A stretch of 64,000 nucleotides of DNA from a virus. Positions 1-64,000 of this stretch are shown piece by piece. The stretch is from IMG/VR virus record IMGVR_UViG_3300023283_000146, positions 1 to 64,000 of that record; one strand, given 5' to 3'. A program made the position numbers and the translations under genes. The notes below the pieces were generated by a model, which saw nothing but the letters and a program-made list of their open reading frames with translations, did not search any database and was not told the DNA's origin. Within the stretch, counting starts at the first letter, position 1. Each line of letters begins with the position of its first letter.

Positions 1-401
1 GTTCCAGCCCCACTAGCCGAAAAGGCCAGCAGTCCACTGGACGTTCCTGACAACAGCGGTAACGTTCCAGCCCCACTAGCCGAAAAGGCCAGCAGTCCAG
101 AGGCTGTGCCCTGCAGCAAGGGCAGGACGGCCGTCGCTGTGGCCGTAAACGTCAGCGAACCTGCCGCTGTGCCCAGCAGGAGCGGTAGGTCGCCTGTGGC
201 TGTGCCGCTGAAAACCAGCGAACCCGCCGCTGCGCTCTGCAGCAACGGCAGGGACCCGTCAGCGGTCCCTGAGAAGACTTGTTGACCCGAGGCAGAACCT
301 TGCAGCAACGGCAGGTTGCCTGACCCACTTCCCGAGAAAGTGAGGTCACCAGACCCTGAGCCAGTCAGAAGCGGCAGATTGCCACTACCTGTGCCGCTAT
401 A
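1..401 (-). repeat. coding tandem repeat, 63-nt period, at least 6 units (peptide LPLLxGxxxGxLxFxGxxxGx)
   Basis: LPLL recurs exactly every 21 residues in my translation. Plus-strand bases 1-36 and 64-99 are identical. Confidence 0.85.
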
Positions 402-1631
402 GGTGTCTTGCTCTAAGAGGAGGACCGCGAACGTGTGTCCTGAAGCAGCGTCTGTTGTTTTGTTCAGCGTGAAGCCATCGCTGTCCCAAGAGTCAACATC
501 TGCTTCAAAAACTTTCACCTTGCGGTGGTTGGTGAAGTTGAAACTTTGGCTGCCGTCTAAGAAGCTTGAGTTATTTGAGGTGCTCTGTGCTTCCTGTTCT
601 GTGTGGCCAATACAGGTTTCTTCGCCCCGGTCGTTCGCAAACAGTAGCCCGCCACCACCCATATCATTGTTGTAGGTGACGGCAGAGTCAGGCCAGCCAT
701 AGTTGTCTACCTGGAAAAGCCCCAGGAACGCTTGCGGTTTGAAGCCAACACCCGTGAAAGCTTCTGTGCCCGTAGTGGCGTCAGTGTTGTAATGTGCAAG
801 CGCAACTGCGTTGTCTGGAAACCTAATAGCCAGGTAGCCAATCCTTGGGCCACTGCCTGTGTCTCCAAAATCTCCAATATCAGAGCTGATCTCAAATCCT
901 GTAGAAGTCCAAGAGTCCAGCTCAGTTGAAGGGAAGATGTTTGTTGCTGGCCGTGCACTTTGACCAAGGTTGCGGTAACGCATACCGCCGTTTTCACTGG
1001 TCGAGGCCCCGGTCTCAGCAATCCAAGAGATGCCTCTTGACTCCGAACCATCACCTGGGGTCCGAACTGTCAACGCAAAGTTTCCAACAAGCAAGTTGGA
1101 CGGTATTGCATTGAAGTCCATATAGCCAGACAATGTGAATAACATGTCTGGCTTGAACCCAACGTTCACAGCTGTGGTGCCTGCACCAATCGCTGGTGGC
1201 ACCTCAGAACCTACGGCAACTTCAATATCGTCGCCAAAGAACATGACGACTGAGATTTCGTAGGCAACACTAGGTGCGTTGATCCAATCGATTCGCACCC
1301 CACCAGAGATGAACGAGTCCATGTCAGCTCGCCCATCGAGGCTGCCCGCATCATCCGTGATCAGAACAGCACTAATGCTCTGACCTGTGCGAGATGTGTC
1401 CATCGTGCTGACATTGTCTTCCGACTGCAGCACGACCCCCTTCTCAGTCGTCCCGTCTGTAAAAGCGACCGACCAGACCCGCCCATCAAAGAGCGAGCCG
1501 TCGTCGGTCGTAGCTAGGGTGACTAAGAAGATCGCCGCTTTCGGCGTCTCCGAGACACCCGAAATAGTGATGTCTTGCGTCCCTGTCGACGTGTTAGCGT
1601 TGACAGTCGTCGACCGGATAGACGCAATCAC
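1..1631 (-). CDS. hypothetical virion-module protein, truncated by the left window edge; C-terminal part is an exact-period 21-aa repeat array
   Basis: Absent from the ORF track because no stop lies inside the window. Hand translation of the minus strand from GTG at 1631 (first start after an in-frame TGA) stays open for 543 codons to position 1. Same strand and directly downstream of portal and the 147-aa gene. Confidence 0.6.
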   Translation of the reverse strand, partial: MIASIRSTTVNANTSTGTQDITISGVSETPKAAIFLVTLATTDDGSLFDGRVWSVAFTDGTTEKGVVLQSEDNVSTMDTSRTGQSISAVLITDDAGSLDGRADMDSFISGGVRIDWINAPSVAYEISVVMFFGDDIEVAVGSEVPPAIGAGTTAVNVGFKPDMLFTLSGYMDFNAIPSNLLVGNFALTVRTPGDGSESRGISWIAETGASTSENGGMRYRNLGQSARPATNIFPSTELDSWTSTGFEISSDIGDFGDTGSGPRIGYLAIRFPDNAVALAHYNTDATTGTEAFTGVGFKPQAFLGLFQVDNYGWPDSAVTYNNDMGGGGLLFANDRGEETCIGHTEQEAQSTSNNSSFLDGSQSFNFTNHRKVKVFEADVDSWDSDGFTLNKTTDAASGHTFAVLLLEQDTYSGTGSGNLPLLTGSGSGDLTFSGSGSGNLPLLQGSASGQQVFSGTADGSLPLLQSAAAGSLVFSGTATGDLPLLLGTAAGSLTFTATATAVLPLLQGTASGLLAFSASGAGTLPLLSGTSSGLLAFSASGAG

Positions 1632-1669
1632 TAGGTGGGTGGGGTGTCAGGCTCTAGCGAGCCAGGCCA

Positions 1670-2113
1670 TCAGGATTCCGGCATCGTAATCGTGAGCGAA
1701 GTCACTTCTACCTTTGCTCCGGCCACAATGTCCTTCGCATTGAGAACGAGCTCTTCCCCATTGTCAGGGTCAGCGGATTCTCGCACTGCGCCTTGGATCT
1801 TCGGAGTGTCGTCACGGTCCAACAGCCTGAAGAAGGTGGCCGTGCCAGTGTTGTTGGCATCCGTGTCATCCGAGATTGCGTTGGCCGTAGCCGTTGCTCC
1901 CGGTGCAGCGTCAGTGGCATTGCCGAAGGCCGGATTGCTTAGATCTAGCTCTGCAAGCACAGTGTTGCCCGAGAGAGCAGTGTCAGGAGCCGTGGGCGCA
2001 GTGCCGTCATAGATGACGAGCTTGCCCTGGGCGTTGGACGTACCAGCATCAACTGAGTCAACAGCGGTATCGCACATGTCAATCGCGACCGTGTTGGCAA
2101 TCGAAAGGGTCAT
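1670..2113 (-). CDS. hypothetical protein (147 aa), virion module
   Basis: ORF track. Start overlaps the portal stop (2110-2113). Ala/Thr/Asp-rich, no motif recognised. Confidence 0.6.
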   Translation of the reverse strand: MTLSIANTVAIDMCDTAVDSVDAGTSNAQGKLVIYDGTAPTAPDTALSGNTVLAELDLSNPAFGNATDAAPGATATANAISDDTDANNTGTATFFRLLDRDDTPKIQGAVRESADPDNGEELVLNAKDIVAGAKVEVTSLTITMPES

Positions 2114-3534
2114 TGGTTCTCCTCTGTGGTTTGCTCACCTTCTGGTGAAGGCTCTTCAACCCCAACACTAGGGTTGGGTTGACGTCTGGTGGGCAGCAAT
2201 GAGCTGTCCGCCATCAGGTTGATTTCTTCAGGCATGGTCAGGCCGAGCAAGTCACGAACCTGCCGCACAGCCGGATCATCCGGAGTAAGGATTGCACCAG
2301 CTTTCGCGAGATCGGCTAGTGCTCCTGTCACTTGTTCAATGTCACGGTAGGTGATCGCTTCAGTCTTGAGCGTGGGCATCAACTCAACAGGCCAACCGTT
2401 GAGCTCAAAGATGCGCCGCACAAGATCTCGCATGTAGACCTCACGGATCTCTTGCAGAGTTGAATCTACAATCAAGCCGAAGTTGTTCGATTTGTCTCGC
2501 GCAAGCGCGTGCGAGCCCGAGCTCCCCTCACCAAGCAGGAGGTTCTCCACCCCCAGTGTGCGGGCCATTTCAAGGTTCTTGCGCGCGATTGCCTGAGCGA
2601 TAGCTTCCTGAGACGTCGACCCTGCCCGCAACAGCGACATATCCCACTCCTTCACATTAGAAGGAGTCGAAGCATCATCTTCAGAACGATACGTCATGCT
2701 GTCCAGCAGCAGGCCGAGCTGAGGATTGCGGATGTGGTTTTCAATGAAGGTTTTCAGCGGCTTGACAATACTGTCTTTGTCTTCCTTAGAAAGCCTTCCT
2801 GCTTTGACCTCTTCTTCCAACGCAGCGAGCGGCGCTCTGCCCACGGGCATGCCGCGGAGGTCTGTCTCGAAGCCATAGCCTTCGAGCTTCTCTAGCTGCT
2901 CAAGCTCAGTTGCTCCTTTGACTACGTGCCGTAACAACCCCAACCCTTCAGGTGAGTCAGTCAAGGAGTCATCAACCAGGTACACGATCTTCTCGCGTGG
3001 CAGATAGATCTCCTCAAAGTTCTGGGGCGATCTTTGGATGACCCCGGCGACTCGCCCACCAACTTCTACGTCCCATCTTTCGATTGTGTGCTGTGGGCGT
3101 GCATCAACAGAAAGGAGCCCAATCTCTCCGGATTCAAGCTGTTGTGCTGTCCACTCTTGAATCGAGAACCCCCAGAACCGATAGCCTGCGCTCCGCCGAA
3201 CTATCTTGTGAAATGGGGTTTCTACGATCTTGGACAGAATCTCTTCTGTCTTCTGTGCAAGCTCTGCCGCCCGAGGCCCACCACCTATCGCTGGCTCATA
3301 CACCCACCGCGCCTTGGCTGTTAGGTTGAGAAAGAACCGAACACCAGCTGCAACGATTGCTGTGTTCGTGAGGATTTCACTGTAGCGAGTCCACTTCTGC
3401 TCACCAGTAAGATCTTTGTTCTTCTCGACCGTTTGGATGATGCCGCCATAAATCGGAGTACCGATTGTGCCGGCTTCTTTCGTTGCCGGAACGTTGCGGC
3501 GCAGGGGCGCGAGTAGTTGATCAAGAAAGGGCAT
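2110..3534 (-). CDS. portal protein (positional call)
   Basis: 474-aa ORF beginning 4 nt after the terL stop on the same strand. Size and position are typical of portal proteins; no motif verified. Confidence 0.7.
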   Translation of the reverse strand: MPFLDQLLAPLRRNVPATKEAGTIGTPIYGGIIQTVEKNKDLTGEQKWTRYSEILTNTAIVAAGVRFFLNLTAKARWVYEPAIGGGPRAAELAQKTEEILSKIVETPFHKIVRRSAGYRFWGFSIQEWTAQQLESGEIGLLSVDARPQHTIERWDVEVGGRVAGVIQRSPQNFEEIYLPREKIVYLVDDSLTDSPEGLGLLRHVVKGATELEQLEKLEGYGFETDLRGMPVGRAPLAALEEEVKAGRLSKEDKDSIVKPLKTFIENHIRNPQLGLLLDSMTYRSEDDASTPSNVKEWDMSLLRAGSTSQEAIAQAIARKNLEMARTLGVENLLLGEGSSGSHALARDKSNNFGLIVDSTLQEIREVYMRDLVRRIFELNGWPVELMPTLKTEAITYRDIEQVTGALADLAKAGAILTPDDPAVRQVRDLLGLTMPEEINLMADSSLLPTRRQPNPSVGVEEPSPEGEQTTEENQ

Positions 3535-3537
3535 GTC

Positions 3538-5043
3538 TCAACCGCCAATGATCTCGGGTGACGACCCGAGGGGTGTGCGCTTCTTCACTTGTAGTTCCAT
3601 GTACGCGCGAGAAGCCGCATCAATCTGGTCAGTGTATTCACCGGCAGGAAACAACATAGCTTCCTGAATGAACGTTTCATTCCATGAGCCCCTCACCAGA
3701 AACAGGTTGCCTGCTTCAGCTTGAGCGGCCAACGGACGGGCACGATCTTCCTTGCTGCCCGTCTCAGGAGTGAACCGAACGTTGTACCCATGCACGAGCG
3801 CAGCGAGATGCCCCTTTTGTGATTTGCCCGCCTGCCCAGGGTCTTGCGGAAGCCCAATCTTGACGTCCAGCCCGTCAGCTGTGGCGCAAGCGACGACTGC
3901 CTGCTCTACCGCATGCGGGCTACCTTTGAGACGACGTGAGTGCTCGATATAGATGCGGCCGCGGGAGTCTCTCGACATTTTGACGCCCGCAGTGAACTTT
4001 GCCCGCTTCTTCACAGAACCTGCGAGGTCCCAGCCGCGCACCACCCGCACTGCATCAGCCGGTGCTGAGTCTACAAACTGGAAGAACTCCCTCTTGAACA
4101 TGCCACCACCCCGTGGCACTGGACGCTGTTGCAGCTGTCCTGCCTCCGCATAGGTGCCTCCCCAGGCACGCATCTGTGGCTTGAGTTCGTTCTCTAAGTA
4201 GTTTCGTGAGAAGAACTGGGGCCACAACAGCTCCCCTTCCTCTGTCCTGGGGTCTTCAAAGCCAATAATCGTCTTGCACTTCCGGTCCTGCTCAAACTCC
4301 ATTGGCAGGCAAAGGTGCGTGTAGCCGAGATCATGCTTGAGGATTAGCCCACTGATGTCGTTGGTGTGAACCCTCTGCATGATCACAACGATCGCAGAGC
4401 GATCAGGATCGTTCAGCCGGGTTGGCACAACCTCAGTGAACCACTGCGCCGCATCTTCTCTGCGCGCCTCCGAGTCAGCCGTCTTGATGTTGTGCGGGTC
4501 GTCGATCGTAAACCGATCACCCCGCTCACCAACAGTCATGCCTCCAACAGAGGTTGCAATCCTAACCCCCATGTGATCATTGTCATACCGGACCTTCGCA
4601 TTCTGATCTGCCGTCAGGTGGAAACGATCTCCCCAGGCTGCCTGGTAGCGCTCCGATTCAATGAGAATGCGACAACGTCGGTTGTCTCGAATCGTTAGTT
4701 CCTCGGAGTATGAGCTCGAGACATAACGCAACTGGGGCCGGTTCTTCGGCCCCCACTCCCAAGCCGGCCAGAACACACACGTGGTCATCGACTTCATGCA
4801 ACCTGGCGGCACATTGATCAACAGACGCCGAATCTCTCCGTTCGACACTGCTTCAAGATGCTCACAGATCGCCCCGATCGCCCAGCCATTTACAAAGTCA
4901 CGACCCGGCTCTAGCACTTCCCACATGTACTGGATGAAGCCAACTAGACGCCGCTCCGCCTCCAGCCGGTCCATCGCCTCCAGCGCAGCTTCTGGGTTCT
5001 CTAAGGCTGCAGCCAGAGCACGATCAATCTTCTCGTTCGACAC
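3538..5043 (-). CDS. terL: terminase large subunit
   Basis: 501 aa, GTG start preceded by AGGAAGA. The N-terminal ATPase-like region (LINVPPGCMKSM) and the C-terminal nuclease-like region look like TerL. Preceded by terS and followed by portal. Confidence 0.85.
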   Translation of the reverse strand: MSNEKIDRALAAALENPEAALEAMDRLEAERRLVGFIQYMWEVLEPGRDFVNGWAIGAICEHLEAVSNGEIRRLLINVPPGCMKSMTTCVFWPAWEWGPKNRPQLRYVSSSYSEELTIRDNRRCRILIESERYQAAWGDRFHLTADQNAKVRYDNDHMGVRIATSVGGMTVGERGDRFTIDDPHNIKTADSEARREDAAQWFTEVVPTRLNDPDRSAIVVIMQRVHTNDISGLILKHDLGYTHLCLPMEFEQDRKCKTIIGFEDPRTEEGELLWPQFFSRNYLENELKPQMRAWGGTYAEAGQLQQRPVPRGGGMFKREFFQFVDSAPADAVRVVRGWDLAGSVKKRAKFTAGVKMSRDSRGRIYIEHSRRLKGSPHAVEQAVVACATADGLDVKIGLPQDPGQAGKSQKGHLAALVHGYNVRFTPETGSKEDRARPLAAQAEAGNLFLVRGSWNETFIQEAMLFPAGEYTDQIDAASRAYMELQVKKRTPLGSSPEIIGG

Positions 5044-5677
5044 CAGGGTCTTCCTCTTCGTTCTCTATGTCAATGGTGCGCGCCTGCTCCAACTGCTGCG
5101 CTTCTCGTGAAGCCTTCACCTGTTTCAACAGGTGCCGAAGCTGCGCCTGCTGCTCAGGCGGTAGGTCCTTCAAGACTTCAAGGGTTGGGTAGACCCCAAC
5201 CGCACCTTCGTGCTTCACCGTTTTCTGGACAGAGGTTCGGTCGCGATACTCAGCAATGTGGCGTTTCGCCAACATCGCCAACAGTTGATCACTATATTTA
5301 CGAACCTTGCCCTGTACCTGCCCTCTGTGGAACACAGGTTCGTCCCAACCATCGATTGCTCGACGATGGATCTCTGCCTCGATCGATTCTCGATAGACCT
5401 GCATCGCCTCTTCCTCCGCCATCGCAAAGGAAAGGTCTTTCTGGGCGGTTTTGTAGACAGTCTGCCGAGTCACACCAGCCCGCATAGCTGACTCAGCCTT
5501 CCGCCCCGTCTTAGCGAGAATGTCGAGATAAATCCTCTGCCGAGCTTTGTCGAACCTCGTCCACGACTTCAGGTTCGATCCTCGCTCGCCAGCTGCCTTG
5601 TTGGTTCCGCCGAAGGTCTCCGGGTACCGAACACGACTCTCTTTCGACTTCTTCTTTCTCTTCGCCACAAGCGCCAA
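5024..5677 (-). CDS. terS: terminase small subunit (HTH type)
   Basis: 217 aa overlapping the terL start. Basic N-terminus, then an HTH-like stretch (ILAKTGRKAESAMRAGVTRQTVYK) and a coiled-coil, acidic C-terminus. Confidence 0.7.
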   Translation of the reverse strand: MALVAKRKKKSKESRVRYPETFGGTNKAAGERGSNLKSWTRFDKARQRIYLDILAKTGRKAESAMRAGVTRQTVYKTAQKDLSFAMAEEEAMQVYRESIEAEIHRRAIDGWDEPVFHRGQVQGKVRKYSDQLLAMLAKRHIAEYRDRTSVQKTVKHEGAVGVYPTLEVLKDLPPEQQAQLRHLLKQVKASREAQQLEQARTIDIENEEEDPGVERED

Positions 5678-5928
5678 GAATATCCGTTCCTGGGGCCGGG
5701 CGCATCAGTGAAAGATCAAGAGAACGGAGCCCTGCCTAGCTACATGGCATCACCAGACAGGGCTCCAAGCGGCGCAACCCCCATTCAGAGAAAGGCTGGT
5801 CAGTGAAATCCTGCGCCACCACATAAACTCGAACAAGGGTCGTCGACAGCTCAAGAACCCAGGCAGCAGGGTTCTGGCTCAAGAAGACACGCGAAAAGGA
5901 GCGAAAAAGACAAGGCTGGTGGCCCAGA

Positions 5929-5950
5929 GGGGGCGGCGGTAGCCGCCCCC
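5929..5950. terminator. GC hairpin (9-bp stem GGGGGCGGC, loop GGTA); possible attenuator between element A and terS
   Basis: Perfect inverted repeat seen directly. On the minus strand a T-rich tract (tctttttcgctccttttcg) follows about 15 nt downstream. Confidence 0.3.
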
Positions 5951-5988
5951 TAACTCTGTCTGGGGGCCCTCGAATAGTGTTTCGGGCT

Positions 5989-6270
5989 CCGAACGACCTA
6001 CTCGACCTTGTCTTCTGCCGTGGCCTGAGGTCGTTCGGCGTAAGTCCGGCCCAGCACAGCGGTTACTCTACCTACTCTACCTACTCGACTTGAGAGAGAG
6101 GAGAGAGATCAGAGTTGCAGGTCGCCCCGCTGGGCAAATGCACCGATCTCTCCTGGTTTTGTTGCAAAGGTCGAGTAGGTCGAGTAGGTCGTTCGGGGCC
6201 TGTGCTCTGAAGGAGTTACGGCGAACGACCTTGAAACACACAGGTCGAGTAGGTCGAGTAGGTCGTTCGG
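5989..6270. repeat. composite repeat element A: direct and inverted GGTCGAGTA / CGAACGACC motifs around a GAGAGGAGAGAGATC tract (weaker copies extend to about 6420)
   Basis: ccgaacgacctactcgacc (5989), ctactcgac + gagagaggagagagatc (6080-6110), ggtcgagtaggtcgagtaggtcgttcgg twice (6169-6195, 6243-6270). The same order of sub-motifs recurs at 43147-43421. Confidence 0.85.
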
Positions 6271-6539
6271 GCGTCTAGGTTCAGGCCTGAACGTGATGGA
6301 AGCTGTGTGTAGGTGATGAAGCTGAATCGGGTCAAGGGCCGATGCGTCTTGACTCGACCTACGGTGGCTCGAACGACCTGCGGCCCCCGCCGCTCGACCT
6401 GGGTGAGGCGGGTCGAGTTGGAACAAGAGACAAGTTTGGTTTTTGGTGGAAATGTCTCGAGCGTCGGAGCGGGCCAAAGTGAGCCCCCCTACCGGGGGTC
6501 CCTCTTACCGAACTTTTACGACAAATCTATTTACTGAAG

Positions 6540-6668
6540 TCTTACGTAAGACTTTCGTAAGATTACACAACTCTTACAGTGATTCACTAAAGCCCCAGTC
6601 TTACGTAACTCTTACGGTGATTCACTAAAGTTGCAGTCTTACGTAACTCTTACAGTGATTCACTAAAG
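6540..6668. repeat. one perfect TCTTACGTAAGA palindrome (6540-6551) followed by a 38-bp tandem repeat x3 (core CTCTTACRGTGATTCACTAAAG at 6571, 6609, 6647)
   Basis: Read directly from the sequence. Confidence 0.9.
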
Positions 6669-6695
6669 TCTCGGTCTTACACAAGTCTTACCAAG

Positions 6696-6770
6696 AAAGG
6701 CTAAAGGTGAAAGAAGCTGGGGAAAGGCTAAAGGTGAAAGAAACCCGGGAAAAGCTAAAGGTGAAAGGGC
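6696..6770. repeat. 26-27-bp tandem repeat x3 (core GCTAAAGGTGAAAG at 6700, 6727, 6753)
   Basis: Read directly from the sequence. Purine-rich on the plus strand. Confidence 0.9.
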
Positions 6771-7088
6771 CGGCCAGCCGAGGCCCCGCCCCACCGACCG
6801 AAAGAACGGGCCGGTTCGACAAGGGCCCGCGCCGGCCGGGCCCCGGTAGGGCCGGGGGCGAGCGACGGCCCCGGCCCCTACCGCTAGCCCCCTACCCTTA
6901 CCGGATATACCCTTCCCCAGCCCCCGCCCCGCTAGGCTACGTACCGCTGGCCCTACGCTGCGGCCCGGCGGGCCTTAGCTACCTTGCCGTTTACGCCCCG
7001 CCCTAGGCCCCCGGGCCTTAGTACGGGCCCTACCGTTACGGCTAAATAGCAACGGCCCTAGCCCCCCGCTGTAATACAAGAAACACAA

Positions 7089-7131
7089 TAGCCGCGGGCC
7101 GTTGGTAGTAGCTACCAACGGCCCGCGGCTA
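7089..7131 (-). terminator. 20-bp perfect inverted repeat downstream of the last island gene
   Basis: tagccgcgggccgttggtag / ctaccaacggcccgcggcta separated by 3 nt, 17 nt after the stop at 7148. No clean U-tract. Confidence 0.5.
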
Positions 7132-7147
7132 GCGTAAGGTTACCGCC

Positions 7148-7390
7148 CTAAGCGGCTAGCAGCGGGAGCAGCGCAACGGCCCCGCCGAGGAGCATAAGGG
7201 CCGCGCCCCACGCCAGCGGCCGCATAACGGCCCGCTCTTCGGCCCGTAGGGCCGCGGCGGCCAGGCGGTGGTATTCCCGCCGCTCGGCGCCGCTAAGGGC
7301 GGGCCGGCGGTCCGCCAGGTCGACAAAGCGGGCCCAAGAAACAGGGCAGAAGCCCGCGGGACGGCTGTCTTGGTATTTAGCGGTAGGCAT
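7148..7390 (-). CDS. hypothetical small protein (80 aa) with a hydrophobic C-terminal segment
   Basis: Track ORF 7148..7414 trimmed to the internal ATG at 7390 (MPTAKYQ...). This ATG has the same ATGCCTACCGCT start as the upstream mini-ORF. The C-terminus AWGAALMLLGGAVALLPLLAA looks transmembrane. Confidence 0.5.
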   Translation of the reverse strand: MPTAKYQDSRPAGFCPVSWARFVDLADRRPALSGAERREYHRLAAAALRAEERAVMRPLAWGAALMLLGGAVALLPLLAA

Positions 7391-7397
7391 GGCTAGG

Positions 7398-7484
7398 CTA
7401 GGCGAAAGCGACAAGAGCGCTAAGGGTAAGGCCCAGGGCGGCGGCGCGGACGGCGAGAGCGGTAAGACGAGGAGCGGTAGGCAT
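7398..7484 (-). CDS. possible 28-aa hydrophobic peptide (MPTAPRLTALAVRAAALGLTLSALVAFA)
   Basis: Not in the track (too short); my translation. Begins with the same 12 nt as the next gene and sits just downstream of the duplicated GC-rich leader. Confidence 0.3.
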   Translation of the reverse strand: MPTAPRLTALAVRAAALGLTLSALVAFA

Positions 7485-7575
7485 GGCTAGCGGTAGGGTT
7501 AGGGGCCCGGGGGCGGCCGGGCCGGCCGGCGGGGCCGCGCCCCGCTATATGGAGATAACGGCTAGCGGGGGGCCT
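7485..7575 (-). promoter_or_regulatory. GC-rich upstream/leader element, copy 1 (copy 2 at 9032-9115)
   Basis: Shares aggggcccgggggcggccggg (7501-7521 = 9044-9064), then ccccgc-(N)-atat and acggctagcggg blocks with copy 2. Both abut a minus-strand ATG. Confidence 0.4.
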
Positions 7576-7595
7576 AACCTTTAGGCCCCCCGCTA
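7563..7595 (-). terminator. 15-bp stem hairpin downstream of gene 7636..8043
   Basis: tagcggggggcctaa / ttaggccccccgcta with a 3-nt loop. Confidence 0.45.
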
Positions 7596-7635
7596 ATATA
7601 GCCGCGCTTACCGTAAGCTACGCTAACGGCAATAC

Positions 7636-8043
7636 TTACGCCCCCAGGTCCCCGAACGGGCCCCCCAGGTAGGGCCCGTAGCTAGGGGCGCCCGGCCGGC
7701 GCGGACAAAGGGCGGCCCAACGCCGTACTAGCCGCTGTAGCGCCCGCCGCTGGTGCCCTTTGGCCCGGCCCCGCTGGGCGTTTACCGCCCGCGCCACCGC
7801 GGCCCGTAGGTAGCCGGGGCCGCGCCCGTGGTCCGGTAGCGCTGCTCCTAGGGCCCGTAGGTCGGCTGGCGTAGCGTAGTAGCCCGCTAGGGCGTCCTCC
7901 GCTACGGTAGCGGTAAGCGCGGCGGCCCCGTTGGGCCTAGCGTACGGCCTAAGGGCCGCATGCCCACGCAAGGCGGTAAGTAGGCGGGCGGTCGGGGGCG
8001 TAGCGCGGCGGGCGGCGCGGCGGCGGCGGAGCGGGGAGCGCAT
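7636..8043 (-). CDS. hypothetical Ala/Arg-rich protein (135 aa)
   Basis: ORF track, the only long frame here. Upstream context ccctagctactactagctATG lacks a Shine-Dalgarno. Confidence 0.5.
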   Translation of the reverse strand: MRSPLRRRRAARRATPPTARLLTALRGHAALRPYARPNGAAALTATVAEDALAGYYATPADLRALGAALPDHGRGPGYLRAAVARAVNAQRGRAKGHQRRALQRLVRRWAALCPRRPGAPSYGPYLGGPFGDLGA

Positions 8044-8132
8044 AGCTAGTAGTAGCTAGGGTAGCGGCGGGCGGCGCGGGGGACCGCCCCCCGCGCACAA
8101 CGTTACTTTTCGGCTAGGGCGGCCGGGGCCCT

Positions 8133-8564
8133 TTAGCGGCTTAGCGGTTTACGGTACGGCAAGCGCCACAAACCTTTAGCGCCCGCCAGCCAGTCGCCCC
8201 CGCCGGCCGGCTGGGGCCCGCCGGCCCGTAGCCGGGCTAGCCGGTAGGCCCAGCGGCGCTCGTTCCGCTGGTCCGTTTGGCCTAAAGCCGTTAGGGCTTC
8301 TAGGTACGCTACTAGTACGTTTATAGCCGTAGGGCGGCCCCGCCATTTGTAGCGGCTTTTGTAGCTGTTGTGGTCGGTAAGCCGTAGCGCTAGAAAAGCT
8401 ACTTCTTGAACGGGCCCGGCTACGTATACGGCTAGGGCCCCGTGTACTGCCCGTAGCCGGTTACGGGTAGCGGCGTCGAGCTCGGGTTCGGCTAGGTAGC
8501 GGGCCGTTAGGCTTAGGGCCGCGGCGGCAATGCGCCGGTTACGTACTTTGTGGGGGGCTTCCAT
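8133..8564 (-). CDS. hypothetical protein (143 aa)
   Basis: ORF track. A 9-bp GC hairpin (8074-8096) lies downstream. Confidence 0.5.
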   Translation of the reverse strand: MEAPHKVRNRRIAAAALSLTARYLAEPELDAATRNRLRAVHGALAVYVAGPVQEVAFLALRLTDHNSYKSRYKWRGRPTAINVLVAYLEALTALGQTDQRNERRWAYRLARLRAGGPQPAGGGDWLAGAKGLWRLPYRKPLSR

Positions 8565-8586
8565 AGCGTAGTAGTGGCGGGGGCGC

Positions 8587-8787
8587 CTATTGCTTTTCTT
8601 CTTGGTACTCCACCGTGTCGTCCACGCCTGCTTCGTAGGCTTTTTGTACTAGCTCAAAAAGTTGGAACCGGGTCAGGATAACCGGGCCTTGGCGGAGCGC
8701 GTAGGCTACAACGCCAAAGTATTCGTCAATCACACAGTCCGCCATCAGCTCGCTGGTCTCGATGGGGTGTCCGTCGTATTTGCGCAT
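8587..8787 (-). CDS. hypothetical 66-aa protein, tandem paralog B
   Basis: ORF track. Clearly homologous to 8831..9031 (MRxxDGHP..SELMADCxID.YF....Y....GP.xLTR.QL..LVQ.AY.AGV...VEYQ.EKQ). Conservation at protein level supports coding. Confidence 0.7.
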   Translation of the reverse strand: MRKYDGHPIETSELMADCVIDEYFGVVAYALRQGPVILTRFQLFELVQKAYEAGVDDTVEYQEEKQ

Positions 8788-8823
8788 GGTAGGTAGGTAG
8801 GTAGGTAGGTAGGTAGGTAGGTA
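8788..8823. repeat. (GGTA)9 microsatellite, i.e. (TACC)9 on the coding strand, abutting the ATG of 8587..8787
   Basis: Nine perfect units counted. They fill 36 of the 43 intergenic nt between the two paralogs. Confidence 0.95.
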
Positions 8824-8830
8824 GGGCCGC

Positions 8831-9031
8831 CTATTGCTTTTCTTTTTGGTACTCCACGCCTTCGCGCACCCCCGCTACGTACGCTATTTGTACCAAGCTT
8901 AGCAGCTGGTAGCGGGTTAGCAGCGCTGGGCCCCCGCGCTCTACGTAGTTGTCGGTGTTGAAGTAGTCGTCGATCAGGCAGTCCGCCATCAGCTCAGAGA
9001 CTTGCTCGGGGTGTCCGTCGTGGTGGCGCAT
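8831..9031 (-). CDS. hypothetical 66-aa protein, tandem paralog A
   Basis: ORF track. Paralog of 8587..8787, preceded by cctacgctacctaccATG. Confidence 0.7.
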   Translation of the reverse strand: MRHHDGHPEQVSELMADCLIDDYFNTDNYVERGGPALLTRYQLLSLVQIAYVAGVREGVEYQKEKQ

Positions 9032-9115
9032 GGTAGGTAGCGTAGGGGCCCGGGGGCGGCCGGGCGGCCGGCGGGGGGCGGCGCGCCCCGCGCATATACA
9101 TCTACGGCTAGCGGG
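9032..9115 (-). promoter_or_regulatory. GC-rich upstream/leader element, copy 2
   Basis: See copy 1 (7485-7575). Lies at the left edge of the divergent control region. Confidence 0.4.
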
Positions 9116-9454
9116 CCCCGGTAACCTTAGCCTACCTAGCCCGTTTAGCGGATTTACGGCCCTAAGCGTAGCCGTAAGCTAGGCTTACGGCCCCCGCCCC
9201 CTAGCGAGGGCCCTAGCGGGGGCCTACGGCCCGGCCGCCCCTTAGCGCTCCGGCCCTACGGCCCCGGGGCCGGGCCGTAAGGCCGCTAGCTTAGGGGCCC
9301 CTACGGCCCCGGGGGCCGCCGGCCGTTTAGCTAAGGCCCGGGGGGCCGGCCGGCCGACTAGGCTAGCTGGGCGCGCGCCCCGCCCTACTAGGGGCCGTTG
9401 CCTTTAGCTCATTACCAAAATAATACGTAAGATTTGAGTATGGTCTTACCTACG

Positions 9455-9672
9455 TCTTACGTAAGAACCGTGTAAGACAAGCTTGTTTACATAGATCTTA
9501 CGTAAGACTTGAGTAAGGCCGTCTGCGCACGATTTACGAAGATCTTACGTAAGACTTGAGTAAGATCGTGATTCTTACGAAGATCTTACGTAAGACCTTC
9601 GTAAGATCGTGATTCTTACGAAGATCTTACGTAAGACTTGAGTAAGACTTACGTAAGACTTGTTCTTACGAA
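9455..9672. repeat. array of five perfect 12-bp palindromes TCTTACGTAAGA plus one 10-bp version, embedded in about 41-49-bp tandem units
   Basis: Perfect copies at 9455, 9496, 9543, 9584 and 9625; CTTACGTAAG at 9648. Unit starts GATCTTACGTAAGAC. Confidence 0.95.
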
Positions 9673-9706
9673 GATCTTACTAAAGTTCGGCAACCGATCG
9701 ACCGAA

Positions 9707-9787
9707 ACACAAGTCACCCTCCGACCAAAACACAAGTCACCCCTTGACCGAAACACAAGTCACCCTCCGACCAAAACACAAGTCACC
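9707..9787 (+). repeat. 4 x 23-bp direct repeats, each carrying ACACAAGTCACC
   Basis: Motif starts at 9707, 9730, 9753 and 9776. Three or four more degenerate copies follow up to the ATG at 9889. Confidence 0.95.
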
Positions 9788-9888
9788 CCGTAAGGAAACC
9801 GTAAGAACGCAAGTCATCATTTGCCACCACGCGTCGACAAGGTATCCTTGCCCAGTCACCAGTAACACCAAGTCATCACCAAGTCACC

Positions 9889-10101
9889 ATGGAACACAAC
9901 ATCCGCAAGAACACAGAGCACGATGCCTGGGAAGTCATCGATGAGCTCGGCTACGTGGTCATCCCCACCACTCCGCACACGATGCGGACGGCTCGGCAAG
10001 CAGCCTACCTGGCGGCCCTGCTGGAGCTCGCTGAGCAGAATGACCAAATCGCTCGGCAAGTCACGGCTCTGCAAGAAGACATCCTCGCAGACCACAGCTG
10101 A
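9889..10101 (+). CDS. hypothetical early protein (70 aa)
   Basis: ORF track. ATG directly preceded by ACCAAGTCACC. Confidence 0.7.
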   Translation: MEHNIRKNTEHDAWEVIDELGYVVIPTTPHTMRTARQAAYLAALLELAEQNDQIARQVTALQEDILADHS

Positions 10102-10110
10102 GGCACTGCT

Positions 10111-10257
10111 GTGAAGGCTACCGATCAAGAGCTCGACCGCATGGCCGCTGGGCAAATGGTGCTGTGCGGTTGCTGCCGCGCTGCTGAAGCCTACGCACTG
10201 ACTTTGTGCGAAGAGCTCCTGTGCGAAGAGTGCTGGGATGCACACCTGAGTCAATAG
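10111..10257 (+). CDS. possible Cys-rich mini-protein (48 aa, GTG start)
   Basis: Not in the track. My translation is VKATDQELDRMAAGQMVLCGCCRAAEAYALTLCEELLCEECWDAHLSQ. Fills the gap between neighbouring genes. Confidence 0.35.
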   Translation: MKATDQELDRMAAGQMVLCGCCRAAEAYALTLCEELLCEECWDAHLSQ

Positions 10258-10283
10258 CAAGTCACCCCCAACAACAAGTCATC

Positions 10284-10700
10284 ATGCAAGAATACGACAT
10301 CACCCTCCTGGACGACGGCACCCTCGACACTGTGTTCGTGTGCAATCTCTGCGAGCAGGAGCTCCGCTACAGCCACATCCAACGGGACGCGGAAGGCGAC
10401 ATCGAACCGGACGAGCTCGACCGAGTGCTGGACGAGCACGCGGAAGAGTGCGAAGCCTTCGCTGCTGTGGAGTGGCGGGCCCGGAATGCTTTCGCCCGCC
10501 AAAGCCTGACCACGTTCCCCCAGGCCGGCCTGGGCGGATGCCGCGAATGTGGTCAGGAGGCCCCGAGCATACGGCTGGACCCTGACTCTGGCCGCCCCCA
10601 GGAGCTCGGCCATTTCTGCAGCTTCGCCTGCGCAGCCACCTTCCTGGGCATGGAGGATGAAGAGATCGAAGCGTGGGAATGGTGGGGCCCCGAAGCCTAG
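10284..10700 (+). CDS. hypothetical early protein (138 aa), CxxC-rich
   Basis: Track ORF 10206..10700 trimmed to the ATG butted against CAAGTCATC. CNLC, CRECG and CSFAC motifs are present. Confidence 0.7.
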   Translation: MQEYDITLLDDGTLDTVFVCNLCEQELRYSHIQRDAEGDIEPDELDRVLDEHAEECEAFAAVEWRARNAFARQSLTTFPQAGLGGCRECGQEAPSIRLDPDSGRPQELGHFCSFACAATFLGMEDEEIEAWEWWGPEA

Positions 10701-10770
10701 CCGCAGGTTTCTCGAAGAAACCTAAGGCCCAGCCGCCAACAGGACGATATACAGAAGGCAAGGGCACCAA

Positions 10771-10812
10771 CAAGTCACTCCGCAACACAAGTCACTCCGC
10801 AACACAAGTCAC
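10771..10812 (+). repeat. 3 x 17-bp direct repeats carrying CAAGTCAC, the last abutting the ATG at 10814
   Basis: CAAGTCAC at 10771, 10788 and 10805. Confidence 0.9.
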
Positions 10813-10813
10813 C

Positions 10814-11437
10814 ATGAACACCATCATCGACACCAAATACACCCAGCCCACTGTTCGTGTGCATCTCGCATACGACAGTCTCTACAATCCCGCGCTGGAT
10901 CTCGACGGCAACACTGACCCTGAAACGTGCGCAGCGCTGAAGCGGGAGATCGAGCAGATCGAGCGGGGGGAGCTGACCCCCGTGTGTGTTTGGCAAGAAC
11001 GGCACTGCCGCTGCTGTGGCACCTGGAGCCGAGAGGGGGATGTCATGGGCGTCATCGTCGGCAGTATCGAGGAAGCCTGGGGCTACGTCAAGAGCGAAGA
11101 CTTGTTGGCCACGCCGCAAGCCACGCGTGCTGATGCTCTGCGCGAGCTACACGAGGACATCTCTGCCTTGCGCAATCACATGGAAACAGCTGGCCTGGAC
11201 ACCAAAGGCCAACAGCTGGCCGCCCGTCGAATGGCCTCCTTGCAGCAAGAGCTGAACAGGGTGAACCGGCAAAGGCTACTGGAGGAGCTGAGAACGTTCG
11301 CAGAGACCATCGTGGACTACGGCGTGCCCACCGTGGGCGCTCGTCAGATCGTGCAGCAGCGACTGATCAGCAACACGGCTAAGGTGCTGCGGGAACTGGA
11401 TCAGCTGGATGCCGAGTACGATCCCAGTAAAGCCTAA
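10814..11437 (+). CDS. hypothetical early protein (207 aa)
   Basis: Track ORF 10673..11437 trimmed to the ATG preceded by CAAGTCACC. Confidence 0.7.
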   Translation: MNTIIDTKYTQPTVRVHLAYDSLYNPALDLDGNTDPETCAALKREIEQIERGELTPVCVWQERHCRCCGTWSREGDVMGVIVGSIEEAWGYVKSEDLLATPQATRADALRELHEDISALRNHMETAGLDTKGQQLAARRMASLQQELNRVNRQRLLEELRTFAETIVDYGVPTVGARQIVQQRLISNTAKVLRELDQLDAEYDPSKA

Positions 11438-11488
11438 AGCCTGGGGCCTGGGCAGCCGATAAGGTTCCTACACATGCGACAAGTCACC

Positions 11489-12337
11489 ATGAGCAACCGC
11501 TTCTCTGCCTCCAACATCGACCCCTCCGAGTGGGCGGAGGTTCTCGTGTTCCACTACAACGTGGAGGTCGATGGCTGGCCTGTGCCAGCCTACAATCTCG
11601 AAGCCCTCATCGCATTGCGCCAGGCGAACCCGGGCCGTTTCTTCCAGCATGAGAACGGGGGCTGCGCAATCTGTGGTGCGCGGTTCAAGTACGGGTCGGT
11701 CTTCCGCAACGAACAGACGGGCGACCACATTGTGGTCGGGTGGATCTGCGCGGAGAAGCTGGAGCTCACAAGCGACTTGGCCGCCCACCGCATGGTCAAG
11801 GAACGGGCCTTTGCCGCACAGCGGCGCACGCTGCGGCGCAGGGAGCTCTTCCGCTGGGCGCAAGCCAATCGTGATTTGCTTCCGCTGTTGCGTGTGGACC
11901 ATGGCATTACCCGTGACATCCGGCGGCAGGTGATTGCACGCCCCGAGCGCGGCCTCACGGGCCCACAGATCGATCTACTCCAGCGCCTCAAGCAGCAGGT
12001 CGCGGAGAAGGAGAAGCGTGACCAGGAGCCCAAGGTGCCGGCGCCGGAAGGGCGGCACACCATCGAAGGTGAGCTCGTCTCAGCCAAGCATGTTGACTCG
12101 GACTACGGCGTGCAGACCAAGATGGTGGTGAAGATCCAACAGCCGGAAGGGTCCTGGGTAGCCTACGGCACGATGCCGAGCATTCTCGAGGACACCTTGT
12201 GGGAGAGAGGGATCATGTTTGACCAGTTGCGAGAAAAGCAACTGCATGTACGGTTCACAGCTACCTTCAAGCGTAGCAATCGCGAAGAGCATTTCGCCTT
12301 CGCGAAGCGTCCTACTAAGGCTGAGCTACTCAGCTAA
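11489..12337 (+). CDS. hypothetical early protein (282 aa)
   Basis: Track ORF 11474..12337 trimmed to the ATG preceded by GACAAGTCACC. Confidence 0.75.
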   Translation: MSNRFSASNIDPSEWAEVLVFHYNVEVDGWPVPAYNLEALIALRQANPGRFFQHENGGCAICGARFKYGSVFRNEQTGDHIVVGWICAEKLELTSDLAAHRMVKERAFAAQRRTLRRRELFRWAQANRDLLPLLRVDHGITRDIRRQVIARPERGLTGPQIDLLQRLKQQVAEKEKRDQEPKVPAPEGRHTIEGELVSAKHVDSDYGVQTKMVVKIQQPEGSWVAYGTMPSILEDTLWERGIMFDQLREKQLHVRFTATFKRSNREEHFAFAKRPTKAELLS

Positions 12338-12368
12338 CACCACAAGTCACCAACCGACAAGTCACCTC

Positions 12369-12632
12369 ATGCGACTGCTTGAACAAATGAACGCTCTGCG
12401 CGACGGCCGTGTGCACGGCGGCTATTCCTGGGCTGCTGTCATGGCCGATGGTGAACTGCTCTGTGAAAGCTGCTTCACCGCACATTTCCGCTACATCTTC
12501 TGCACTACATGCGAAGATGATGACAGCAATACCCAGTGGAGGTTCATCGGGTTGACCAACAGTGGCGAAGCTGAACACACTGTGCACTGTGCACAGTGCA
12601 ACCGAGAAATCTGGAACCTGGAGAACGACTGA
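12369..12632 (+). CDS. hypothetical Cys-rich protein (87 aa)
   Basis: Track ORF 12219..12632 trimmed. Two motif copies lie upstream (CAAGTCACCAACCGACAAGTCACCTC-ATG). Confidence 0.65.
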   Translation: MRLLEQMNALRDGRVHGGYSWAAVMADGELLCESCFTAHFRYIFCTTCEDDDSNTQWRFIGLTNSGEAEHTVHCAQCNREIWNLEND

Positions 12633-12826
12633 TGAAGATCGAACGTCTTGGACACTACGCCCCCGGCAGCTTCGGGCTGCCGACACGCCACAATGAGCAG
12701 CGCACTGTCGTGCCTGTCTGGACGTGTGGGCGTCGTCGGAATGGACCAGACAACAAGCCATGTGTGCACTCCAGCCGCGAGGAGGCACGGGAGTGCCGGC
12801 GCCGAAGCACAAAGGTGCCCACGTAA
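12632..12826 (+). CDS. hypothetical protein (64 aa)
   Basis: Internal ATG of track ORF 12596..12826, overlapping the previous stop (TGATG). Confidence 0.5.
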   Translation: MKIERLGHYAPGSFGLPTRHNEQRTVVPVWTCGRRRNGPDNKPCVHSSREEARECRRRSTKVPT

Positions 12827-12838
12827 GCTTCGATCACA

Positions 12839-13087
12839 ATGAGTTCGATCACAATGAGGAACCCGAACCGCCAGCTGGCGGAAGTCGAAGTCGAACGGGT
12901 CGAGCCCCACTGGGCCTACGTGCGCATAGCACGTAGGCTGGACCCCGCCTTCCGTGGCCCGCCATCAGCGCTACGGCGTGGGATCGATATCAGCCACAAG
13001 GCCCAGGTGGGCGACTATGGTGTGCTTTGGTACATCGTTGGGCCGACCTATGGGCTGCAACAAGTCATCCTCATTCACAGGGACTAG
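12839..13087 (+). CDS. hypothetical protein (82 aa)
   Basis: ORF track; fits the gap in the operon. Confidence 0.5.
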   Translation: MSSITMRNPNRQLAEVEVERVEPHWAYVRIARRLDPAFRGPPSALRRGIDISHKAQVGDYGVLWYIVGPTYGLQQVILIHRD

Positions 13088-13104
13088 CGCAATACCAAGT
13101 CACC

Positions 13105-13524
13105 ATGGCACAGCACCAATGGCACCCTGGGCAAGAAGTCTTGCTATGGGCTGTCGATCGCCCAGGCGGGCTGATGAGGCCCAGCAAGGCCGTTATTGAT
13201 CGAGTGCTCAAGACAGGCCACGCGGTCCTGCGCATGCGCTCGGGACCACGATTCCGCCCAGACGGCACCCAAACCGGAGACCCGCTTCGGCACAGCAGGA
13301 TACAGCCCTGGGACGAGGAAGCGAGCCGCCTGGTACAGCAGTACCAGACGGCCGACCAAGCACGACGGGCTGCGCATGCGCTAGAGGGGCTGTTGAGTAA
13401 CGTACGCCCAAGGTGTCTCAAGTCTTGCGACTGGCAGCAGATCCATGAAGAGCTCTGCTCTACAGACAAGACAGTACGAAAGCTGATCGATTTACGGAAT
13501 AGGGAGAATGGTAGCGCTGGATAG
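13105..13524 (+). CDS. hypothetical protein (139 aa)
   Basis: Track ORF 13027..13524 trimmed to the ATG preceded by ACCAAGTCACC. Confidence 0.65.
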   Translation: MAQHQWHPGQEVLLWAVDRPGGLMRPSKAVIDRVLKTGHAVLRMRSGPRFRPDGTQTGDPLRHSRIQPWDEEASRLVQQYQTADQARRAAHALEGLLSNVRPRCLKSCDWQQIHEELCSTDKTVRKLIDLRNRENGSAG

Positions 13525-13620
13525 GTGCAAACCCTATACTTGTAGTGCGATGGTGACTTGTCGCTTTCTCTGCTGTGGTGTGGTGACGGCCGCAGCAGGG
13601 AAGAACCCTCCTGAAGGGTA

Positions 13621-13660
13621 GGGGCCTGTGCAGCGTTGGTGTCTGCACGGGCCCCTTTCT
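13621..13660 (+). terminator. rho-independent-type terminator splitting the early operon
   Basis: 13-bp stem ggggcctgtgcag / ctgcacgggcccc (one G-U pair), 9-nt loop, then TTTCT. Confidence 0.65.
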
Positions 13661-13709
13661 ATGTTGCCGCCTGGCGTTGCGTAGGCTAGCCTTACCTGCA
13701 CAGGCGCAG

Positions 13710-13913
13710 ATGAGTAAGGCACAGAGAGATCAACAGCACGTCGTTGTGCTCCGCGACGGGACAGTCATAGGGCCCTTCACTGCCCGTGAGGCCATCCAGT
13801 TCGTTCGCACAGGCATACGCTTGCCGAGATCCTCTGAGCTCCGTCATGCTTTCGTGCGCCCGCGCCTGCCCAAGGATGAGCCGAAAGATCCAAGACAAGT
13901 CACCCTTGAATGA
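13710..13913 (+). CDS. hypothetical protein (67 aa)
   Basis: Internal ATG of track ORF 13677..13913. First gene after the terminator. Confidence 0.5.
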   Translation: MSKAQRDQQHVVVLRDGTVIGPFTAREAIQFVRTGIRLPRSSELRHAFVRPRLPKDEPKDPRQVTLE

Positions 13914-14269
13914 ATCCGCAAACACAAGTCACCCCTGGTGAGCTTCGAATGCCTGGTGCGCTCCAAGAGCTTCGGCCATTTCTCTTGGATGCAGCTAAAG
14001 GCTATGAGACACGCCGAGAGCACCGTTTGGCTGAACCTTGCCATGTGCTAGCAACAGCCATTCAACTGCATGCCCGGCTCGATCTCACAGAGTTCGGTTG
14101 GGAGCATTTCCATGCACTGCGCCAGGCAGCTTCTGCAGCTTATTTCCACAGTGAAATAAGTGAAGAGCGTTGTATGTTCCTGATGTTGTGCGTACTGTGT
14201 GATGGTGCCTTGGACAACAGCTGTTGTCGCAAATGGCACCTGTCAGATCTGCCTACGGTGGTGTCGTGA
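13910..14269 (+). CDS. hypothetical protein (119 aa)
   Basis: ORF track. ATGA overlap with the previous gene; CAAGTCACC lies 5 nt upstream of the ATG. Confidence 0.55.
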   Translation: MNPQTQVTPGELRMPGALQELRPFLLDAAKGYETRREHRLAEPCHVLATAIQLHARLDLTEFGWEHFHALRQAASAAYFHSEISEERCMFLMLCVLCDGALDNSCCRKWHLSDLPTVVS

Positions 14270-14394
14270 TGTCAATCACTACGGTTGAGCTTTCAGACGG
14301 CCGTGTTGCTGATATCTACAGTCTGACCTTTGGGCGGGCCAGGCTTGGTGTCCGAGCAGCAGACAGCCTCAGCTATGATGACGCTTGGTGATAT
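14269..14394 (+). CDS. possible 41-aa protein
   Basis: Not in the track. The ATG overlaps the previous stop (TGATG); my translation is MSITTVELSDGRVADIYSLTFGRARLGVRAADSLSYDDAW. Confidence 0.25.
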
Positions 14395-14528
14395 AGCTCT
14401 TGGGATGCTGCGGTCGCAGCAGTGCAGCAATGGGACCCCCGAGAGCAAACAGAGCCAATGGGCTGGATACGTCACCCCAGCAGTGGCCGTAGTCAAGAGC
14501 TAGGTGGTGAAAAGCAAGTGATCCGTCA

Positions 14529-15092
14529 ATGGACCAGTCGATGAAAAGCGATAGACAAGTCATCTCCGAGCTACGAGCTCAGGTGGACTACTACAAGACG
14601 CGAGAGGAAGCGTTCTCAGCTGCTTTACAGGTACCTGACGAGGCAGAGGTTGATTGGGCGGCGCGGCTGCGAGGATTGCTGAGTGAACGTGATGGCCTAC
14701 GGATGCAGGTGCGAATGTTCGAGAACCTGGTTCAAGAACAAGCTCTTACTGGCGAACCCAGAGATGGCCACTACACCAATGATTTGCTGACTATGCAATG
14801 GCGCTGGCGTGCAGTTGCATATCTGCTTACGGCACGACAGTTGTGTCGGGCACTAGGTGAGGAGCCTGATGAAGAGACGTTGGGCTATGCCTACAATCGC
14901 GACAATGTTGAGTTGCATGCTGTGTTGGGGATGGCAAAAGCAACACAAGTCACTCTTGAAGACATCAAGCGTTGGACAGACCAACAGTGCCAAGAGGCAT
15001 ATGAGTGGGGGCTCATATTCTTTTTGAGCCGTTGGCGACAAAATCAGCCTTACGTTCCGCCACGCCCACAGCACGTTCCTGGGGTTCAATAA
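14529..15092 (+). CDS. hypothetical protein (187 aa)
   Basis: ORF track. Contains two internal CAAGTCA copies (about 14557 and 14946). Confidence 0.65.
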   Translation: MDQSMKSDRQVISELRAQVDYYKTREEAFSAALQVPDEAEVDWAARLRGLLSERDGLRMQVRMFENLVQEQALTGEPRDGHYTNDLLTMQWRWRAVAYLLTARQLCRALGEEPDEETLGYAYNRDNVELHAVLGMAKATQVTLEDIKRWTDQQCQEAYEWGLIFFLSRWRQNQPYVPPRPQHVPGVQ

Positions 15093-15131
15093 GGCCACAT
15101 AAACACAAGTCATCGCCCAACACAAGTCATC

Positions 15132-15410
15132 ATGAAGCCTTTGCGAAAACGTTCTAGCTATTCTTTAGTCAAGTTGCGTGAAGACTTGTGGGAGCTCCGA
15201 CAAAAAGTCGGAACTCTTCTAGAGCCACAACTCACACAACGGCTTCAAGAAGTAGAACACGAACTCAACCGCAGAGACGCGGCACTGCCTGCTTGCCTGT
15301 GTTGTCAACAACGAATCTGCATTCCGCTAGATGAAGACTGCATAGAGGTTGAAGCTATGCAGGGGTGGGTTTGCAGCAGAGAATGTCAAGAAGCCCTAGG
15401 CACAAAATAA
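15132..15410 (+). CDS. hypothetical protein (92 aa)
   Basis: ORF track. Two motif copies upstream, the second butted against the ATG (CAAGTCATC-ATG). Confidence 0.65.
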   Translation: MKPLRKRSSYSLVKLREDLWELRQKVGTLLEPQLTQRLQEVEHELNRRDAALPACLCCQQRICIPLDEDCIEVEAMQGWVCSRECQEALGTK

Positions 15411-15655
15411 TGGCGCAACCGCTAGGATCAGGAAAAGAACGTGAGTCACTATTCGCTCAACGTTTGCAAGAGCAACGTTTGGCCAAAGGCTGGTCTTATG
15501 AAGCCTTGTCTCGCAAGACCACACTGAGCAAAGAACACATAGGTCGTATCGAGCGTGACGAAAACTTACCGTCGCTGGATCTCTTTGAAGAGATTTGCAT
15601 CGCCCTAGATGTGCGCCCTGACTACTTGTTGGGTTGGAGCAACAAACCGAGATAA
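15410..15655 (+). CDS. XRE-family helix-turn-helix protein (81 aa)
   Basis: Internal ATG of track ORF 15365..15655, overlapping the previous stop (TAATG). FAQRLQEQRLAKGWSYEALSRKTTLSKEHIGRIERDENLPSLD is a typical Cro/C1-type HTH. Confidence 0.75.
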   Translation: MAQPLGSGKERESLFAQRLQEQRLAKGWSYEALSRKTTLSKEHIGRIERDENLPSLDLFEEICIALDVRPDYLLGWSNKPR

Positions 15656-15801
15656 TGTCACCCCCGAAAGTCGAAGTGAAGTGTATTTCTTGTGGCCATC
15701 GTTGGCTCGTTGGGCCACGTGAAATCGATGAAGATGACATGCCCATTTGCCCTAAGTGCAGTGACATTGGTGTTGCTGTAAGGGCACGAAACCACCGCTA
15801 A
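15655..15801 (+). CDS. possible zinc-ribbon mini-protein (48 aa)
   Basis: Not in the track. TAATG overlap. My translation is MSPPKVEVKCISCGHRWLVGPREIDEDDMPICPKCSDIGVAVRARNHR (CxxC...CxxC). Confidence 0.45.
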   Translation: MSPPKVEVKCISCGHRWLVGPREIDEDDMPICPKCSDIGVAVRARNHR

Positions 15802-15815
15802 ATCTCCAAGTCATC

Positions 15816-16010
15816 ATGGGCCGACGCCGAACCAAGAAGCCTGTCGAACAAGCAGAGCAACCGAAGAAACCTTCCCGTCCGAAGCTGAGAAAGCGCCCTC
15901 TTGAGCCAGGGGCGAGACACCTCAGCAGAGAAAAAGTGCTCCACATCTATGGGCACAAGGCCCAGCAAGTGAGCCCGGCCGGCAAGAACAAAGGCAAGAA
16001 GGGATCTTGA
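15816..16010 (+). CDS. hypothetical highly basic protein (64 aa)
   Basis: ORF track. ATG preceded by CCAAGTCATC, the last start-abutting copy of the motif. Confidence 0.5.
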   Translation: MGRRRTKKPVEQAEQPKKPSRPKLRKRPLEPGARHLSREKVLHIYGHKAQQVSPAGKNKGKKGS

Positions 16011-16024
16011 GCATCTGGTAGGGC

Positions 16025-16330
16025 ATGGGAAGCATCAAAACAGGCCAGTGTGCCAATCGAACGTGGGACCCCTTTCAGGTCGCCGAGGCGGATGACCCTC
16101 TCGTGCTGGCCCTGCGTCGCCTGCGGAACAGGGAGAACATCCTCGCCGAGGTCCTGTCCGTGCTCCTCCTGCCGGCGAACCGCCCGGCGATCCACGGGGA
16201 GATCATCGAGATGGCCTGGACGTGGGTCGAGCGCGCGGGGCTGGGAGACGTGCTCCCGCGCGTGAGCATCGAGGCCGAGGCGGCCCGGGTGATGGACCAG
16301 GAGGCCAAGCGTCGAGGGGGTGAAGTGTGA
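16025..16330 (+). CDS. hypothetical protein (101 aa), paralog of 17602..17880 with a DUF5131-like N-terminal stub
   Basis: ORF track. The C-terminal two-thirds align with 17602..17880 (ILAEVLSVLL.P.NR......IEMAWTWV.RAGL.D). The N-terminus carries ANRTWDPFQ. Confidence 0.55.
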   Translation: MGSIKTGQCANRTWDPFQVAEADDPLVLALRRLRNRENILAEVLSVLLLPANRPAIHGEIIEMAWTWVERAGLGDVLPRVSIEAEAARVMDQEAKRRGGEV

Positions 16331-16596
16331 CCCGCGAGAGCGAGCACGTCATCCGAAGCGTCGCGCTGCAGTCGGGGGCGCTGCTGGCCGTGATCTGCAT
16401 CGTCTGGACGCTGTTCGGGCCGGCGACTCCTGCAGGAGACCAGGAAGGACCCCAGGAAACGCGAGCGACTGTGCTCCCGCAGCCGAACACGTCGGAGACG
16501 GAGGAGCTCGAGGCCCTCGGGATGTGCACCTGGTGCGGTGAGAGGCGCCTCGATTGCTACTGGCACACGAAGGAGTGGCCGGAGGAGATCCGGTGA
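16327..16596 (+). CDS. hypothetical membrane protein (89 aa)
   Basis: ORF track. GTG start overlapping the previous stop; hydrophobic segment ALQSGALLAVICIVWTLF. Confidence 0.45.
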   Translation: MTRESEHVIRSVALQSGALLAVICIVWTLFGPATPAGDQEGPQETRATVLPQPNTSETEELEALGMCTWCGERRLDCYWHTKEWPEEIR

Positions 16597-17576
16597 ACGA
16601 CAACGCCAACCCGACCGACTACGCCGATCGAACGTGGGACCCCTACCAGGGGAGGGTGCAGGCATCCCCCGACCTTGCGCAACTCAGAGCCCCCTTATGG
16701 TGGACACAGCCGGGGCGGGTCCGAGTTCTTCCCGATCTGTTCTCGGCTCCCGATGAGATCGCTGACCGTGCGTTCGCCGTCATGGCTCTGTGTCCTGACT
16801 CGATATTCTTCCTGCATACGTCATGGGTCGAGTGGATGCGGCACTATTTCCAGAACATGGAAAGGCGCGGCGGCGCGCTTCGGGCGACTGTGGAGGCTGT
16901 GGATGCGCAGTTTTACTTGAAGTATGGCGACCCGCAGCGCAACTGCGCTCGCTACGCGCGCCCCGAGCGCCTGGAGGCTGGATTCCGCGCCATCGACCAC
17001 ATGTGGCGGGGCGAGCCCCTTCCCAATGTGTGGCTTGGCGCCCGCATCAAAGACCAGGCCACCGCCGACGAGCGCATCCCGCTGCTGCTCGACACGCCGG
17101 CCGCGCGGAGGTTCGTGCTGGCGGAGCTGGGCGGGCCGGTGGATCTGACCAAGATCAAGTGGCATCCGATTTACGTACAGCCGAACGCGGTTTGCAGGAC
17201 CGGGCTCAAGGGCTGGTCGCTGAACAACGCGCTTCAATCGCGCGCCGCGGACGAATGGAACCCCGAGAAAGTCGGCCTCGACTGGCTCCTCGTCGGCGGC
17301 GAGTCCAGACCGAGCGCGCAGCCGTGCGAGGTCGCGTGGATCCGGTCGCTCGTCGAGCAGGCGCGGGACGCTTCGGTGCCGTGCTTCGTCGAGCAGCTTG
17401 GCTCGCGTGTCATCGCGACGGCCCCGCGTGCTCCCGAGTGGCCGGGTAACCCGCCGTCTACCCGCGTCGATCAAGAAGGCTGCCCTCATATTCGGCGGGT
17501 CCATCTCATTCACTCCAAAGGCGCCGACCCGGCCGAGTGGCCAGAGGACCTGCGCGTGCGGGAGGTTCCAGAATGA
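16593..17576 (+). CDS. Gp37/Gp68 (DUF5131) family protein; N-terminal Cys motif apparently lost
   Basis: Track ORF 16554..17576 trimmed to a GTG overlapping the previous stop (GTGA). RTWDPYQG..., NVWLGARIKDQATADERIPLLL, LDWLLVGGESRP and VPCFVEQLG match my recollection of the family consensus. Confidence 0.7.
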   Translation: MNDNANPTDYADRTWDPYQGRVQASPDLAQLRAPLWWTQPGRVRVLPDLFSAPDEIADRAFAVMALCPDSIFFLHTSWVEWMRHYFQNMERRGGALRATVEAVDAQFYLKYGDPQRNCARYARPERLEAGFRAIDHMWRGEPLPNVWLGARIKDQATADERIPLLLDTPAARRFVLAELGGPVDLTKIKWHPIYVQPNAVCRTGLKGWSLNNALQSRAADEWNPEKVGLDWLLVGGESRPSAQPCEVAWIRSLVEQARDASVPCFVEQLGSRVIATAPRAPEWPGNPPSTRVDQEGCPHIRRVHLIHSKGADPAEWPEDLRVREVPE

Positions 17577-17601
17577 CCACCAACACCTTCGAGGTAGTGC
17601 T

Positions 17602-17880
17602 ATGAGCAATGTGGATGAAAATGAGGCGCGCTGCGTCGGCTTCGTCCCTCCCCGTGTCGATCACTCGGAGGCCGATCTAGACGCTCTGCGAGCAACCCGG
17701 AGGCTGCTCAAGAAGAGGGAAGAGATCCTGGTTGCAATCCTGGCAACGTTACTCCAGCCGGACAATCGCTCCAAGCTGCCGCCGAAGTTGGTTGAGATGG
17801 CTTGGAACTGGGTTCAGTGGGCGGGGCTGGAGGATGCCTTCCAGCGGGAGACCATCGAGCCCAAGGAGAAGGGGTCGTGA
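17602..17880 (+). CDS. hypothetical protein (92 aa), paralog of 16025..16330
   Basis: Internal ATG of track ORF 17398..17880. Homology to 16025..16330 seen by eye. Confidence 0.55.
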   Translation: MSNVDENEARCVGFVPPRVDHSEADLDALRATRRLLKKREEILVAILATLLQPDNRSKLPPKLVEMAWNWVQWAGLEDAFQRETIEPKEKGS

Positions 17881-18125
17881 GTAAGCATCCGGACCTAAAG
17901 CGGCAGCTCAACGAAGACCGCGCCCGGTACGTGGGCATGATACAGGCGGCCTGCGAGGTCCACGACCGCTTCGGCCCGTTCGGGCCTTTGAGCCGAAGGT
18001 TCGGCGTTGGTCGCGCCTATGAAGCGATCATAGAGTGCGCCAAAGAGTTGGCGCGACAGAACATGAGAACGCAGCAGCGACTGTATAGGGTGGAGCACGG
18101 CCGGCGCGAGGAGGACGACTCGTGA
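17877..18125 (+). CDS. hypothetical protein (82 aa)
   Basis: GTG overlapping the previous stop (GTGA), within track ORF 17802..18125. Confidence 0.5.
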   Translation: MSKHPDLKRQLNEDRARYVGMIQAACEVHDRFGPFGPLSRRFGVGRAYEAIIECAKELARQNMRTQQRLYRVEHGRREEDDS

Positions 18126-18439
18126 CCAACCCCGAGATCCGCGCCGCGCATGCCTCCGTAGTGGATGCGCTTCGTCGTCTAATGGACAAGGTGGCGGCCC
18201 CCGATCTGCGCGACGAGAGAGCAGGCGCGTTGGCGGAAGAGTTCTGCGCCATGAGCGATGACGGACAGGCGCGATTCTTCGAGGAGGTTGCGCGGATCAT
18301 GAAAACATGGCCCGCAGCGGCGGCCGTGATGCAACGCCACTACATCGGTAGACATCTCGCAACCTGCGAGTGTGTCTCCGACCCTGGGCGCGACTGGGTT
18401 CTAGATTTAGCCGAGAGCATCAAAGCTGCAAAGCAATAA
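18122..18439 (+). CDS. hypothetical protein (105 aa)
   Basis: ORF track; GTGA overlap. Confidence 0.55.
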   Translation: MTNPEIRAAHASVVDALRRLMDKVAAPDLRDERAGALAEEFCAMSDDGQARFFEEVARIMKTWPAAAAVMQRHYIGRHLATCECVSDPGRDWVLDLAESIKAAKQ

Positions 18440-18849
18440 TGACCTCCACGCTTCATCCCTTACTCGTTCGCCATGCCCAGTCGCTTGGGCTCCAAGTCAT
18501 CGAGACTCCGTGGCCGGCATGGCACGGGCCCAACACGGTGTGCGCGGACTGCGATGAAGACCTGTCGCACGAGATCGCGCACTGGCTGCTCGCTCCCCCG
18601 AGCCGGAGAAGACGGCGATGGTTCGGGCTCGGGCACCCCAACAATGGCGGCAGGGGCGGCGGCGTCACGTGGTCCTTCGCGCTGGAGGAAGAGAAGCAGG
18701 CCAGCCTGCTCGGCATCCTTCTGGAGCGCTCAGCGAGTATAGACCCGATGCCTACATGGAGGGACCACGGGTGGCACTACAACATCTCGGGCGCTGCGGC
18801 GGTCCTGCGTGAGCTACGCAGGAAGGGCCTCTACCCAGTGACCTTATGA
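18439..18849 (+). CDS. hypothetical protein (136 aa) with an HEIAH motif
   Basis: Internal ATG of track ORF 18370..18849 (TAATGA junction). HExxH at DLSHEIAHWLL. Confidence 0.55.
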   Translation: MTSTLHPLLVRHAQSLGLQVIETPWPAWHGPNTVCADCDEDLSHEIAHWLLAPPSRRRRRWFGLGHPNNGGRGGGVTWSFALEEEKQASLLGILLERSASIDPMPTWRDHGWHYNISGAAAVLRELRRKGLYPVTL

Positions 18850-19184
18850 GCAAGCGCAAGTACCCCGAGAAACCGTGCACAGAGTGTCCGTACATCGGCA
18901 ACGTGCCGGGCTGGATCGGTGGGCACGACGATCCGCGAGAGTTCATCGACTTGGTGAATGCGGAACAGGAAATGCCGTGCCACTCGAAGGTCGACTACGG
19001 AGACGACGAGTGGCAAATGAAGCAGTGGAGCGCGCCACGCTGCGTTGGCCAGTTGATGATGGCAAACCGTATGTGCAAGCGGTTCCGCGACCCCGAAATC
19101 GCGGAACAACAGGAGAGAGTGGGCAAGGCCCCGCACACTCCACTTGAGTTGGTCGATCTGCACAGGAAGGGGACGATCAAGTGA
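18846..19184 (+). CDS. hypothetical Cys-containing protein (112 aa)
   Basis: ORF track; ATGA overlap. Confidence 0.55.
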   Translation: MSKRKYPEKPCTECPYIGNVPGWIGGHDDPREFIDLVNAEQEMPCHSKVDYGDDEWQMKQWSAPRCVGQLMMANRMCKRFRDPEIAEQQERVGKAPHTPLELVDLHRKGTIK

Positions 19185-19209
19185 CGATGAAGGTAGAGGA
19201 AACTGACCA

Positions 19210-19800
19210 ATGACTCAGCACGACCGCGACACATACGCCATCGCCCGAGCCCTCAACCTGCTCCCGCCCTCCCCCGAAGCCAGCGCAGCGCACGAAGCGC
19301 TGACGAGGCTGAGCGACGCGGTCCACTGGCTGGAGAGCGAACGGGACAAAGCGCGGCGCCTCCTTGCCGGTGCCGCTGAACGTGCGGAAGAGGCGTTGTC
19401 TGAGGCTGGACTCGACAGCGCGCAGGCCGAGGGCGATCTCCGCTATTACGCGACCAGGCCTGCTGTGCGCGACGCGATTGGAGTGCTGGCCAAACACATC
19501 AGTCAGGATCGGGCCCAGATCGAGCAACTCCACTCCCGCCCCTGCCCATACGTCCGTGGTGAAGAGGGCGAGACGCAGTGGTGCGGGCTCGCTGAGGACG
19601 TCGTAGCGAAGAATCACTTTCGGATCACGGACCTCCAGGATGAGGTCAAGCGACTCCGCCATGCCCTGGCGTACTACGCCGACAGAAGCCAGTACGAGTA
19701 CCTTACGTGGTACGGCGTCGAAGGCCAGCAGATCTGCAACCCGCCCGTGCTCAGCGACCGAGGCGCAGTCGCGCAGCGCGCCCTGGGAGAACCCGAGTGA
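19210..19800 (+). CDS. hypothetical protein (196 aa)
   Basis: ORF track. Confidence 0.6.
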   Translation: MTQHDRDTYAIARALNLLPPSPEASAAHEALTRLSDAVHWLESERDKARRLLAGAAERAEEALSEAGLDSAQAEGDLRYYATRPAVRDAIGVLAKHISQDRAQIEQLHSRPCPYVRGEEGETQWCGLAEDVVAKNHFRITDLQDEVKRLRHALAYYADRSQYEYLTWYGVEGQQICNPPVLSDRGAVAQRALGEPE

Positions 19801-20114
19801 ACGAAGACCGCAAGCTCGACCGCCACCAGCGACGTGAAGCCGACAACCTGCTTGAGCAGGTCATCAAGGACCCTGAGGCAGCAGCTCATGAGATCGTGTG
19901 GCTGCGAGCCGCACTTGCCGAGCGGGGGTGGCATCCAATCGAGACGGCGCCGGACGAAGAAGAGACCTTCCTCGTACTCTGCGACGGCTCACCCTTCCTG
20001 GTGGACCGCATTGCTGGCAGGTGGTTTCTCGGAGGACCCGAAGAGGTAGAGGTGCACCCCACTCACTGGATGCCTATTCTCGATCCGCCCCTTCGCAAGC
20101 CAGAAGCTGAGTAA
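19797..20114 (+). CDS. hypothetical protein (105 aa), DUF551-like C-terminus
   Basis: GTG overlapping the previous stop, within track ORF 19707..20114. GWHPIETAPDEEETFLVL resembles the DUF551 pattern as I recall it. Confidence 0.5.
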   Translation: MNEDRKLDRHQRREADNLLEQVIKDPEAAAHEIVWLRAALAERGWHPIETAPDEEETFLVLCDGSPFLVDRIAGRWFLGGPEEVEVHPTHWMPILDPPLRKPEAE

Positions 20115-20347
20115 TGAACAAAACAGCAAGATCAACGAAGCCTGAGTTTAGCGATCGTTTGTACAGTGCACGTCTTAGACGTGGCTTTACGCAAGAAGAG
20201 TTGGCACAGCAAATAGGGCTAACACGAGTCAGTGTCTCCAACATGGAAGCTGGCGCACAAAACCCTAAGATAGAGACACTGCACCGTTTGTGTAGTGCTC
20301 TTGTGACAACCCCAGATTATTTTCTGGGGTATCGCAAGAAAATGTGA
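20114..20347 (+). CDS. XRE-family helix-turn-helix protein (77 aa)
   Basis: ORF track. LYSARLRRGFTQEELAQQIGLTRVSVSNMEAGAQNPKIETL is a typical HTH. TAATG junction. Confidence 0.75.
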   Translation: MNKTARSTKPEFSDRLYSARLRRGFTQEELAQQIGLTRVSVSNMEAGAQNPKIETLHRLCSALVTTPDYFLGYRKKM

Positions 20348-20355
20348 TGATTTAT

Positions 20356-21315
20356 TCAGGAAGGGTTGATGGCATGTACAGTGGCCGGTTCAACCTTCAC
20401 TTTGTTGAGTAAGCCTAGACTCTTGCCGTCTCTTCGTACCTCCAGGTTACCCTGGCAATCGTAGATCCAAAGAGGATCAACATCCTCAATGTCCCAGACA
20501 GCATAGTCGTCCGGGGTGCCTTCTTCACGACCAAAGTGACACCCACGCACGTACAGCCCACGTGCTGTGGCCTTCGGGCCGTTATCTCCAATACGGGTTG
20601 TCAACACAGCCGTTGGTCCTCCAGGCGGACCGTCTTTGCCGAACGGGTTGGAGAGCATTGTGCAACGAACCATTTGTGCCCAGGGGCGGCCTTCGATGTT
20701 GACCATGCCTCTGGAAGTCTGCTGCATGCGATTGTCCAGGACAGTGTCAGCTAGAACGACTGGGGTTTTGAGTGACCCTTGGCCATCGCCAAAGTTGTTC
20801 TTGTCTGGGGCCTGGAAGCTGTATGCGTAGGCCCCACGGTAACGACCCTCATTCCCTGGGCGAAGCACAGCCGTATTGGCCGCACCACAACGCGAGAGCA
20901 CAACAATAGGACCGTAGCCCTCGCGCCAATCAGGGTGCACTTCCCATTCTCTGTCGATGACTTGCCAGGCTTGGCCGCCCACATTACGAACAAAGCAACG
21001 GGACCAGAGCACCATGTCACTGTGCTTCAGCCGGCGCATACAGCCGTAGTACCAAGCATGCTCTACACCTACATGATCAGTGCGGACATTACGGAACACT
21101 CCGTTCTGAAGTGAGTAGCCGCGGCCACCCCACTTCTCTGCCCCATGGATATGGATGTTTTCGAGCAAGAAGTCACGAACAGACTCCCACGAGTCTGGAT
21201 ACTCCTTGTATGCGATAGAGCATGACAAACCGACATGCTCAAAGTTGAGGAACGCGACATCAGCCAGATGTTCATCTGACTTGAACTTGTAGAAGGTATC
21301 TAGGTTGATTTCCAT
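20356..21315 (-). CDS. hypothetical protein (319 aa), possibly a parallel beta-helix fold
   Basis: ORF track. A lone minus-strand gene convergent with the early operon. Recurrent short hydrophobic-x-N/G rungs (NIHIHG, FRNVRTD, CFVRNVGG, LADTVLDN, RCTMLSN, VRGCHFG) are weak evidence only. Confidence 0.6.
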   Translation of the reverse strand: MEINLDTFYKFKSDEHLADVAFLNFEHVGLSCSIAYKEYPDSWESVRDFLLENIHIHGAEKWGGRGYSLQNGVFRNVRTDHVGVEHAWYYGCMRRLKHSDMVLWSRCFVRNVGGQAWQVIDREWEVHPDWREGYGPIVVLSRCGAANTAVLRPGNEGRYRGAYAYSFQAPDKNNFGDGQGSLKTPVVLADTVLDNRMQQTSRGMVNIEGRPWAQMVRCTMLSNPFGKDGPPGGPTAVLTTRIGDNGPKATARGLYVRGCHFGREEGTPDDYAVWDIEDVDPLWIYDCQGNLEVRRDGKSLGLLNKVKVEPATVHAINPS

Positions 21316-21462
21316 GAAGTCACCTTTTGGGGCCTACTGACAGCTTAGCGCATGAAGCAGCACCAACGTCCAACGGAACATCAGGTTCTCGAGGCATACC
21401 CCAAAGGCACCATTTTCGACTTCCCAGGTAAAAACTCACGACTAACAGCTCGTAAGCGTGTG

Positions 21463-21507
21463 CTGTGTTGGGAACGTGAAGGCAAGAGTTGGCGCCTGTG
21501 TTGGGAA
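21463..21507. promoter_or_regulatory. 12-bp exact direct repeat CTGTGTTGGGAA x2 in a divergent intergenic region
   Basis: Copies at 21463-21474 and 21496-21507, between 20356..21315 (-) and 21582.. (+). Confidence 0.4.
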
Positions 21508-21581
21508 TATGCAGATCCTTTGCGACCACGACACTTCCAAGGCAACTGTTCCATCCAATACTTCATCGCGAAGATGTTTCC

Positions 21582-21809
21582 ATGATAGATTGGCTTCACA
21601 TGTTGCTTTATCTTTGCTGCAGTTACTATGATGCCTTGATACGCGCAGCTTCACCCAGGCGGGCAACGTACGGTTTGCTCGAACATTGGGTTCGTGCATT
21701 GTTGTGGCCACTTACCTTTACATTCTTCCTCTACTTACGTGTGAGGATGAAGTGGCTAATAAGACAAGCACATCAACAGGCAGCGCTTCACAAGGAGAAA
21801 GCTGAATGA
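21582..21809 (+). CDS. small membrane protein (75 aa), holin-like by size and topology only
   Basis: Internal ATG of track ORF 21489..21809. Hydrophobic stretches WLHMLLYLCC and ALLWPLTFTFFLYL. Confidence 0.45.
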   Translation: MIDWLHMLLYLCCSYYDALIRAASPRRATYGLLEHWVRALLWPLTFTFFLYLRVRMKWLIRQAHQQAALHKEKAE

Positions 21810-22219
21810 AAATACTCGTCTTCAGACTCATCCCTCTCGTGATGTTGACGGCGTTGGCCGCTTGTTCGGCATGCGCTGGGCCCAATGCGCAGAAGCACGT
21901 ACTGCTGCCCGCTATGCAGAGTGCTTGGCCTGGTGTTCAAGATGACATCGAGTACGGCCTCAATGACGCTTTCGAAGAAGGTCAAGTCACTGAAGCAGAG
22001 GTTGCCGAGCAAGAAGCAACGATGACCACGCTGGGCCTAGCGCTCAGCGAGAAAGACCTGAACAAGGTTCGCTCAACGAGTTGGACAGAGCTCAACACCT
22101 GGGGCGAACGCGGCATTGAAGCACGAGTAGAAGACGGCCTCTCTGAGAGTGTGGCCGCTTCTCTCACATCTAGGCTCACCGAGTTTGACAACGCTATGAA
22201 GGAGATCCAAGGGCTGTGA
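21806..22219 (+). CDS. lipoprotein (137 aa)
   Basis: ORF track. Signal peptide with lipobox MLTALAAC. ATGA overlap with the previous gene. Confidence 0.65.
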   Translation: MKILVFRLIPLVMLTALAACSACAGPNAQKHVLLPAMQSAWPGVQDDIEYGLNDAFEEGQVTEAEVAEQEATMTTLGLALSEKDLNKVRSTSWTELNTWGERGIEARVEDGLSESVAASLTSRLTEFDNAMKEIQGL

Positions 22220-22500
22220 AAGAAGACTTCATCAAGCTGTTGCAAGACGCAGCAACAGAAACAGGTGCGACTCTGCAAGCCAACCTAGAAGATCTCGCTA
22301 CGTTCGCAGAGCAACGCACAGAACACCTCAAGACCATGACAGCTGACCCGCACTTCCCCATGGCTGTCCGGGCTGAGCGGGATGCGGTAGCGCTACGCGC
22401 TGGCATCAATGCTTCTCGCCAAGGCAGTGCAGCGGACCAACGGCTGCTAGGGCTCATCCAAGGCGCACTAGCCTTTGCCGCCAAGGTGGCTGCTGCATGA
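22216..22500 (+). CDS. hypothetical protein (94 aa)
   Basis: ORF track; GTGA overlap. Confidence 0.5.
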   Translation: MKEDFIKLLQDAATETGATLQANLEDLATFAEQRTEHLKTMTADPHFPMAVRAERDAVALRAGINASRQGSAADQRLLGLIQGALAFAAKVAAA

Positions 22501-22504
22501 GAAT

Positions 22505-22537
22505 GCGGCCCCCAACACTCCCGTTGTTGGAGGCCGC
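22505..22537. terminator. bidirectional hairpin between convergent genes
   Basis: gcggcccccaaca / tgttggaggccgc (13-bp stem with one mismatch, 7-nt loop). Confidence 0.5.
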
Positions 22538-22592
22538 TAGCTACCCACCTAGGCCCCTGGTCCCCCCTGGGGCCCGCATCTTTGGCAGGCAG

Positions 22593-23219
22593 CTATTCGG
22601 AGAAGTACCCTTCTTCAGCCCAGAGAAGGCTCAGCAGCTCTAGCTGCTCCGCTTCCACTTCCTGGGCTAGGCGTTGCGGTCCAAGATAACTGATGATCGC
22701 TTCATCGATAGTCGGACCGTAGCTGAGCCAATCGTCCTCAACAGTACGCTCAGCAAGCCAGAGGCCCTCGTAAGGTGCGAGGACCACGCCCTCATAGGGC
22801 TTGAGGTAACCCCCCAGCCGGCGAAGCACCTGTTCCGAGGGCCGTTCCTCGGGCCGTAGCAAGCTCAGCCAACGCCCAAGTGAACCTTGGGTGAGCCCAC
22901 TACCGCACAGCGCTAGCTCGGTTTCCAGCCAGCGCACACGGTTTCGGGCTGCGCCCAAGGCTCCTCGGAGCTCTGTGATGCGCTCTCCTTGATCGTTCTG
23001 CTGTTCCGCAGGAGCATGCTGCCCAGGTTGTGGCCGGTGGCTGGGGGCCTCAGCAGGACCCTGCAGCACCACAGGCTGCTTTTGGACCACGCTTTCTGCA
23101 GTGGGGTGTGCCGAGTCTGCGTTCGTGTCAGCTTGACCAACCACCCAGTAGACAAAGCCCCACCAGAAAGTGAACAACAGGCTCGTGAGAACCACATAAG
23201 TGAAAAAGTGGCGCATCAC
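22593..23219 (-). CDS. N-terminally membrane-anchored protein (208 aa)
   Basis: ORF track. Hydrophobic segment FFTYVVLTSLLFTFWWGFVYWVV near the N-terminus. Confidence 0.6.
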   Translation of the reverse strand: MMRHFFTYVVLTSLLFTFWWGFVYWVVGQADTNADSAHPTAESVVQKQPVVLQGPAEAPSHRPQPGQHAPAEQQNDQGERITELRGALGAARNRVRWLETELALCGSGLTQGSLGRWLSLLRPEERPSEQVLRRLGGYLKPYEGVVLAPYEGLWLAERTVEDDWLSYGPTIDEAIISYLGPQRLAQEVEAEQLELLSLLWAEEGYFSE

Positions 23220-23223
23220 TATC

Positions 23224-23835
23224 TCAGGTGTTGATGGTCACAGAGGAACCACCAGAAACCTGAATCGTAGAACCGTTGTTCAGGTTGATGGTCATCGTTG
23301 CACCAACGCCACCGTTGTTGGTCACCTTCAACGTAGACCCACCTTGGGCATTGACGGTGCCGCCTGTGCCGGAGATATCGACATCGTTGCTGCTCCCCAG
23401 GTCAACGACGTCGTTGCCATCGAGACCATTGACAGTGCCCTCGAAGCCACTGAGTGAAGTCACTTCTGTGTGGCTCGCATTGGTGCCCTCTTCAGGATCG
23501 ATCCAGGCAGCACCAGAGCTGTCTTCGTTGTTGCACAACTCGACGCCATCGCTGTTGCTGAAACACTCCCCGGCACTGACCTTGTGCTTGTTGCCAGCCG
23601 ACTTCTGGCTGCGGTTTTCAGGTTCGGTGGTGCTGCCAGTACCTGTGCTGTCCGAGCCACTGACTCCGAAGGGTGAGCTGGAGCGCGGGAGAGTGCCGAC
23701 AGCCTCGTTGGCTTCCTCCTGCCCGCCGGGCGGCTGGACCGAAGTCACACCCCAGCCCGAGACGGCCGACTGAGAGCTCGCCGGCAGAGCAAGCGCAAGC
23801 AGGAAGAGGAGGAACACGGGGATCATAGCTTTCAT
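23224..23835 (-). CDS. secreted protein (203 aa)
   Basis: ORF track. Signal peptide MKAMIPVFLLFLLALALPASSQS. Gly/Ser/Thr/Asn-rich C-terminus. Confidence 0.65.
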   Translation of the reverse strand: MKAMIPVFLLFLLALALPASSQSAVSGWGVTSVQPPGGQEEANEAVGTLPRSSSPFGVSGSDSTGTGSTTEPENRSQKSAGNKHKVSAGECFSNSDGVELCNNEDSSGAAWIDPEEGTNASHTEVTSLSGFEGTVNGLDGNDVVDLGSSNDVDISGTGGTVNAQGGSTLKVTNNGGVGATMTINLNNGSTIQVSGGSSVTINT

Positions 23836-23932
23836 GATAGCCTCATGGGGTTAGCGGAGACCGTGGGCCCTGTGCCCAGGTAGTGCTAGCCTGTCCCCGA
23901 GGCCGCTAAACGGCAAGCCGGGTTGGCAGGTC

Positions 23933-24136
23933 TTACAGTTCGCTTACACGTCGTAGTATTTCATCGATCTTAGTCCGCTGGGCAGGAGTCAAGCGACGAC
24001 CTGATTCCACCCAACGGTCCACACTGTCGGCAAAGCCCATTTCCCACTGTGTGAGACCTTCTTCAACACCACACAGCTTTTGGGTGAGCTTTCGATCTTC
24101 ACGTATTTGCGCCTCTACTGAATCTCGTTCATCCAT
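23933..24136 (-). CDS. hypothetical protein (67 aa)
   Basis: ORF track. Confidence 0.45.
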   Translation of the reverse strand: MDERDSVEAQIREDRKLTQKLCGVEEGLTQWEMGFADSVDRWVESGRRLTPAQRTKIDEILRRVSEL

Positions 24137-25188
24137 TCCATCACCGAAGTGGCGTTGGGAGCACCTTGGCCAGGCGTGTTGGTGTAACGGTATTTGAAAT
24201 CATCCCAAACGCCAGGCCAAAGCTCATCAAACCGATCTATGAACAGCAGCCCGTGTCCTGCATCATGAAGGGTTGCGAACGGCGGCTCTTCATCCGGGTC
24301 CTTGGTGCTGTAGTGAAGCCAGAGCGGCGGCGGTACCACAGCCTCTTCGCCATGGTTCTCTAGGAAATCTGCTGCTCCCGCCTCAGTGAGAGTGCTGATA
24401 GCAACAGCATCTTTGAGGGAAACCCCTGGCTCGAAATGTTGCCAAACCGAACCAAAGGGGAGATCAACACCAAACCAGTGAGTGATGGTGTTGATAAGAA
24501 TGAGGGCGTCAGGTTTCTCAACGCTTGGGATACTCGCCCTTACAGCATTGTTCAAGTTGGCAATAGAACCGGCTGATTGTCCTATCGCAACAATGGTGGT
24601 GTCCGGACCAATCCGGTACATGTCACGATTCTCACGCACATGCCGGTACGCAAGACGCAGGTCACCCTCTGGTGATTGTGGGTGCTTCTGTTCTGGGGCT
24701 AGGCCGTAGCCGACCCCACCCAAGAACACAGATTCGTTTTGCAGCAGAGACCACCAAGGGTCAAAGGCGTGGTTGGGCAAGGTGGGTGATCCGCCAGAAG
24801 TAAACCCGCCACCAGAAGCGTAAAGCAGCAAAAAGTCAGGGTGGCCTGTGAACGACACGCGACGCCGCATTGAAATCAACTGCCACTCTTCCGGTCCATA
24901 GCGGACACGCTTACTGAGAATGTCTTCGTCTTCGCTACTTTCTACTGCCTCCCCAGGAACCAGGTTTGGAAGAAGGCTAGGCATCATCAAGGCGCTGGTC
25001 ACAGCAAGGGCCAGCACGAGCAAGGGAAGACGGTGGATGTACTGCATGAGGAGATTCATCAGTTTATGTTTCATGAGCCCACCAGAAGATAGTGGGCCAA
25101 ACGCAACCCTAGCATTATCAACACCATGTCGCGTAAGATCCCCGTAAGAAGACACAGCAGGTGTCGCCTTTTTGAATACATCACTCAA
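24115..25188 (-). CDS. alpha/beta-hydrolase (esterase/lipase-like) with an N-terminal membrane or signal segment
   Basis: ORF track. Nucleophile elbow GQSAG (VAIGQSAGSIANL), SGGGF oxyanion-like motif, hydrophobic RLPLLVLALAVTSALMM. Confidence 0.65.
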   Translation of the reverse strand: MSDVFKKATPAVSSYGDLTRHGVDNARVAFGPLSSGGLMKHKLMNLLMQYIHRLPLLVLALAVTSALMMPSLLPNLVPGEAVESSEDEDILSKRVRYGPEEWQLISMRRRVSFTGHPDFLLLYASGGGFTSGGSPTLPNHAFDPWWSLLQNESVFLGGVGYGLAPEQKHPQSPEGDLRLAYRHVRENRDMYRIGPDTTIVAIGQSAGSIANLNNAVRASIPSVEKPDALILINTITHWFGVDLPFGSVWQHFEPGVSLKDAVAISTLTEAGAADFLENHGEEAVVPPPLWLHYSTKDPDEEPPFATLHDAGHGLLFIDRFDELWPGVWDDFKYRYTNTPGQGAPNATSVMEWMNEIQ

Positions 25189-27581
25189 AAAGGAACAGCC
25201 GGCGGGTTGTAGAGCTCAGGATCGCTCCAGTCATAAGGCCCACCGAACTCCTGGTCCCAATGCCTACGGCACACTTCCAGGGTGGGCAGGAGATAAATGC
25301 GTGGCCGGTTCACAGTCTTCAAGCTTCCGTCTTCCTGCACCACTTCGACTGTACCTGCGTATTGCCCACGGTGACGGTGCTTAGGTGGAAACACTCTGCT
25401 CAGGAACTTACCCAAGCGCGTGCTGTTGCTTCGTGCGTTGTTCTGCCAGACACGTCGGTAGCTTGCGTAGTCATAAACCAGACGAGAAGCGAACACGAAC
25501 TCAGGCCAACTTTCGCCTTCAAAGACTTCACCTTGAACCAACTTACTGAACCACCACTCCTCTTCTGGGTTGAATGATAAGATCATTTGATCTTGTAGGG
25601 CTTGGGTTCGAGGCATGGTTCGTACGTCAAAGCCTTTCAGGTCAATATTCATCAGGTGGTGCATTAGCGCTTCATAGCCGCCGTTGTCCATTTGGCGCTG
25701 CACTTTGCCGAAATATTCAGTGTTCTGTTTTTGATCTTCACTTACATCCAACACAAAGAACCTACGCTCATCAAATCCTGCAGGCACAACCCAATCACTG
25801 TTCGAAGCCATGATCAAATGAACATAGTTAGGTGCCGCCTCAGCATCAACACCCTTCAACTCGACAGTAATGTTTTCTTCCGTAACCAGCATCTTGAGCA
25901 CACTTTCATGACGCCGGTCTCCTGCGTAAAATGCTTCATCAGCAAACAGAAGCACACAATCACGTAAGTGCGCATTGAAGTTTCCTACCAAGTGCTTGGG
26001 GTCACTGATATGCATATAGTGGCGACCAAACAAGCGCATGAAGTTACGGGCAAACACACCTTTTCCAGTGCCTTGCCTTCCTCGTAACACGACAGCCACA
26101 TGCCCAGGGCTGTCTGGGTGTTGGATAGCATTAGCCATCCAACGGATCAAATAGTCGAAGTGTTCTTCGTTACTTTGACAGATGTTTTGCTTGATGTGTT
26201 CTAGGTACAGGCTGCAGTCGCCTGGCTCAGGCTCATATGGATAGCCTTGCCACAGGTTGTAGCTGAGCTCAACTTCCTTTCCTGGAACGAACACAATCGT
26301 GTCGTATTGGCGCCTGCGGCTATGGTGAACCCACCAATGCCCCAGTGGCACCTGAACCACTTTTCCTTTCGGCCCGGCATATTCAATGTTGCGATGGCAG
26401 TAACGATTACGAAAGTCAGCAAAAGACTGAAAAGTCACTCTTGAACGATTCAGTGCCGGATCATGCTCTTCACTAATGATCCGGCATCGGCCCCCCACGC
26501 TTTCAATCACAGCGTGCTTGTCATTCAGTTCTGACAGTGAGGGGTCTACAGCATGGTCTCTGGCACGCCTAACCTGTCGCGCAGCATACCGCTGGGCACG
26601 GCCACCATAGTCATACACCGAGTCACTGATTCGATAGCGTTTGTCAGTGATCAGCGAAAAGATCGTATCGTCATCAACTTCTGAGCGAACCAGTTCACAA
26701 CAAACCCAGAACAACCACTCACTACGCGAAGGGTGCTTAGACGGATCTTCTGGATCCTTACCTTCACGAATAGCTGCTTTCACATTGTCCGGCACCGCCC
26801 GGGGCAGCTCATCTAGCTCTACCTGACGAGCTGTCGGAATAGCTGTCGCAGTGCCATTGCGACTTGCGGAGCTCGGCGCCTGCTCGCCCAGAGGGCGAGC
26901 CTGGGCGAATGAGCTGAGGCTGTAGGCTCGGTCTTCATGCGCCTCGACCAGCTGGGCCAAGGCAGGCTTACGACCCTTCTTCCGCTTCTTTTCGTTGGGC
27001 CAGTTGATGCTACCTGGCAGGCGCATGATCCTGTCCACATTATGACAAGGATCAGCGCCAAAACACGCTTCTAGTTCTCGATTATAGCGTTCTGCTTCTT
27101 CAGCTAGCTTTTCTTGCCCATCAAGTCGAATGGGCTTCTTTAGTTTCCAGAAGCCTTGGTAACCACCGCCAGAGAAAACAAGGCAAGTGGGCGGTGGGAT
27201 GTTCTTTGGGGTTTCTTGAAAGAGTGTGAGGATGCGCGCTTGTTCTTGTTTGATAGCTTCGAGACGCTCTTCCTCAGTTTCAAGGTCTTCACTAATCTGG
27301 GGGTCAACATCAACATGCAGCCATGCCATGGCTGCTATGTCGACTTTCAAGGGTTTCTTACGTAGCTTACGAAGAACAGGGTTGACGGAGAAGTAGAGGT
27401 TGTGCTCTTGCCCCTTCTTCTCCAGCCAACCCTGTGCTTGTTGTTCCTGGTCTGGCGAGAATGTGCGTGTTTCAATCCCGCCTGTTTCAGGGTGGATTGC
27501 GGTCAGAACCCAGAAGCCTTTATGCGCCCACCATTTCAGGAAATCAAGTGAGCGCGCATAGTCCGGCCGCGGCGGGCTCAC
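25185..27581 (-). CDS. primase-helicase (RepB-like primase N-terminus plus D5/P4-type P-loop helicase C-terminus)
   Basis: 798 aa. MRLPGSINWP primase-like motif, Walker A VVLRGRQGTGKGVF, Walker B-like LLFADEA. Confidence 0.8.
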   Translation of the reverse strand: MSPPRPDYARSLDFLKWWAHKGFWVLTAIHPETGGIETRTFSPDQEQQAQGWLEKKGQEHNLYFSVNPVLRKLRKKPLKVDIAAMAWLHVDVDPQISEDLETEEERLEAIKQEQARILTLFQETPKNIPPPTCLVFSGGGYQGFWKLKKPIRLDGQEKLAEEAERYNRELEACFGADPCHNVDRIMRLPGSINWPNEKKRKKGRKPALAQLVEAHEDRAYSLSSFAQARPLGEQAPSSASRNGTATAIPTARQVELDELPRAVPDNVKAAIREGKDPEDPSKHPSRSEWLFWVCCELVRSEVDDDTIFSLITDKRYRISDSVYDYGGRAQRYAARQVRRARDHAVDPSLSELNDKHAVIESVGGRCRIISEEHDPALNRSRVTFQSFADFRNRYCHRNIEYAGPKGKVVQVPLGHWWVHHSRRRQYDTIVFVPGKEVELSYNLWQGYPYEPEPGDCSLYLEHIKQNICQSNEEHFDYLIRWMANAIQHPDSPGHVAVVLRGRQGTGKGVFARNFMRLFGRHYMHISDPKHLVGNFNAHLRDCVLLFADEAFYAGDRRHESVLKMLVTEENITVELKGVDAEAAPNYVHLIMASNSDWVVPAGFDERRFFVLDVSEDQKQNTEYFGKVQRQMDNGGYEALMHHLMNIDLKGFDVRTMPRTQALQDQMILSFNPEEEWWFSKLVQGEVFEGESWPEFVFASRLVYDYASYRRVWQNNARSNSTRLGKFLSRVFPPKHRHRGQYAGTVEVVQEDGSLKTVNRPRIYLLPTLEVCRRHWDQEFGGPYDWSDPELYNPPAVPF

Positions 27582-27943
27582 ATCGACCAGTGTGTCAGCA
27601 GCCGATCGACAGGCGCATCACCCTTCTCCATGCAGTAAACCCAATATCGACAAACCCCTAGCGTTGCGGCTGTTGTTTCAATGGTTTCCCCTGCACGACG
27701 ACGTGCAATGAAACAACGCTCATGGTCTTTGAGCTGCTTCAAAGGCTTGAGCGGCTTGGGGCCTTTCTCTTGATCAGTCTCCCACATGCGGTAGGTGTGC
27801 AGGGAGACCCCATATTTCTCCGCTGCTTTTCGTTGAGTCAGCCCCATGCGCCGGCGCGCAATAAGTAGACGCTCACCCGACGTCAGCGTCTTGTTGATAA
27901 CAGACAATGTTTCAGCTCCTCTTCCTTGAGTCCACCCAACCAA
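27578..27943 (-). CDS. HTH DNA-binding protein (start uncertain)
   Basis: ORF track (TTG start overlapping the VRR-NUC 3' end). Two HTH-like stretches: LIARRRMGLTQRKAAEKYGVSLHTYRMWE and FIARRRAGETIETTAATLGV. Confidence 0.55.
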   Translation of the reverse strand: MVGWTQGRGAETLSVINKTLTSGERLLIARRRMGLTQRKAAEKYGVSLHTYRMWETDQEKGPKPLKPLKQLKDHERCFIARRRAGETIETTAATLGVCRYWVYCMEKGDAPVDRLLTHWSM

Positions 27944-28290
27944 ACCTTGGTTGCCTTCTTCAGTAACATTTCGCGCGTAGCGAGTCCGACTATTTTGGCC
28001 GCAACATCCCCTTCAAACAACAACCAGTCCTGGCGAACTTGTAACAACAAGTGGGCCTTTCCTTTAGCAGCATGCCTACGACGAAGCCACTCACGTTGAT
28101 GCGGTGTGAAGTGTGGAATCTTCAATGTGGTTTTGGCACTTCTCGGCCAACGACCAGCCTTCTTCAACTCTATCCACCCTTCAACGTAGTTGACATCCGG
28201 CGTGCCTGGGTACACTTTGTTCTCGACGCTTATCGCATCTAGTGGGCGTAATGCTCGAACCACCTTTTGGCGCATTGCCTTTTCTGACAT
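27883..28290 (-). CDS. VRR-NUC domain nuclease
   Basis: 135 aa. GTPDVNYVEGWIELKK matches the PD-(D/E)xK pattern of VRR-NUC. Confidence 0.75.
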   Translation of the reverse strand: MSEKAMRQKVVRALRPLDAISVENKVYPGTPDVNYVEGWIELKKAGRWPRSAKTTLKIPHFTPHQREWLRRRHAAKGKAHLLLQVRQDWLLFEGDVAAKIVGLATREMLLKKATKVWLGGLKEEELKHCLLSTRR

Positions 28291-28317
28291 GAGAACATGA
28301 TATCTATCATGTGCTAG

Positions 28318-30234
28318 TTATCCCACCTTCTCTATTTCACCCCATGAAGGCCCATGTTCTAGGTCAACCTTGTGTGGGACACTGCATTCAACACCCTTGC
28401 GCATGATTTCTGCTAGTTCTTCACTTTGTTTTCGATCTGAAACACTCAGGTCTAGCTCATCATGCACTTGAAGCTGAACTTTGAAACCTGCTTCTTCTGC
28501 TAAGATGAGCGCCATCTTTGTTTGGTCGCCAGAAGAACCCTGCACAGCACGATTGAGCGCCTTGTGCGTCCAATCATGTCGCGGGTTGCCGTGTTCATCG
28601 GGCGGCAGAGGAGGGAAATGGCACATCCGTCCTAGAATCGTTCGAATGCTGCCTGTGTTGTTGGCCTTTTCTTTTGCGATGTCGGCGATTTGCCTCGCCC
28701 AGGGCACGCGCCTGTGAAACTGTTCCAGGATGGCTTGTCCTTTAGGACCAGCGATTTCGACCATCTTTTGCCTTCGCTTAGAAAACACCCATTTGGTTTC
28801 TAGTCCTGCCTGGTGGCAGAGCTTAGCTTCACCCATCCCGTAGATTAGTCCCAGGAAGATGATCTTTGCAAAGCTGCGCTTCAATCCAGTGAGCTCAACC
28901 ATCATGCTGTGGAAGTCAGAGTCAGGGTCAGAGCGGTACCGCTCCGCTGCTTCTCTGGCGCCAGAGCAATCGGCTTGTTCTGCATAATGCACAGACCAAC
29001 GTGGTTCTTGTTGAGAATAGTCTGCACACAGCCACTCGCAACCTTCTTCAGGAACGTAGATAGATCGCCAAGGCTTACCAATCTCAGGGTCCTTATCAGG
29101 CGATATCTGTTGTTGTAGGTTTGGGTCTACACAACTCATCCTGCCCCAACGGGCGCCTTGCTCAGAATCATCTTCATCGCTTTTGGGGCCACGTAACTGA
29201 TTGAAGGTGCAATGAATACGACCATTGATTGAATGACGAATAATCGAAGCTGCAAAGGTCGTACGCAGCTTATTGAACTTCCGGGCTCGGATGATCAACT
29301 TTGCGACATCGTGGTCAATCGTCTCGAGCCAAAGCCCTCTGATAGAAGGCTTGTTTGTCTTCGGCGTGGTGGGTGGCTCAATGCCAATCTGGCGCAACGG
29401 CTGGGCTAACGCTTCAGCTTTCCAGACATCATCAGGTGTGAGCGAAACATCTGTCAACCGTCTGATTTCTGCAAGTTTTTCTCTTTCCTTTTGAAGTGCC
29501 CAAGACTGCACTTCTTCTAGACGCTTGAAATCAATGCGCACACCACGGCGCCGCATCTGAACTGTAATCGGCAAAAGCCGTGATTCTAAGTCAACAATCT
29601 GTTGTAGGTTCTTCTGTTCTATGTCAGCTTCTTGCTGTCGCAAAATCTGTAGCGGCAACAGAACATCCTGTTCACCGTAAGGGCCGACATACTCAGGGGG
29701 AAGGCGCCACAAGTCACGCTTCGGGTTCAGACCATATGCCTTGGCAGCTTCCTGAAGCAAGGTTTGGTCTTTGCCAGGAATCCCACGCCGCTCAGCGATG
29801 GCGTCCATGCTGTAGCTGTCTTGTAAGTCATCAATCAACGGCTCGTTGAGTTGGATGTCGCAACAACGAGCTTGATGAAACCGAACACCCTCTTCTTCAA
29901 GATAGTCAAGGTCATACGAGAGATTGGCCCCAACCAACTCACCCTTGAAGACCTTCGCTTGATCACGAAGATAGCTCAGAACTACATCTTCATCAAGATT
30001 GATGCCCGTGGCATGCCGTATTGGAAGATAGCAGCAAGGCCCGTCTTCAATGGCAAATGACACGCCCACCACATAGCAGCCCGGCCGCCGCACCCCAGGC
30101 CCTAGCTCGCGCAGCTGCTCATCGCGTGTCTCTACGTCCACTGCTACTCGTCGGGCCCCTGCCCAGGAGGGGAGCCTGGCTGGGTTGGGGAAGGTCCAGG
30201 AAGAGCTCGGCTGGAAGAGAGGAAGCTGGGTCAT
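28318..30234 (-). CDS. family-A DNA polymerase with an N-terminal 3'-5' exonuclease-like region
   Basis: 638 aa. Motif A CADYSQQEPR, motif B KIIFLGLIYGMG, motif C LQVHDELDL. Confidence 0.9.
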   Translation of the reverse strand: MTQLPLFQPSSSWTFPNPARLPSWAGARRVAVDVETRDEQLRELGPGVRRPGCYVVGVSFAIEDGPCCYLPIRHATGINLDEDVVLSYLRDQAKVFKGELVGANLSYDLDYLEEEGVRFHQARCCDIQLNEPLIDDLQDSYSMDAIAERRGIPGKDQTLLQEAAKAYGLNPKRDLWRLPPEYVGPYGEQDVLLPLQILRQQEADIEQKNLQQIVDLESRLLPITVQMRRRGVRIDFKRLEEVQSWALQKEREKLAEIRRLTDVSLTPDDVWKAEALAQPLRQIGIEPPTTPKTNKPSIRGLWLETIDHDVAKLIIRARKFNKLRTTFAASIIRHSINGRIHCTFNQLRGPKSDEDDSEQGARWGRMSCVDPNLQQQISPDKDPEIGKPWRSIYVPEEGCEWLCADYSQQEPRWSVHYAEQADCSGAREAAERYRSDPDSDFHSMMVELTGLKRSFAKIIFLGLIYGMGEAKLCHQAGLETKWVFSKRRQKMVEIAGPKGQAILEQFHRRVPWARQIADIAKEKANNTGSIRTILGRMCHFPPLPPDEHGNPRHDWTHKALNRAVQGSSGDQTKMALILAEEAGFKVQLQVHDELDLSVSDRKQSEELAEIMRKGVECSVPHKVDLEHGPSWGEIEKVG

Positions 30235-30239
30235 TTATC

Positions 30240-30620
30240 TCACTGAAAGGTAGTGGCGGTTGACTCTGTGCCGTCCTCATGTTGGTCTAGCTTGCAGCGG
30301 ACCTCTGCCTCAATAAGTAGCAAGTAGGACCGAAGATCAGCTATGTCGTCAAGCAGGTTGTCGCTGTTCTGTCCTGTGTGCAGAGCATCGCTGAAAGCTG
30401 CCTCAAGAATGTCCCAGCGATCGACCTGGAGATTCGCTTGTGTGATCTGATTTTCGATACGGTCCCACTTGCGCGCGAGCATCATGAATGCGCCAACCCC
30501 ACCGCGCTTCTTCCAGGAAGAGCCATACTGTTCTTCTTTGTTTCGAAGACGTTGCACATCCGCATCTACGACAGGCTGGATGTAGTCCATGTGATTGTAG
30601 GTTTTATCTTGGGAGCTCAT
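30240..30620 (-). CDS. all-alpha NTP pyrophosphohydrolase-like protein (MazG/DUF1599-like)
   Basis: Track ORF 30240..30722 trimmed to ATG 30620 (or 30590). EEQYGSSWKKRGGVGAFMMLARKWDRIENQ and DDIADLRSYLLL resemble that family as I recall it. Confidence 0.5.
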   Translation of the reverse strand: MSSQDKTYNHMDYIQPVVDADVQRLRNKEEQYGSSWKKRGGVGAFMMLARKWDRIENQITQANLQVDRWDILEAAFSDALHTGQNSDNLLDDIADLRSYLLLIEAEVRCKLDQHEDGTESTATTFQ

Positions 30621-31116
30621 CAGACAGCCTCCTGTGCTTGTCTTGAACGATCTTGTTGTAAAGCCAACCACACTGGTGGGGAACACGATGACTGTTTCTG
30701 GCAAACCAGGATTCAACCGCATCTTTCATCTTGGAAACCATGGTGTTGCCAAAGGCTTCTTGTTCTCGGCACCACAAGAACAACTCCAGCTTGTCAACAG
30801 CGTCAAGCCAGTCTTGTTCATTATCAGTTAGCCCAAGACAGGGTCTGCAGGGGAGACCTGCATACACAAACTGCTCAACTCGCTTGAGTCCTTGAGCTAT
30901 AGATGCATCACCCCACTTTACAGGTGCTGGGATATCGCCTGTCCAACGTTCAGGCACATCATGCCATAGAACAGAGCAGATCAGCCTGCGTGTGGGGTCT
31001 GGGTGTAGAACCAGCAGAAGACTTAGCGCATCATATGAGTGCTTACCGACAGAATAGTCTCCCACCTTGGGCAGCACATGGCATCGCTGAACATGCCCAC
31101 CCTCCCGAACTGTCAT
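30604..31116 (-). CDS. HD-domain phosphohydrolase (5'-deoxynucleotidase-like)
   Basis: Track ORF 30604..31161 trimmed to ATG 31116. Carries H...HD signature residues (VGKHSYDAL..., VLWHDVPE). Confidence 0.65.
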   Translation of the reverse strand: MTVREGGHVQRCHVLPKVGDYSVGKHSYDALSLLLVLHPDPTRRLICSVLWHDVPERWTGDIPAPVKWGDASIAQGLKRVEQFVYAGLPCRPCLGLTDNEQDWLDAVDKLELFLWCREQEAFGNTMVSKMKDAVESWFARNSHRVPHQCGWLYNKIVQDKHRRLSDELPR

Positions 31117-31127
31117 GATTTTTCGGA

Positions 31128-32177
31128 TTACTTCTTCTGCTGCTTTCTCTTCTCTTCCCACTTCTTTGCTCTCCTGTCAAGCCATTGATACGCGGCCAGG
31201 AACCAGTCTTGACTGCCACAGGCGCGAAGCTCACGTTGAGCTGTTGTGAATCGAACCTCAGACTTTGATTTGAAGGCTCGCCATGCACGAAGGTACGGGA
31301 CTGCAACAGTCCGAAAAAACGTATCTACGAACTCAGGCTCAGCGATCCTACCTTCTGCCCAGTCAAAGAACTGGTTCAGTTCACGCAGCCAAGATCCTGG
31401 GCGCAGACCTACTAGTGGCACTCTGTTTACACCAGGGTCTTCGTAAGGTGAAACAGGCCCTGGGGAAGGCGGTTCACCGGCTTTTTGCGCTAGTGTGTTT
31501 ACCATGTCCTGGTGGGGTTCAAGGTAGACATGTGCGTTGAAGGTGGTGTGCCAGTAGCGTCCCGGGGGTCGCATGATCAATGCAGCCATGTATTCCAGCA
31601 AGAAGCTGAAGTGCACAACGTTGGCGCCATACTTACCCCAAATGAGGTCGTTGGAACGATTGCACACCATCATGTCTAGCTTCCCATCTGCAGCAACCTG
31701 GAAGTAGGCGTGCGTGTTGCAAGGTAAGTCACGAGAATCAGCGTTTCCTAGGTCAGCCTTGGGGTCCCACATCGCTAACACTTGGCGACGGCACTGTGGG
31801 TTGCGTTTCAGCGCGAAAGCAATCGACCCCAGTTGGTTCACGTCAAAATGGCTCTTCCACCGATAGCCATACGCCCCATGGAAAACTTCTCCATCATCTG
31901 AATACTTGCTGATGTTGGAGTTGAACGCTGACACAAAGGCCACATCTCTCCGTCCAGCGAGCATCCAGAGGGCTTCGAAAAGATGGAAGAACGGATTCGC
32001 ATCTCGCTCTGGCCAGAACACCACGCGCTCTACAGGTGCGCCATAGCATGTGGTCAATGGCGCTGGCATTTGAAGCACAACGCCGTTACGTGTTTCCCTC
32101 TTCTCACCATATTTCAAGATGAATCGGCATGCTTCCGGGAGCGCTAGGTGGGCATTACGTGCGTTGATTGTGATCAT
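31128..32177 (-). CDS. thymidylate-synthase-family pyrimidine hydroxymethylase (probably dUMP-specific)
   Basis: 349 aa. DLPCNTHAYFQV carries the catalytic Cys (compare ThyA LPPCH..FQF). NRSNDLIWGKYGANVV parallels ThyA QRSCDVFLGLPFNIA. Confidence 0.8.
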   Translation of the reverse strand: MITINARNAHLALPEACRFILKYGEKRETRNGVVLQMPAPLTTCYGAPVERVVFWPERDANPFFHLFEALWMLAGRRDVAFVSAFNSNISKYSDDGEVFHGAYGYRWKSHFDVNQLGSIAFALKRNPQCRRQVLAMWDPKADLGNADSRDLPCNTHAYFQVAADGKLDMMVCNRSNDLIWGKYGANVVHFSFLLEYMAALIMRPPGRYWHTTFNAHVYLEPHQDMVNTLAQKAGEPPSPGPVSPYEDPGVNRVPLVGLRPGSWLRELNQFFDWAEGRIAEPEFVDTFFRTVAVPYLRAWRAFKSKSEVRFTTAQRELRACGSQDWFLAAYQWLDRRAKKWEEKRKQQKK

Positions 32178-32180
32178 TGT

Positions 32181-33050
32181 TCAACCCTTGACTATGTATC
32201 GACGTTTGAGTCGCTCACCTGCTTGAGCTCTGCGGTATTTGTCGTATTCACACAACACATGTTCAACTTCACGCATTTCCCACTGCGGCCAGTGCCTAGG
32301 CCAGTGGTGTTGTTCACGGCTCATGTTCAACAGCTCCCTCATAACACCCAGCATTGCTGTTTGCTGGGGTCGGCTGTTGTAGTTCCAGACGTCCGGCTTG
32401 TCTGCGTAAACCCACCCCAACCCACGCGCACAACCTGGGCCAGCAGAAGCCCATGAGTTGGTATCTTCAGCATGCTCCAAATAAGCTGTGTGCCGCAAAT
32501 CCGTCACTACTTCATACGCCATGAACCTGCCCAGGTAGGGGAAGCCCATAAGTCGGCGGTGGGTGTCTTCTAGGGATTCTTGCTTACCACCCAGCTCTTC
32601 TGGGAAATGAGCGTGAAAGTAAGTGATGCAATCTAGAATGCCCTTGAGCTTACTTTTGCCATCCGGTGATTTGATCACATAGGCGCCAGTAAACAAAGGG
32701 CAGTTGTTTTGTTGCTTGTGTCTTGTGAGCGCAGCTTCAGCTCTGGCTTCTGACCAGTGCTGCCAATCCAGAAGTAGTGGCTTCAAGACAGCACCTGTTT
32801 CAATACGGTTGAACCACCGAAAAGCAACCGTAGCGAACACCACACCTAGCTGGCTCTTGAGGGGCTCGCGAAGATTTTCCCGAAACCACACAGTGGTGGT
32901 ATCATCTTCGCGAAACACATTACAGAAGCGGAACTCCTGTAACACAGGATCAGTAGTCCAAGGCCAGGGCTCTGTTTGTTTCTTGAGGAAGATTTTGTAC
33001 CGCTCTCTTGCGAAAGCGAAGAAGTCCTCCTTCTTCTTCAGGTTTAGCAC
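32181..33050 (-). CDS. alpha-glutamyl/putrescinyl-thymine pyrophosphorylase-like (aGPT-Pplase) DNA base-modifying enzyme, candidate
   Basis: 289 aa. The N-terminal PWPWTTDPVLQEFRFCNVFREDDTTT pattern and its placement between the ThyA-like gene and the P-loop kinase fit the family as I recall it. Needs an HMM search. Confidence 0.55.
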   Translation of the reverse strand: MLNLKKKEDFFAFARERYKIFLKKQTEPWPWTTDPVLQEFRFCNVFREDDTTTVWFRENLREPLKSQLGVVFATVAFRWFNRIETGAVLKPLLLDWQHWSEARAEAALTRHKQQNNCPLFTGAYVIKSPDGKSKLKGILDCITYFHAHFPEELGGKQESLEDTHRRLMGFPYLGRFMAYEVVTDLRHTAYLEHAEDTNSWASAGPGCARGLGWVYADKPDVWNYNSRPQQTAMLGVMRELLNMSREQHHWPRHWPQWEMREVEHVLCEYDKYRRAQAGERLKRRYIVKG

Positions 33051-33616
33051 AACTGCAGTGTCTCCTCAATCACTTGTCGTGCTCCTTCGCGATTAGTGAG
33101 AAAAGTTGCCAGGCCAGCCTCTGTGAACTTCTCGTGGTTCTTCAGAGCAAGCTTGTGTTTTGTCTCTGTGTTTCGAGGGTTCACTGGTCCGAGCTCTTTG
33201 CCCAGGCGGGCGGCGCGGCGTTGGCGGCGCTCGTTTACGGATGCCAGGCAGGTTTCGATCGATGTGTTCAGCGTCACGACGATCAACGGGAATAGACCGT
33301 CTAGTTCGATAGTCCGGTTGCGGTCTGAGTTGACGAGTAGACCTTCGAATAACACATCTCGACCCATTTCATGGTTGGTGCCCACGAGCTCAAAGATGCG
33401 ATCGAGCTTAGGGATCGTGTCGCACCCACCACAGTCCGTCTCGTAGTGCCCCAGAACGGCGAGCGGGCGCCCCCTATCACGGTAACAGACGTAGCCCAGT
33501 GGGCGTCGTCGGCCTTCCTCCTTGAAAGCGATGCGGCGATCGTACAGGCTCATAACCTCACGAACCAGGGTGGACTTCCCACTACCGCTGGTGCCTCTGA
33601 TATTGATGATCATCAA
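33044..33616 (-). CDS. P-loop kinase, candidate 5-hydroxymethyl-dU DNA kinase
   Basis: 190 aa. Walker A at the extreme N-terminus (IINIRGTSGSGKSTL). Call rests on gene context. Confidence 0.6.
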   Translation of the reverse strand: MMIINIRGTSGSGKSTLVREVMSLYDRRIAFKEEGRRRPLGYVCYRDRGRPLAVLGHYETDCGGCDTIPKLDRIFELVGTNHEMGRDVLFEGLLVNSDRNRTIELDGLFPLIVVTLNTSIETCLASVNERRQRRAARLGKELGPVNPRNTETKHKLALKNHEKFTEAGLATFLTNREGARQVIEETLQLC

Positions 33617-33846
33617 CTGGGTTTCTGGTCATGGTTTGAGCCGCGCACCCGATTCATCAGTGTCTCTTGGTCGTATCGCAGCCTAGCTGCAGCAGCGATG
33701 AGTGCGTGACCAGCCTGAGTCAGAGCACAAGACAAGCACGGTGAACATTGTAGCTCATCTATGTTCTTCACCCTCACAACCATGCAGCCACAACTCATCC
33801 TCTCAACAATCTCTTCAACGTCCTCTAGGAACGGTCGCTCGTCCAT
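33613..33846 (-). CDS. hypothetical Cys-rich protein (77 aa)
   Basis: ORF track. CGC...CSPCLSC; ATGA overlap. Confidence 0.5.
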   Translation of the reverse strand: MDERPFLEDVEEIVERMSCGCMVVRVKNIDELQCSPCLSCALTQAGHALIAAAARLRYDQETLMNRVRGSNHDQKPS

Positions 33847-34250
33847 ACCAGCTTCACTCCTTCACCCTTCAGTGCTTCACCTTCTTCTGTAAACCTGTGT
33901 TTCCGGTAGAAGGAGCGTGCTTCCTCATTATCTTTCATGACATTCAGCACGATTCTGCCATGGGGGGTCTGGTTCATCAAATCTTGAAGAAGCAGAGTCC
34001 CCAGCCCTTTTCTCTTGTGGTCCGGATCTATCGCGATGAAGTAGAGCGTTGTCTCCGGCTGCCGAACCTTATGCCTCACACAGGTGAATCCGAGCAGTTT
34101 GCCTCCCCCCACCAGCTTACGAATCCACCCCTTTTCATATGCAGATTCTCCACTGAACATGTGGTTAGAGAAGTCACGTGTGTATCTTGATGACCGCGCT
34201 AGTTTCACTAACGCATCATGATCACGACGGGAAGCCTGGACCACCTTCAT
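33825..34250 (-). CDS. GNAT-family acetyltransferase
   Basis: Track ORF trimmed to the ATG overlapping the upstream stop (ATGA). Acetyl-CoA motif A in IAIDPDHKRKGLGTLLLQDLM. Confidence 0.75.
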   Translation of the reverse strand: MKVVQASRRDHDALVKLARSSRYTRDFSNHMFSGESAYEKGWIRKLVGGGKLLGFTCVRHKVRQPETTLYFIAIDPDHKRKGLGTLLLQDLMNQTPHGRIVLNVMKDNEEARSFYRKHRFTEEGEALKGEGVKLVWTSDRS

Positions 34251-35089
34251 GCGTAATGCTTCTGCAACATGCCTGCTGCCCACCCTGCAGCGAGCGTTCC
34301 ATTCTTAGAGCCGCCTGTCACAGCCCACAGATTACGCCCGAACTCTTCCAGAAGACAAGGTGCCTTTTGTTTTGTGACAGGCCGAATGCCCAGGAGTCGG
34401 AGTGGGTGGCTTTGCGCTCCTAGTGCCTTCTGCACACGGAGTTCAGATTCTTTCTGACGTTCAAGGGTCCAGTTTTCTGGCTTGATTGCCGTGCCATCAC
34501 CAGCCCAGACCACATGCTCCCCTTCTGGGCAAGCGACAATCTGTTTGTAGGGTGCCCAGGGCTGGATGAAGGGTTCTGTTCTCACCCCTGTGTAGCGAAA
34601 GGCAATGCCCTTCTTTCCGCTGACCTGCCCAAGAAGCTGTTCGATCAGGTAGGGGGTCCAGTAACCTGCAGCAACGATGATGACATCGTATTCATGGGCG
34701 TGTGAGTGATTTGCAGTAGCCAACCACCCAGTTGAAACACGCGTGACCCTTTCGTATCTAACTTCGATCATTCGACCAGAATGGTGGCACACACGAGCTA
34801 TGTCAACTTTGTGGGGCGGTACACGGAACACCTTAGCTGTGCGCCTAGAAGGCTTCACTCTGAACGTGAGCTCTTCCAAGCCATACAGGGTATCGAGAAC
34901 CCCTAAGCCTAGGGAGTAGTCCTCCTTGTTCATCTTGGAGAACCAACTCGGTTTCATCAGGAACCCACTCGCTCGGGTTCCTGCTTCTGGCTGTTTGTCA
35001 TCATAGACAACAACCTTGTTGCCCAGGCGGGACATGGTCTGAGCAATGGTGGTGCCAAAAATACCGGCGCCAATAATCGCTACATGCAT
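34247..35089 (-). CDS. FAD-dependent oxidoreductase (DAO/glycine-oxidase-like)
   Basis: Track ORF trimmed to MHVAIIGAGIFGTTIA... (GxGxxG dinucleotide fold at the N-terminus). The start overlaps the upstream stop by 1 nt. Confidence 0.75.
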   Translation of the reverse strand: MHVAIIGAGIFGTTIAQTMSRLGNKVVVYDDKQPEAGTRASGFLMKPSWFSKMNKEDYSLGLGVLDTLYGLEELTFRVKPSRRTAKVFRVPPHKVDIARVCHHSGRMIEVRYERVTRVSTGWLATANHSHAHEYDVIIVAAGYWTPYLIEQLLGQVSGKKGIAFRYTGVRTEPFIQPWAPYKQIVACPEGEHVVWAGDGTAIKPENWTLERQKESELRVQKALGAQSHPLRLLGIRPVTKQKAPCLLEEFGRNLWAVTGGSKNGTLAAGWAAGMLQKHYA

Positions 35090-35292
35090 CAGGGGTTGTC
35101 TTTCCCACGCTTTTTCTCTCGAGCTTGCTGCATGGTCACCTGCATTAGCGCACAAGTCATGGCTAAGGCTTCCTCACGGGTTACGTTTTCTTCACCGCAA
35201 AATGCACGAAAGATGCTAGCGTATGTCGGTACAACATGCTCTTGGATCTTTGCCAGGGCTTGATCAAGCCTGTGGATGTCTATCGGATCCAT
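35089..35292 (-). CDS. hypothetical protein (67 aa)
   Basis: Track ORF 35089..35355 trimmed to the ATG overlapping the upstream stop. Confidence 0.45.
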   Translation of the reverse strand: MDPIDIHRLDQALAKIQEHVVPTYASIFRAFCGEENVTREEALAMTCALMQVTMQQAREKKRGKDNP

Positions 35293-36152
35293 TATGCCTC
35301 CTGGGTTGGCAATGATTCTAGAAACGTGTCGGCCACACCACTTCGCGCACACCAAGGTTCTACGCCCTTTAGAATCTCAGTTGTGTCGTTGAAGAAAGGG
35401 TAGTGCCCATTCATGTGAGACTTCCACTTACAGAGCACTGTCTCTACTTCCTGGAGCCCAATGGGGCGGTCTCGTAGCGGGGGTGCCTGATAACCCCAGT
35501 TGTTGAAATAGTCTGCTAGATACGTGACTACTTCATCAAGCACACGATTGAGGTTTCGTGGCTTAGCGGTTTCTGGCAGTTTGTGCTTTGCTCTCCAGAG
35601 CATCACAGCTGCCTTCACGGGGTCCTTGAACATGAAAACATGCGCTTCATCAAATGTTACTGGGTAGTGCAGCACACGCTCAACCATGTCAGCAACCTTG
35701 AATGCAATCCAGTTGCCAAATAGGTAGTGCTCAGTGACACGTTGCATCACAGCCCCGCAAGTCTGAACCTCGGGCTTCCCAGCCATGTGCCGAACAGCTT
35801 GCTCAGGTTGAGCGTACCGAGATTGCATAGCTTCAACCATGCGAATGCCTTGAGCGCCTCTCGCGTGTCGTCGTTCATGGCCACGAGGCCATCGTGTGCC
35901 ATGCGGCGTTGGCTTCTCATTACGTGCTGCGGTATGCGCCCAGTGCCAGAAGTCTTCACCCTTGAACTCTGAAAGCCAGCTGGCCACACCACAGTCGTAG
36001 AAAAACCAATATGCTAACAGCCAACGCTCAGTTACATCTTGCGGCAGGTCAGCTTTCACTAAGCCAACGTACACAGGATCTAGGTCACCAGAAGAGATTA
36101 GGTGCTCTCCGAATGATTCAATGTCACAGCGCCTGTAGTTTCTCTTCCCCAT
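35292..36152 (-). CDS. second aGPT-Pplase-like / amino-acid:DNA transferase-like protein, candidate
   Basis: 286 aa. All-alpha-looking sequence (DLDPVYVGL..., RWLLAYWFFYDCG). Call rests mostly on context within the hypermodification cassette; needs an HMM search. Confidence 0.45.
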   Translation of the reverse strand: MGKRNYRRCDIESFGEHLISSGDLDPVYVGLVKADLPQDVTERWLLAYWFFYDCGVASWLSEFKGEDFWHWAHTAARNEKPTPHGTRWPRGHERRHARGAQGIRMVEAMQSRYAQPEQAVRHMAGKPEVQTCGAVMQRVTEHYLFGNWIAFKVADMVERVLHYPVTFDEAHVFMFKDPVKAAVMLWRAKHKLPETAKPRNLNRVLDEVVTYLADYFNNWGYQAPPLRDRPIGLQEVETVLCKWKSHMNGHYPFFNDTTEILKGVEPWCARSGVADTFLESLPTQEA

Positions 36153-36153
36153 T

Positions 36154-36477
36154 TCAAGCGTTATACCAATAGCGCTCTGCCGCTGCCGCTTGTTCTAGAG
36201 TCTGCTTCCCTCGTCTGGTCAATCTTGCTTGGTCATGTGCTGCGTCATAGTCCAGCAACTTTTCACGACAGGCTTTTATCACTGCTATGACGAAATATCG
36301 CGCCCATCTCCCTTTCGTGTGCTTCCATCCCCGCAGTCGGCGTATGGGTGAACGCACTGAAGGGGCTGCATCGATTAGGCGTAGCGCCTTCAATACGTCT
36401 GGTCCAACTTTCAACTCTCGCCCAGGGGTGGTTGGTGCTGCACCGTCTTGGTGAGGGGTCTCAGAGTTTGAGTTCAT
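36154..36477 (-). CDS. hypothetical protein (107 aa)
   Basis: ORF track. Confidence 0.55.
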   Translation of the reverse strand: MNSNSETPHQDGAAPTTPGRELKVGPDVLKALRLIDAAPSVRSPIRRLRGWKHTKGRWARYFVIAVIKACREKLLDYDAAHDQARLTRRGKQTLEQAAAAERYWYNA

Positions 36478-36800
36478 GACCGAGTTTCCAGGTCTTCTGG
36501 TTCCACTTCTATTAGCTTCCCGATCTGCTCCCAGCTACCGCACTCTCGGTCGATCGGCTCGAACACCTCTTGCACGAGCGTAGCCGCACCCGAGACATCG
36601 AGATGTGCAGACGCATGCTGTGCGAATACAAGCGCTTTCTCCCTGCTACGGAACGCCCGGTCGTTGCCCTCGAAGCACTCTCCGATGAAGCGATCCTCGC
36701 AGCTCTCGTCGCACTTGTGCCTGTGCGTCGTCCAGTGAACGAGCCAGCGGGTTGCACCTGCAAACGCTGGCGGCCCACCGCCTATGTCGAACAATCTCAT
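36474..36800 (-). CDS. hypothetical protein (108 aa)
   Basis: ORF track; ATGA overlap. Confidence 0.55.
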   Translation of the reverse strand: MRLFDIGGGPPAFAGATRWLVHWTTHRHKCDESCEDRFIGECFEGNDRAFRSREKALVFAQHASAHLDVSGAATLVQEVFEPIDRECGSWEQIGKLIEVEPEDLETRS

Positions 36801-36803
36801 CGG

Positions 36804-37064
36804 TCATCTGCGATGGCGGAAAGCCTGGTCGAGCAGGCCGTCGACGGTCGTGTCCATCATCGCGGCCAGGCGGCGCAGGTAGATCGGATGCGGTAGCGAG
36901 CGGCCGAGCTCCCACTGGCTCACCGTCTTTTTATATCCGCCGAGCAGCCGGGCGACCTCCGACTGGGCCAGACCTTGATTATGGCGCCACCGCCGGATGC
37001 GGTGGCCCAGCCGCTTGGCCGCGGTAAACGACTCGGTCGAGTCTCGCTGGTTGAGGCGCGCCAC
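36804..37064 (-). CDS. XRE-family helix-turn-helix protein (86 aa)
   Basis: ORF track (GTG start). IRRWRHNQGLAQSEVARLLGGYKKTVSQWELGRSLP is a typical HTH. Confidence 0.7.
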   Translation of the reverse strand: MARLNQRDSTESFTAAKRLGHRIRRWRHNQGLAQSEVARLLGGYKKTVSQWELGRSLPHPIYLRRLAAMMDTTVDGLLDQAFRHRR

Positions 37065-37212
37065 TACCAGTGCACCTGGATGTAGACGCGCTCAGCGGCG
37101 CCTCTGCCGAGGGGGAAGGTGGTCATGGTCGATCTGTGTGTTTCGTGTTTTGTGGCGTGACGAGCGGCGGTTTATCGCGCCGTTGACGGCTCACCGCCTA
37201 TGTCTGTCAGCC

Positions 37213-37452
37213 TCATCGGTCGAGTCTGCTTCGTTTAGGGATCGGCCAGCCACCGAACCGTTTCAGGTTACCTCTGTCACGACAGTCGGTCAGCGACTTG
37301 CCGCACGACGCGATGGGGCCCTCATAACCGCACTCACTGTATTTGAACGTGAACGGACACGGGGCCATGCGCGCGCCGCAGCGATCGCATTCGAACACAC
37401 CGCCGCGCAGCACCCACAGGTGGCCGTTGTGAGAGCAGACCAGCACAGTCAC
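37213..37452 (-). CDS. hypothetical Cys-rich protein (79 aa)
   Basis: ORF track. CDRCG and other Cys clusters. Confidence 0.5.
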   Translation of the reverse strand: MTVLVCSHNGHLWVLRGGVFECDRCGARMAPCPFTFKYSECGYEGPIASCGKSLTDCRDRGNLKRFGGWPIPKRSRLDR

Positions 37453-38105
37453 ACCTGCCTTTCTGCGCGGTAGGCATCGAGGAGGACATCAGTAGCTATC
37501 ATCAACAACTCCAAGGAATGCCCACCAGAGCAACTGGCGACTCGGCAAACTTTGTGGAGCGCGTTCCCACAGTGCCTGGCTGCGGCGACCGTAGCGTGCA
37601 CGTCACCAACTAAGGTGTCACCAGCTTCACTAGACCGGACAGCAGCGGAACCGTGCCATGCAGCGGCTGCTGCATAGCCGGCAGCAACCTCACACCGCCA
37701 CGCAGCTCCCTGCCCATCGGACTGGACGGGGACGCTTGCCGCCGTGCGAAGCCCCCAGGGCACGATGCGGCGCATCGTGCCCTGGGCAAGGGCCCGTACC
37801 CAACGGGTGCGATCCGTACCACCAGTCTTCGCCATTGCAATGGCTGGAAAGAACAGCGCCCGAGCACGCCTGTCCATAGATGGCCATGACTCATCACTAA
37901 GCCACAAGCCGTAGATGCGGTCAGGCCACGCGACACACTGAGGGACCTCCGACAACTCGCCAGTGGTGGCAAGACTGATGGCCTGCAGCAGGCAGACAGG
38001 CCCCTGATCATTTGGCGCTGGACCCTTGCGAAGACCTTTCATGAAGACTGAACACAATCGGTCTTCATTTATGTGTTTGCTCAGTTGCTGTCTTTCACAC
38101 CTCAA
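37449..38105 (-). CDS. hypothetical protein (218 aa)
   Basis: ORF track. Confidence 0.55.
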   Translation of the reverse strand: MRCERQQLSKHINEDRLCSVFMKGLRKGPAPNDQGPVCLLQAISLATTGELSEVPQCVAWPDRIYGLWLSDESWPSMDRRARALFFPAIAMAKTGGTDRTRWVRALAQGTMRRIVPWGLRTAASVPVQSDGQGAAWRCEVAAGYAAAAAWHGSAAVRSSEAGDTLVGDVHATVAAARHCGNALHKVCRVASCSGGHSLELLMIATDVLLDAYRAERQV

Positions 38106-38608
38106 GGGCGACCCTTCAGGTAGATCTTGCCAGTCGACTTCTCTTCGAGCCCGTACCCCACCTGGTGGTGGATGAGCTTGACCCCTTCGTAGGCGTCACG
38201 ATACTTCCAGCCGGTGGCCTGCATGATTTCTTCGATCGTTGCGCCTTCCCTCAGCATCCCGATGACCTGGGCCCGCTTCGTGCCCTCTCGGTGGGACTTG
38301 ATGGTGTCCTTCGGTTCGTAGTTGAAGGGCGCACGGGGCCGGCCTCGCCGGCCCGAGGTTTCGCTCCCGTCCTGGTTCTTCTTCTTCCCCGTCTTCTTGC
38401 TCACGGTCTTCTTCTTCGCACGCTTGACTTCGGTGGAGCCCATCGCTTGAGCCGCCCTCGCCTCCTCCACCCGACGCACTGCGTCGGCTTTCGTGCGAAA
38501 GGTCTTGATGGGCTTCTGAGCGATCTGGTTGTAGATGTCGACCAGCTCGGGGATGGACATGTTCTGGAGGTCCTGCGACGAGCTGCGTTCGTAGGTGACT
38601 GCGGCCAT
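38102..38608 (-). CDS. hypothetical protein with a DUF3489-like C-terminal winged-helix region
   Basis: ORF track. TKRAQVIGMLREGATIEEIMQATGWKYRDAYEG resembles the DUF3489 pattern as I recall it. Lys-rich linker. Confidence 0.5.
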   Translation of the reverse strand: MAAVTYERSSSQDLQNMSIPELVDIYNQIAQKPIKTFRTKADAVRRVEEARAAQAMGSTEVKRAKKKTVSKKTGKKKNQDGSETSGRRGRPRAPFNYEPKDTIKSHREGTKRAQVIGMLREGATIEEIMQATGWKYRDAYEGVKLIHHQVGYGLEEKSTGKIYLKGRP

Positions 38609-38791
38609 GGCGGCTTCCTTTCTCGGGTTCAGTGATCCCAGGCCCGTTGCCTAGGCTGCTCGAATCATGTCCTGGCGAGAAAGGAAGACAAGCCAGGGAG
38701 GACAACTATTCGTAAGCTCTGGGCGTTTCCAGGACTTACGGTGATCGGTTTTCGGTTCATGTTTCTGTGTTACCCGCTTCTTACAGTGCTC

Positions 38792-39994
38792 TTACGGTTC
38801 TCTTACGATGGTCAACCCTTCTTCTGCCCTGGTGACTGCAGTATAGAGCCAACGGTCCCGACTACCGGGGAAGACATGGCTCTCATCAATAACAAGAACA
38901 TTCTTCCACTGCGAGCCTTGGGCTTTATGTACAGTCATAACATATCCATAATCAAACTCGTCCGCCTCTTTGCGCATGTAAAAGGGAATATCCTTGCTTT
39001 CAAATGGGGCTCGGTGAGCAACAGTGCTCACCGTGTCTTCTGATTCAGGGTCTTGAACTGTTAGACCTATGAATAAGTCATCAATCACTTGTGATTCCAA
39101 CACGTGCCAAAGACCACCATTCAACAACCCTTGGTCATGGTTGTTACGCAAGCAGACCAGTTTGTCGCCAGGCTCAGGTAGGTGGCTATCACGTTTGAAG
39201 ACCTCTTCTCGCAAGCGGTGGTTGATCACTCGCCGCGTGTTGTTCTTACCCACGAGGATTTGACTAAAGCCAGCTAAGTCATCAATCGACAGCACACCTT
39301 TAGGCAGCACCTTGCAGGCTTCACCGTAGTCACCAAAAGCAGGAGTTTCTCCTTGCCGAATGCTGGTGGCCAGCTGAATGATCGGGGAGTTGAGTGCCTG
39401 TCGGTGAATGTCTGTCAAAAGAACATCTGGTTCTTGTTCAGTAAAATAGCCTGTCCCACGAACAGGCGGGAGCTGAGCAGGATCACCAAGGACAAGAACG
39501 GGATTTCCAAAGCTGAGGAGATCTCGCCCCATTGGCTCGCCCACCATTGAGACCTCGTCAACGACAATAAGGTTAGCGTCTCTGGCCGGGGACAAGATTG
39601 AAAGAACAAACGAAGGACGCGACAGGTTCGCGTTTTCTTCCTTGATTAGCTTTCGTAGCTCATTCTTTTTGTCCTCGTCTTCCTCTTTCTCAAGCTGTTC
39701 CTCTAGCTCAGCTAGTTTCGCCCGCGACTTATCCTTGGGTGTGTAGATAAGACGATGGATCGTAGAAGCCCCACGGCACCCCTTACGCTCAAGGACCGAA
39801 GCTGCCTTGCCTGTGAACGTAGCAAAATAGTAAGGCGGTTCTGCGAGCTCTGCCAGGTGCCTAGCGAGGGTTGTCTTCCCCGTACCCGCATAACCAAACA
39901 AGCGAAAGACTTGTTTGTCTTTAGGAAAAGAAATCCACTCGGCTACCTGTCGGAAAGCCTGTTCTTGCTGTGGTGACCAGTCAGGGTGGTTCAT
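38792..39994 (-). CDS. RecD/Dda-like superfamily-1 DNA helicase
   Basis: Track ORF 38792..40090 trimmed to MNHPDW... Walker A GYAGTGKTT, Walker B LIVVDEVSMV, C-terminal VMTVHKAQGSQW. Confidence 0.85.
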   Translation of the reverse strand: MNHPDWSPQQEQAFRQVAEWISFPKDKQVFRLFGYAGTGKTTLARHLAELAEPPYYFATFTGKAASVLERKGCRGASTIHRLIYTPKDKSRAKLAELEEQLEKEEDEDKKNELRKLIKEENANLSRPSFVLSILSPARDANLIVVDEVSMVGEPMGRDLLSFGNPVLVLGDPAQLPPVRGTGYFTEQEPDVLLTDIHRQALNSPIIQLATSIRQGETPAFGDYGEACKVLPKGVLSIDDLAGFSQILVGKNNTRRVINHRLREEVFKRDSHLPEPGDKLVCLRNNHDQGLLNGGLWHVLESQVIDDLFIGLTVQDPESEDTVSTVAHRAPFESKDIPFYMRKEADEFDYGYVMTVHKAQGSQWKNVLVIDESHVFPGSRDRWLYTAVTRAEEGLTIVREP

Positions 39995-40013
39995 GAAACA
40001 ATGGGGGGAAAGA

Positions 40014-40050
40014 GGGCCCGTTGCCCAGGTGGTTCTGGGGCAACGGGCCC
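40014..40050 (-). terminator. 13-bp perfect GC-rich hairpin between 40123..40962 and the helicase gene
   Basis: gggcccgttgccc / gggcaacgggccc with a 10-nt loop. On the minus strand it is followed by CTTTCCCCCCATTGTTTC. Confidence 0.45.
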
Positions 40051-40122
40051 TGCCACGCGGAGGTTCCGTCCGGGCTGCTACCGCAAGCAACGAGCAGACT
40101 CGTACGGCTCCCTCAGTGGTGC

Positions 40123-40962
40123 TCAGAAGACATCATCGGACGGGGCTGAACCCGCACCGGAAGTCGCATTCTCTGTGTCGTAGGCAACTTCAACCTCACC
40201 CTTCTTGATCTGCTTGTAGAGCTTGTTCCCCATTTGCAGCAGGGGGTGGGGCTTTCCATCGAGCATGGGCGGAATCAGAGAACGCTTGATATCATCATCA
40301 ACCGCGAACCCAGCATCCCAGGTGTACCATCGGCCATGCCGATTCGATTCTTGGCGGATGGCGAACTTCAGCCTGTGGGCAAAAAGCGGTGGGTTGAAGC
40401 CCAGCTCGACTTTCTGGAGCCGGTAGTTGAGACGCTTGATCGTCTTGATCATTGTGCTCTTGAAAGCGATGATCCCGTAGTCTTCAGGCTCCTCAGCTTC
40501 CGGTGACGAAATGATCATCCCGTACAGGTAGTAGGTCTCCTGCAGATCGTTGCCGTTAGGAGCCACACGAAGTGCCGGCTTCTCAGGGTTCGGCTCCGAC
40601 TTGAGCACTGGTTCAGCTTCCAGGTCATGGCGAGCAACAAACCCACCACCCTTCTGGCGCGGTACCCACTCGACCACACAATGGTCACGGTACACAGGCA
40701 CGAAGAAGAAGCCTTCTTCTCCATCAATGACTTCGCCAGTCACGAGGTTCAGAATATCACCGGCTTCCACCCCAGCGATATACTGTGGATCACCCTTAGC
40801 CAACTGAGGGCTGTTCGACTGCAAAACATTGAGGAAGGGGATGGCGATGTCGTTTGCTGTCACGTTCTCCGTGCCAGCACCCGCCATCTCCCCGTAGTCG
40901 TAGGTAGTGACCTGGTTTGACTTCTCGTCTCTCTTCGAGACTTCTTGTTGCTTCTTCGTCAT
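40123..40962 (-). CDS. hypothetical protein (279 aa); possible gp2.5-like ssDNA-binding protein
   Basis: ORF track. The C-terminus ...GSAPSDDVF (acidic tail ending in Phe) is reminiscent of T7 gp2.5-type SSBs. Sits in the replication/recombination neighbourhood. Confidence 0.35.
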   Translation of the reverse strand: MTKKQQEVSKRDEKSNQVTTYDYGEMAGAGTENVTANDIAIPFLNVLQSNSPQLAKGDPQYIAGVEAGDILNLVTGEVIDGEEGFFFVPVYRDHCVVEWVPRQKGGGFVARHDLEAEPVLKSEPNPEKPALRVAPNGNDLQETYYLYGMIISSPEAEEPEDYGIIAFKSTMIKTIKRLNYRLQKVELGFNPPLFAHRLKFAIRQESNRHGRWYTWDAGFAVDDDIKRSLIPPMLDGKPHPLLQMGNKLYKQIKKGEVEVAYDTENATSGAGSAPSDDVF

Positions 40963-41540
40963 TTGGTTTCCACTTTCGCGCGACGGAACTCGTACGCACC
41001 GAACATGCTCATGGGGAGGTCTCTCCCTTCAGCTAACGCTTGGCGAATAATGCGTTTCAGCGTAGCTGTTTCGATGCGCTGCTCTTCCTTGACATCAGGG
41101 AACTCAGCCTGCAACTGTGCCATCAACTGACGTGCCTGTTCTTCTTGCCCACGGTTGAAGGCTACGGCCACTTGACGTTTGATGTTGGCTGAATAGTTGT
41201 TCTTATCCAACCAAGCAATGACATTGTCCATGTTGCCTTTGGGCACAGAACATTTCAGATCCTTTCGCACTGTAACACGCAGGCCGGTGCGAGTGGTCAG
41301 GGTCTCTAGCCCCACCCTATCCATAAGGGCCGGGATCTGTCGGTCAGAAAGCTCACGGACAGCTGCCTCAGCGTCTTCGGCTTCCTTTTTCTTCTCTTGT
41401 GCTAGACGCTCTCGACGTCTTAGCTCCTCGACTAACGAAGTAAGGACTCTGAGATCCTTTTCTTCTACTTCTTCCGGGGACCCGGTCTCGTATTGTCCGT
41501 AGGGGTTGTCCGACACGACTGACATAGGTTGCTGGGCCAA
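40959..41540 (-). CDS. hypothetical coiled-coil protein (193 aa)
   Basis: ORF track; ATGA overlap with the downstream gene. Confidence 0.55.
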   Translation of the reverse strand: MAQQPMSVVSDNPYGQYETGSPEEVEEKDLRVLTSLVEELRRRERLAQEKKKEAEDAEAAVRELSDRQIPALMDRVGLETLTTRTGLRVTVRKDLKCSVPKGNMDNVIAWLDKNNYSANIKRQVAVAFNRGQEEQARQLMAQLQAEFPDVKEEQRIETATLKRIIRQALAEGRDLPMSMFGAYEFRRAKVETK

Positions 41541-41555
41541 GGGCGGGACGGCAAG

Positions 41556-43007
41556 TCAGATCCAGCCACGCTGGGGGTCACTCAGTATGAGCTGGGACAA
41601 CTCCACCTTATTACGGTGTGCTTGCAAAATCGCCTCGTCAATCGTATCTGCGCCAACGAGGTCAATATAAGTCACCGGATGTTCATCCATACCAGCTCGG
41701 TGAGCACGATCTTCACTTTGTTGCCGATCCAGTAGGTTATAGGTGTTGTTGTAGTAGACAACAGTCTTAGCAGCATGCAACGTAAGTCCTGTGCCTGCTG
41801 CGGCTGCATTACCTACAAAGACCTGGGCATCACCTTCTTGAAACTCTCTACGGGCCCTGGTCTTGTCTTCATCAGAGCAACGCCCGTCATACACCACAGC
41901 CTTTATTCCAGCATTCCTCAGCTTTACCACAATATCATCAATGTCTTGATGGTATTTGGCCCAGACCAGCATCTTGCCGCTGGTGTCTTCCACCACATCC
42001 ATCAACACACGCATACGCGGGTTTTTCTCTGTGAGACGATGAATGTTGCCCGATTCATCTTTCAAATAGTTTGAAGCCACTTGCTGCAAACGTTGAAGAC
42101 GAACAATCACATGAGGAGCACTAATCAGCTCACCGGAAGCTAAGACAGCAGCACATTCCTGCTGAAGTTCTTCATACACACGACGTTGTTCTGGAGCCAG
42201 TTCAAAATACCGTTTCGAATAAAGCTTCGGAGGTAGATCAAGCACATCCTCCTTCAGCAACCTAGTACCCACTTGAGCTACTACGTCCTTCAAGAGATGA
42301 AGGTTCCGGTAAGCTACGCACACTTCATATGAATCATTGGTCTTCGTGATCTTTCTTTGCCAAATACCAAAGAACGTTTTGAAATCTTGAAAGGTGCGAA
42401 CACCAAGCGGAAGCCAAGCATCAGGCTTGATGAACCTCACCTGGGTAAACACATCAAATGGTGAGTTAGATATCGGCGTACCAGTCAAAAGCCGTCTGTA
42501 CGGTGCGTGCTTTCCTGCCGCCGTAACCCTTCGTGTGCGCTTAGCGGAAGGTGTCTTGATCTTGTGTGCTTCATCAAGCACCAACATGACTCGACGCTTA
42601 TCCATGAACTTACGCATGAACACAGCGCCTGGCTGAGTCATCACTGCATCGTAGCTCGTGCACAAGATGGCCGGGCCATCATGCTTCAAGCAGACTTCAG
42701 CATCTTGTCGATGCCATTTCGTTCCTTTCTTCGCCGTTCTCCAATAAAAGACAGAAGTGCGCTCTGCAACAGAATCAGGAAAATGGGCTGGAATCTCATC
42801 CAAGGCCCAGTTGGTGTGGACCCCATTAGGTGCCACCACGACCACCCCATCTATTTCACCACATTCAATCAAACGCGCGGCTTGGTCCAGCACAGGCTTC
42901 GTCTTTCCACAGCCTTGCTCCCAGAAGAGCGCATGCGCTTCTCGCCGCCAGTTTTTCTCGACTTCTTCCTTTTGGTGATTGAAGGGGTCGGTCTTGTATT
43001 CGACCAT
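41556..43007 (-). CDS. SNF2-family helicase/ATPase
   Basis: 483 aa. Motif I EQGCGKT, DEAH box VLDEAHKIK, motif VI QSEDRAHRAGM. Confidence 0.85.
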   Translation of the reverse strand: MVEYKTDPFNHQKEEVEKNWRREAHALFWEQGCGKTKPVLDQAARLIECGEIDGVVVVAPNGVHTNWALDEIPAHFPDSVAERTSVFYWRTAKKGTKWHRQDAEVCLKHDGPAILCTSYDAVMTQPGAVFMRKFMDKRRVMLVLDEAHKIKTPSAKRTRRVTAAGKHAPYRRLLTGTPISNSPFDVFTQVRFIKPDAWLPLGVRTFQDFKTFFGIWQRKITKTNDSYEVCVAYRNLHLLKDVVAQVGTRLLKEDVLDLPPKLYSKRYFELAPEQRRVYEELQQECAAVLASGELISAPHVIVRLQRLQQVASNYLKDESGNIHRLTEKNPRMRVLMDVVEDTSGKMLVWAKYHQDIDDIVVKLRNAGIKAVVYDGRCSDEDKTRARREFQEGDAQVFVGNAAAAGTGLTLHAAKTVVYYNNTYNLLDRQQSEDRAHRAGMDEHPVTYIDLVGADTIDEAILQAHRNKVELSQLILSDPQRGWI

Positions 43008-43146
43008 GGCACTACAGCCTTTGCCCAGCGGGTGGGGGTTCTCGCACGGTCCTGCGAAGCGAGGGACCCTGGAAGCAGCAGCCGGAAGCTTCCCCCGGCT
43101 GCCCTCACGGGCCCACTCTCCGGGCTCCCCGCAACCCGAGCAAGCT

Positions 43147-43421
43147 GACTCGACCTACTCGACCTAGCGCTTTTGCTGTGGCTGAGGTCGTTCGTCGTAA
43201 ACCCTTCTAGCCACAGCGCCCGCCTGACCTACTCGACCTACTCGACCTTCTAGAGAGGAGAGAGATCTAGTGTGGTGGCACATCTCGCGACATCGCTCGC
43301 CTGGGCTGACTCGCAGGGGTCGAGTAGAGTCGAGCAGCCCTTCTGGGCACAGGAGTTACGACCGTTGGAAGGTCGTTCCAACGTCATGCGAGGTCGAGTC
43401 AGGTCGAGTCAGGTCGTTCGG
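43147..43421. repeat. composite repeat element B (twin of element A)
   Basis: gactcgacctactcgacc, gaggtcgttcg, cctactcgacctactcgacc + gagaggagagagatc, ggtcgagtagagtcgagcag, aggagttacg, aggtcgagtcaggtcgagtcaggtcgttcgg. Same order as in 5989-6270. Confidence 0.85.
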
Positions 43422-44085
43422 CAGTGAACAGCTGAGGAAGAGAGCCCCCCTTGCTTTGGTGGTTGGGCCCCTTCAACAGATACATCAGCCTGGTACGAGC
43501 AGCCCGCAACATTTCTCGATCTTTGGGTGTTAGCCCAGGGTGGCTCCCTTTCATTTCGAGAGAAACAAAGTAGAAAGTCTCTCCTGTGGTCCACAAAAAC
43601 ACATGAACAGATGATTGAACTTTTTGACTTTCGTACAAGTCACGGAGTGTGCTGTCAAGATGAAGGGTGTCTGTTTGTTTCAGCACAATGCCGTTCTCTA
43701 ACAGTTCATTGAACAACTTCCAGTATTGTTCATCTGCTGGTCTGCGCTTCCATGTGTCCTGAAGACTAGAGATACGTGTCTTGACATTGCCCCGCTCAAT
43801 AGCTTCATGAAGCAATGTCACATATGTTGGCCTTTGAACTGTGATGTCGCCACCACTGTTGTGAGCCATCATGATAGTGCCACGAAAAGCGCCAATGTGC
43901 CCCAGCAAGTGGTGCAACACCATATACGCCTCGTAGCCCTTACGGAATGCATCACCCGCCTTGTTTGCCCTTTTGTTGCGACGGTGGTGCACCCACCAAC
44001 GAAAGAAAACTGTCCCAAACCCACCTGCGCCAAAGAGGGCCAACACAATAGTCACGATGGGGTGTTCGTTATACTGAGGCATCAA
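43399..44085 (-). CDS. membrane-anchored hypothetical protein (228 aa)
   Basis: ORF track. N-terminal hydrophobic segment IVTIVLALFGAGGFGTVFF. Last gene of the tail operon; its 3' end overlaps element B. Confidence 0.6.
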   Translation of the reverse strand: MMPQYNEHPIVTIVLALFGAGGFGTVFFRWWVHHRRNKRANKAGDAFRKGYEAYMVLHHLLGHIGAFRGTIMMAHNSGGDITVQRPTYVTLLHEAIERGNVKTRISSLQDTWKRRPADEQYWKLFNELLENGIVLKQTDTLHLDSTLRDLYESQKVQSSVHVFLWTTGETFYFVSLEMKGSHPGLTPKDREMLRAARTRLMYLLKGPNHQSKGGSLPQLFTAERPDST

Positions 44086-46928
44086 GAAAACAACACCCCG
44101 TAACCATCAGTGCCCGTTGCCGGAGCTGTCATGTCAATATGCTTGAGCACACTGGATTCACCTCCAGTGTGGCGGATTTCAACTGTGTCTGCAACACTCA
44201 AGCCATTGATTGAACCTGTGGTACTGCCTCCTGCAATAAGTGTAGACCAAGCTCCCCCGTTCACTCGGGATTCTACATCATTGGTTACAAGCGCACTAGA
44301 TAGCGTGAAGTCGTGATCACCTGCAGCATCCACTGTGTAGGCGTTCGAAGTCTCATCGGTGTCTAGTGCGCCAAAGTTGAACTGCCCAGAGAGGGCGCTT
44401 GTTACATCAAAGTCCCAAGCCAAGTCACGGAGAGAGTCGAAGTTGTTGCCATCAACGTCATGGTTCGCTCGAGCCACTAGCCGCATGCGGGTTGGTAAGA
44501 CACCGTCGGTTTCTTTCAGGATATCGATACGATCGATCTCGAAGTCCTGGGAAGAACCACTGAGCGTGAACAGCAAGGTGTTCGTGCCGTCTGGATCATT
44601 ACGAACTTCTACATCATGAGTCGTGTTATTAGCACTCGGGAAATCTGAGAAAAGTGCGCCAGCATCCGTAGTTAGCGCTTCGATCTCTTGTTCAGTCCGG
44701 AAGTCCCGCCGGTTCAACGTAGCGTCAAAGTTGTACGACTCCGCACCCGTGCCGTCGGCTTCCAATGAGACTGAGCTTGCCCAGAGTGTTCCTTCAAGCG
44801 CAATCGAGCTCGGCGGATAGGGTCGCCGCACCCTATCGTTCATCGCAATCTGCACAGTCGTGGCTGAAGCCTCAGCCACGAGATCAGTCAACGAGTTGGG
44901 AAGAAGCTTGATATCTACGTTGTCCCCTGCCGGGAAGCTTACATCAGTCAGACTGCCGCCCGCGAACACCAACCAAACCGTATCGCCGGCACTGTGGTTT
45001 TGCTGGATAGAGTCCAGCACACCACGGTACACATTGTTGAGCTGTACGTCAGAACCAGAGTCCTGCGCTCCCCCCTGGGCGAACATGAACTCGTTATTTA
45101 CGAGAATCATGTTTTGAAGATTGACTCCGACCTCTGTTGTGCCCAGGCCGTCAGTGAACTCTGTTTCGATGGCTGCTTGAGAGTCGGGTGCTGGTGTGAT
45201 CAGCAGGGTGGACAGTGGGAAAGAAGATCCTACATCGAGGTTACTGGCTAGTTCACCAATACGCAAGAACAAGTAGGCTTCACCCGCATCCTCAAAGTCA
45301 CCAGAAGGCGTGCCGGGATCATGGCGTTCTACAATGAGGAAGTTGACCTCATTTCCTTGCTTGCGAGCACCGCACCAGATGCGGTCAGAGATGACCCCAC
45401 CGCCAAAGGGGTCACGCTTGACAATGGCCCGGGGAGCTTCAAAGACTATCTGCTCATCTGCCGGGAATGCGCTCAGCGTATCGCTGGGCGGGCTCCAACC
45501 TGTGGGTTGGTTGGGAGCGAATGCGCCAGCTTGGAATGCGAAGATGTCTTGAATGACATCTACAACGATCTCATTGTCAAGCAGACGGCCCATGTCGAGC
45601 CGCACAATACGCATTGGGAGATCTGTGAGATTATAGTCAGGGTCAGTAACAGCAATGACTTCACCAGGCAGTAGATCGTAGAATGAGCGATCTAGAATCA
45701 GCTTGGCCTTAGCCAAAGGGAAACTAAGCGTTTTCAAGTCACGCCAAGCGATTTGGCTGGCTAGGTCATCATCTTTGACACCAGGGTAGTTTTCAGTAGC
45801 AATGACACGAGTACCACCCTGAATACGAAGATTAGCTAGGTCTTGTGCTGGTGCGAAAGTTTCTTTGTAGCTATCAGCACGTGAACGGTAGCTAACCCGT
45901 ACTTCATTCGTGGTGTTTTCCCAGGCACCACGGCTGAAGTTGTCTGTAGAAACAGCATTAGACACCAACACTTTCCGCAAGCTGGCTATCGTGTAGTCAG
46001 CTCGCGCTAGTTTTACTTCCCACTCACCTGACGTGGGGTTCTGGTAAACAACACCCCCGATCTGTTCTTCTAGAAGCCTGAGTAGTTCTGAAGCTTCCAT
46101 TTGACGATCCATCACAAAGCTGAAGCCATTACCCTCCGTGGCCAGGGTGCCTGCAGCCGTTGTGAGGTTAGACGTGTTGATGTCAGAAGCATCAATCGCA
46201 AAGCCCCACTCTTCATCAGTGAGCAACTCATAGATGACGTTCACAGGGTTAGCGTCATTTGAGTTGACCAGAGCATTCGCACCAAGCCCTAGGCCGTCGG
46301 GGATACGACGAAGCTCAAAGCTCCATGGCTTGATGTTCGTGCTGTTGCCCACATACCCTTGTTCCAAGACTGTGTAGCAAGTCTTCGTGTAGCCAGGGGT
46401 GTCACCCCCTTCTGTCTGAAAGCTACTGAGATAGCTTGAAGGAGCTTGGCCAGCAGAACCTGCAAAGAAGCGCAGTGTTCCGACAACACCGCCATTGCCC
46501 AGGTCGGGGCCCCCGAACAACTCGGGTTCATCAACTTCAACGGTGTTGCCATCAGTAACAACACCGTCAAACACTAAGTCTTCACCAATCCAAACTTTCC
46601 GCAGTGAATCTACCGGGCCTCGACACAGACCAAACTGGATACCAACGGAGTATTGAAAACCGATAACGATTTGTTCAGAGCCGAAGATACCTGTTTTGAT
46701 CTTTTCAGTGACCGGAGTTTGCAAAAGATCGCCATACCACACCACATTCGGCCCCTTCATTTCTACAGTGCCCCAGATTAGTGGCACCGGCCGGCCTTCC
46801 GTAGCTGTGGGGAAGTTGAAGTCGCCTAGGCTGGCTGGCTTCGCATTTTCGTTATCCGGTTTCGGCCGAAGAAGCTCCGAAAGAACGAAAAGCGCGATGT
46901 AGACAAGGACTGTGAGGGGTTCAACCAA
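44082..46928 (-). CDS. tail-tip host-specificity protein (lambda J / GTA gp15-like)
   Basis: 948 aa. The N-terminus (LLRPKPDNENAKPASLGDFNFPTATEGRPVPLIWGT) resembles J-like proteins. Follows the BR0599-type hub gene. Confidence 0.7.
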   Translation of the reverse strand: MVEPLTVLVYIALFVLSELLRPKPDNENAKPASLGDFNFPTATEGRPVPLIWGTVEMKGPNVVWYGDLLQTPVTEKIKTGIFGSEQIVIGFQYSVGIQFGLCRGPVDSLRKVWIGEDLVFDGVVTDGNTVEVDEPELFGGPDLGNGGVVGTLRFFAGSAGQAPSSYLSSFQTEGGDTPGYTKTCYTVLEQGYVGNSTNIKPWSFELRRIPDGLGLGANALVNSNDANPVNVIYELLTDEEWGFAIDASDINTSNLTTAAGTLATEGNGFSFVMDRQMEASELLRLLEEQIGGVVYQNPTSGEWEVKLARADYTIASLRKVLVSNAVSTDNFSRGAWENTTNEVRVSYRSRADSYKETFAPAQDLANLRIQGGTRVIATENYPGVKDDDLASQIAWRDLKTLSFPLAKAKLILDRSFYDLLPGEVIAVTDPDYNLTDLPMRIVRLDMGRLLDNEIVVDVIQDIFAFQAGAFAPNQPTGWSPPSDTLSAFPADEQIVFEAPRAIVKRDPFGGGVISDRIWCGARKQGNEVNFLIVERHDPGTPSGDFEDAGEAYLFLRIGELASNLDVGSSFPLSTLLITPAPDSQAAIETEFTDGLGTTEVGVNLQNMILVNNEFMFAQGGAQDSGSDVQLNNVYRGVLDSIQQNHSAGDTVWLVFAGGSLTDVSFPAGDNVDIKLLPNSLTDLVAEASATTVQIAMNDRVRRPYPPSSIALEGTLWASSVSLEADGTGAESYNFDATLNRRDFRTEQEIEALTTDAGALFSDFPSANNTTHDVEVRNDPDGTNTLLFTLSGSSQDFEIDRIDILKETDGVLPTRMRLVARANHDVDGNNFDSLRDLAWDFDVTSALSGQFNFGALDTDETSNAYTVDAAGDHDFTLSSALVTNDVESRVNGGAWSTLIAGGSTTGSINGLSVADTVEIRHTGGESSVLKHIDMTAPATGTDGYGVLFS

Positions 46929-47736
46929 TGCCAGTCTCGAATGGGTTTTCAGTGGGGACGAAGGCGAACCCGCCGTGGTTGATCACATTATCGAACTTAT
47001 TCTTACAAGTGGCGATGGAATGATCGCAACCAGCAAAGAGGTTGATTGAGCTTCCCACAACACTAAATGGGAACGGCAACAGCAGGGTGATGGTTGTGCC
47101 AACATGGTCAGTGATCAACCGAAAGTCAGTCCCCCCGAAAGCCTCAGCAAAACCAGCTGTGAAGTGGTCATCAGCAAAAGCATCTGCCCCATCAACCTCA
47201 ATGTCATTGCCATCTTGAGACAACACTTCCCCAGTAAACAGGAAGTCTGCTTGATTCACCGTGCAAAGGTCATCATACAGAACGTTGTTGCAAGGTCCTT
47301 GGTAGGTCCAGCGGGGGATCGTTCGAGAAGCTGCTGAAGCTGTAGGAGCAACCGCCACCTTCGCTAGCTTGCCCTGATCCGTGAAAACTACGCTCTGAAC
47401 TGCCCCCGTGAAGAGCTGAACCACCGTCGGACTGGGCAAGTCACCACGTTGAATGCGCATGATGGTGACCACAGCCTTTTGCCCAGGAACGGAGGGCAGG
47501 TATTTCTGAACAAATGTGTTGTCTCCTGAAAGACTGAGCTCAACACGATTGGTTCGTTCCTCACTGCCCTGGCCAATGCTGCTGCGTACTGCTGGCTCTG
47601 GCTCATAGGTTATGCCAGAGATAGTGATTTCATCTTCTGTGCTTGTGTAGCGAAAGACCTCACTCCCGAGAACAATCTCAATAAGTTCAACAGGTTCACT
47701 GTCTTCAACACTACTTTCAAGAGAGTCAAAGCTCAT
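46921..47736 (-). CDS. tail hub protein, DUF2163 plus BR0599-type C-terminal domain
   Basis: 271 aa. The C-terminal GCDHSIATCKNKFDNVINHGGFAFVP matches the BR0599 motif as I recall it. Confidence 0.65.
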   Translation of the reverse strand: MSFDSLESSVEDSEPVELIEIVLGSEVFRYTSTEDEITISGITYEPEPAVRSSIGQGSEERTNRVELSLSGDNTFVQKYLPSVPGQKAVVTIMRIQRGDLPSPTVVQLFTGAVQSVVFTDQGKLAKVAVAPTASAASRTIPRWTYQGPCNNVLYDDLCTVNQADFLFTGEVLSQDGNDIEVDGADAFADDHFTAGFAEAFGGTDFRLITDHVGTTITLLLPFPFSVVGSSINLFAGCDHSIATCKNKFDNVINHGGFAFVPTENPFETGIG

Positions 47737-49433
47737 TCGAACACACCTTCGACAGGCGCGCTAACACGGGTTGCTCTGGCGCCAAGCTGATGTTCGAAGC
47801 GAATCGTGTCAGAAGCGAAATGAACTTCTTCCAAGTATTCGATCCGCTTGATCTCATCCACTGTGCGATTGGTCGGCCAAGTGGCATCGAGTTCAAGCTG
47901 TTCAGTGTCAGAGTCCACTTCTATAGAGTTCGTGATGGTACGCTCAAGCATCGTACCGTCTGTAAAGTGGATCCGGATTTCGTTTTGCGGCTGCTTGTTC
48001 TGCACAAAGGAAGCGTAGCCCACATTTGTGATAGTCATCGTGCTAGTGCCTGCCACCAAGGCAGCAGCCAGCTCTAGGTCCTTTGCAAATGTGGGTAGAT
48101 AGAAGGAAGTTTGTCGCCCGCCTAAGTCATGAAGCAGCTGCCGTATTTCCCAACGGGCCTGACGGCCAATAGCGAAGAACGCCTTACGGCTAGCCCGTCG
48201 GGTACGATCCCAAGGACTTTCTTGGAATGGCTCATTAGTCAGCGGGTCAAACCGAATGATGTTTCGCTCGAACTCCTCTTGCATTGTGCCGCTGACCACA
48301 TTTTGTCCATCAAGCAGCACTTTGCTGTTGTATGTTGAAAATGCCGCCGTGCTGGCAATATCAGCATCATTGTCTAGAACACGAAAGCGGACTGACAGCT
48401 CAGCCGCATTGACAGGGAAACGACGCCCCTGAATCCGTGCACTGGCGTGTCCTAAACGCAGTGGGGCAACAATCGTGCCGGGGGAATATGAGTTAGCAGG
48501 ACCCGATTCCAACGTAATCGAAGTCGAAGTCAGGGCAGAAACTGTTAGTACGTCAAATGTCGTTTGATCCGTATACAGCAGCACTAACCCGCCCACGCGG
48601 AATGAGCCGTAGTCAGTGTCTTTCACTGACAAGGTGGTTCCGCCTGCAGATACTGACGCGGTGAGCTTGGTCAAGTCATGCCAGACGGGCACACCAAACA
48701 CACGCGCTTGCCAATCGAACAGCAGGTTATGGATACGCGCTCGCTCAGGCCCATCAAGCAGAACCAGGTCCCATTCGAATATCTGCCGCGGGTTCTTGCG
48801 CAATCGAATACGCTGTTGAGAACCATCTTTGTGCACAAGCACATCTGTCAGAAACTCAACGAGCTCAGTGTAGGGGAGCTCAGGAGGAACTGAAAACAAG
48901 ACGATACGATTGATGACGATTGGGACTGAAATGTCACCAACGTCAAAGCTAAAGTCTAGTGTGTCATCAACTTTCGCCTCACCCGAAGCAGAGACCTCCA
49001 GAGTCATCTGGATGCCTTCCAGAGGCTCAACTACCGCCGAAAGTGGCGGATCGCCTGTTAGCTCAGTGCCATCACCAGCACCATTGGTAAAGGTCAACCA
49101 TGTGATCTCCAAATCTCTGAAGCCACTGAAAACTTCGATGGCGCCTGTTTGATCAGACAGCACGTTGCCAAAGTCAAATGACCTTGGAATAACGTGCACA
49201 TCTTCAAAGAAATCGATGCCAGAAGTTAGAGAAAGCTGTTCAGTGGCAGAGCCGAGATCAGTTTGAGTGAAGGACTTTTGGTCTACTGTGGTGAGTGTGT
49301 CGGAAGCTACAAATCCTGGTGGACTGTTGAGCACCACTTGCTTAGGCGGCCAGTCTTGGTGCTCAAAGCCAGCAACACCAGGAGAGTTGAAAGCTGTTGT
49401 CTCAGTAACTGTGGTGCCATCAAAACTCACCAT
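47733..49433 (-). CDS. distal tail protein candidate (566 aa)
   Basis: ORF track. Position immediately upstream of the hub gene, as in GTA-type tails. No motif verified. Confidence 0.5.
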   Translation of the reverse strand: MVSFDGTTVTETTAFNSPGVAGFEHQDWPPKQVVLNSPPGFVASDTLTTVDQKSFTQTDLGSATEQLSLTSGIDFFEDVHVIPRSFDFGNVLSDQTGAIEVFSGFRDLEITWLTFTNGAGDGTELTGDPPLSAVVEPLEGIQMTLEVSASGEAKVDDTLDFSFDVGDISVPIVINRIVLFSVPPELPYTELVEFLTDVLVHKDGSQQRIRLRKNPRQIFEWDLVLLDGPERARIHNLLFDWQARVFGVPVWHDLTKLTASVSAGGTTLSVKDTDYGSFRVGGLVLLYTDQTTFDVLTVSALTSTSITLESGPANSYSPGTIVAPLRLGHASARIQGRRFPVNAAELSVRFRVLDNDADIASTAAFSTYNSKVLLDGQNVVSGTMQEEFERNIIRFDPLTNEPFQESPWDRTRRASRKAFFAIGRQARWEIRQLLHDLGGRQTSFYLPTFAKDLELAAALVAGTSTMTITNVGYASFVQNKQPQNEIRIHFTDGTMLERTITNSIEVDSDTEQLELDATWPTNRTVDEIKRIEYLEEVHFASDTIRFEHQLGARATRVSAPVEGVFE

Positions 49434-49437
49434 AGCA

Positions 49438-50427
49438 TCACGCAGTCACTTTCTTGTAGGCAATGCCTGAGTAATCAGTGTGGTAGGCAACGTTGTCTGT
49501 GCTACGCAACAGCAACGGAAACATCACCCATGTGTCCGAACCAATCGTGACTTCTTGTCCAGAAGAGAAGTTTCGAATATTGATTCCGCGCACATCTGCC
49601 TGGTACCCCAAAAGGCGCATGCGGTTGTTGTCATTGTCGAGGTGCCACAGGCCGATCTTGTAGGCAGGAATCAACCCAGTCAGGCTCGAGCCGTTGAAGT
49701 TTCCAAACGCACGAGCTGTAGGGCCGCCTCGGAAGCCGCCTTGGATCCGCTCGCGTGGGTTACCGCCACTGTCATTACTGGGCGTGATGGTGGTGGTGCC
49801 CCACACAATACCCCACTTGCTGCTCGCGTCTTGGTTTGTCAGTCCTTCGCAATGAAGAGTAGCACAGAACTGTTCATTTACTTGAAGCCCATCTAGCAAA
49901 GTGCCAAAGATAGTGGACAACTTGTTAGTGGTGCCATTGTTGTTGTAGTGGGCATAGACATACTCACCCCCAGTCCATGTTCCCACCTTGCTCAGTTCCC
50001 CAAAGCCAAAGTGACGGTAGATGCCGGTTGACACTTCAACCACGACATGGATGTACGCCGGGTTCGAATCATTTTCGAAAAAGTGGTATGAAGGAAATGG
50101 CCCGTCACCTAGATCAGTTACGTGGCGTTCATTGTCCAGGATGGTGTCAACATGTGAGCTAGTATCGTTGTACCCATTACCTGAGTCATCCGTATGATCG
50201 CCAGGCAAGGTGCCAGCACCATCAAAGGCAAGTGCCTGATACAAGGCCAAATGCTGTGGGGTGGCTGTGTCCCAACGTGCCGACACAAACACAGTGTTCT
50301 TGGAAATCGCCCAATCTCCATTACCTGTGTCTAGCTCATCACCCGTCCAGCCATTAGACGTGGCGAACGTATTTAGCTTGGTGATGAGGTCGGCAAGATC
50401 TGTCGCAGTGCCGGTTTCGTAGGCCAA
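49438..50427 (-). CDS. tail-associated structural protein (329 aa), paralog of the C-terminal half of 50429..52006
   Basis: ORF track. Shared N-terminal GTATD..DL...L..FAT motif and shared C-terminal blocks. Confidence 0.55.
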   Translation of the reverse strand: MAYETGTATDLADLITKLNTFATSNGWTGDELDTGNGDWAISKNTVFVSARWDTATPQHLALYQALAFDGAGTLPGDHTDDSGNGYNDTSSHVDTILDNERHVTDLGDGPFPSYHFFENDSNPAYIHVVVEVSTGIYRHFGFGELSKVGTWTGGEYVYAHYNNNGTTNKLSTIFGTLLDGLQVNEQFCATLHCEGLTNQDASSKWGIVWGTTTITPSNDSGGNPRERIQGGFRGGPTARAFGNFNGSSLTGLIPAYKIGLWHLDNDNNRMRLLGYQADVRGINIRNFSSGQEVTIGSDTWVMFPLLLRSTDNVAYHTDYSGIAYKKVTA

Positions 50428-50428
50428 C

Positions 50429-52006
50429 TCAATCCTCCTTCAAGGCCAGAAAGCTGTACGTGCGTACACGATTGCCGTTTTGGAAAATGCGATAACGATC
50501 ATCACCAGAGCTCAAGAAGTCTTCAGAACTTTCGCCATTTGCAGCAGAAGTCCAAAAGACACCATCTAGCTCACCAAGTTGACTGTAAACCTCAGGTGAA
50601 ACCTGATCATCAGCACGCAACACTACGCAAGGGACTAGCACTCGCTCTGTGCCCTCTGAAGGGAAAACCTCCCAAGCACCAGCATTGTCATCAAACATGA
50701 CATCTTGCCAATCGACCCCGCCCGTGTCTGCCACAATCTCATCTTCACTATCAACCGGCACGTTCGGTGTGCCCAGCGGGTAGATGATGTTCTCTCGGTC
50801 ACCGGCAGTGGGCGTTGTGTCAGTATCAGTGAAGACTTCCGCATTGCGGAATGAAACCCATTCCCCCGCCGGCGACCACGCGTGCCCTGGGCCAGTGCTG
50901 CCACCACCACTTAGTGCGATAGCTTCACTGAGCCCTGCGACAGGCCCCGCAGTTTCATCGTAGGCAGCTTGAGGCCGGTTGGTTGATCCTGCAACATAGA
51001 GTGGGTAGGGCAGCTCAGAGGTGATGCCGAGAGGATTGAGATGGCCCAGGTAGAAGTGCATGTAGTGCGTAGTTGTGGCCGATTCGACCTTAGCCACACC
51101 CACAATGCGTCGACCGTTGATTGACACCCACCATTCAATGTTGAAGGCGTCTTGATCTTTCAACGGCACAATCGATCCTGCCGGCACATCTTCTTCTGGT
51201 GCGCCGTCTGTTTCTAGCCCAGGCGATATATCGGGCTGGTCCTGAAACTCAAGTCCACTGTTGTAGGCGGTCATTCCGAACAATGACCAGTTGAAGGTTG
51301 TGTCGGTGCCAGTCACATTTTGGCCCTGCCAAGTCTTGACACCGACCACGGGATTTGTTCCAGAAACCGTGCCAGTCATAATGAGCACTTGTTCTTGTGA
51401 CGTGGCGTCTTGCCATGTCACAGTAAGCTCACAACCACTGCCACCGCCCCCTGTGGTAGAAGCATCGTTCGCCGGTACCTCTTCATAGTTGCCAGCAGTA
51501 ACAAGAGAAACACCAGTCACCCCGCCACCACCATCAACACTGTCTACGTTGAAGACAGCTGTTACACCGTTGTGGCCTTGTAAGCCCCCGCTAACAGATA
51601 GTTGATCGCTAACGCTATAGCCGCTGCCAGCTGTGCCTACGGCTGCACTAGCTGCTTCTTGTGTGCGCCGATTGACTGTCCAGCCAGTGTCGTCCATGGT
51701 CAGGTCCATGGTCGCCCCACTGCCACTACCTCCAGTAACTGAGTTGCCAGAGGTGGTGGGGTCTGCCGTGTATGCACCACCTTCATTTACACGTACGCCA
51801 TCTATCACACCAGAAGAAACTGATGTCACCTCAATCGTGGCCGTGTGTGAAGCAGTACCACCTGCAACCGAAAGAATGTCACCAACAGCATAGCCGCTGC
51901 CACCATTGTTGACCGCAACAGTAGCCACGTGTCGGCTGGTGGCGATTTCAACTAACTGGTCTAGTAGGTCTAGGCGGTCAGTTGCTGTTCCACTATTCCA
52001 GGTCAT
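50429..52006 (-). CDS. tail-associated structural protein (525 aa) with two GSGY-type ~75-aa modules
   Basis: ORF track. Directly downstream of the tape measure. Modules at residues about 30-104 and 121-198. Confidence 0.55.
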   Translation of the reverse strand: MTWNSGTATDRLDLLDQLVEIATSRHVATVAVNNGGSGYAVGDILSVAGGTASHTATIEVTSVSSGVIDGVRVNEGGAYTADPTTSGNSVTGGSGSGATMDLTMDDTGWTVNRRTQEAASAAVGTAGSGYSVSDQLSVSGGLQGHNGVTAVFNVDSVDGGGGVTGVSLVTAGNYEEVPANDASTTGGGGSGCELTVTWQDATSQEQVLIMTGTVSGTNPVVGVKTWQGQNVTGTDTTFNWSLFGMTAYNSGLEFQDQPDISPGLETDGAPEEDVPAGSIVPLKDQDAFNIEWWVSINGRRIVGVAKVESATTTHYMHFYLGHLNPLGITSELPYPLYVAGSTNRPQAAYDETAGPVAGLSEAIALSGGGSTGPGHAWSPAGEWVSFRNAEVFTDTDTTPTAGDRENIIYPLGTPNVPVDSEDEIVADTGGVDWQDVMFDDNAGAWEVFPSEGTERVLVPCVVLRADDQVSPEVYSQLGELDGVFWTSAANGESSEDFLSSGDDRYRIFQNGNRVRTYSFLALKED

Positions 52007-55000
52007 CGAATGCCGAGCTCCTGTTGAAACAACCGCCGGTTTCTTCGAACAACATTGATCACAGCTTCTGTGCCACCACGGGTGTTGATTGCATCAGTGA
52101 CCTCTTCCTCACTACTGACATTCACAACTGTCACCTGGGCCGGCGGAGCAGTCACACTCACTTGGGGAGGAGCCTGCTGCCCACCAGCGGCTGTTCCTGC
52201 CGCAAATGCGGCCGTCGGGGCCGCTGGAATGACCTGGCCCGAGGTAGCCGGGTTGAAGATCTCCGGCCCCTCTTCTCCCACAAGGAGGGGCTGGTCGGGC
52301 GGGAAGTTACCACCAGCCTGGGCCGCCTGCACTCCTAGGGCTGCGCTCAGCAAACCACCCCCAGTCGTACCAGCACCAAACAAGCTGAGCAGGATTTGTC
52401 GTGAAAGCAGCCGAGCTACATCAGCGAGCAGGCTATCCACAAAGGCTGAGAAGTCTGCTTCACCTGTCGTCAGGAAACTTGTAAGCTGATCTTCAGCATT
52501 CTGGAAGGCGTTGACGACAGTTTGATCAGCTAAGGTAGAAAGATCTTCAAGGTTCTTCTGGGCTTTCAACAGCCCACTCTCAAGCCCAGAGCCGATCGTG
52601 TTGCTCAGCTCTGCCGTCGCGATCCTGTTGTCTCGCAACGCTGCGTTGTACTCTTCAACAGTGATCTTGCCTTGACGCAACAGATCATTGAGTGTTTGTT
52701 GTTGGTTGATGAGATCTTGGCGAGGACCACGGATTTCATCCAACAACCTCGCTTGATCTGCCAGGCGCTGTAGTCGTTCAAGCTCGCTCTGAACCAACTG
52801 CAGAGCTTGTTGATTCTCTTGCGTGGTGAGGTCGATACCTTCTTCTTCCAAATCATTGATGATCCGCAAGAGTTCAGCACGAACTTCCCGTTCGCGATTA
52901 CCCAACTGCAACAGGTCAGCTTCCTGGGCCAGTTGGGCCAACACTTCATTGAAGGCGGTCAAGTCTTGTGCCTCTGCTCCAACGGCGCCTTCACCACCCA
53001 CACCTGCAGCTGCTGCAGCTTGACGCTCCTCAGCAAGGGCTTCAGCATCAGCCAAGAGCCCCTCTACAAAGTCACGGGCAGGTGTCTGGTCCAGTGCTGA
53101 GAACAGGCCATCAAGCAATGAGTTGCCGAGCCGTTCACCAGCCCCAGTGAACGGGTTCTCAAGTCGGCCGAACAGGTTTTCTTCGCTCAGGTCAGCAAAG
53201 TTGTCCGCAACCCGTTCAGGTACCCCAGTAAAGGCATCAGCCACCTGAGCTCGGAAGTTGGCTTGTGCTTCATCTGCAATCTGCAGAGCAGCTTGCTGCC
53301 CACCTAGAGAAAGTGCCAACCGCGCAGCCGCCTGTAACTCGTTGAAAAATCGGAATGCGGCTGATCCGATTTGTTGTAAGCCTTGAATGAAAGCTTGAAT
53401 GAGCGCACGGATTGAGTTGATCCCATTTTCAACAGCCTGAATCAACCCGTTGACTGCATTGATCGCTACTTCCCCAATGACATTTGGCAGACCACCAAAG
53501 AGGGTTGTGATTGTAGTGAACAAGCCAGTGAACAGGATAACAACATTGTCAGTAACATCAGCTACCGTTAGTAGAATACCACGGATGCTAACTTCAATGT
53601 CAGGGAAGACTCGTTGCGCCGCAGCGAGAATATCATCAAAAATAGGTGCAAAGAAGTTGACAAAAGTTGCTGCTAGGTTTTGCAACCGCTCAAACACCAC
53701 CACGCCTAGATCACCTAACGTGGCTAGGCTGTCTTCCGAAAGCTGAATCTCATCACGGAAAACGACCAGTGGCGTGATCACAGCCGCGAGACCAACCACC
53801 AGAGCCCCAACAGGATTAGCAGCAATCACCGCACCTAGCCCACGAACAGCCACAATCGATCGTTGCAGCGTGCGACGGAACAAGTTTGCTTCGATGTTAG
53901 CTGCTCGCGTGGTTGAAGCTAACTGTGTTTGTGCTGCAGCGAGCGCTTGTGTCTGTCGGGTATGCTGCGCTTGAAGAGCAGTGAGTTGTCCCTCAATCGC
54001 CCGTTGTGCAAAGAAAGCTTCATTCGTATTCGTTACCGCCAACGCCCGCATACGTTCAGCCGCAACCTGGCTGATGGTGCTGCGCGTTTTAGCAATATCT
54101 GACTGAATAGAAGCAACCTGCGCAGCCGCTTGTTGTCGTTGAGCCTCAGCCGATCCAAGAACAACTACATTCCCCGCACGAACTGCCGCACGGAACTGCA
54201 AAAAGGCTTGCGCTGCATTGAATGCGTTCTGTGCTACTGGTGCTAGACGAAGCGCAGCAAATACCGTGCCCGCAGTAATGAGAACGCGAACAACTTCTCC
54301 CAGATTCAGCGCTAGCTCTCGTAGGGCTGTGGCCAGCCCACGAGTGATACCAGCACCCTCATTGAACTCGCCCAGAAGCACTTGAGCAGAGTTGCGAAGA
54401 ATCTGGAACGACTGCTGAAGAGTAGGGATTGTGCGCTGAAAGCGTTGGTCCAGCTCTTCCCGTGCATTTTGGAAAGCTGAGATGATAATCTCAGAAGTAA
54501 TCTCACCCTCAGCGCCCAGCTCGCGCAACTGGCCTCGAGTCACACCGAGCTCTTGCGCAATGACATCAGCAACAACTGGCAACTGCTCAAGGACCGCACG
54601 AAGCTCATCACCGCGAAGTGAGCCAGAAGCTAGACCTTGTGATAGCTGAATCAGCGCAGCGTTAGCTTCTTTTGCAGAAGCACCGCTGATCAGAATCGCT
54701 TGATTGATTGATTGTGTGAAACCAACCAACTCTTGTTGGGTTGTTCCTAGCTCACGCGCATTGATAGCTAGTCGCGCGAACAACTCAACCGTGCTTTCAA
54801 AAGAAGCTCGAGTGCGCTGTGAAACACCAAGCAAACGTTCAGTGACATTGGTCAACTCAGCTTGACCATCTGTCACAACCCGCAGCCGGTTTTGCAGATT
54901 CGTAAATGAGTCTGCCAGGTTCGTAACCTGCCGAACAGCCAACGCAATCGCCCCGAACGCGAACGCGCGACGAATCTGTGTCCGAAGACGATCCGCCGCG

Positions 55001-55092
55001 CGTTCAACACCCTGCAACTCTCGACGCACAGTACGACTGCCACGCCGAGCGTTAGCCGGGTCAACGACTACATTGATTCGGAAGTCAGCCAC
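52003..55092 (-). CDS. tail tape measure protein
   Basis: 1029 aa, Ala/Gln/Leu-rich and helical. GASAKEANAALIQLSQGLASGSLRGDELRAVLEQLP matches the TMP core region. Preceded by the G/GT chaperone pair. Confidence 0.9.
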   Translation of the reverse strand: MADFRINVVVDPANARRGSRTVRRELQGVERAADRLRTQIRRAFAFGAIALAVRQVTNLADSFTNLQNRLRVVTDGQAELTNVTERLLGVSQRTRASFESTVELFARLAINARELGTTQQELVGFTQSINQAILISGASAKEANAALIQLSQGLASGSLRGDELRAVLEQLPVVADVIAQELGVTRGQLRELGAEGEITSEIIISAFQNAREELDQRFQRTIPTLQQSFQILRNSAQVLLGEFNEGAGITRGLATALRELALNLGEVVRVLITAGTVFAALRLAPVAQNAFNAAQAFLQFRAAVRAGNVVVLGSAEAQRQQAAAQVASIQSDIAKTRSTISQVAAERMRALAVTNTNEAFFAQRAIEGQLTALQAQHTRQTQALAAAQTQLASTTRAANIEANLFRRTLQRSIVAVRGLGAVIAANPVGALVVGLAAVITPLVVFRDEIQLSEDSLATLGDLGVVVFERLQNLAATFVNFFAPIFDDILAAAQRVFPDIEVSIRGILLTVADVTDNVVILFTGLFTTITTLFGGLPNVIGEVAINAVNGLIQAVENGINSIRALIQAFIQGLQQIGSAAFRFFNELQAAARLALSLGGQQAALQIADEAQANFRAQVADAFTGVPERVADNFADLSEENLFGRLENPFTGAGERLGNSLLDGLFSALDQTPARDFVEGLLADAEALAEERQAAAAAGVGGEGAVGAEAQDLTAFNEVLAQLAQEADLLQLGNREREVRAELLRIINDLEEEGIDLTTQENQQALQLVQSELERLQRLADQARLLDEIRGPRQDLINQQQTLNDLLRQGKITVEEYNAALRDNRIATAELSNTIGSGLESGLLKAQKNLEDLSTLADQTVVNAFQNAEDQLTSFLTTGEADFSAFVDSLLADVARLLSRQILLSLFGAGTTGGGLLSAALGVQAAQAGGNFPPDQPLLVGEEGPEIFNPATSGQVIPAAPTAAFAAGTAAGGQQAPPQVSVTAPPAQVTVVNVSSEEEVTDAINTRGGTEAVINVVRRNRRLFQQELGIR

Positions 55093-55866
55093 TTCTCGAG
55101 CTCTTTTTCGACTGCTCCTTGGTCCACTCCATGAATCCTTCGTCCATGGACCGCATGATCCGCTTGAAGGCTCTCATCATAGGCTTAGTGAAGTCATGGC
55201 GGATAGCCCACTCTTCGATGTCTAGCCAATGAATCGGCCCTGGGGTCATGCCAAGCTGCCGTCCTGAGCTCAGATCAGTGCATCCTTCATAGTAGAGCTC
55301 CTCTCCTGGGAGGAGGTCAGGTTCGTCAAAAAACCAGGAAGGTGGCTTGCGGCCCTTTGCTAGCCCCGACTCAATCGACCAACCATCGCGCTGGTATCGG
55401 AGCTCCCACAAGAGCCGCTTCTTCAGTTTCCCGCAGTATCCTCGATGTCGTCTTCATCGATATCGTCTGAAGCAACCCACGTTCCCGGGTCTGCACACCA
55501 GGTGCGCAGACGATCGAAAAGCCAGCCCGGAAGAGCTCGCAGGAAAGCTTCAGCATCTTCCGGGGAAAAAGGTACCTCATTCCCTCCGGCATCCCGCACA
55601 CGCCACTGGCCCGTCAGCACATGCTTCGGGTACAGCTCCAGGTCCTCTGCCCTGTTCTCCTGGAGCATCTTCGCCGTCATCTGCCCACGGCGGGCGGCCC
55701 GGGCCATCTTGCGCGAGCGGCTCAACAGCGCGTTGTAGTAGCTCTTGTTCTCTTCAGTAGCCGGGAAACACTCCAGGGCTGGCTTCCCCTCGACCTCATG
55801 GAACGTGAACCACGCTCGTTGACCGGCCTTGACCTCGTACGCTTTCAGATAGCTGAAATCCGACAT
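55085..55866 (-). CDS. tail assembly chaperone frameshift product (GT-like), -1 shift at 55426-55432
   Basis: The downstream ORF (track 55085..55411) is in the -1 frame relative to G and is open from just upstream of the heptamer. Predicted junction ...DTAG-KLKKRLLWELRY... Confidence 0.65.
55423..55866 (-). CDS. tail assembly chaperone (G-like)
   Basis: 147 aa between the major tail and tape measure genes. Acidic C-terminus. Slippery heptamer just before its stop. Confidence 0.75.
   Translation of the reverse strand: MSDFSYLKAYEVKAGQRAWFTFHEVEGKPALECFPATEENKSYYNALLSRSRKMARAARRGQMTAKMLQENRAEDLELYPKHVLTGQWRVRDAGGNEVPFSPEDAEAFLRALPGWLFDRLRTWCADPGTWVASDDIDEDDIEDTAGN
55426..55432 (-). promoter_or_regulatory. 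-1 programmed frameshift slippery heptamer G GGA AAC
   Basis: Plus strand gtttccc is GGGAAAC on the coding strand, in X XXY YYZ phase with the G frame and immediately 5' of the TGA stop. Confidence 0.7.
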
Positions 55867-55940
55867 TGCTTTCCCTTTGTAGACATGACGCGGGCCTCGT
55901 TGTCTAACGAGGCCCGCGCATTGTCTCAGATCAGTAGTCC

Positions 55941-57461
55941 CTAGGCAGGCAGAACCGGGAACAAACTGACGCTAGCAGAATAGCCGAGGGTGGGGTCTTC
56001 ATGCGTTTCGCCCGTCAGGTTCAGCAACACAGTTTCATTGACAGGAAAGTCCTTCCCACCACCACCCAGAGTTAGCGCAGGAACATCCATCATGAACCCA
56101 CCATCATCGTTCTTGAGACCCCAGTCCATAGTCACAGTCGTGTTGTTGCGGAGCGCAGCTGCAACATCCGAGTCAGTGAACAGGATTTGTGCCTCAATAT
56201 CAAACAAGATGTTGCCGATGTTCATGAACACCGCGCCCAGGGTTGCAAGAGCTTTCTCCGCACTTGCCTGGTTATTGATCGTGATCGTGGCGGTCTTGAA
56301 ATCCGTCGTCAGGCCGGTCTCGTCAACTTCTGTGATGCGAAGCCGGAGGAAGTCAGCTGACGTGTTGAAGGCGTCAGTCTCATTGGGCTCTACCGGCGTG
56401 CTGGCGTTGGTGGCGCGAGTGGTCGTAGGCGGGTCAGTATCGGTACCAACAAAGCCTGGGGTCACCGTTGCCTTGTCTTGCCCAGGCAGGTTGAACGCGA
56501 GCTGGTTGTTGAAGTTTCCTTCCGCATACTCGTACTCATCACCCGTTCCGTCAGGGTTCTGCAGATTGGGCAGAGCAAGTTCGAACTGTTCCGACTCTTC
56601 TAGGAAGTCAGAGTCGTCAACATCTACGTCATGAACAAAGCGGCCAAAGAGCAGATCAATGCTCTTGCCAGAACCTGTCTGGTCTGCCGCTGCGTCCTTC
56701 AGCGGACCCTTGACTTTGTCCAAGACCAACGAGTTGGCAGAGATCGAAGAGATGCGACCAAACGCCGTTCCGTTGGAGAACTGATTCGCTGTCGCCGTGC
56801 CACCGATGTGAATGAACTGGCCAACAGTCAGGCTCAGAGTTGTGAAGTCCAACGTGGTGCTTCCAACCGTGTTGGTTGCATCCGTCCAGGTGAGATCACT
56901 TGAGGTACCACGAACCCCAGCAACTTCCAGCTTTGCGTTCCCGGCTGCTGTTGGACTTTCAGCAGTCAGGGTTGAATCAACAAGAGTGGCAGTTGTAGTG
57001 GAACTAGCCTGCACTTCATGCAGACCGTTATTGGCAGAGTTAGAGAACCCTCGCGTATAGACGAGTGTTCCACTAGCTAAGGCAGCACTGAGGGCATCAT
57101 GGGTGAAACCATCATCACCTGTGGTTTCAGGGTCTTTGGCTGCGACAAGGGTGTCATTGACAGAGTCAATAGCAGCAGGGCCCTTGTAGCTAGAGAAGAA
57201 GAACTTCGGCAGGAAGAGTTTCAAGAACTCCATTGTCAGATCATGACCGAACTCGACCGAAGAGTCAAGATCGGTGGTGGTGCCTTTCTGACGACGCCGG
57301 TTCTTACTAATGGGGTTCCGAGCAACCTTGCTGAGCTCAGCCCCATAGTTATTGATCTCGTTGGGCTCAAGCAGATACCAGGTGGGAGAGCCAGGCAGAG
57401 TGCCCAGGCTCGCCTCGGTGGCAACCGCGAGTGAGGTGAAGTTAGTCCGTACGCGGGCCAT
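55941..57461 (-). CDS. major tail protein (positional call)
   Basis: Track ORF 55941..57512 trimmed to the ATG at 57461, which overlaps the upstream stop by 1 nt (MARVRTNF...). Lies between a terminator-like gene and the chaperones. Confidence 0.6.
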   Translation of the reverse strand: MARVRTNFTSLAVATEASLGTLPGSPTWYLLEPNEINNYGAELSKVARNPISKNRRRQKGTTTDLDSSVEFGHDLTMEFLKLFLPKFFFSSYKGPAAIDSVNDTLVAAKDPETTGDDGFTHDALSAALASGTLVYTRGFSNSANNGLHEVQASSTTTATLVDSTLTAESPTAAGNAKLEVAGVRGTSSDLTWTDATNTVGSTTLDFTTLSLTVGQFIHIGGTATANQFSNGTAFGRISSISANSLVLDKVKGPLKDAAADQTGSGKSIDLLFGRFVHDVDVDDSDFLEESEQFELALPNLQNPDGTGDEYEYAEGNFNNQLAFNLPGQDKATVTPGFVGTDTDPPTTTRATNASTPVEPNETDAFNTSADFLRLRITEVDETGLTTDFKTATITINNQASAEKALATLGAVFMNIGNILFDIEAQILFTDSDVAAALRNNTTVTMDWGLKNDDGGFMMDVPALTLGGGGKDFPVNETVLLNLTGETHEDPTLGYSASVSLFPVLPA

Positions 57462-57865
57462 TACAGAGTCTCCTCGTAGTTGAACGGTGCTTCCATGAGA
57501 TACTGGAACCAACGTCCTGTCGGTCCAGTTGCGCGAATGTCCACGGCAGCAAAGTCCAGACCATCAAACTGGGTGCCGCGAAAAATGCCAGCAGCTACTT
57601 GCGCATGTGTGCGTGCTGAAGCAATACCCGCATTTTCTGGGGCGTAGATTTGCAAGAAAACAATCGCAGCCCTCCGAAACCGACGGTTGCCTGGCTGACC
57701 AAGTGTTTCCTGCGCCTCTTCTACATCCCGAACTGAAAGCCTAACCCACTCTGCATCACCTTGAGCGTTGAAAGCTTCGTTCTCAAACACAACTGGGGTG
57801 CGATCTCCCCAGTTGGTTGTGAACCGAGAGTAGACTGACTCAGCAGCTTCCAAAAAAGTCACCAT
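57461..57865 (-). CDS. tail terminator-like protein (DUF4128-like)
   Basis: 134 aa. Position and general pattern (…AIVFLQIYAP…RWFQYLMEAPFNYE). Confidence 0.5.
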   Translation of the reverse strand: MVTFLEAAESVYSRFTTNWGDRTPVVFENEAFNAQGDAEWVRLSVRDVEEAQETLGQPGNRRFRRAAIVFLQIYAPENAGIASARTHAQVAAGIFRGTQFDGLDFAAVDIRATGPTGRWFQYLMEAPFNYEETL

Positions 57866-58275
57866 CAGTCAGCCGGCCTCAACTTCCGTTCCGCATTCCT
57901 CACTGCTTTAGCTAGTCCGATTTGAACGTAGCCTGCAGGAGCTTGTGTTGAACTCCCCTCATTCAGCAGCAGGATGTAAGGCACATTGTTCGTGATAAAG
58001 ACCCTCCCCCGTTCAACACGATACTGGGTTGCAACTTCAGCAACCCCTCCTTGTTGAACACTTAGGTCTAATGTGCCTCGCTCAGCAAGCTCACGAGTGC
58101 CTGCTGTGTTTGCAAATGGCTGACCAATCTGAGGAACCCAGTTGGCCCGTGCCCAGCCGGTATCGCGCGGAGTCTCTTCAATCAGGATCGCTGTGGCTTC
58201 CAACGTCACGACTTTCATGGCTCGCTCGACAGTTACATCGAGCCCACCAACAATCAAGTCGATCTGGTCAACCAC
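57865..58275 (-). CDS. HK97 gp10-family head-tail/tail-completion protein
   Basis: 136 aa. TPRDTGWARANW and NNVPYILLLNEGSS match the gp10-family pattern as I recall it. Confidence 0.65.
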   Translation of the reverse strand: MVDQIDLIVGGLDVTVERAMKVVTLEATAILIEETPRDTGWARANWVPQIGQPFANTAGTRELAERGTLDLSVQQGGVAEVATQYRVERGRVFITNNVPYILLLNEGSSTQAPAGYVQIGLAKAVRNAERKLRPAD

Positions 58276-58284
58276 AGTCCCACC

Positions 58285-58566
58285 TCAACTGGTCTTCTGC
58301 TGTTTCTGCTGTTTCCGTTGTTTCCGGTTCGGTTGTCTCTGTGCCAAGGGCAGGCGGTGTTGCTCGTTGTTTCGCTCCGGGTCATCAGGGTTGAGCATGA
58401 CCGAACGATTGTCCCACATTTGACGTAACCGACGGTCCGAACAGACCACCCCACTGTTTCCAGGGAAAGGTTCGCCCGCCGCGAACTTCACCCCATTGAA
58501 GGTGAAGTCACGACGAGCAACCAACGGAGCAGTTGCATCAAAGGGCTGGGTGTCACGCAATCGCAT
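58285..58566 (-). CDS. hypothetical protein (93 aa) with a basic Gln/Lys-rich tail
   Basis: Track ORF 58285..58830 trimmed to ATG 58566, just after the capsid stop at 58571. The longer form would overlap the capsid gene by 260 nt. Confidence 0.5.
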   Translation of the reverse strand: MRLRDTQPFDATAPLVARRDFTFNGVKFAAGEPFPGNSGVVCSDRRLRQMWDNRSVMLNPDDPERNNEQHRLPLAQRQPNRKQRKQQKQQKTS

Positions 58567-58570
58567 GGCA

Positions 58571-59560
58571 TCAGGCGACAATGGTGTCCCAGAAGAAGCC
58601 CATGTCCGCCGAAACGAGCTTCTGATCGAAGGCCATTTCGATCTCCACCCGATCAGAGGAGCGACTCTCCATGCGGAATCGCTTGATGCGCTGGCCATTG
58701 GCCGCCGCACCAAGGTAGCCTGCCCACGAGAAGGTGTAGCCACCCGTCGGAACCATGATGCCCGGGTTCGGTGCAGCGTACACCAGCAGCGCCCTCTTAC
58801 CACCAATGAACTGGTGAGCGTTCGTGGCACCTTCAGCAGCCGTGTTCTCGATCGCCTTCATGATCAAGATTTCATCGACCTCGAAGAGTGCAGCGAGAGC
58901 ATTCACCGTGATCATGGCCGGCGAGCCCACCGTCTGGCCGTACTTCACACGATCAACGATGTCCGGGTGGTTCTTCAGAGCATCGAAGACCTCTTGGCCA
59001 AGCACAAGCTTGTTCGGCTCAAAGCCCGTGATACCAAGCACATCCGTCTTGGCAGCCGTGACATCTTCAATCGGAGTCGAGTTGTCATCGCTCCATTGCA
59101 GAACCTCGTTTGTGCTCGGCGAAGAAGCAACTCCGTCGTAGTCAAACGTCCAGATGCTGTCAGCAAAATACTTGCTGACCCACAGTTTCTCACGCTTGAT
59201 CAGCGCTTTGTGGCTGACCAGCTCCGTGGCCTCACGGTCAGGCCGTAGGACAGAGTCAGCATTGGCTCGACGCTGATCCGAGATGTCGTGGTGGTAGGCA
59301 TACACCGGCGCGAAGTAGTTCGGGGTGTTGTCTACCTCAAAGCCCGAGCCCGCACTTTCTGCATTCTCAGCACGGACTTCCATCTCATCACGGTTGAAGA
59401 ACCCGCGATCGTAGGTGTAGTAGCGATCCGACTGCATCTGCACCGGAATGTTCGGAAACACCCGGTCCGCGATGAAGTTACGGGCCTGCTGCAAAAAGGC
59501 AATGCTGATGTTCGTCAGTGGTTGATTGACATGAACATCGCCCGGCGTCGGTTGCGACAT
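58571..59560 (-). CDS. major capsid protein (lambda gpE-like family)
   Basis: 329 aa. Preceded by a DUF2190-type gene and a scaffold. General similarity to E-type capsid proteins recognised by eye. Confidence 0.8.
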   Translation of the reverse strand: MSQPTPGDVHVNQPLTNISIAFLQQARNFIADRVFPNIPVQMQSDRYYTYDRGFFNRDEMEVRAENAESAGSGFEVDNTPNYFAPVYAYHHDISDQRRANADSVLRPDREATELVSHKALIKREKLWVSKYFADSIWTFDYDGVASSPSTNEVLQWSDDNSTPIEDVTAAKTDVLGITGFEPNKLVLGQEVFDALKNHPDIVDRVKYGQTVGSPAMITVNALAALFEVDEILIMKAIENTAAEGATNAHQFIGGKRALLVYAAPNPGIMVPTGGYTFSWAGYLGAAANGQRIKRFRMESRSSDRVEIEMAFDQKLVSADMGFFWDTIVA

Positions 59561-59585
59561 TGTTGTAGCTCCTTGTGTTTGGAGA

Positions 59586-59957
59586 TCAGGCGAGAATGTG
59601 CTTGCTAACGAGAATCACTTCAATGACCTCGCCGCTGGCCCCGCCCGTGAGAGCCTTGGCCACTACGTGGTCACCGGAAGCAGCGGTGATGGCCTGACCG
59701 CTAGCGTCAGATTGCACTTTGTCACCAGCCGAGACACTACCTCCGGCAGTAACTTTGGTGATGCCGCCGATCACAAACTCCGTCGCCCGACCTTGAGCGT
59801 CAGGCTTGTTTGCAATCACGCCATCTGCATCCCCGCCAGCGGAACTCACCACAGCGACTTGGCCATTGGAGTCAATGACCCCAAACAGAAACTGCGAAGA
59901 GCTGAGATCGCCAGATGCTTCGATCGTGACGATATGCTGATTTTGCTTGAGCGCCAT
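59586..59957 (-). CDS. DUF2190-type head decoration/cement protein
   Basis: 123 aa. Gly/Ala/Val-rich beta pattern (GVIANKPDAQGRATEFVIGGITKVTAGGSVSAGDKV). Confidence 0.65.
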   Translation of the reverse strand: MALKQNQHIVTIEASGDLSSSQFLFGVIDSNGQVAVVSSAGGDADGVIANKPDAQGRATEFVIGGITKVTAGGSVSAGDKVQSDASGQAITAASGDHVVAKALTGGASGEVIEVILVSKHILA

Positions 59958-59988
59958 TGATGTGACCTCTTAGTTAGGGTTCGTTGAA

Positions 59989-61278
59989 TCAGGCAACACC
60001 AAGCACACGCTCATACGCAGCCGTACCCTCAGGAGTGTTCAGCACATCTGCACGAGCTTGCACTAGGTCCACCTTGTTCTCTTCAGAGTAGCGCTTCGCG
60101 AGCTTCTCAAGCTCCTCGTTCGGATCGCCACCCTCACCGGCCATCGAAGCCTTTTGCCCAGCCTTTCGGAAGGCCGGGCCGGCCAGGTTGTTCGCAGACT
60201 TCAGAACTTCCGTGACCTTGTCACGCAGGCCCTCGTCCTGGATGCCTTCAACAGCCTTGAAGAGCGCTACCTTGGCTTCGTGCTCACCAGCAATGTGGCT
60301 GAGCTCACTGCCAGCTCGCTTGCTCAGGCGATCATGTTCACGCGCCGCCTTCTCCAGCTGAGCTTCCTTGGTGGCCGCATCCAGCCGCTTGGCCAAGGCA
60401 ACCACCTGCGGATCCGCACTCTTACGGTATTCAATACCGTCTGCAGACTTGTAAATCACAGGGTCCTCATCCGCCTGCTTGTTCAGCGCTTCTTTACGCT
60501 GCTCAGCAGACAGCTTCAGAAACTGCGACTGCTCACCCTCAGATAGCTTACTGAAGTGAGCCTTCTCAGCATCAGTAAGGGCACCGAAAGCCTCCGACCG
60601 CTCAAGCCGCTTCTGCAGGTCGCCCAACTGCTTTTGAACGTCCCCACTGGGCGTGTCTTGGTTCTGATTCTTTTTATCAGACATTCCACTTTCTCCGTTG
60701 ATGTCCCGCTTCTCTGCGCGGAATCGACTGTTTGCGACCGCTAGCCGTTGGTCGCGATCAGGGAACTCACGCTTAGCCGTTTCGTTTGACATGAAACGTG
60801 AGACGAAGCCATTGCGATCCTCATTTTCGCGAGGCTTAGGCAACACCTTCGCAAAACTTTGTTCAGCGCTTTGTACCGGCGGTGATTTGAGAGCCCGCTT
60901 CATGATCACTTGGTGGGTGTGACCAGAAGCAGCGCCGACAGTAACTGAGCCATCATCATTCATCACCCAACTGTGGCGGTGCCCTATTTCTTCGCCTTCC
61001 GCCACATCCCAGGTGCTCATGCCGGCACGGTCAGCGAGATCAATCAGGTGGCTGTGTCCATCAACATCTGTCAATAGACGCGGCATCATGAAGCTCTCGT
61101 CCAGCCCCATGCTCTTACCTACACCCTCTTCCTCTTCTTCGCCATACTTGCCACCACCCCCCTCTCCAGTATCCCGCTTCATCAGCACTGCATAAGCGCC
61201 ACCTTGTGCACCCTTATCAACACTGCTGATCTCATCAATCTTCAGGCCATGGAGAATGCGCCGTTTACGAGCCATCAC
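59989..61278 (-). CDS. scaffold-like protein (429 aa) with three GHxH motifs and a long coiled-coil C-terminus
   Basis: ORF track. EISSVDKGAQGGA near the N-terminus; GHSH, GHRH, GHTH; Lys/Glu/Ala-rich helical C-terminal half. Sits between protease-like and capsid genes. Confidence 0.6.
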   Translation of the reverse strand: MMARKRRILHGLKIDEISSVDKGAQGGAYAVLMKRDTGEGGGGKYGEEEEEGVGKSMGLDESFMMPRLLTDVDGHSHLIDLADRAGMSTWDVAEGEEIGHRHSWVMNDDGSVTVGAASGHTHQVIMKRALKSPPVQSAEQSFAKVLPKPRENEDRNGFVSRFMSNETAKREFPDRDQRLAVANSRFRAEKRDINGESGMSDKKNQNQDTPSGDVQKQLGDLQKRLERSEAFGALTDAEKAHFSKLSEGEQSQFLKLSAEQRKEALNKQADEDPVIYKSADGIEYRKSADPQVVALAKRLDAATKEAQLEKAAREHDRLSKRAGSELSHIAGEHEAKVALFKAVEGIQDEGLRDKVTEVLKSANNLAGPAFRKAGQKASMAGEGGDPNEELEKLAKRYSEENKVDLVQARADVLNTPEGTAAYERVLGVA

Positions 61279-61832
61279 TCAACCTCCTCAGTTTTCGAGG
61301 GAATACGACATCCGCCAATGCTGAACATGCGGTATTCCCCCTGCTTGAACTTTTCAAGAGATTCAGTGTCGGGCTTGACAGCAATCATCAGGCCTGTGCG
61401 GTCTGTCTGGATGTTGAAAGCTTTCGCAACTTCTTTCGTTAGTGGCCAGGTGAAGACAACCGGCCCACGAACCTCCCCTTCGTGCATCGACTTATTGGCC
61501 CGTGAATGCTCACAAAAATCAGCTGCTGCTTCAAGCATGGCCTTTTCTGTGATGTGATCACCTTGGGTGTCGAAATACGGTTCACCGTTTTCTTCACAGA
61601 CCAGGGCCCAACCAAACACAAGTCCGAGGTCTTGATCGACCTTTAGGATCTTGGTCTCGACTTGGAAATCGTCATTCACCGGAGGTTCAGTTGTGGGGGA
61701 CTTCTGATTTCGAGACAAGGAAGAAGCTCGCTTCTGTGACGCGACTTTCTGTTTGCGGGCCTTCCGCTTCGTCTTCTTTCTCTGTGCCACGGGTGTTGAT
61801 CGAATCGAATGCTCACGAGGATAGCGAATCAC
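61275..61832 (-). CDS. XkdF-like putative prohead serine protease
   Basis: 185 aa. LGLVFGWALVCEENGEPYFDTQGDHITEKAMLEAAADF...SMHEG matches the XkdF pattern as I recall it. Confidence 0.55.
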   Translation of the reverse strand: MIRYPREHSIRSTPVAQRKKTKRKARKQKVASQKRASSLSRNQKSPTTEPPVNDDFQVETKILKVDQDLGLVFGWALVCEENGEPYFDTQGDHITEKAMLEAAADFCEHSRANKSMHEGEVRGPVVFTWPLTKEVAKAFNIQTDRTGLMIAVKPDTESLEKFKQGEYRMFSIGGCRIPSKTEEVE

Positions 61833-62803
61833 TCCTCCTCAGGGCCACGAAATCTTGTGGTCTTCGCACAACGGCATTTGATTGAGTCTTCAGCCGGAGC
61901 CGCAGGGTCGCCTGGGTAACGCAGAAGGTTTCCACGACCACTCAAGAAGGACTCACCAATGGGACGGCTTTGGCCATGCATAAATCGGTGAGAACCACGC
62001 ACACGTTCATCCTGAGAAGTGCTCCAACGTTGTTCGAGCTCTTGCGCATCGAGAGTGCCGTTCTCGATAGCCTGTCGAAACCCTTCATCACTGCCAGCGT
62101 GCACAGCTGACAATGCTTCCGTTCGTGAGATTGTCTCTCCACGAAACGCAACATAGCGCTCACGATAGCGCTCAACCATTCGATTGATCTGGTCTCGTGA
62201 AAGGGTTCGATCTCCCCGAATCGCACCAAGAACCGTTGGATCAAACCTCCGATCACGTAGTTCACGAGTAAGTGCTTCAGCAGAACCTTCTTCAAGAAGC
62301 CGCCGGAAGTTTTCAACAGCCCGTGTCTGAAACTGTGTCAGACCAAGGCTTTCACGAAAAAGCAGTGCTTGCTGACGTGGGTTGAGACCACGCTCAGTCC
62401 CTGCCACCAAAGCAGTACGCACCGCATTTCGTTGTTCATCTACAAACTCACGAATGAGCCTGAACTCATTCTGTTGGAGCTCTTGGACTGCTCGTGCATT
62501 GACCACATCAAATGCAGCTGTGACACGAAACGAGTCACCAATAAAATCCACTACAGCGCCACCAGCCAGCACATACACCTGCGCCCAAGCTGTTGCAAGC
62601 CGGGTGGCAGCAACCTCAGCAGCAAACAACGCTTCATCCACCCTGTTTTGTCGCAACAGGTCTTCAACAACACTCAGCGCTTGTGAGTCACGAACAATCC
62701 GTAAGGCTTCTTCAAATGCATTACGAAAGCGGGCTTCAGCCTGTGCAAGCAAGCGCTGAAGACGTTCTTCAGAAAACTCAAACGTCTGTTTGCGAAGAAT
62801 CAT
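61829..62803 (-). CDS. minor head protein, Mu F / SPP1 gp7-like
   Basis: 324 aa. C-terminal WSTSQDERVRGSHRFMHGQ...PGDPAAPAEDSIKCRC is the Mu F signature. Confidence 0.8.
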   Translation of the reverse strand: MILRKQTFEFSEERLQRLLAQAEARFRNAFEEALRIVRDSQALSVVEDLLRQNRVDEALFAAEVAATRLATAWAQVYVLAGGAVVDFIGDSFRVTAAFDVVNARAVQELQQNEFRLIREFVDEQRNAVRTALVAGTERGLNPRQQALLFRESLGLTQFQTRAVENFRRLLEEGSAEALTRELRDRRFDPTVLGAIRGDRTLSRDQINRMVERYRERYVAFRGETISRTEALSAVHAGSDEGFRQAIENGTLDAQELEQRWSTSQDERVRGSHRFMHGQSRPIGESFLSGRGNLLRYPGDPAAPAEDSIKCRCAKTTRFRGPEEE

Positions 62804-63174
62804 GCACGTGACAAGCAGGTGTAGGTGGCGCTAGCAGGGTCAATCATCACATTGACCACAAAGAAGGTTTGACCTTCAATAATGATTTTGTCATCTGTTG
62901 CTGGTACAATGCTTGAAGGCAAAGTCGCAGCTAACAACAGCACAGAGTCTGTTGCGTTCTGAACCAGTGTTTCATCGATACGATTGCGATCAATCGCTGA
63001 CCGTATCCCACGACAACTGAACTTTCGTTCAGTTGGGTTTGTGCCCCCAGTCAAAGATCCCGTGGTTCGGTCACCAGAAGTAACCTTGATGAGGGTGGCA
63101 GGAAGCAAGTCACGACCATTGTTGAAAGCCTGAGACACTTCCTTAGCTATATCGATCCCAAAAAGCTTAGGCAT
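62800..63174 (-). CDS. head-tail joining/adaptor-like protein (124 aa)
   Basis: ORF track. Size and position; weak resemblance only. Confidence 0.4.
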   Translation of the reverse strand: MPKLFGIDIAKEVSQAFNNGRDLLPATLIKVTSGDRTTGSLTGGTNPTERKFSCRGIRSAIDRNRIDETLVQNATDSVLLLAATLPSSIVPATDDKIIIEGQTFFVVNVMIDPASATYTCLSRA

Positions 63175-63956
63175 CAGATCCCATCCGACAGTCCATATTC
63201 ATCATCGAATACAGAAGAATCTCCGGTGCCCGAAGCAGTAGGCACAGGCAGCGAAGCTGAAGAAGTAAGAAACTGACGTAAGAGCTCCTGCACAATCAAC
63301 GGAAAGCGCAGACCACTTTTCGGCTGGAAGAACTCAACCTCAACTTCTCCAGCCTTCACACGACGACGGTTCGTGCCTGTGTTCTCTTGTGTCTCTAGGC
63401 CAGTGTCTTGACTAATCTCATAGGCTAGTTCAAACTGTGCGCTCTTGAGATCAGTCGGATACTCATCATCCTCTAGCTGATCACCATCCGCATCTACCAG
63501 ACCCTCACGAGGAAAGTCCGCTACTTGATCTTTGAAGGTGACTGTGAAATCTGCACCTGAACCACTGCCCCCACTAACAGAGGCAGGAGAAGAAGGGTCT
63601 TCTGTGTAGGTGCCGGCATGAATCAGATCAACAGCAGTGATGGCCCCGCCAGAGACACCAGTAACTTTCAACTGTGCAGCTTCCCCGAACGTGCCACCAC
63701 TAACAGTGAGGAGATCGTTGAGCGCATAACCTGAACCAGGCGTATTCACAGCCACAGTATCAATAATGTTGACACCTTTCGCTGTGCCCAGGAAGGTTTG
63801 TCGCTCAATGAGTCGGTAAGCTGTGATGAGCGCTCGCTTTTTGGCTTCTTCGCCCACACCCAGCCAGGCGAGTGCCGCACGAGCAGACTCATCAAGGTAG
63901 GCGTTTGCGTCCGTGAGCGTGCCGTAACTGTTCTTGCCGACTGTGAGAGTAACCAT
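63174..63956 (-). CDS. gp6/DnaT-like head-tail connector N-terminus fused to one GSGY-type module
   Basis: 260 aa. The N-terminus YGTLTDANAYLDESARAALAWLGVGEEAKKRALITAYRLIE is connector-like. The module lies at residues about 68-141. Confidence 0.5.
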   Translation of the reverse strand: MVTLTVGKNSYGTLTDANAYLDESARAALAWLGVGEEAKKRALITAYRLIERQTFLGTAKGVNIIDTVAVNTPGSGYALNDLLTVSGGTFGEAAQLKVTGVSGGAITAVDLIHAGTYTEDPSSPASVSGGSGSGADFTVTFKDQVADFPREGLVDADGDQLEDDEYPTDLKSAQFELAYEISQDTGLETQENTGTNRRRVKAGEVEVEFFQPKSGLRFPLIVQELLRQFLTSSASLPVPTASGTGDSSVFDDEYGLSDGI

Positions 63957-64000
63957 CAGGCGTTGTCCACGTTGGGCTCAATCGTCATCGTGCCCACGGC
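63956..64000 (-). CDS. 3' end of a further minus-strand gene entering from beyond the right edge
   Basis: Open frame ...AVGTMTIEPNVDNA-stop. Its TGA overlaps the ATG at 63956 (ATGA). Confidence 0.4.
   Translation of the reverse strand, partial: AVGTMTIEPNVDNA

Follow-up and report, generated by a model that had tools for sequence, protein, structure and literature searches.

Twin repeat elements at the heads of the packaging and replication operons of a YuA/PhiJL001/Pam3-type phage genome, putative control regions acting at the DNA level

Two non-coding elements of ~280-290 bp, both made of 9-base repeats, were found in the window, the 64,000-nt stretch of viral DNA analyzed here (positions 1 to 64,000 of IMG/VR record IMGVR_UViG_3300023283_000146). 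Element A spans positions 5985-6273, with extra repeat copies out to 6418, and element B spans 43147-43421. They are the window's version of a twin cis-acting element located at two module junctions in YuA/PhiJL001/Pam3-type genomes, and a phage protein exerting joint control over the two gene blocks probably binds to them, because the six related genomes checked (6/6) also carry a twin pair. The new result is this comparative one, the presence of twin pairs at the same junctions in six relatives. We give a probability of about one half to the reading of A and B as twin protein-binding control regions, acting as DNA and heading two operons. The component parts of element A are the following:

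5985-6273, no strand: core of A, an imperfect ~290-bp palindrome (DNA fold -83.5 kcal/mol, z = -10) laid out as reversed 9-mer arrays, polypurine centre and forward 9-mer arrays
5990-6007, minus strand: left outer array, with the minus-strand reading GGTCGAGTA-GGTCGTTCG
6029-6047, plus strand: left middle module, GGTCGTTCG + GCGTAAGTCC, with its inverted partner at 6211-6230
6064-6090, minus strand: left inner array, tandem 9-mers TACTCTACC, TACTCTACC and TACTCGACT (TRF period 9, 2.6 copies)
6092-6110, plus strand: polypurine mirror repeat, GAGAGAGAGGAGAGAGA then TC, with an inverted partial copy, GATCTCTCC, at 6145-6153
6126-6138, plus strand: 13-mer CCCGCTGGGCAAA in the centre, with an exact copy on the other strand just upstream of the SNF2 ATG
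6168-6196, plus strand: right inner array, AGGTCGAGT AGGTCGAGT AGGTCGTTCGG
6211-6230, plus strand: right middle module, AGGAGTTACG + GCGAACGACC
6242-6270, plus strand: right outer array, AGGTCGAGT AGGTCGAGT AGGTCGTTCGG, starting 74 bp after the inner array
6352-6418, no strand: tail, repeat copies at 6352 (minus), 6371 (minus), 6392 (minus) and 6411 (plus), none of them matched in B

Element B has the same module order:

43147-43421, no strand: element B, an imperfect palindrome (DNA fold z = -6)
43147-43165, minus strand: left outer array, two copies of ACTCGACC, period 9
43186-43204, plus strand: left middle module, GGTCGTTCG + TCGTAAACCC, forming the loop of a local 9-bp stem GCTGTGGCT / AGCCACAGC
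43222-43248, minus strand: left inner array, one degenerate and two exact 9-mers ACTCGACC
43252-43267, plus strand: polypurine tract, AGAGAGGAGAGAGA then TC
43318-43336, plus strand: right inner array, GGTCGAGTAG AGTCGAGCAG
43351-43383, plus strand: right middle module, AGGAGTTACG plus a local hairpin CGTTGGAA-GGTCG-TTCCAACG
43392-43421, plus strand: right outer array, GGTCGAGTCA GGTCGAGTCA GGTCGTTCGG, period 10, starting 74 bp after the inner array

Clustered short repeats in direct and inverted orientation are thus present in both elements, each of which is a large imperfect palindrome of two reversed arrays, a polypurine centre and two forward arrays. The repeat period is 9 bp in A and 10 bp in the right outer array of B, and the 74-bp offset between arrays is kept in all four arms. 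The first-pass annotation had described repeat blocks occurring in the same order and orientation in two places; all of them were found where it had placed them, and motif mapping gave the same order and orientation in A and B. It had extended A to ~6420, and repeats do reach 6418, but past 6273 there are only four scattered copies. That each element is itself a ~290-bp palindrome had been missed.

Repeat counts were judged against dinucleotide shuffles of the window (n = 100). GGTCGAGT occurs 19 times versus 2.04 expected, a count reached by 0/100 shuffles, and 14 of the 19 copies are in the elements, seven in 6000-6418 and seven in 43148-43409. There are nine copies of GGTCGTTCG versus 0.55 expected, six in A and two in B, and exactly two copies of GAGAGGAGAGAGATC in the window (6096 and 43253). 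Pentamers GGTCG/CGACC, with a mean of 1.2 per 500-bp bin, peak at 14 (bin 6000) and 12 (bin 43000). The 13-mer CCCGCTGGGCAAA gave 11 matches with up to two mismatches versus 2.3 expected, including two exact copies (A centre and SNF2 upstream).

Pairwise alignment bore out the similarity of the two elements, which are 73% identical in an ungapped 117-nt register (5994-6110 versus 43151-43267), with a local alignment z = 37 versus shuffles. Identity by column was 87% for motifs and 46% for spacers; selection therefore acts on the short motifs rather than on the entire sequence. No coding potential was detected in A or B, where all six frames are stop-rich or give repeat-derived peptides, and ORF 6109-6477 has no Pfam or PHROG match. 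The twin-element sequence is not an assembly artefact, since the whole of B recurs with 100% identity in an independent Logan assembly (L017, SRR23862446). This is the only other contig with an identical SNF2 protein; it is 100% identical over the compared region and adds no variation.

The genes and hairpins next to the elements are:

5024-5677, minus strand: terS, terminase small subunit (phrog_4044, E = 7e-39), first gene of the packaging/structural operon
3538-5043: terL, downstream of terS
2110-3534: portal gene, after terS and terL
5929-5950, minus strand: G+C hairpin between A and terS, 9-10 bp stem and 4-nt loop
41556-43007, minus strand: SNF2-family helicase (PF00176, E = 8e-22; PF00271; phrog_62), first gene of the replication/nucleotide-metabolism operon
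43020-43032, minus strand: 13-mer CCCGCTGGGCAAA, 13-25 nt upstream of the SNF2 ATG
43078-43102, minus strand: G+C hairpin between B and the SNF2 gene, GCAGCCGG / CCGGCTGC, inside a longer palindrome at 43055-43122

The spacings proposed earlier were confirmed, with ~310 nt from the left edge of A (5985-5990) to the terS start (5677) and 140 nt from the left edge of B (43147) to the SNF2 ATG (43007). The stop codon of a 228-aa ORF (43399-44085) is inside the right outer array of B. The first 10 nt of the CCCGCTGGGCAAA copy upstream of SNF2 match CCCGCTGGGC, located upstream of the helicase gene of YuA.

Twin pairs were found in all six distant relatives examined (YuA, CN1, PaMx11, PhiJL001, Pam3 and RHph_I65), at positions equivalent to those in the window. 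In each of them, the best own-genome match of the gap upstream of SNF2 was the gap upstream of terS, and A and B are likewise each other's best match within the window. Similarity between twins is high within a genome (z 16-145) and low between genomes (z up to 6.6), and every phage has a private short motif, concentrated in its twins in both orientations. The twin cores are low-complexity or AT-rich in the relatives, and polypurine, not AT-rich, in the window; in YuA, CN1 and RHph_I65 conservation is highest in the repeat or low-complexity core itself. The YuA/PhiJL001/Pam3-type grouping used here is defined in this analysis by three features and is no published family; the window has all three, namely a paralogous pair, the two junctions and a private motif around a core. 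In PaMx11 the twins are inverted relative to their downstream genes, which is awkward for a simple directional promoter and a better fit to an orientation-free site.

The closest architecture to that of the window was found in this analysis in PhiJL001 (AY576273.1, 3001-3167 and 31233-31400), whose two copies, at the helicase and terS junctions, are 86% identical. Both phages have tandem 9-mer triples with an AGGTC/GACCT core and a 9-bp period. In PhiJL001 reversed and forward arrays are arranged as three copies of GGACCTGA, an AT-rich centre and three copies of TCAGGTCC. The motif is GGACCTGA(T/C) in PhiJL001 and GGTCGAGTA in the window, and the PhiJL001 centre is strongly AT-rich, one copy including a putative promoter, plausible from its sequence (TGGACT-N18-TATACT).

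As for close relatives, a blastn search of 50,697 phage records with the two regions gave no match. At the protein level, 160 phage records carry the SNF2 / Pam3-gp34 module at E ≤1e-60. Relatives found in viral contigs through terS and SNF2 were only 40-56% identical, and the best SNF2 homologue among 5.8 billion proteins was 51% identical; the phage is therefore a singleton, for which covariation between orthologous elements is impossible to follow. The closest SNF2 relative, a metagenomic contig (L015), has a hairpin and TTGACC-N17-TAGGAT in the gap equivalent to B. Another metagenomic relative (L013) lacks such a gap, as small ORFs run up to its helicase gene, and the best terL match, Shewanella phage S0112, differs in its replication module and lacks a gap in front of terS.

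These searches also bear on a mobile origin of the elements. Two dispersed copies with internal inverted symmetry could be a small non-autonomous MITE-like element that landed twice by chance in intergenic gaps. This is very improbable, as an exact search for the triple array GGTCGAGT-N1-2-GGTCGAGT-N1-2-GGTCGTTCG gave 0 matches in viral, metagenome and genome contigs, and the looser double 9-mer gave 116 loci in viral contigs, all of them, among the matches listed, single and consistent with chance. Furthermore, conservation is motif-wise, not uniform, the same two positions hold unrelated sequences in the window and the six relatives, and no transposase was found among the ORFs scanned. Recombination sites, another earlier suggestion, are disfavoured by the lack of a recombinase among the larger ORFs scanned against Pfam.

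The position of one copy next to terS, in the window and in 6/6 relatives examined, raises the prospect that A is a headful packaging (pac) site bound by TerS, with B as another site of the pac type. Arrays placed around a centre would suit such a site, and repeat clusters around a central cleavage zone would resemble P1 pac and SPP1 pacL-pacC-pacR. There are, however, two copies per genome and only A is close to terS; a pac model leaves no role for the second conserved copy, which lies at the helicase gene 20-37 kb away, and the pac sites known to us are single. No link between TerS and the motifs was found, and according to the YuA record the YuA copies are promoters. Although Mesyanzhinovviridae are reported to be circularly permuted headful packagers (PMC11946847), which counts in favour of pac sites, on balance we regard this explanation as improbable.

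The reading of A and B as twin control regions draws on YuA, in which the regions ahead of the SNF2 helicase gene and of terS, the positions occupied in the window, are sigma-70 promoter regions. The YuA record (NC_010116.1) places sigma-70 promoters verified by promoter trap at 489-568 and 33014-33160, inside both copies, and these positions rest on the GenBank record. The promoter-trap source is Ceyssens et al. 2008 (J Bacteriol 190:1429), as cited in the record and in PMC10914365; the latter reports that ONT-cappable-seq saw one sigma-70-like YuA promoter consistent with the promoter-trap assay. The two YuA regions are paralogous over ~270 nt, with 9-bp-period repeats (GTAAGTTAA) followed by a simple-sequence tract, and the promoter -35 TTAGGT is within the block shared by both. 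This paralogy is not annotated in the YuA record. There is no alignable sequence between YuA and the window, and the YuA copies are AT-rich, not palindromic and have one short repeat array, whereas the window elements have four.

The first-pass annotation had proposed paralogous control regions with a promoter for the two long operons. The paralogous control regions gain support from the twins in six relatives and the YuA promoters, but no promoter was detectable in the window. Unlike the YuA regions, the window showed no sigma-70 -35/-10 match (0 sites with hexamers at 16-18 bp spacing in 5400-7200 and 42800-44200), a scan made with a consensus that may not be that of the host. YuA has sigma-54 late promoters, which prompted a scan for TGGCAC-N5-TTGCW. 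It gave 42 matches with up to two mismatches versus 46 expected, none of them in 5678-5990 or 43008-43147; sigma-54 control of A and B was rejected, since the matches are at chance level and none falls between the elements and the genes. Two further points count against the control reading: in YuA the conserved core is downstream of the annotated promoter, outside the promoter itself, and the head-to-head symmetry together with an SF3-type primase-helicase fits an origin equally well.

The location of the YuA core would place it in a transcribed leader, and suggests that the elements might act as RNA in the two operon leaders, either as nut/put-like antitermination sites, with the polymerase reading through the G+C hairpins that follow, or with each ~290-nt hairpin as a site of processing by RNase III or of RNA stability. 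Both elements are predicted to form long hairpins, both are followed by a G+C hairpin on the gene strand, and λ nutL/nutR and HK022 putL/putR are paralogous phage-specific pairs at two operon heads, a pattern that favours this possibility. As in the window, each of those phages has one phage-specific, co-evolving pair heading two operons, but nut and put are short strand-specific RNA hairpins, whereas A and B are symmetric arrays of ~280 bp with no strand bias. RNA folding energies of the two strands are -161.7 and -153.4 kcal/mol for A and -136.0 and -135.8 kcal/mol for B, and there are few G-U pairs.

The details of the arms also argue against an RNA. Differences between A and B are uncompensated (the inner left variant of A, GGTAGAGTA, mismatches GGTCGAGTA), the 10-bp spacing of B is on one arm only, and the tandem direct repeats of each arm are not needed by a hairpin. 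The middle modules of A (6028-6059 versus 6200-6231) are 81% complementary; those of B have no complementarity between arms. Near-equal strand energies and the non-complementary middle modules of B indicate that the conserved feature is motif content, not one RNA structure. No Rfam family matched the elements, which together with the absence of strand asymmetry in folding also disfavours the small-RNA genes suggested earlier. With regard to the hairpins, the 9-10 bp G+C stem at 5929-5950 is real as first described, but the T-rich tract reported after it begins only ~18 nt past the stem. It has no adjacent U tract and gave no call as an intrinsic terminator in a terminator scan, and neither of the downstream hairpins has a U tract or was called a terminator. 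Considering also the inverted PaMx11 twins, action as leader RNA is unlikely.

Three genes of the window could encode proteins acting on the elements:

25185-27581, minus strand: primase-helicase fusion of 798 aa, RepB'-like primase plus DUF5906/SF3-type helicase
27578-27943, minus strand: tandem double-HTH protein (HTH_23, E = 1e-9), just upstream of the primase-helicase gene
36804-37064, minus strand: Xre-type HTH protein (HTH_31, E = 9e-10)

The double-HTH protein, which has an internal repeat, is 48.5% identical to YuA gp25, a 'putative repressor', and 39% to PaMx11 gp58; it is the orthologue of YuA gp25 and, by inference, a candidate trans factor. Homology places an orthologue of this HTH 'repressor' upstream of the primase-helicase gene in the window, YuA and PaMx11; for CN1 and PhiJL001 the same placement relies only on record annotation and position. 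The Xre-type gene, flanked by two single CGGTCGAGTCT sites (37034 and 37217), is a weak lead. The primase-helicase, which matches PDB 6k9c, deposited as 'Primase' (E = 5e-9), is a candidate under an origin hypothesis.

For twin control regions, the following mechanism can be proposed. One copy heads the terS-packaging-structural operon and the other the SNF2-replication operon, each most likely working as double-stranded DNA. The platform consists of four arrays of 9-10-bp AGGTCG-core repeats, two reversed and two forward, placed 74 bp (seven helical turns) apart in each arm and head-to-head around a centre of ~60-70 bp that begins with the polypurine tract. A phage-encoded sequence-specific DNA-binding protein may occupy the arrays co-operatively; the double-HTH protein (27578-27943) is the best candidate, as its pair of HTH units would match a pair of neighbouring 9-mers. 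Once bound, it would govern the promoters feeding both operons, so that packaging and replication genes would be switched together. Protein binding, the identity of the binder, promoters within A and B and the sign of regulation are all inferred here.

Contiguous short repeats bound co-operatively are known from R1 parC/ParR, the pSM19035 ω heptads and the MetJ metboxes. These arrays, like those of baculovirus hrs (for example PMC4535591), consist of 7-11-bp direct and inverted repeats flanking or overlapping promoters; the likeness is one of mechanism and no homology is claimed. The window yielded no RHH, ParR or IE1-type protein.

A possible but tentative alternative, already raised in the first-pass annotation as a pair of replication origins, is that A and B are twin origins, or one origin with a partner site acting in cis. 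The inverted arrays of 9-mers would then serve as iterons and load the primase-helicase head-to-head, alone or with the neighbouring HTH protein, and the polypurine centre (AT-rich in relatives) would be a melting or priming zone. Parallels are SPP1 oriL/oriR, P4 ori/crr, the SaPI ori and the inverted repeat of RSF1010 ssiA/ssiB. The SPP1 and P4 pairs are far-apart paralogous cis sites with the same short repeats, served by one phage replication protein, which in P4 is a fusion of primase and SF3-type helicase like the 798-aa protein of the window. Palindromic arrays on either side of a low-complexity centre and the phage-encoded RepB'-primase and DUF5906/SF3-type helicase fusion, related to the 6k9c chain, agree with this function. 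So do the relatives, whose elements are 8-20 points more AT-rich than their own genomes, as well as the AT-rich centre between the arrays of PhiJL001 and the inverted PaMx11 twins, which suggest orientation independence. Initiator/iteron specificity predicts just such private motifs, evolving in concert inside each genome. A DnaA domain-IV-like protein is encoded by Pam3 and RHph_I65, but none was found in the window.

In contrast with these origins, the window elements are not AT-rich (G+C 57.3% in A, 59.1% in B and 55.3% in the genome), and the SPP1 and P4 sites are not tied to terS and helicase junctions. GC skew, which told little as a test for origins, showed no inflection at the elements in five genomes: in the window it tracks the direction of the genes, and in the four co-oriented genomes it drifts in a single direction. 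A distance of 15-20 kb separates the elements from the primase-helicase gene, and the YuA copies carry promoters demonstrated according to the record, although origins often include promoters.

Both functions could be combined if the twins were dual enhancer and origin modules, by analogy with baculovirus hrs, with one protein binding and bridging both copies, a rather doubtful proposition. The hrs, dispersed repeats with palindromes in them, double as enhancers and origins. If this were true, the structural block would be looped out and a transcription switch would be coupled to replication, perhaps also to packaging, in an arrangement conserved across a supergroup infecting Pseudomonas, Bordetella, Rhizobium, marine alphaproteobacteria and cyanobacteria.

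To our knowledge, gene control and replication are poorly understood in YuA/M6/PhiJL001/Pam3-type phages, a group to which Pseudomonas phages under consideration for therapy belong, as do phages whose thymidine is hypermodified. The twin was present in all 7 genomes examined (7/7), at the same junctions and with private motifs, which points to a common, so far undescribed control logic. The result gives a concrete handle on it, a defined DNA site and a few candidate binding proteins, and the window version is the cleanest substrate for binding and footprinting work because of its exact 9-mers in four arrays. As operators, the twins would define a switch co-ordinating packaging and replication genes; as origins, they would be the first mapped for the YuA/M6/PhiJL001/Pam3 group.

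The window covers nearly all of a 64,766-bp phage contig, whose minus strand carries two large gene blocks, one for packaging and structure and the other for replication and nucleotide metabolism. The main features, including the paired elements A and B, are:

2110-3534, minus strand: portal (packaging/structural block)
3538-5043, minus strand: terL (packaging/structural block)
5024-5677, minus strand: terS (packaging/structural block)
5985-6273, with extra copies to 6418: element A, upstream of terS
about 9.9 to 20.3 kb, plus strand: small early genes
25185-27581, minus strand: primase-helicase fusion, RepB'-primase plus SF3-type helicase (replication block)
27578-27943: small HTH protein with two HTH units
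28318-30234, minus strand: family A DNA polymerase (replication/nucleotide-metabolism block)
minus strand, same block: Dda-like helicase; Pam3 gp33/gp34-like proteins
41556-43007, minus strand: SNF2 helicase (same block)
43147-43421: element B, upstream of the SNF2 helicase gene
44082-57512, minus strand: tail genes

In a circular or permuted genome the tail genes would, by an inferred wrap-around, be part of the terS structural block. A thymidine-hypermodification gene set was found in the replication block (31128-36152; thymidylate-synthase-like enzyme, 5-hmdU DNA kinase PF18723, GNAT, FAD oxidoreductase and amino-acid:DNA transferase PF18724), and the phage DNA probably contains modified thymidines, expected also within the T-containing 9-mers of A and B. 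In terL the nearest phages are merely 51% identical, and for SNF2 the nearest phage records (Pam3, PaMx11, Ab18, YuA and RHph_I65) are 41-44% identical; no closer relatives of the window phage were found in any collection searched.

Every sequence block listed for A and B in the first-pass annotation was found in its place. GGTCGAGT occurs 19 times (2.04 expected), with 14 copies inside the two elements, GGTCGTTCG nine times (0.55 expected; eight inside), and GAGAGGAGAGAGATC exactly twice, at 6096 and 43253. In the repeat-finder output A and B share a direct repeat of 117 nt without gaps (5994-6110 / 43151-43267, 73% identity), along with a number of long inverted matches between and within them. 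The pairwise alignment that had been proposed as a check, run as a local alignment, scored 37 standard deviations over shuffles; the similarity is real and far beyond chance. In the ungapped register, identity was 87% in motif columns and 46% in spacer columns, indicating that short motifs rather than the whole sequence are conserved. The B sequence was identical throughout in a separate Logan assembly.

The motif map showed that A and B are each a large imperfect palindrome, a feature unstated in the first-pass annotation. On the plus strand, from left to right, both contain:

Part 1: reversed outer array
Part 2: module GGTCGTTCG plus CGTAA(G/A)NCC
Part 3: reversed inner array of 2-3 tandem 9-mers
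Part 4: polypurine mirror repeat
Part 5: unique centre of ~55 bp
Part 6: forward inner array
Part 7: module AGGAGTTACG plus GGTCGTTC, reversed in A and forward in B
Part 8: forward outer array GGTCGAGT(A/CA)-GGTCGAGT(A/CA)-GGTCGTTCGG

The distance between outer and inner array starts is 74 bp in all four arms, and the repeat period is 9 bp, with a sole exception of 10 bp in the outer right array of B. On the gene (minus) strand a G+C hairpin follows each element (5929-5950 for A, 43078-43102 for B). The hairpin upstream of terS had been described together with a T-rich tract; its stem exists, while the tract is not adjacent to it and the terminator scan makes no call.

Single-stranded A and B each fold along their entire length (DNA z = -10 and -6, respectively), a point in favour of an RNA-level role. 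Three points speak against selection for an RNA hairpin: RNA folding was about equal on both strands (-161.7 vs -153.4 kcal/mol for A, -136.0 vs -135.8 for B), the arms differ from each other, and A from B, in uncompensated ways, and the middle modules of B form separate local hairpins without pairing to each other. No coding potential was detected in A or B, whose six frames are broken or repeat-derived, and neither matched an Rfam family. RNA-level roles are improbable. The reading of A and B as a DNA-level platform for putative protein binding is well supported by sequence: conservation follows the motifs, both orientations are used, repeats may be spaced by 9 or 10 bp, the offset stays at 74 bp and neither strand is favoured. 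The exact function of the platform is less certain than its DNA-level nature.

The SNF2-upstream gap of each of six distant, complete relatives was searched against its own genome. As the first-pass annotation had suggested looking for, the pair recurred: the best non-self match was the terS-upstream gap in all six.

Twin elements in six relatives (helicase side; terS side; similarity)
YuA: 622-651; 33160-33189; 30/30 identical, plus blocks across ~270 nt
Pam3: 21850-22073; 54201-54423; 91.6% over 225 nt
PaMx11: 28241-28539; 715-416; 88-100% in blocks, inverted
RHph_I65: 42688-42731; 16960-17003; 98% over 44 nt, plus 22/22
Bordetella CN1: 495-563; 34946-35014; 69/69 identical
PhiJL001: 3001-3167; 31233-31400; 86% over 169 nt

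In an all-against-all comparison of the window, YuA, PaMx11, Pam3 and RHph_I65 (CN1 and PhiJL001 apart), element similarity was 16-145 standard deviations over shuffles within a genome and at most 6.6 between genomes, indicating that both copies of a genome evolve together. Every phage has a private short motif, concentrated in its twins in both orientations. PhiJL001, with 17 of 27 GGACCTGA copies inside its two elements, comes closest to the window in architecture; its layout (GGACCTGAT GGACCTGAC GGACCGGTC, AT-rich centre, ATCAGGTCC ATCAGGTCT ATCAGGTAC) shares the 9-bp period and the GACCT-centre-AGGTC polarity. The YuA and CN1 elements contain GTAAGTTAA repeats with a 9-bp period and, after them, a microsatellite, and those of PaMx11 a (CT)n/(GA)n core adjoining TAGAGTAAC. 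The relatives' elements lie 8-20 points below their own genome in G+C, unlike those of the window, where G+C is not lowered.

Two promoter-trap-verified sigma-70 promoters ('medium activity, clear -35/-10'; 489-568 and 33014-33160) are annotated in the YuA GenBank record, and both fall inside its two copies, with the -35 TTAGGT within a shared block. One sigma-70-like YuA promoter in a later transcriptome study agrees with that assay, and YuA is reported there to lack its own polymerase (PMC10914365). In L015, a metagenomic sequence and the closest SNF2 relative, a hairpin followed by TTGACC-N17-TAGGAT occupies the gap equivalent to B. No sigma-70-like promoter was detected in or near A or B, and sigma-54 consensus matches were at chance level, with none at either element. 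The proposal that A and B are paralogous control regions is supported in part: the twin position is kept in all six relatives and the YuA promoters lie inside both copies, but no promoter is detectable at A or B themselves. Given the position in the window and the six relatives, and the YuA promoters, the favoured role of the platform is to control transcription of both operons, with a probability of about one half.

A gene for a small HTH protein sits immediately ahead of that for the primase-helicase; this is shown by homology for the window, YuA and PaMx11, and indicated by record annotation and position only for CN1 and PhiJL001. YuA gp25 ('putative repressor') is 48.5% identical to the window protein, which would be the most economical candidate reader of adjacent 9-mers.

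A serious but more tentative rival is that A and B are paired origins, or one origin with a partner site. Head-to-head arrays flank a low-complexity centre, the phage encodes a RepB'-primase plus SF3-type helicase, the relatives' cores are AT-rich, and the PaMx11 pair is inverted; these features fit phages with two distant initiator-binding regions, such as SPP1 (oriL/oriR) and P4 (ori/crr). GC skew gave no help to this reading. Transcription control and origin function may also occur together, as they do in baculovirus hrs. The points counted against them rank other readings below control or origin: a pac function is slightly less plausible than an RNA-level role, and a mobile element is very improbable. 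Headful packaging and permuted genomes are described in a 2025 review of the family (PMC11946847).

In Pam3 (42164-42457, E = 9e-15) and RHph_I65 (7506-7736, E = 8e-12) a gene for a small DnaA domain-IV HTH protein (PF08299) lies immediately upstream of the one for DNA polymerase, and a DnaA-box-like TGTGGAGAA occurs in the Pam3 twins; the window yielded no protein of this type. An Xre-type HTH gene (36804-37064) has at its flanks 41-nt direct repeats (36765-36805 / 37181-37221, 80% identical) and two single CGGTCGAGTCT sites, that at 37034 being part of the palindrome GACTCG-GT-CGAGTC. With its flanks (36765-37221) it may be an autoregulated cassette, and there is a weak hint that its product reads the GGTCGAGT motif.

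Gene-proximal words were also observed. GA(G/A)AAATGGAG is conserved directly ahead of the helicase start codon in Pseudomonas, Bordetella, Rhizobium and cyanobacterium phages (YuA ~810-830, PaMx11 28650-28667, Pam3 22120-22140, RHph_I65 42865-42882, CN1 692-707). It is missing from the window, in which Shine-Dalgarno-like sequences are seen at few genes. In YuA, PhiJL001, Pam3 and RHph_I65, (C)CTGGGC followed by a TATACT-, TATGCT- or TAGGAT-like hexamer recurs 30-50 nt before helicase or terS start codons (YuA CCCGCTGGGCTATACTT, PhiJL001 CCCTTGGGCTATGCT). The 13-mer CCCGCTGGGCAAA, found exactly in the centre of A (plus strand) and directly upstream of the SNF2 ATG (minus strand), matches only the first part of this word.

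Directly right of A are tandem repeats at 6569-6691 (38 nt, 3.2 copies) and 6695-6767 (27 nt, 2.7 copies). The palindrome TCTTACGTAAGA has 18 matches (0.4 expected) in two mutually inverted clusters (6531-6690 and 9412-9667, up to 91% complementary), with a single 1-mismatch match elsewhere (63273); the clusters resemble operators through which a dimeric repressor would act on the early promoters. The relatives' twins contain TCTTAGGT / TCTTAAC words. The clusters bracket a 2.7-kb block (6700-9400) of 64-67% G+C with odd low-complexity words (GGGCCGGCC, CTAGC, TACGG), a (GGTA)9.5 microsatellite (8788-8825), two paralogous 66-aa ORFs (8587-8787 and 8831-9031) inside a repeat of 109 nt, and a G+C repeat of 38 nt (7500 and 9043); this block could be an insert of foreign origin. 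The leftward small-gene cluster 9031-7148 ends in a very strong hairpin resembling an intrinsic terminator (7089-7131, minus strand; 20-bp stem, 14 G-C pairs, T-rich tail), which lies upstream of A on the gene strand. ACAAGTCAY has 22 copies where 1.1 are expected; 18 lie on the plus strand at 9709-15130, beginning with four 23-nt tandem repeats (9693-9807); beyond these, single or double copies abut plus-strand ORF starts at 9880-15130 (e.g., CAAGTCACCATG at 9880, 10805 and 13096). This word could serve the early genes as a promoter or translation signal specific to the phage, comparable to the repeated YuA 'promoter requiring phage-encoded cofactor'. A 63-nt tandem repeat in four copies (16-330) opens the window, within the structural region, and probably explains the assembly break point.

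No description of the twin was found in the searchable literature, and a term search of the 2025 review (PMC11946847) returned neither 'promoter' nor 'intergenic'. A broad phage supergroup shares the twin junction element, which seems not to have been described before. A and B, which as putative paired phage cis-acting control or origin sites are of a kind already known, are best filed as the unusually regular, palindromic version of this element in the window phage.

Follow-up and report, generated by a model that had tools for sequence, protein, structure and literature searches.

A G+C-rich island depleted of TG and TC steps upstream of terS in a phage with a predicted thymidine-hypermodification pathway

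Genes and regulatory elements of the island

The island, delimited by base and dinucleotide counts, spans positions 6775–9410 of the 64-kb window (the whole stretch of DNA analysed, from a metagenome contig) and lies upstream of terS, where the late and early gene blocks diverge. Its G+C content is 0.684 compared with 0.548 in the remainder of the window, and the step is abrupt (0.55 to 0.68–0.76, an excess over the genome of 13–20 points); the local counts of 49/60 at 7501–7560 and 22/60 at 9421–9480 given in a preliminary description of the region were reproduced. The edges are sharp and coincide with repeat arrays. No integrase, transposase or target-site duplication was found at the island, and its DNA gave no match among 50,697 phage records.

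Six minus-strand ORFs are present, as previously described. Genes g1 (8831–9031) and g2 (8587–8787) encode 66-aa paralogs with 62% identity, g1 being of near-ordinary composition, while g3 (8133–8564; 143 aa, Ala/Arg-rich, predicted helical) and g4 (7636–8043; 135 aa, Arg/Ala-rich, N-terminus MRSPLRRRRAARR) are ORFans. The 28-aa hydrophobic peptide g5 (7398–7484) and the 80-aa g6 (7148–7390), which has a hydrophobic C-terminal segment, both begin MPTA and have an 18-nt repeat common to their starts. Database searches found homologues of none of the six proteins, and g2 recovered only itself from 5.8 billion proteins and 1.84 billion cluster representatives. ORF length alone weakly supports g3 and g4 as genes (P 0.12–0.19 and ~0.02), and AlphaFold models both with low confidence (pLDDT 51 and 49). 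A Shine-Dalgarno (SD)-like 4-mer precedes none of the six ORFs compared with 29 of the 55 other genes, in agreement with the earlier remark on SD-less starts.

The distal non-coding stretch (9032–9410, minus strand) is the most extreme part of the island. Directly upstream of g1 it contains a putative promoter-leader (copy 1; 9032–9120, minus strand) of the form GCCG-N10-TATAT-GCGGGGCGCG, followed by a G/C-only leader of ~45 nt and CCTACC-ATG. A second copy (7485–7580, minus strand), 81% identical to the first, lies upstream of g5. A (GGTA)9.5 microsatellite (8788–8825), which takes the form (CCTA)n when read towards g2, directly precedes the g2 ATG. All three hairpins noted earlier are present: a G/C hairpin with a 9-bp stem between g3 and g4 (8074–8096); one after g4 (7563–7595), with CTAAAGG (minus strand) in its loop and overlapping the start of promoter-leader copy 2; and an intrinsic-terminator-like hairpin (7089–7131, minus strand; 20-bp stem, T-rich tail TTGTGTTTCT) which ends the g5–g6 unit and beyond which lies the proximal non-coding stretch (6775–7088). 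Folding detected no RNA structure beyond composition in 9032–9410 (z −0.3) and gave z −2.5 for 6775–7147, which includes the 20-bp terminator stem; an Rfam search returned sub-threshold chance matches only.

Three 27-bp direct repeats GAAAGGCTAAAGGTGAAAGAA (6695–6775, plus strand) mark the left edge and an inverted CTAAAGG (9401–9407) the right. Flanking these are two arrays with 11-bp phasing, the left (6503–6691) composed of TCTTAC half-sites of the TCTTACGTAAGA palindrome family and the right (9412–9680) carrying the TCTTAC motif in 41-nt units; the right array is inverted relative to the left, with arms 91% complementary. Elsewhere in the genome the motif recurs at a handful of sites (23931, 25133 and 38768–38806).

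Thymine context in the island and in related phages

On either strand of the island, the base 3′ of a T is as a rule A or T and rarely G or C. Counting T followed by G or C (TS) on both strands, 29% of island thymines have a 3′ G or C compared with 64% in the rest of the window, and the density is 93 TS per kb compared with 288±22 elsewhere (minimum 207), falling to 26 per kb in 9032–9410, where 10 sites occur in 379 nt against ~72 expected from G+C. The dinucleotide rho values are 0.41 for TG, 0.56 for CA, 0.44 for TC and 0.33 for GA, while CC, CG and GG reach 1.05–1.15 (0.84–0.89 in the rest) and TpA 3.12 (0.52 in the rest); we know of no genome with a TpA rho near 3. Runs of A/T take the form T..A in 43–78% of cases in the island (78% in the distal stretch), against 5–6% elsewhere. 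None of ~20,000 300-nt windows from 170 related loci is comparable.

This rule has several consequences. It makes A/T runs of the form T..A, so that TpA, TAG and CTA, and with them CTAG and GCTAGC, become abundant; it leaves TGA, TCA, GATC and TGCA nearly absent; it accounts for the lack of SD sequences, which require GA; it skews codon choice to CTA, GTA, TAC and AGC (in g3, CTA serves 13 of 19 Leu and GTA 7 of 8 Val); and it raises G+C.

Depletion is stronger in non-coding DNA (TS fraction 0.10–0.22, the upper value in 6775–7147) than in coding DNA (0.24–0.31 in g3 and g4, 0.49 in g1 and g2), the microsatellite having no TS site at all. It extends to synonymous sites: when the protein sequence was held fixed and codons were redrawn from the phage's own usage, TS z-scores were −10.5 for g3, −9.9 for g4, −6.1 for g6, −3.8 for g1, −2.9 for g5 and −2.3 for g2, compared with a mean of +2.5±1.6 (minimum −1.7) for the 55 other genes. 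The few TS sites left in the non-coding parts are concentrated in the conserved promoter box, namely in the N10/TATA box of copy 1 (9093–9101) and, for three of the four sites in 7485–7635, in the TATA box of copy 2 (7550–7554).

A milder version of this desert is found in L012, a related IMG/VR locus whose TerL is 63% identical to that of the window phage. Among 11,093 windows from the related IMG/VR loci, the four lowest in TS belong to L012 (103–137 per kb, where the mean is 261±29) and lie at the position syntenic with the island; seven of the ten genes in the L012 module have a TS z of −2.2 or below. In sequence, the TS-poor stretch of L012 does not resemble the island. Both phages have the promoter-leader element in conserved form, copy 2 being alignable to L012 8130–8230, and the ATG-CCT-ACC start (ATGCCTACC) and the CTAAAGG word are common to both modules. 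No TS desert was found in M6, Ab18 or PhiJL001, which carry the pathway considered below (lowest window 170–240 TS per kb), and in M6 and Ab18, the two whose genes were scored, no gene has a strongly negative TS z (minimum −1.5).

A predicted hypermodification pathway and the reading of the island

The phage appears to encode a PaMx11-type thymidine-hypermodification pathway, on the minus strand throughout. Its predicted components are a thymidylate-synthase-fold enzyme (31128–32177) which among solved structures is closest to a pyrimidine 5-hydroxymethylase and is likely to be a dUMP hydroxymethylase; a 5-hmdU DNA kinase homologue (32181–33050; HMUDK_hel, E 2e-49), 46–47% identical to the PaMx11, Ab18 and PhiJL001 kinases and 33% to that of M6; a flavin-dependent lyase (34247–35155; PaMx11 gp47, PDB 8Z79, E 3e-58); and an amino acid:DNA transferase (35292–36152; PaMx11 gp46 glycinyltransferase, PDB 8Z2M, E 2e-84), with an ADDT match in the phage at E 9e-28. 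The restriction sites resistant in M6, ViI and phiW-14 have TG/TC in common (PMC6449724), and in phage 15599 modification falls mainly on TG, less on TC and rarely on TT/TA, AATT and TTAA sites being completely cut (PMC13458397); such preferences have been read mostly from restriction-digest patterns. From kinases 33–47% identical, we infer the same TS preference in the window's phage. The word content of the genome is consistent with hypermodification directed to TS: TTAA and AATT are absent from the 64 kb where ~160 of each would be expected, and palindromes whose T stands solely in TA/TT context are depleted (observed/expected 0–0.64), whereas those containing TS are not (1.14–1.40).

Our preferred reading, to which we give an even chance, is that the island is an expression cassette, hypomodified and placed upstream of terS, which comprises two transcription units, a duplicated promoter-leader and a single clear terminator, between flanking operator arrays. 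If the pathway modifies T mainly in TG/TC context, as in characterised phages, then the scarcity of TS, which lowers the density of modifiable thymines 3- to 11-fold relative to the remainder, would leave the island's thymines probably nearly free of the modification covering the remainder of the genome. By a further step, selection holding TS low may ensure that host RNA polymerase and DNA-binding proteins can read the cassette however the genome is modified; with E. coli RNA polymerase, 5hmU templates phosphorylated by 5-HMUDK yield 10% of the output obtained from the 5hmU template (PMC6457204). The flanking TCTTACGTAAGA arrays, as candidate operators, probably regulate or insulate the cassette, and looping between them is a conjecture. 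The earlier suggestion of a functionally specialised module is borne out by the duplicated promoter-leader, the terminator, the ORFan genes and a composition rule reaching synonymous sites. The restricted word set noted there is likewise real, but is better read as the outcome of avoiding the pathway's reported target dinucleotides. Some observations weigh against hypomodification: M6, Ab18 and PhiJL001 have the pathway but no TS desert, g3 and g4 are weakly supported as genes, a search of the L012 contig revealed no demonstrable 5-hmdU kinase gene, and the island abounds in palindromes of the G/C-only and TA type, which lie beyond the protection of modification and impose a cost that no demonstrated benefit offsets. 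The other early genes (9889–20114) have ordinary TS density, so that a need for early transcription is no general rule in this phage.

Decay by mutation, without selection, is an unlikely alternative, in which hypermodified T, or 5-hmdU and phosphorylated intermediates, mispair with G at replication and convert T to C at TS, so that in weakly constrained DNA (non-coding DNA, young ORFans) TS becomes CS, G+C rises and T survives before A/T; the island would then be decaying accessory DNA and no designed unmodified zone. The direction of the bias fits, with raised G+C and raised CC, CG and GG, as does the gradient of constraint from non-coding DNA through g3 and g4 to the conserved paralogs g1 and g2, and the ORFs have no homologues in searches. 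However, synonymous sites in the 55 other genes have not decayed and hold TS rather in excess, the genes of M6 and Ab18 are equally free of it, the island edges are sharp at the repeat arrays, and a TS-poor stretch of dissimilar sequence at the same position in L012 suggests a maintained property.

We consider it improbable that the island is foreign DNA, a moron from an odd-signature donor whose match to the hypermodification context is a coincidence. The abrupt G+C jump, the ORFan proteins, the lack of matches among phage records and the cassette's own terminator would suit such an origin, which the preliminary description had offered as horizontal acquisition; but the promoter-leader, the ATGCCTACC start and CTAAAGG recur in the native, syntenic module of L012, the TCTTAC arrays stand on both sides, hallmarks of insertion are lacking, and neither a known donor genome nor any of the windows from related phages comes near the signature.

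Design at the RNA level, in which TG (ATG, GTG and TTG starts) and GA (SD cores) are avoided and TAG stops multiplied to suppress unwanted translation from long leaders or antisense RNA, is very doubtful. It would agree with the SD-less starts, with the abundance of TAG (111 on the plus strand, 70 on the minus) and with the position of many of the remaining TS sites in start codons and the promoter box. Yet depletion is equal on both strands (mRNA-sense, minus-strand counts of TG 73, CA 63, GA 63 and TC 46; the plus strand thus has CA 73, TG 63, TC 63 and GA 46), which suggests a property of the duplex and not of a single transcript, and it continues inside ORFs at synonymous sites; the high G+C is left unexplained.

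There is scarcely more to commend a CTAG/GCTAGC array to which a dedicated DNA-binding protein, methyltransferase or restriction-like factor is drawn, a role raised in the preliminary description, which called the island saturated with these words. Its CTAG counts hold (nine in 9105–9392, four in 6990–7160), and the 34 CTAG and nine GCTAGC in 2.6 kb are 4.4-fold and 10-fold above base composition, CTAG being also 5.3-fold denser than in the remainder of the window. Both words are nevertheless fully predicted by lower-order composition (CTAG ~31 from dinucleotide counts and 38.1 from trinucleotides, GCTAGC 9.9), which places the real anomaly at the dinucleotide level; moreover their spacing is irregular, there is no dominant long motif, and many are codon pairs within ORFs (GCT-AGC, CTA-GCx). 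Least credible of all are coding sequence with TAG recoded, a long structured RNA and a chimeric assembly, for although TAG is very frequent, hairpins are present and the source is a metagenome contig, the TAGs are even over six frames and as sense codons open no convincing long frame, the folding and Rfam results above speak against structured RNA, and the island has motifs of both flanks and paralogs of ordinary composition.

Comparison with known systems

PaMx11 and M6 (Pseudomonas), ViI (Salmonella), phiW-14 (Delftia) and 15599 (Acinetobacter) perform post-replicative thymidine hypermodification with 5-HMUDK and an amino-acid or polyamine:DNA transferase. The window phage likewise has a kinase, together with a gp46-like glycinyltransferase and a gp47-like lyase; the dinucleotides depleted in its island are the reported TG/TC target context (PMC6449724, PMC13458397), and TTAA/AATT, reported as unprotected, are absent from its genome. 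It differs in the TerL lineage of its packaging module and in the island itself, no local target-avoiding region having been described in those phages, with M6, Ab18 and PhiJL001 lacking one.

As in lambda OL-OR looping and the 11-bp iterons of parC/ParR, two 11-bp-phased arrays of a single motif, 2.9 kb apart, are inverted around a cassette, although here the motif occurs at other genome sites too. Palindrome avoidance in phage genomes, also seen genome-wide here in the complete lack of TTAA, AATT, ACCGGT and AGTACT, is likewise selection on short words through enzyme action; the words avoided in the island, however, would be the phage's own modification targets and not host cleavage sites, the avoidance is limited to 2.6 kb and concerns dinucleotides on both strands, and the island is palindrome-rich. 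Vertebrate CpG islands and the base J (glucosyl-hydroxymethyluracil) domains of kinetoplastids offer the same concept of local promoter-associated regions that differ in state under a genome-wide, context-dependent base modification, a likeness of analogy only and not of evolutionary relationship; a CpG island keeps its target dinucleotide and escapes the enzyme, whereas the phage island lacks the target dinucleotide. Compared with morons and accessory early cassettes upstream of terS, such as M6 ORF001–010 and the L012 module, in which each of ~10 small genes has a repeated promoter, the island is set apart by its extreme dinucleotide rule, its 13–20 points of additional G+C and its lack of SD sequences, but it resembles them in position, in strand, in small ORFans with promoter-like elements and a terminator, and in coding bodies that turn over between conserved regulatory boxes.

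A TS-poor island upstream of the terminase genes

The island at 6775-9410 belongs to a siphovirus-like genome of ~64.8 kb of JGI metagenome origin, most of which is covered by the window. It occupies the 4-kb gap between two divergent gene blocks, lying upstream of the small terminase gene terS and on the same strand. The terminase genes (terS, 5677-5024, and terL, 5043-3538, both on the minus strand) and the portal gene read leftward, a block of genes of unknown function, taken as early, reads rightward from ~9889, and replication, nucleotide-metabolism and tail genes, again on the minus strand, fill the remainder of the window. Direct and inverted copies of the 9-mers AGGTCGAGT and ACTCGACCT are present just upstream of terS (5985-6420) and again in intergenic DNA at 43226-43416, and could be candidate binding sites for the terminase or a regulator.

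The preliminary description of this DNA had stressed the tetranucleotide CTAG and the palindrome GCTAGC. All of its counts were reproduced (G+C of 49/60 at 7501-7560 and 22/60 at 9421-9480; nine CTAG in 9105-9392 and four in 6990-7160), and its three hairpins (7089-7131, 7563-7595 and 8074-8096) are present. The G+C content is 0.684 in the island and 0.548 elsewhere in the window, and the island contains 34 CTAG, 4.4-fold above the expectation from base composition, together with nine GCTAGC. Measured against lower-order composition this signal shows no excess, the 34 CTAG comparing with 38.1 expected under a trinucleotide model or ~31 from dinucleotide counts, and the nine GCTAGC with 9.9. 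CTAG is thus not the headline signal of the island but a by-product of a simpler rule, a caution that apparent CTAG ‘enrichment’ can be the side-product of a dinucleotide preference.

In its shortest form the rule is that, on either strand, neither G nor C comes after T; we refer to such steps, counted as TG+TC+CA+GA, as TS. The island has dinucleotide rho values of 0.41 for TG, 0.56 for CA, 0.44 for TC and 0.33 for GA, with TpA at 3.12 (0.52 elsewhere), and 43-78% of its A/T runs have T as first and A as last base (TA, TTA, TAA, TTTA) compared with 5-6% elsewhere. The scarcity of TGA, TCA, GATC and TGCA and the abundance of TAG, CTA and CTAG both follow from this rule, as does the absence of SD sequences, since the SD core needs the avoided GA. 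The island averages 93 TS per kb and the DNA outside it 288±22, with a minimum of 207. Its non-coding stretches depart furthest, with 10 TS in the 379 nt of 9032-9410 where ~72 are predicted from G+C. The island is a real and extreme compositional island, and nothing comparable is found in the related sequences reachable here. The strand symmetry of the rule suggests that it concerns the DNA duplex and not the transcript.

The six minus-strand ORFs of the island (the 66-aa paralogs g1 and g2, g3 of 143 aa, g4 of 135 aa, g5 of 28 aa and g6 of 80 aa) match their earlier description, including the lack of an upstream SD-like word, which is found before none of the six and before 29 of 55 other genes. 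The rule extends to their synonymous sites. When the protein sequence was held fixed, synonymous codons were redrawn from the phage's own usage and TG+TC+CA+GA was counted, TS fell below expectation by 10.5 standard deviations in g3, 9.9 in g4, 6.1 in g6 and 2.3-3.8 in g1, g2 and g5. In g3, CTA encodes 13 of 19 leucines and GTA seven of eight valines, compared with 13% of leucines and 13% of valines in ten reference genes. Among the 55 other genes of the window the same z-score averages +2.5±1.6 and is never below -1.7. This slight TS excess outside the island, with corresponding means of +1.0 and +1.3 in M6 and Ab18, known phages with related kinases, might reflect selection for modifiable sites, in a comparison confined to phages that encode the pathway.

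Anatomy of the island cassette

A promoter-leader element of ~100 nt occurs twice on the minus strand with 81% identity, upstream of g1 (9032-9120) and upstream of g5 (7485-7580), which divides the island into two units, g1-g2-g3-g4 and g5-g6, the latter running up to a terminator. The element consists of GCCG-N10-TATA-GGGGCGCGG, a G/C-only leader, a purine-poor CTA-rich tract and the ATG. The few TS still present in the non-coding DNA are concentrated in the N10/TATA box of this element (7550-7554 and 9093-9101), as expected of a constrained promoter core in a TS-purged region, and transcription on the minus strand is predicted to begin a little downstream of each box. The hairpin 7131-7089 scores as an intrinsic terminator on the minus strand. 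On the plus strand both promoter-leaders (7500-7540 and 9043-9085) contain at least four G-runs of at least three (GGGG-CCC-GGGGG-CGGCC-GGG-...-GGGG), which could form a G-quadruplex on the strand that templates the island genes.

The palindrome family TCTTACGTAAGA forms an array on each side of the island, and the two arrays are mutually inverted. Pairs of TCTTAC phased 11 bp apart, often forming this palindrome, number 21 in the window where 0.17 are expected, and 16 of the 21 flank the island; they occur at 6503-6691, 9412-9806, 23931-23947, 25133-25149 and 38768-38806, and are probably operators of a phage regulator. The word CTAAAGG (13 in the window, 4.4 expected) marks both island edges and two internal junctions, with seven copies at edges or gene junctions located at 6701-6761 on the plus strand and at 7578-7584, 8130-8136, 8173-8179 and 9401-9407 on the minus strand. 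To the right of the island there are also four 23-bp direct repeats GACCRAAACACAAGTCACCC (9699-9788) and, 1 kb beyond these, 2.5 copies of a related 17-bp repeat ACAAGTCACTCCGCAAC (10770-10812). These repeats are iteron-like and stand beside the low-G+C right array (G+C 0.39 over 9401-9700), a combination that could be a replication origin.

That g3 and g4 are protein-coding genes is only moderately supported. Under Markov models the probability of a longest ORF of at least 143 codons is 0.12-0.19 and that of a second of at least 139 codons is ~0.02; their ATG starts lie in similar CTA-rich contexts, they follow one another in tandem on the same strand, and they share the order GC1>GC3>GC2 with other genes. 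Searches of the six ORFs against Pfam, PHROGs and NCBIfam, and of island ORFs against PDB sequences, returned no match. Among 5.8 billion proteins g3 and g2 each matched only itself, and a g1+g2 profile run against 1.84 billion representatives recovered only itself and one weak repeat-protein match. Predicted structures had a pLDDT of 51 for g3 and 49 for g1/g2, too low for a fold search, and the protein sequence searches gave no clue to function. A perfect (GGTA)9.5 microsatellite at 8788-8825 separates g1 and g2; read as (CCTA)n it abuts the g2 ATG on its upstream side, and slippage in this tract might influence how g2 is expressed.

A parallel in a related phage locus

No DNA match to 6400-9800 was found among 50,697 phage records, and the phage, IMG/VR and metagenome collections contained no close relative, the best TerL identity being 65%. 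The informative comparison is with a locus here called L012 (contig IMGVR_UViG_3300032272_000011), whose TerL is 63% identical to that of the window. Upstream of its terS, at 4900-8460, L012 carries about ten small genes, each behind a near-identical promoter element of ~60 nt (GCCGATCGCCGATAAAGAGAGTAGGCCGGGGGWGACCCGGC), and this module is likewise bracketed by inverted arrays, of a motif (CATGAGT/CACGTGAG) unlike that of the window. CTAAAGG-like words (CTAAAGG, GTAAAGG, TCTAAAG) precede most of the L012 promoter copies (4900-8150); in the copy at 5645 the gap from the word to the GATAAAGAGAG box is 17 nt, a spacing at which the word may itself belong to the promoter. The last L012 promoter-leader, with its ATG-CCT-ACC start, aligns with the element of the window. 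Apart from this promoter-leader there is no significant DNA similarity between the island and the L012 module, and g5 and g6 have no protein similarity to the L012 ‘MPT’ ORF.

The four lowest TS windows among 11,093 from related IMG/VR loci all belong to L012 (103-137 per kb, where the mean is 261±29) and lie at the distal end of its module, syntenic with 9032-9410. Seven of its ten module genes have TS z-scores of -2.2 or lower, compared with values near +1 for its structural genes. That TS are depleted, if less strongly, at the same place in a second phage, in a stretch where sequence similarity is lacking, is taken here to speak for selective maintenance rather than accident. Among another 8,893 windows, drawn from metagenome relatives, none fell below 147 TS per kb. 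L012 contains no CTAG in 21.5 kb, and its contig was not among the matches listed for the window's kinase in IMG/VR scans. M6, Ab18 and PhiJL001, which all have the hypermodification pathway, contain no TS desert, and a gene-level check of M6 and Ab18 revealed no TS-depleted gene; in these two genomes a mild TS deficit is confined to intergenic DNA upstream of terS.

Thymidine hypermodification and a proposed origin of the rule

The window encodes a 5-hmdU pathway of the PaMx11 type, containing both the kinase and the gp46/PUGT-like transferase with the gp47/NGTO-like lyase. The 5-hmdU DNA kinase homologue (32181-33050, minus strand) matches Pfam HMUDK_hel at E 2e-49 over profile positions 5-276 of 281 and is 46-47% identical to the PaMx11 and Ab18 kinases. 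The amino-acid:DNA transferase is recognized by its profile (E 9e-28) and by PDB entries 8Z2M, the PaMx11 gp46 glycinyltransferase (E 2e-84), and 25QC (E 1.6e-95), the flavin-dependent lyase by 8Z79/8Z2O, PaMx11 gp47 (E 3e-58), and the thymidylate-synthase-fold protein by Pfam (E 3e-20), with CMP 5-hydroxymethylase as its best solved relative (E 3e-19), which makes it a candidate dUMP hydroxymethylase that would supply 5-hmdUTP. These genes form a cluster at 30604-36152 and 40123-41540 that comprises an HD-domain protein, the hydroxymethylase-like thymidylate-synthase homologue, the kinase, the gp47-like lyase, the gp46-like glycinyltransferase and Pam3 gp33/gp34-like proteins, adjoined by a family-A DNA polymerase (28318-30234). 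The PaMx11 enzymes turn 5-phosphomethyl-dU first into N-alpha-glycinyl-T and then into 5-aminomethyl-dU (PMC11472151; PMC8989533), and the cluster predicts a base of the N-alpha-GlyT/5-NmdU type.

Restriction sites resistant in M6, ViI and phiW-14 have TG or TC in common, and unpublished kinase data on TG have been cited (Flodman et al., PMC6449724). In Acinetobacter phage 15599 modification falls mainly on TG, less on TC and rarely on TT or TA, AATT and TTAA being digested completely and CTAG and GTAC weakly protected (2026 NAR; PMC13458397). From homologues at 33-47% identity we infer a TS preference for the kinase of the window. The palindromes of the genome present the pattern that protection of TS thymines alone would be expected to leave. 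TTAA and AATT do not occur in the 64 kb, where ~160 of each are expected from composition and 46 and 91 from trinucleotides; ACCGGT (18.7 expected) and AGTACT (12.2 expected) are also absent from the window, and other palindromes in which T precedes A or T are under-represented (observed/expected 0.17-0.64). Palindromes that contain TS show no such deficit (1.14-1.40), with excesses such as TGATCA (39 against 12) and GAGCTC (53 against 19). That TTAA and AATT are missing altogether is genomic support for the published view that modification gives no protection to a T preceding A or T. TTAA is missing as well from several TerL relatives (L012, L018, L020, L035, L036 and L213).

We propose that the island is linked to the phage's own thymidine hypermodification, on the strength of sequence statistics and the published context preferences. 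With a predicted 3- to 11-fold deficit of modifiable thymines per kb the island would remain nearly unmodified, and this state may, more tentatively, allow host RNA polymerase and regulators to go on reading the cassette. For E. coli RNA polymerase, transcription of a 5hmU template reaches 350% of normal and falls to 10% of that level after phosphorylation by 5-HMUDK (PMC6457204).

The main rival to this proposal invokes the same chemistry acting by mutation, T-to-C changes at modified sites having accumulated in weakly constrained DNA with no part played by selection; no such decay is seen at synonymous sites elsewhere, which makes it less probable. Each of the remaining explanations is less well supported. 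Horizontal acquisition, raised in the preliminary description, retains the deviant composition (G+C 0.68 against 0.55) and the absence of any homologue of the island ORFs by tblastn in 90 related IMG/VR loci, but the promoter-leader and CTAAAGG are common to the native module of L012, no integrase, transposase or target-site duplication was found, and the flanks are inverted operator arrays rather than direct repeats. A design against translation at the mRNA level would accommodate the missing SD words and is at odds with the strand symmetry. An array of sites for a CTAG/GCTAGC-binding protein would require an excess over lower-order composition, a periodicity or a dominant longer motif, none of which is present, the k-mer census having yielded nothing beyond repeats at codon level, for example GGCCCGTAG (CTA-CGG-GCC when read on the minus strand). 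TAG recoding is rejected, as every frame on both strands holds 20-39 TAGs with none standing out, and a tRNA search found no tRNA gene and no suppressor tRNA. A structured RNA is likewise rejected from folding z-scores against shuffled controls of -0.3 for 9032-9410 and -2.5 for 6775-7147, the latter holding the 20-bp terminator stem, and from an Rfam scan in which all matches were far below gathering scores. An assembly chimera ranks with these lesser explanations.

The prevailing view of thymidine hypermodification is that it shields the DNA uniformly from nucleases. If the region is arranged to escape modification, phages would use primary sequence to set the pattern of DNA chemistry along their genomes, and modification would have costs, or effects on regulation, from which certain genes need to be spared. 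From the island it can be predicted which restriction enzymes will cut, where the sequencing signal will look unmodified and which templates host RNA polymerase will prefer, and two-strand TS density offers a simple statistic with which to look for similar regions among the hundreds of phage contigs that encode the kinase. The link between such a region and hypermodification appears to be new, since full-text literature searches gave no description of one.

The dinucleotide classes depleted in the island are exactly the published TG/TC target contexts. It is conceivable, if somewhat doubtful, that the island is an ‘unmodifiable’ domain in a hypermodified chromosome, in which removal of TG and TC from both strands keeps one promoter-bearing cassette permanently adduct-free and readable by host RNA polymerase or regulators at any modification state. 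Hypermodification would then also be a genome-wide, sequence-programmed regulator of transcription, and the lineage of this phage and L012 would have evolved a bacterial-virus counterpart of a CpG-island-like exception.

Follow-up and report, generated by a model that had tools for sequence, protein, structure and literature searches.

What does one short sequence do when it stands directly against the start codons of unrelated early genes, and does it act in DNA or in mRNA? The question arises from the early operon of an uncultured siphovirus with thymidine-hypermodification genes, analyzed here in a window of 64 kb that represents part of the phage genome, not all of it.

Distribution and register of the motif

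The element, ACAAGTCAYC, spans 9-13 bases. Exact matches to CAAGTCAYC number 25 in the 64 kb, versus 1.49 expected, and 0 of 100 shuffles reached 25. They lie overwhelmingly on the + strand (23 of 25), and 21 of those 23 fall within 9710-15815. Three CAAGTCACT variants (10771, 10788, and 14946) bring the early-operon + strand family to 24, in addition to a lone copy at 18493. The mismatch distribution is sharply bimodal, copies having either 0 or 1 mismatch or a background level. The initial annotation had allowed for comparable density on both strands and no locking to starts; instead, of the 25 copies within 9.7-15.8 kb (variants counted), 24 are on the sense strand, and seven abut an ATG (7 of 25 copies; binomial P = 8.5e-8). 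A recount of the sequence bore out the conserved element and every coordinate given for it: the seven contacts, the gaps of 2 nt and 5 nt at two further starts, the 23-bp array of four, the 17-bp array of three, the doublets, and the inverted copy at 13552-13560 (Table 1).

Motif-led starts are ATG in every case and open tiling ORFs. Independent gene calling on Logan contig L406 arrived at the same starts, and homologue alignment favors 11489 over 11474. The motif core is kept before unrelated ORFan genes without paralogy while the flanks are unconserved, which places the core under constraint; its variable positions are C/U only. The copies within coding sequences, seven in this count, are all in frame as CAA-GTC-AYN, which codon usage accounts for. 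Adjacent copies are spaced 11, 15, 17 (four times), 23 (three times), 29, 31, or 35 nt apart and do not follow the DNA helical repeat. The commonest spacing, 17 bp, places copies on opposite faces of B-DNA, which is awkward for cooperative DNA binding and irrelevant for RNA.

Table 1. Motif copies and neighboring features of the window
Position	Strand	Feature
9693..9790	+	23-bp tandem array of four, copies at 9710/9733/9756/9779; unit ~43% C, 9% G
9810..9818	+	Copy CAAGTCATC, ending 2 nt upstream of P1 -35 hexamer
9821..9848	+	Promoter-like site P1, TTGCCA-16-TATCCT; predicted start ~9855; resembles P2
9852..9888	+	Gene 1 5' leader: partial copy CCAGTCACC (9852-9860), copies 9869 and 9880, the latter abutting ATG 9889
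10258..10283	+	Doublet, 17-nt spacing; copy 1 abuts preceding gene's stop codon, copy 2 abuts ATG 10284
10771..10813	+	Triplet, 17-nt period, 10771/10788/10805 (CAAGTCACT twice, CAAGTCACC); last abuts ATG 10814
11480..11488	+	Single copy abutting ATG 11489 (282-aa gene)
12343..12366	+	Doublet, 15-nt spacing, 2 nt upstream of ATG 12369
12829..12858	+	15-bp tandem duplication, TTCGATCACAATGAG twice, spanning ATG 12839 and ATG 12854; may be a diverged form of the motif (TCACAATG), a weak reading of the sequence
13061..13104	+	Copy 13061 within preceding gene's 3' end; copy 13096 abuts ATG 13105
13547..13564	+	Sole inverted copy (9-mer 13552-13560); + strand RNA is GCGAUGGUGACUUGUCGC
13620..13666	+	Strong intrinsic terminator, GGGGCC...GGCCCC then UUUCUAUGUU; closes first early transcription unit
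13664..13692	+	Promoter-like site P2, TTGCCG-17-TAGCCT, at head of second unit
13896..13933	+	Copy 5 nt before ATG 13910, in preceding gene's 3' end; second copy at +15 in gene (13925)
14515..14564	+	Degenerate copy CAAGTGATC 5 nt before ATG 14529; exact copy 14556 within gene
14946..14954	+	Internal copy CAAGTCACT, in frame Gln-Val-Thr
15106..15131	+	Doublet, 17-nt spacing; copy 2 abuts ATG 15132
15807..15815	+	One copy directly before ATG 15816, start of a very basic protein of 64 aa
18493..18501	+	Lone internal copy in operon's high-GC second half, in frame Gln-Val-Ile

Shine-Dalgarno loss and predicted accessibility

Motif-led starts lack a Shine-Dalgarno (SD) sequence, as first read from the sequence and now seen in duplex energies with GAUCACCUCCUUA: the mean is -1.7 kcal/mol at these starts, whereas random 20-mers average -4.0, late genes -6.4, and the other + strand genes -6.6. 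SD pairing at motif-led starts is depleted even relative to random sequence. An SD is present in roughly half of the late genes and in roughly half of the other + strand genes, and early-operon genes without the motif either begin within the preceding gene's stop (ATGA, TAATG) or are equipped with SD-like sequence. In other phages, the homologues of gene 11489 start from GGAGG or GAGGAG sites. The motif 9-mers are predicted to be unpaired in mRNA (mean probability, 0.147, versus 0.034 across all windows, with most 9-mers beyond the 85th percentile), an accessibility that is partly a consequence of G-poor composition.

The motif resembles the anti-SD tail, not its complement, and pairs with 16S rRNA no better than its own shuffles do (E. 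coli 16S as a proxy), which leaves the rRNA pairing considered in the initial annotation unsupported. The divergent minus-strand genes 9031, 8787, 8564, and 8043 also start without an SD, behind leaders of another kind, (CCTA)n / CTACTAGCT, that abut the ATG. Initiation without an SD is thus not dependent on CAAGUCAYC itself, and the role of the invariant core therefore points to specificity, i.e., regulation.

A probable role in early mRNA and its alternatives

The motif most likely acts in mRNA, setting where and when early genes are translated: a role in translation initiation best fits the ATG register, the restriction to one strand, the SD loss exactly at motif-led starts, the predicted single-strandedness, and the nonhelical spacings. 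To this extent the initial proposal was supported; of its options, rRNA pairing was not supported and a leaderless promoter is disfavored. We tentatively favor a "start-associated" initiation module that works at the RNA level and offers its invariant core as the operator of a class-wide trans-acting regulator. Such a module would be portable, SD free, and read as a cis element in early mRNA; being G poor and A/C rich, it would keep the start region unpaired, enabling host ribosomes to initiate without an SD. The core CAAGUCAYC, continuing into AUG, would serve as the operator through which a trans factor could hit the whole early class at once. Action in RNA, the factor itself, and the direction of its effect are what we infer, and the favored effect would be repression or shut-off in the style of T4 RegA. 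Against the operator reading, the exact 0-nt register would not be needed by a repressor footprint alone. The initial annotation had suggested looking for the same register in relatives: no ATG-abutting repeat occurs among ~85 related phage loci, which, like the GGAGG or GAGGAG sites of the gene 11489 homologues, speaks for the favored explanation. The motif itself was found in no relative; covariation and co-occurrence therefore lend no support, and this counts against it.

The trans factor may be a protein not recognizable from sequence; against a trans regulator of this kind, no RNA-binding domain family, RegA/RegB included, was detected among the scanned phage products. The second candidate is the phage's own inverted copy, which would be transcribed in the 3' UTR of the first early unit. 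Its RNA is perfectly complementary to a 15-nt stretch, GCGACAAGUCACCAU, where gene 11489 begins, and folds into a weak hairpin (-4.5 kcal/mol) within the gap of 187 nt that follows the gene ending at 13524. Computed pairing with motif start regions amounts to a net -9.5 to -21 kcal/mol, versus approximately -3.5 for motif-less starts, and the variable C/U positions of the core both meet a G there (G-C or G.U). A single inverted copy is compatible with chance, as ~0.5 other-strand 9-mers are expected per window.

An unlikely but still credible alternative to this regulated module is a purely positive site at which ribosomes land or stand by independently of an SD. It would be unstructured, CA rich, and possibly acting via protein S1, with extra copies as added landing capacity and no dedicated regulator. 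CA-rich enhancers are known, and the TMV omega leader and CA-repeat enhancers are models of such elements. The missing SD and the predicted accessibility are consistent with this, as are copies stacked up to ~45 nt upstream of starts, even within the 3' ends of upstream genes; ribosome positioning would predict a fixed register, and translation of gene 1 must rely on unmodified host ribosomes. However, an enhancer based on composition needs no invariant core of 7 to 9 nt, the neighboring operon copes with another C-rich leader, complementarity to 16S rRNA (E. coli proxy) is absent, and the intragenic copies at +15 and the array upstream of P1 would be unexplained.

Rather unlikely is a DNA-level operator, a reading in which a phage DNA-binding protein would recognize the motif as an asymmetric site, with copies bracketing P1 and forming intra-operon roadblocks. 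Immediately 5' of P1 are five copies (9710-9818), the closest ending 2 nt short of the -35 hexamer, and three more lie between the -10 hexamer and the first ATG; if P1 is the sole promoter, those five are untranscribed and need a DNA-level role or are neutral. The ~23-bp tandem repeats are reminiscent of iterons, there are several HTH proteins among the phage products, and the stoperators of Cluster A phages are reportedly likewise asymmetric, intergenic, and oriented with transcription. Nevertheless, exact ATG contact and coincident SD loss have no DNA-level explanation, the spacings (most often 17 bp) lack helical phasing, and HTH_3 proteins fit the perfect palindromes TCTTACGTAAGA at 9412-9690 more naturally. 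P2 is not bracketed by motif copies, and P1 is only a consensus match, of a pattern expected ~4 times per window by chance.

It is improbable that the motif is a recombination linker or selfish mini-repeat, whether a boundary microhomology for swapping or inserting early-gene cassettes or a repeat spread by slippage, with its lack of structure making it tolerable at starts. Unrelated ORFan genes are flanked by the motif, tandem units with conserved spacers indicate recent slippage, mosaicism shows in the early operon region, where GC content jumps at 16 kb, and assembly graphs break at motif copies. Sharp conservation without decaying copies, strict orientation, and the 0-nt register nonetheless indicate functional selection, and exchange partners are not seen, the linker occurring in no related phage. 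Quite improbable, too, is a processing site at or after which a sequence-specific phage or host endoribonuclease, RegB or MazF like, separates cistrons into mRNAs that are leaderless or have very short leaders. The AUG register and ATG-only use would suit leaderless translation, the motif is predicted to be single stranded, and RegB is a precedent for a start-region nuclease of early mRNA with a long recognition site, but the six or seven coding-sequence copies would destroy their own mRNAs, upstream stacked copies would be redundant, and no nuclease family was detected among the scanned products. Finally, a leaderless-transcript promoter or initiator, read by an RNA polymerase or a sigma-like factor specific to the phage and starting at the A of ATG, is very improbable: in related loci (L122, L126 with TGGCAC-N5-TTGCT, and L326), every small early gene is indeed preceded by a repeated promoter cassette, some noncanonical polymerases use short promoters abutting the start site, motif-led starts are exclusively ATG, and the window does not cover the whole genome, but conservation is best at positions -9 to -3, no -10-like hexamer stands at -12 to -7, the 64 kb yielded no gene for an RNA polymerase or sigma factor, tandem copies at 11 to 23 nt and intragenic copies make poor promoters, and the 2- and 5-nt offsets would yield non-AUG leaders.

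Comparison with known systems

The precedents initially named, RegA/RegB and the start-associated sequences (SAS) of Cluster K phages, are apt analogies, not memberships. For the inverted copy, the precedent is c4 antisense RNA of P1/P7 (immI), which is reportedly short, cotranscribed with its targets, and paired with downstream ribosome-binding regions; after processing, c4 is a defined RNA of 77 nt that pairs through two short segments and has a single target operon, whereas the inverted-copy RNA is hypothetical. CsrA/RsmA with CsrB/RsmZ resembles the motif in its paired sites, reportedly ~17-18 nt apart, one over the start region, and in a multicopy array that could titrate the binder. CsrA, however, is a host global regulator reading GGA in hairpin loops, unlike the linear motif of different sequence, and no CsrA-like protein was found in the phage. 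Cluster A stoperators (L5 gp71), contrasted with SAS by Pope et al. (2011, PMC3203893), are also asymmetric, of the 13-bp class, intergenic, present in many copies, and transcription oriented, with one at the early promoter, but they act on DNA and have neither a fixed start-codon register nor a link to SD loss.

Like the phage motif, Cluster K SAS are short asymmetric repeats, nearly all in one orientation and in nonstructural genes only, with 11-19 copies (~25 for the phage motif), and both elements lie within a few nucleotides of unrelated genes' start codons (PMC3203893). Their function is still unexplained (PMC3203893; PMC12699233). The SAS GGGATAGGAGCCC, however, holds an AGGAG SD core, lies 3-7 nt upstream, and comes with inverted repeats (ESAS), whereas the motif is SD free, anti-SD like, in contact with the ATG, and arranged in direct tandem arrays; host and phage lineage differ, and the sequences are not similar. 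T4 RegB/S1 sites (GGAG) are likewise intergenic start-region elements marking the early class, but the RegB site is the SD itself (GG*AGRAYARAA), while the motif has no GGAG and a corresponding nuclease was not found. T4 RegA sites are A+U rich, degenerate, and placed alongside an SD, in contrast to a near-invariant C/A-rich 9-mer without one, and no RegA homologue was detected among the scanned phage products. Like the motif, RegA operators are unstructured, lie at the AUG or immediately 5' of it (PMC3014915) in many early mRNAs, and allow class-wide posttranscriptional shut-off.

The phage and its early operon

An uncultured siphovirus is the source of the 64-kb window, which covers most of its genome. 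The minus strand encodes small and large terminases, portal, major head protein, tape measure and tail proteins, together with DNA polymerase, primase and helicases. One ORF continues past position 1 of the window (table), so the genome is incomplete here and longer than 64 kb. A thymidine-hypermodification cluster lies on the same strand, and the phage DNA probably contains hypermodified T, like that of phages M6 and ViI. The closest large terminases of cultured phages are from Shewanella phage S0112 (51%) and from Rhizobium, Paracoccus and Erythrobacter phages, and among 5.8 billion database proteins no terminase relative exceeds 66% identity. The host is probably a proteobacterium. No deposited phage in INPHARED matches the window at the DNA level, and contigs of this phage in Logan match it at 100% identity and hence show zero polymorphism. 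Searches of the window found no tRNA and no Rfam family, even at E values up to 1. Non-coding DNA adjoining the small terminase gene (5990-6330) contains direct and inverted repeats of CGAACGACCTACTCGACCTACTCGACCT, which may be a packaging site or replication origin.

The motif, with the core CAAGTCAYC, is found in a plus-strand operon of small ORFan genes at 9.7-20.3 kb. The early proteins are mutually unrelated, which makes gene duplication a less likely source of the motif copies. Paired CxxC zinc-ribbon motifs are common among them (genes 10111, 10284, 10814, 11489, 12369, 15132 and 15655), two are Cro/CI-type HTH proteins (HTH_3; 15410-15655 and 20114-20347), and the last motif-led gene (15816-16010) encodes a very basic product of 64 aa. 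Pfam and PHROG searches of all early products and many others from the incomplete genome found no RegA-family repressor and no RegB, S1, KH, CsrA, Hfq or nuclease domains, although the phage may encode a RegA analogue that is not homologous. After the first nine early genes come a strong terminator and then the promoter-like site P2, which indicates that the “operon” comprises at least two transcription units.

Upstream of the operon, the palindromic 41-bp repeats (table) probably serve one of the HTH_3 proteins as operators or early promoters, and could contain upstream early promoters. They include GACTTG, the complement of CAAGTC in the motif, and a related cluster in reversed orientation lies at 6540-6720, on the far side of a GC-rich island. 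Beyond the other end of the operon, the start region of a minus-strand gene for a 319-aa protein (20356-21315) contains AAAAGGUGACUUCAUG (21313-21325), a GGUGA-type Shine-Dalgarno (SD) sequence that also complements the motif core (AAGUCACC). Within the operon, an exact 15-bp tandem duplication of TTCGATCACAATGAG (12829-12858) creates two in-frame ATGs (12839 and 12854), and the TCACAATG that it contains may be a diverged motif.

Positions of features in the window and of start-region elements in comparison phage loci
Feature	Position	Strand	Description
ORF of at least 543 aa	3-1631	minus	No family match; follows portal gene and gene for 147-aa virion protein
CTACTACGCT-ATG and CTACTAGCT-ATG	Starts 8564 and 8043, respectively	minus	Pyrimidine-rich
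(CCTA)7CC-ATG	Start 8787; microsatellite 8800-8826	minus	
CTACCTACC-ATG	Start 9031	minus	
Seven 41-bp repeats	9412-9690		Perfect palindromes TCTTACGTAAGA, then CTTGAGTAAGA
P1, promoter-like site	9821-9848	plus	TTGCCA-16-TATCCT, sigma-70-like
Inverted motif copy	13547-13564		Plus-strand RNA reads GCGAUGGUGACUUGUCGC; in 187-nt gap after gene ending at 13524
Structured gap	13565-13666	plus	Two hairpins, then strong intrinsic terminator (13620-13666), after first nine early genes
P2, promoter-like site	13664-13692	plus	TTGCCG-17-TAGCCT; resembles P1; directly after strong terminator; heads second unit
Thymidine-hypermodification cluster	31128-36152	minus	Thymidylate-synthase-like gene, 5-hmdU DNA kinase, FAD oxidoreductase, amino-acid:DNA transferase
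5-hmdU DNA kinase	32181-33050	minus	Pfam family PF18723
Amino-acid:DNA transferase	35292-36152	minus	Pfam family PF18724
Comparison locus L122	4390-8144		50-bp element ~45 nt upstream of every small early-gene ATG
Comparison locus L126	3056-9303		TGGCAC-N5-TTGCT (sigma-54-like) promoters before small early genes
Comparison locus L326	2000-7050		Cassette of hairpin, then CCGAAGAGG, then AACGGAGAC SD; several hairpin loops with CAAGTC
Shewanella phage S0112 (L205)	19466-21460		Arrays of GGGCAGCGAT(G/T)nTTTTGG in unannotated gap

A start-codon motif and its relation to Shine-Dalgarno sequences

CAAGTCAYC occurs 25 times in the window (1.49 expected). The 9710-15815 region contains 24 plus-strand copies, counting three CAAGTCACT variants, and one further copy lies at 18493. 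Information content extends the motif to (A/C)A-N-A-CAAGTCAYC between random flanks, and copies have either zero or one mismatch or are background-like, with no tail of decaying copies. ATG follows the motif at once at seven starts (9889, 10284, 10814, 11489, 13105, 15132 and 15816; binomial P, 8.5e-8), all of which open tiling ORFs. The offset is 2 nt at 12369 and 5 nt at both 13910 and 14529, the last of these behind a degenerate copy, CAAGTGATC. Every motif-led start is ATG, and structural genes have zero copies. The same starts were picked independently by gene calling on an identical Logan contig, and homologue alignment places the start of the gene for a 282-aa protein at 11489 in preference to the upstream ATG at 11474. 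The seven abutting starts of the initial annotation are confirmed, its 23-bp array of four copies, 17-bp array of three, doublets and inverted copy are all as claimed, and tabulation by strand places every early-operon copy on the plus strand but for the inverted one.

Neighbouring copies are 11, 15, 17 (four times), 23 (three times), 29, 31 and 35 nt apart, out of step with the DNA helical repeat. Coding sequence contains six or seven copies, and several “extra” copies are within the 3' ends of upstream genes, no more than about 45 nt from the next start. The uniform Gln-Val-Thr/Ile frame of coding copies was rejected as a signal, because the other two frames would use the rare codons TCA and AGT, which are avoided. 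The 6-mer AAGTCA is found 67 times on the plus strand of the window and 11 times on the minus strand; outside the operon (21-64 kb), this bias is a codon effect (NNT-GAC-TTN) of minus-strand genes, with 24 of 30 occurrences in one frame, and was not considered part of the motif.

Duplex energy with GAUCACCUCCUUA across the 20 nt 5' of the start averaged about -1.7 kcal/mol for the nine motif-led genes (-1.6 in the test of the Start-Associated Sequence [SAS] core), versus -4.0 kcal/mol for random 20-mers, -6.6 kcal/mol for other plus-strand genes and -6.4 kcal/mol for late genes, about half of which have a clear SD. Strong pairing at other genes and weak pairing at motif-led genes indicate that the host ribosome uses SD sequences and that motif-led starts avoid them. 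Operon genes without the motif have SD-like purines or else overlap the preceding stop codon (ATGA or TAATG), and in two other phages the 282-aa early gene has homologues that follow GGAGG or GAGGAG. The suggestion that the motif complements 16S rRNA found no support when E. coli 16S rRNA, which may differ from that of the host, was used as a proxy. The best duplexes of the motif, with or without AUG, with E. coli rrsH were -9.8 to -12.3 kcal/mol (RNAduplex), but 69-88% of shuffled motifs paired as well or better, so rRNA pairing is disfavored with this proxy. Motif versions UCACC(C)UCC resemble the anti-SD tail itself and not the complement of the anti-SD.

Level of action and possible mechanisms

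The favored, although tentative, reading is that the motif is an RNA-level start module containing a regulatory operator. Action on RNA is suggested by the restriction of copies to the sense strand, their fixed register with AUG, the coincidence of SD loss with the motif and neighbour spacings that ignore the helical repeat. It is also suggested by RNAplfold predictions, in which motif 9-mers have a mean unpaired probability of 0.147 versus 0.034 for all transcript windows, and by retention of “extra” copies in the 3' ends of upstream genes near the next start. The operator would consist of one site on the AUG and a second ~17 nt upstream, with a multi-copy array in the leader.

The divergent minus-strand genes of the GC- and CTAG-rich island (~6.72-9.40 kb; genes at 7393-9031) are also SD-less, and the pyrimidine repeats at their ATGs (table) are a second start-abutting system of the same phage. 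Two of these genes (8831-9031 and 8587-8787) encode 66-aa paralogues. Use of (CCTA)n or CTACTAGCT at these starts implies that SD-free initiation in this host does not require CAAGUCAYC as such, and the invariant core is therefore more likely to be a specificity determinant for a trans-acting factor. For the same reason, the motif is unlikely to be a pure enhancer, since SD-less genes with other leaders are better reconciled with an operator. A DNA operator ranks next and is also unlikely. Were P1 the sole promoter, motif copies would form an operator-like bracket around it, with the four-copy array and the 9810 copy on its upstream side and three copies in the stretch leading to the first ATG. 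However, chance alone would produce the P1/P2 pattern roughly four times in the window, copy spacings lack helical phasing and the 9412-9690 repeats could promote transcription, which would place the four-copy array in the leader.

The inverted copy is a candidate partner for this operator. Its RNA is perfectly complementary to a 15-nt stretch at the gene 11489 start and, at typical motif-led starts, to 12 nt (motif plus AU), with GGUGACUUG as candidate pairing seed. The copy folds as a weak hairpin (-4.5 kcal/mol), and two more hairpins and a terminator follow, a layout like that of 3'UTR-derived small RNAs. Pairing is predicted to be stronger at motif starts, with a net gain of -9.5 to -21 kcal/mol, than at motif-less starts (about -3.5 kcal/mol), and the sole variable core positions (C/U) are both opposite G in the inverted copy. 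These features are only suggestive of a regulatory partner, as a single opposite-strand 9-mer is not improbable by chance. A more doubtful proposal is a self-contained riboregulatory timer. The inverted copy would be carried on the 3'UTR of the first early transcript, immediately before the terminator, and the freed small RNA would pair over 12-15 nt (motif plus AU of AUG) at nine or more SD-less starts and switch off the whole early class, while motif arrays in the operon leader, acting as a sponge, would determine the delay. On this proposal, the lone opposite-strand SAS seen in several Cluster K phages would carry the same significance. Recruitment by the motif of a NusG/RfaH-like coupling factor, which would hand the nascent AUG to the ribosome in place of an SD, would be even more exotic.

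A function as a recombination linker is improbable, and next to it stands an RNase site, which is difficult to reconcile with six or seven copies in coding sequence and with the absence of a nuclease among scanned products. The leaderless promoter raised in the initial annotation has lost ground and is the least probable of these readings: conservation peaks at -9 to -3, positions -12 to -7 are ACACAA rather than the -10-like TANNNT hexamer that a sigma-70-type leaderless promoter would have about 6-7 nt before an ATG serving as +1, a promoter scan gave no match at -10-like positions of motif-led ATGs, tandem and intragenic copies would be poor promoters and no RNA polymerase or sigma gene was found within 64 kb of the incomplete genome, in which an ORF runs off position 1.

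Start-codon choice without an SD and class-wide translational control by phages are poorly understood, and the motif bears on both. Within the one genome on which the motif analysis rests, nine or ten unrelated genes of the operon are fronted by natural SD-free start regions that are nearly identical. SD-led and translationally coupled genes serve as internal controls on the same transcripts and a candidate antisense partner is present in the operon, making the operon a compact test bed for reporter assays, toeprinting and ribosome profiling. In an uncultured lineage whose DNA is probably hypermodified, the motif identifies the early gene set, probably for host takeover or anti-defence. It would also be a second example of a start-associated sequence, mechanistically cleaner because there is no SD confound, while the mycobacteriophage SAS has been unexplained since 2011.

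Comparison with other phages and known systems

The motif is absent from 80 IMG/VR loci related by terminase (45-65% identity), and zero close relatives of early protein g5 were found. The matches listed from motif-doublet scans of viral, metagenome and GTDB genomes were all unrelated tandem repeats that shared no protein homology with the window. A scan for repeated ATG-abutting 7-mers of any sequence, which recovers AGTCACC from the window, found none in about 85 related phage loci. Instead, relatives have longer promoter-plus-SD cassettes ahead of each small early gene (table). The CAAGTC 6-mer shared with the L326 cassette and GTAAGACTTG repeats upstream was judged possibly coincidental. 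In an unrelated high-GC phage contig that includes a 282-aa early gene homologue (L204, 9100-11420), at least two genes are preceded by a conserved, SD-containing start module resembling the SAS (ACTGAGGAGCCACACTC-ATG).

The Cluster K SAS is the closest known counterpart. SAS copies are usually 3-7 nt upstream of start codons, mostly ATG, and Cluster K phages have a single opposite-strand SAS away from gene starts (PMC3203893). Both elements are short, asymmetric, many-copy repeats in essentially one orientation, restricted to non-structural genes and near start codons with an ATG preference, but the register of the motif is tighter (0 nt at seven starts). Unlike the SAS, whose AGGAG SD core pairs with the 16S 3' end, the motif lacks an SD, touches the ATG and forms direct arrays. 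The SAS consensus GGGATAGGAGCCC, for which the criterion is no more than 2 mismatches, had 12 matches at up to 3 mismatches versus 14.8 expected, none at early starts. Two defining features of the SAS, its SD core and its consensus, are thus missing from the motif.

T4 RegA operators are unstructured and located at or 5' of the AUG (PMC3014915). The motif is similarly predicted to be unstructured and is contiguous with AUG but is C/A-rich, whereas the RegA operator is A+U-rich. The GGAG/U cleavage motif of T4 RegB is absent from the motif and its flanks. CsrA systems involve dual sites and sponges, which the dual-site and array architecture of the motif parallels, but the motif lacks GGA and is linear rather than in a hairpin loop, and a CsrA domain was not found in scanned products. 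Cluster A stoperators are DNA sites at which the phage repressor binds and blocks transcription. Motif copies bracket P1, yet their spacings lack helical phasing. The criteria that could be applied place the motif in none of the RegA, RegB, CsrA or stoperator systems, although it may work like one of them.
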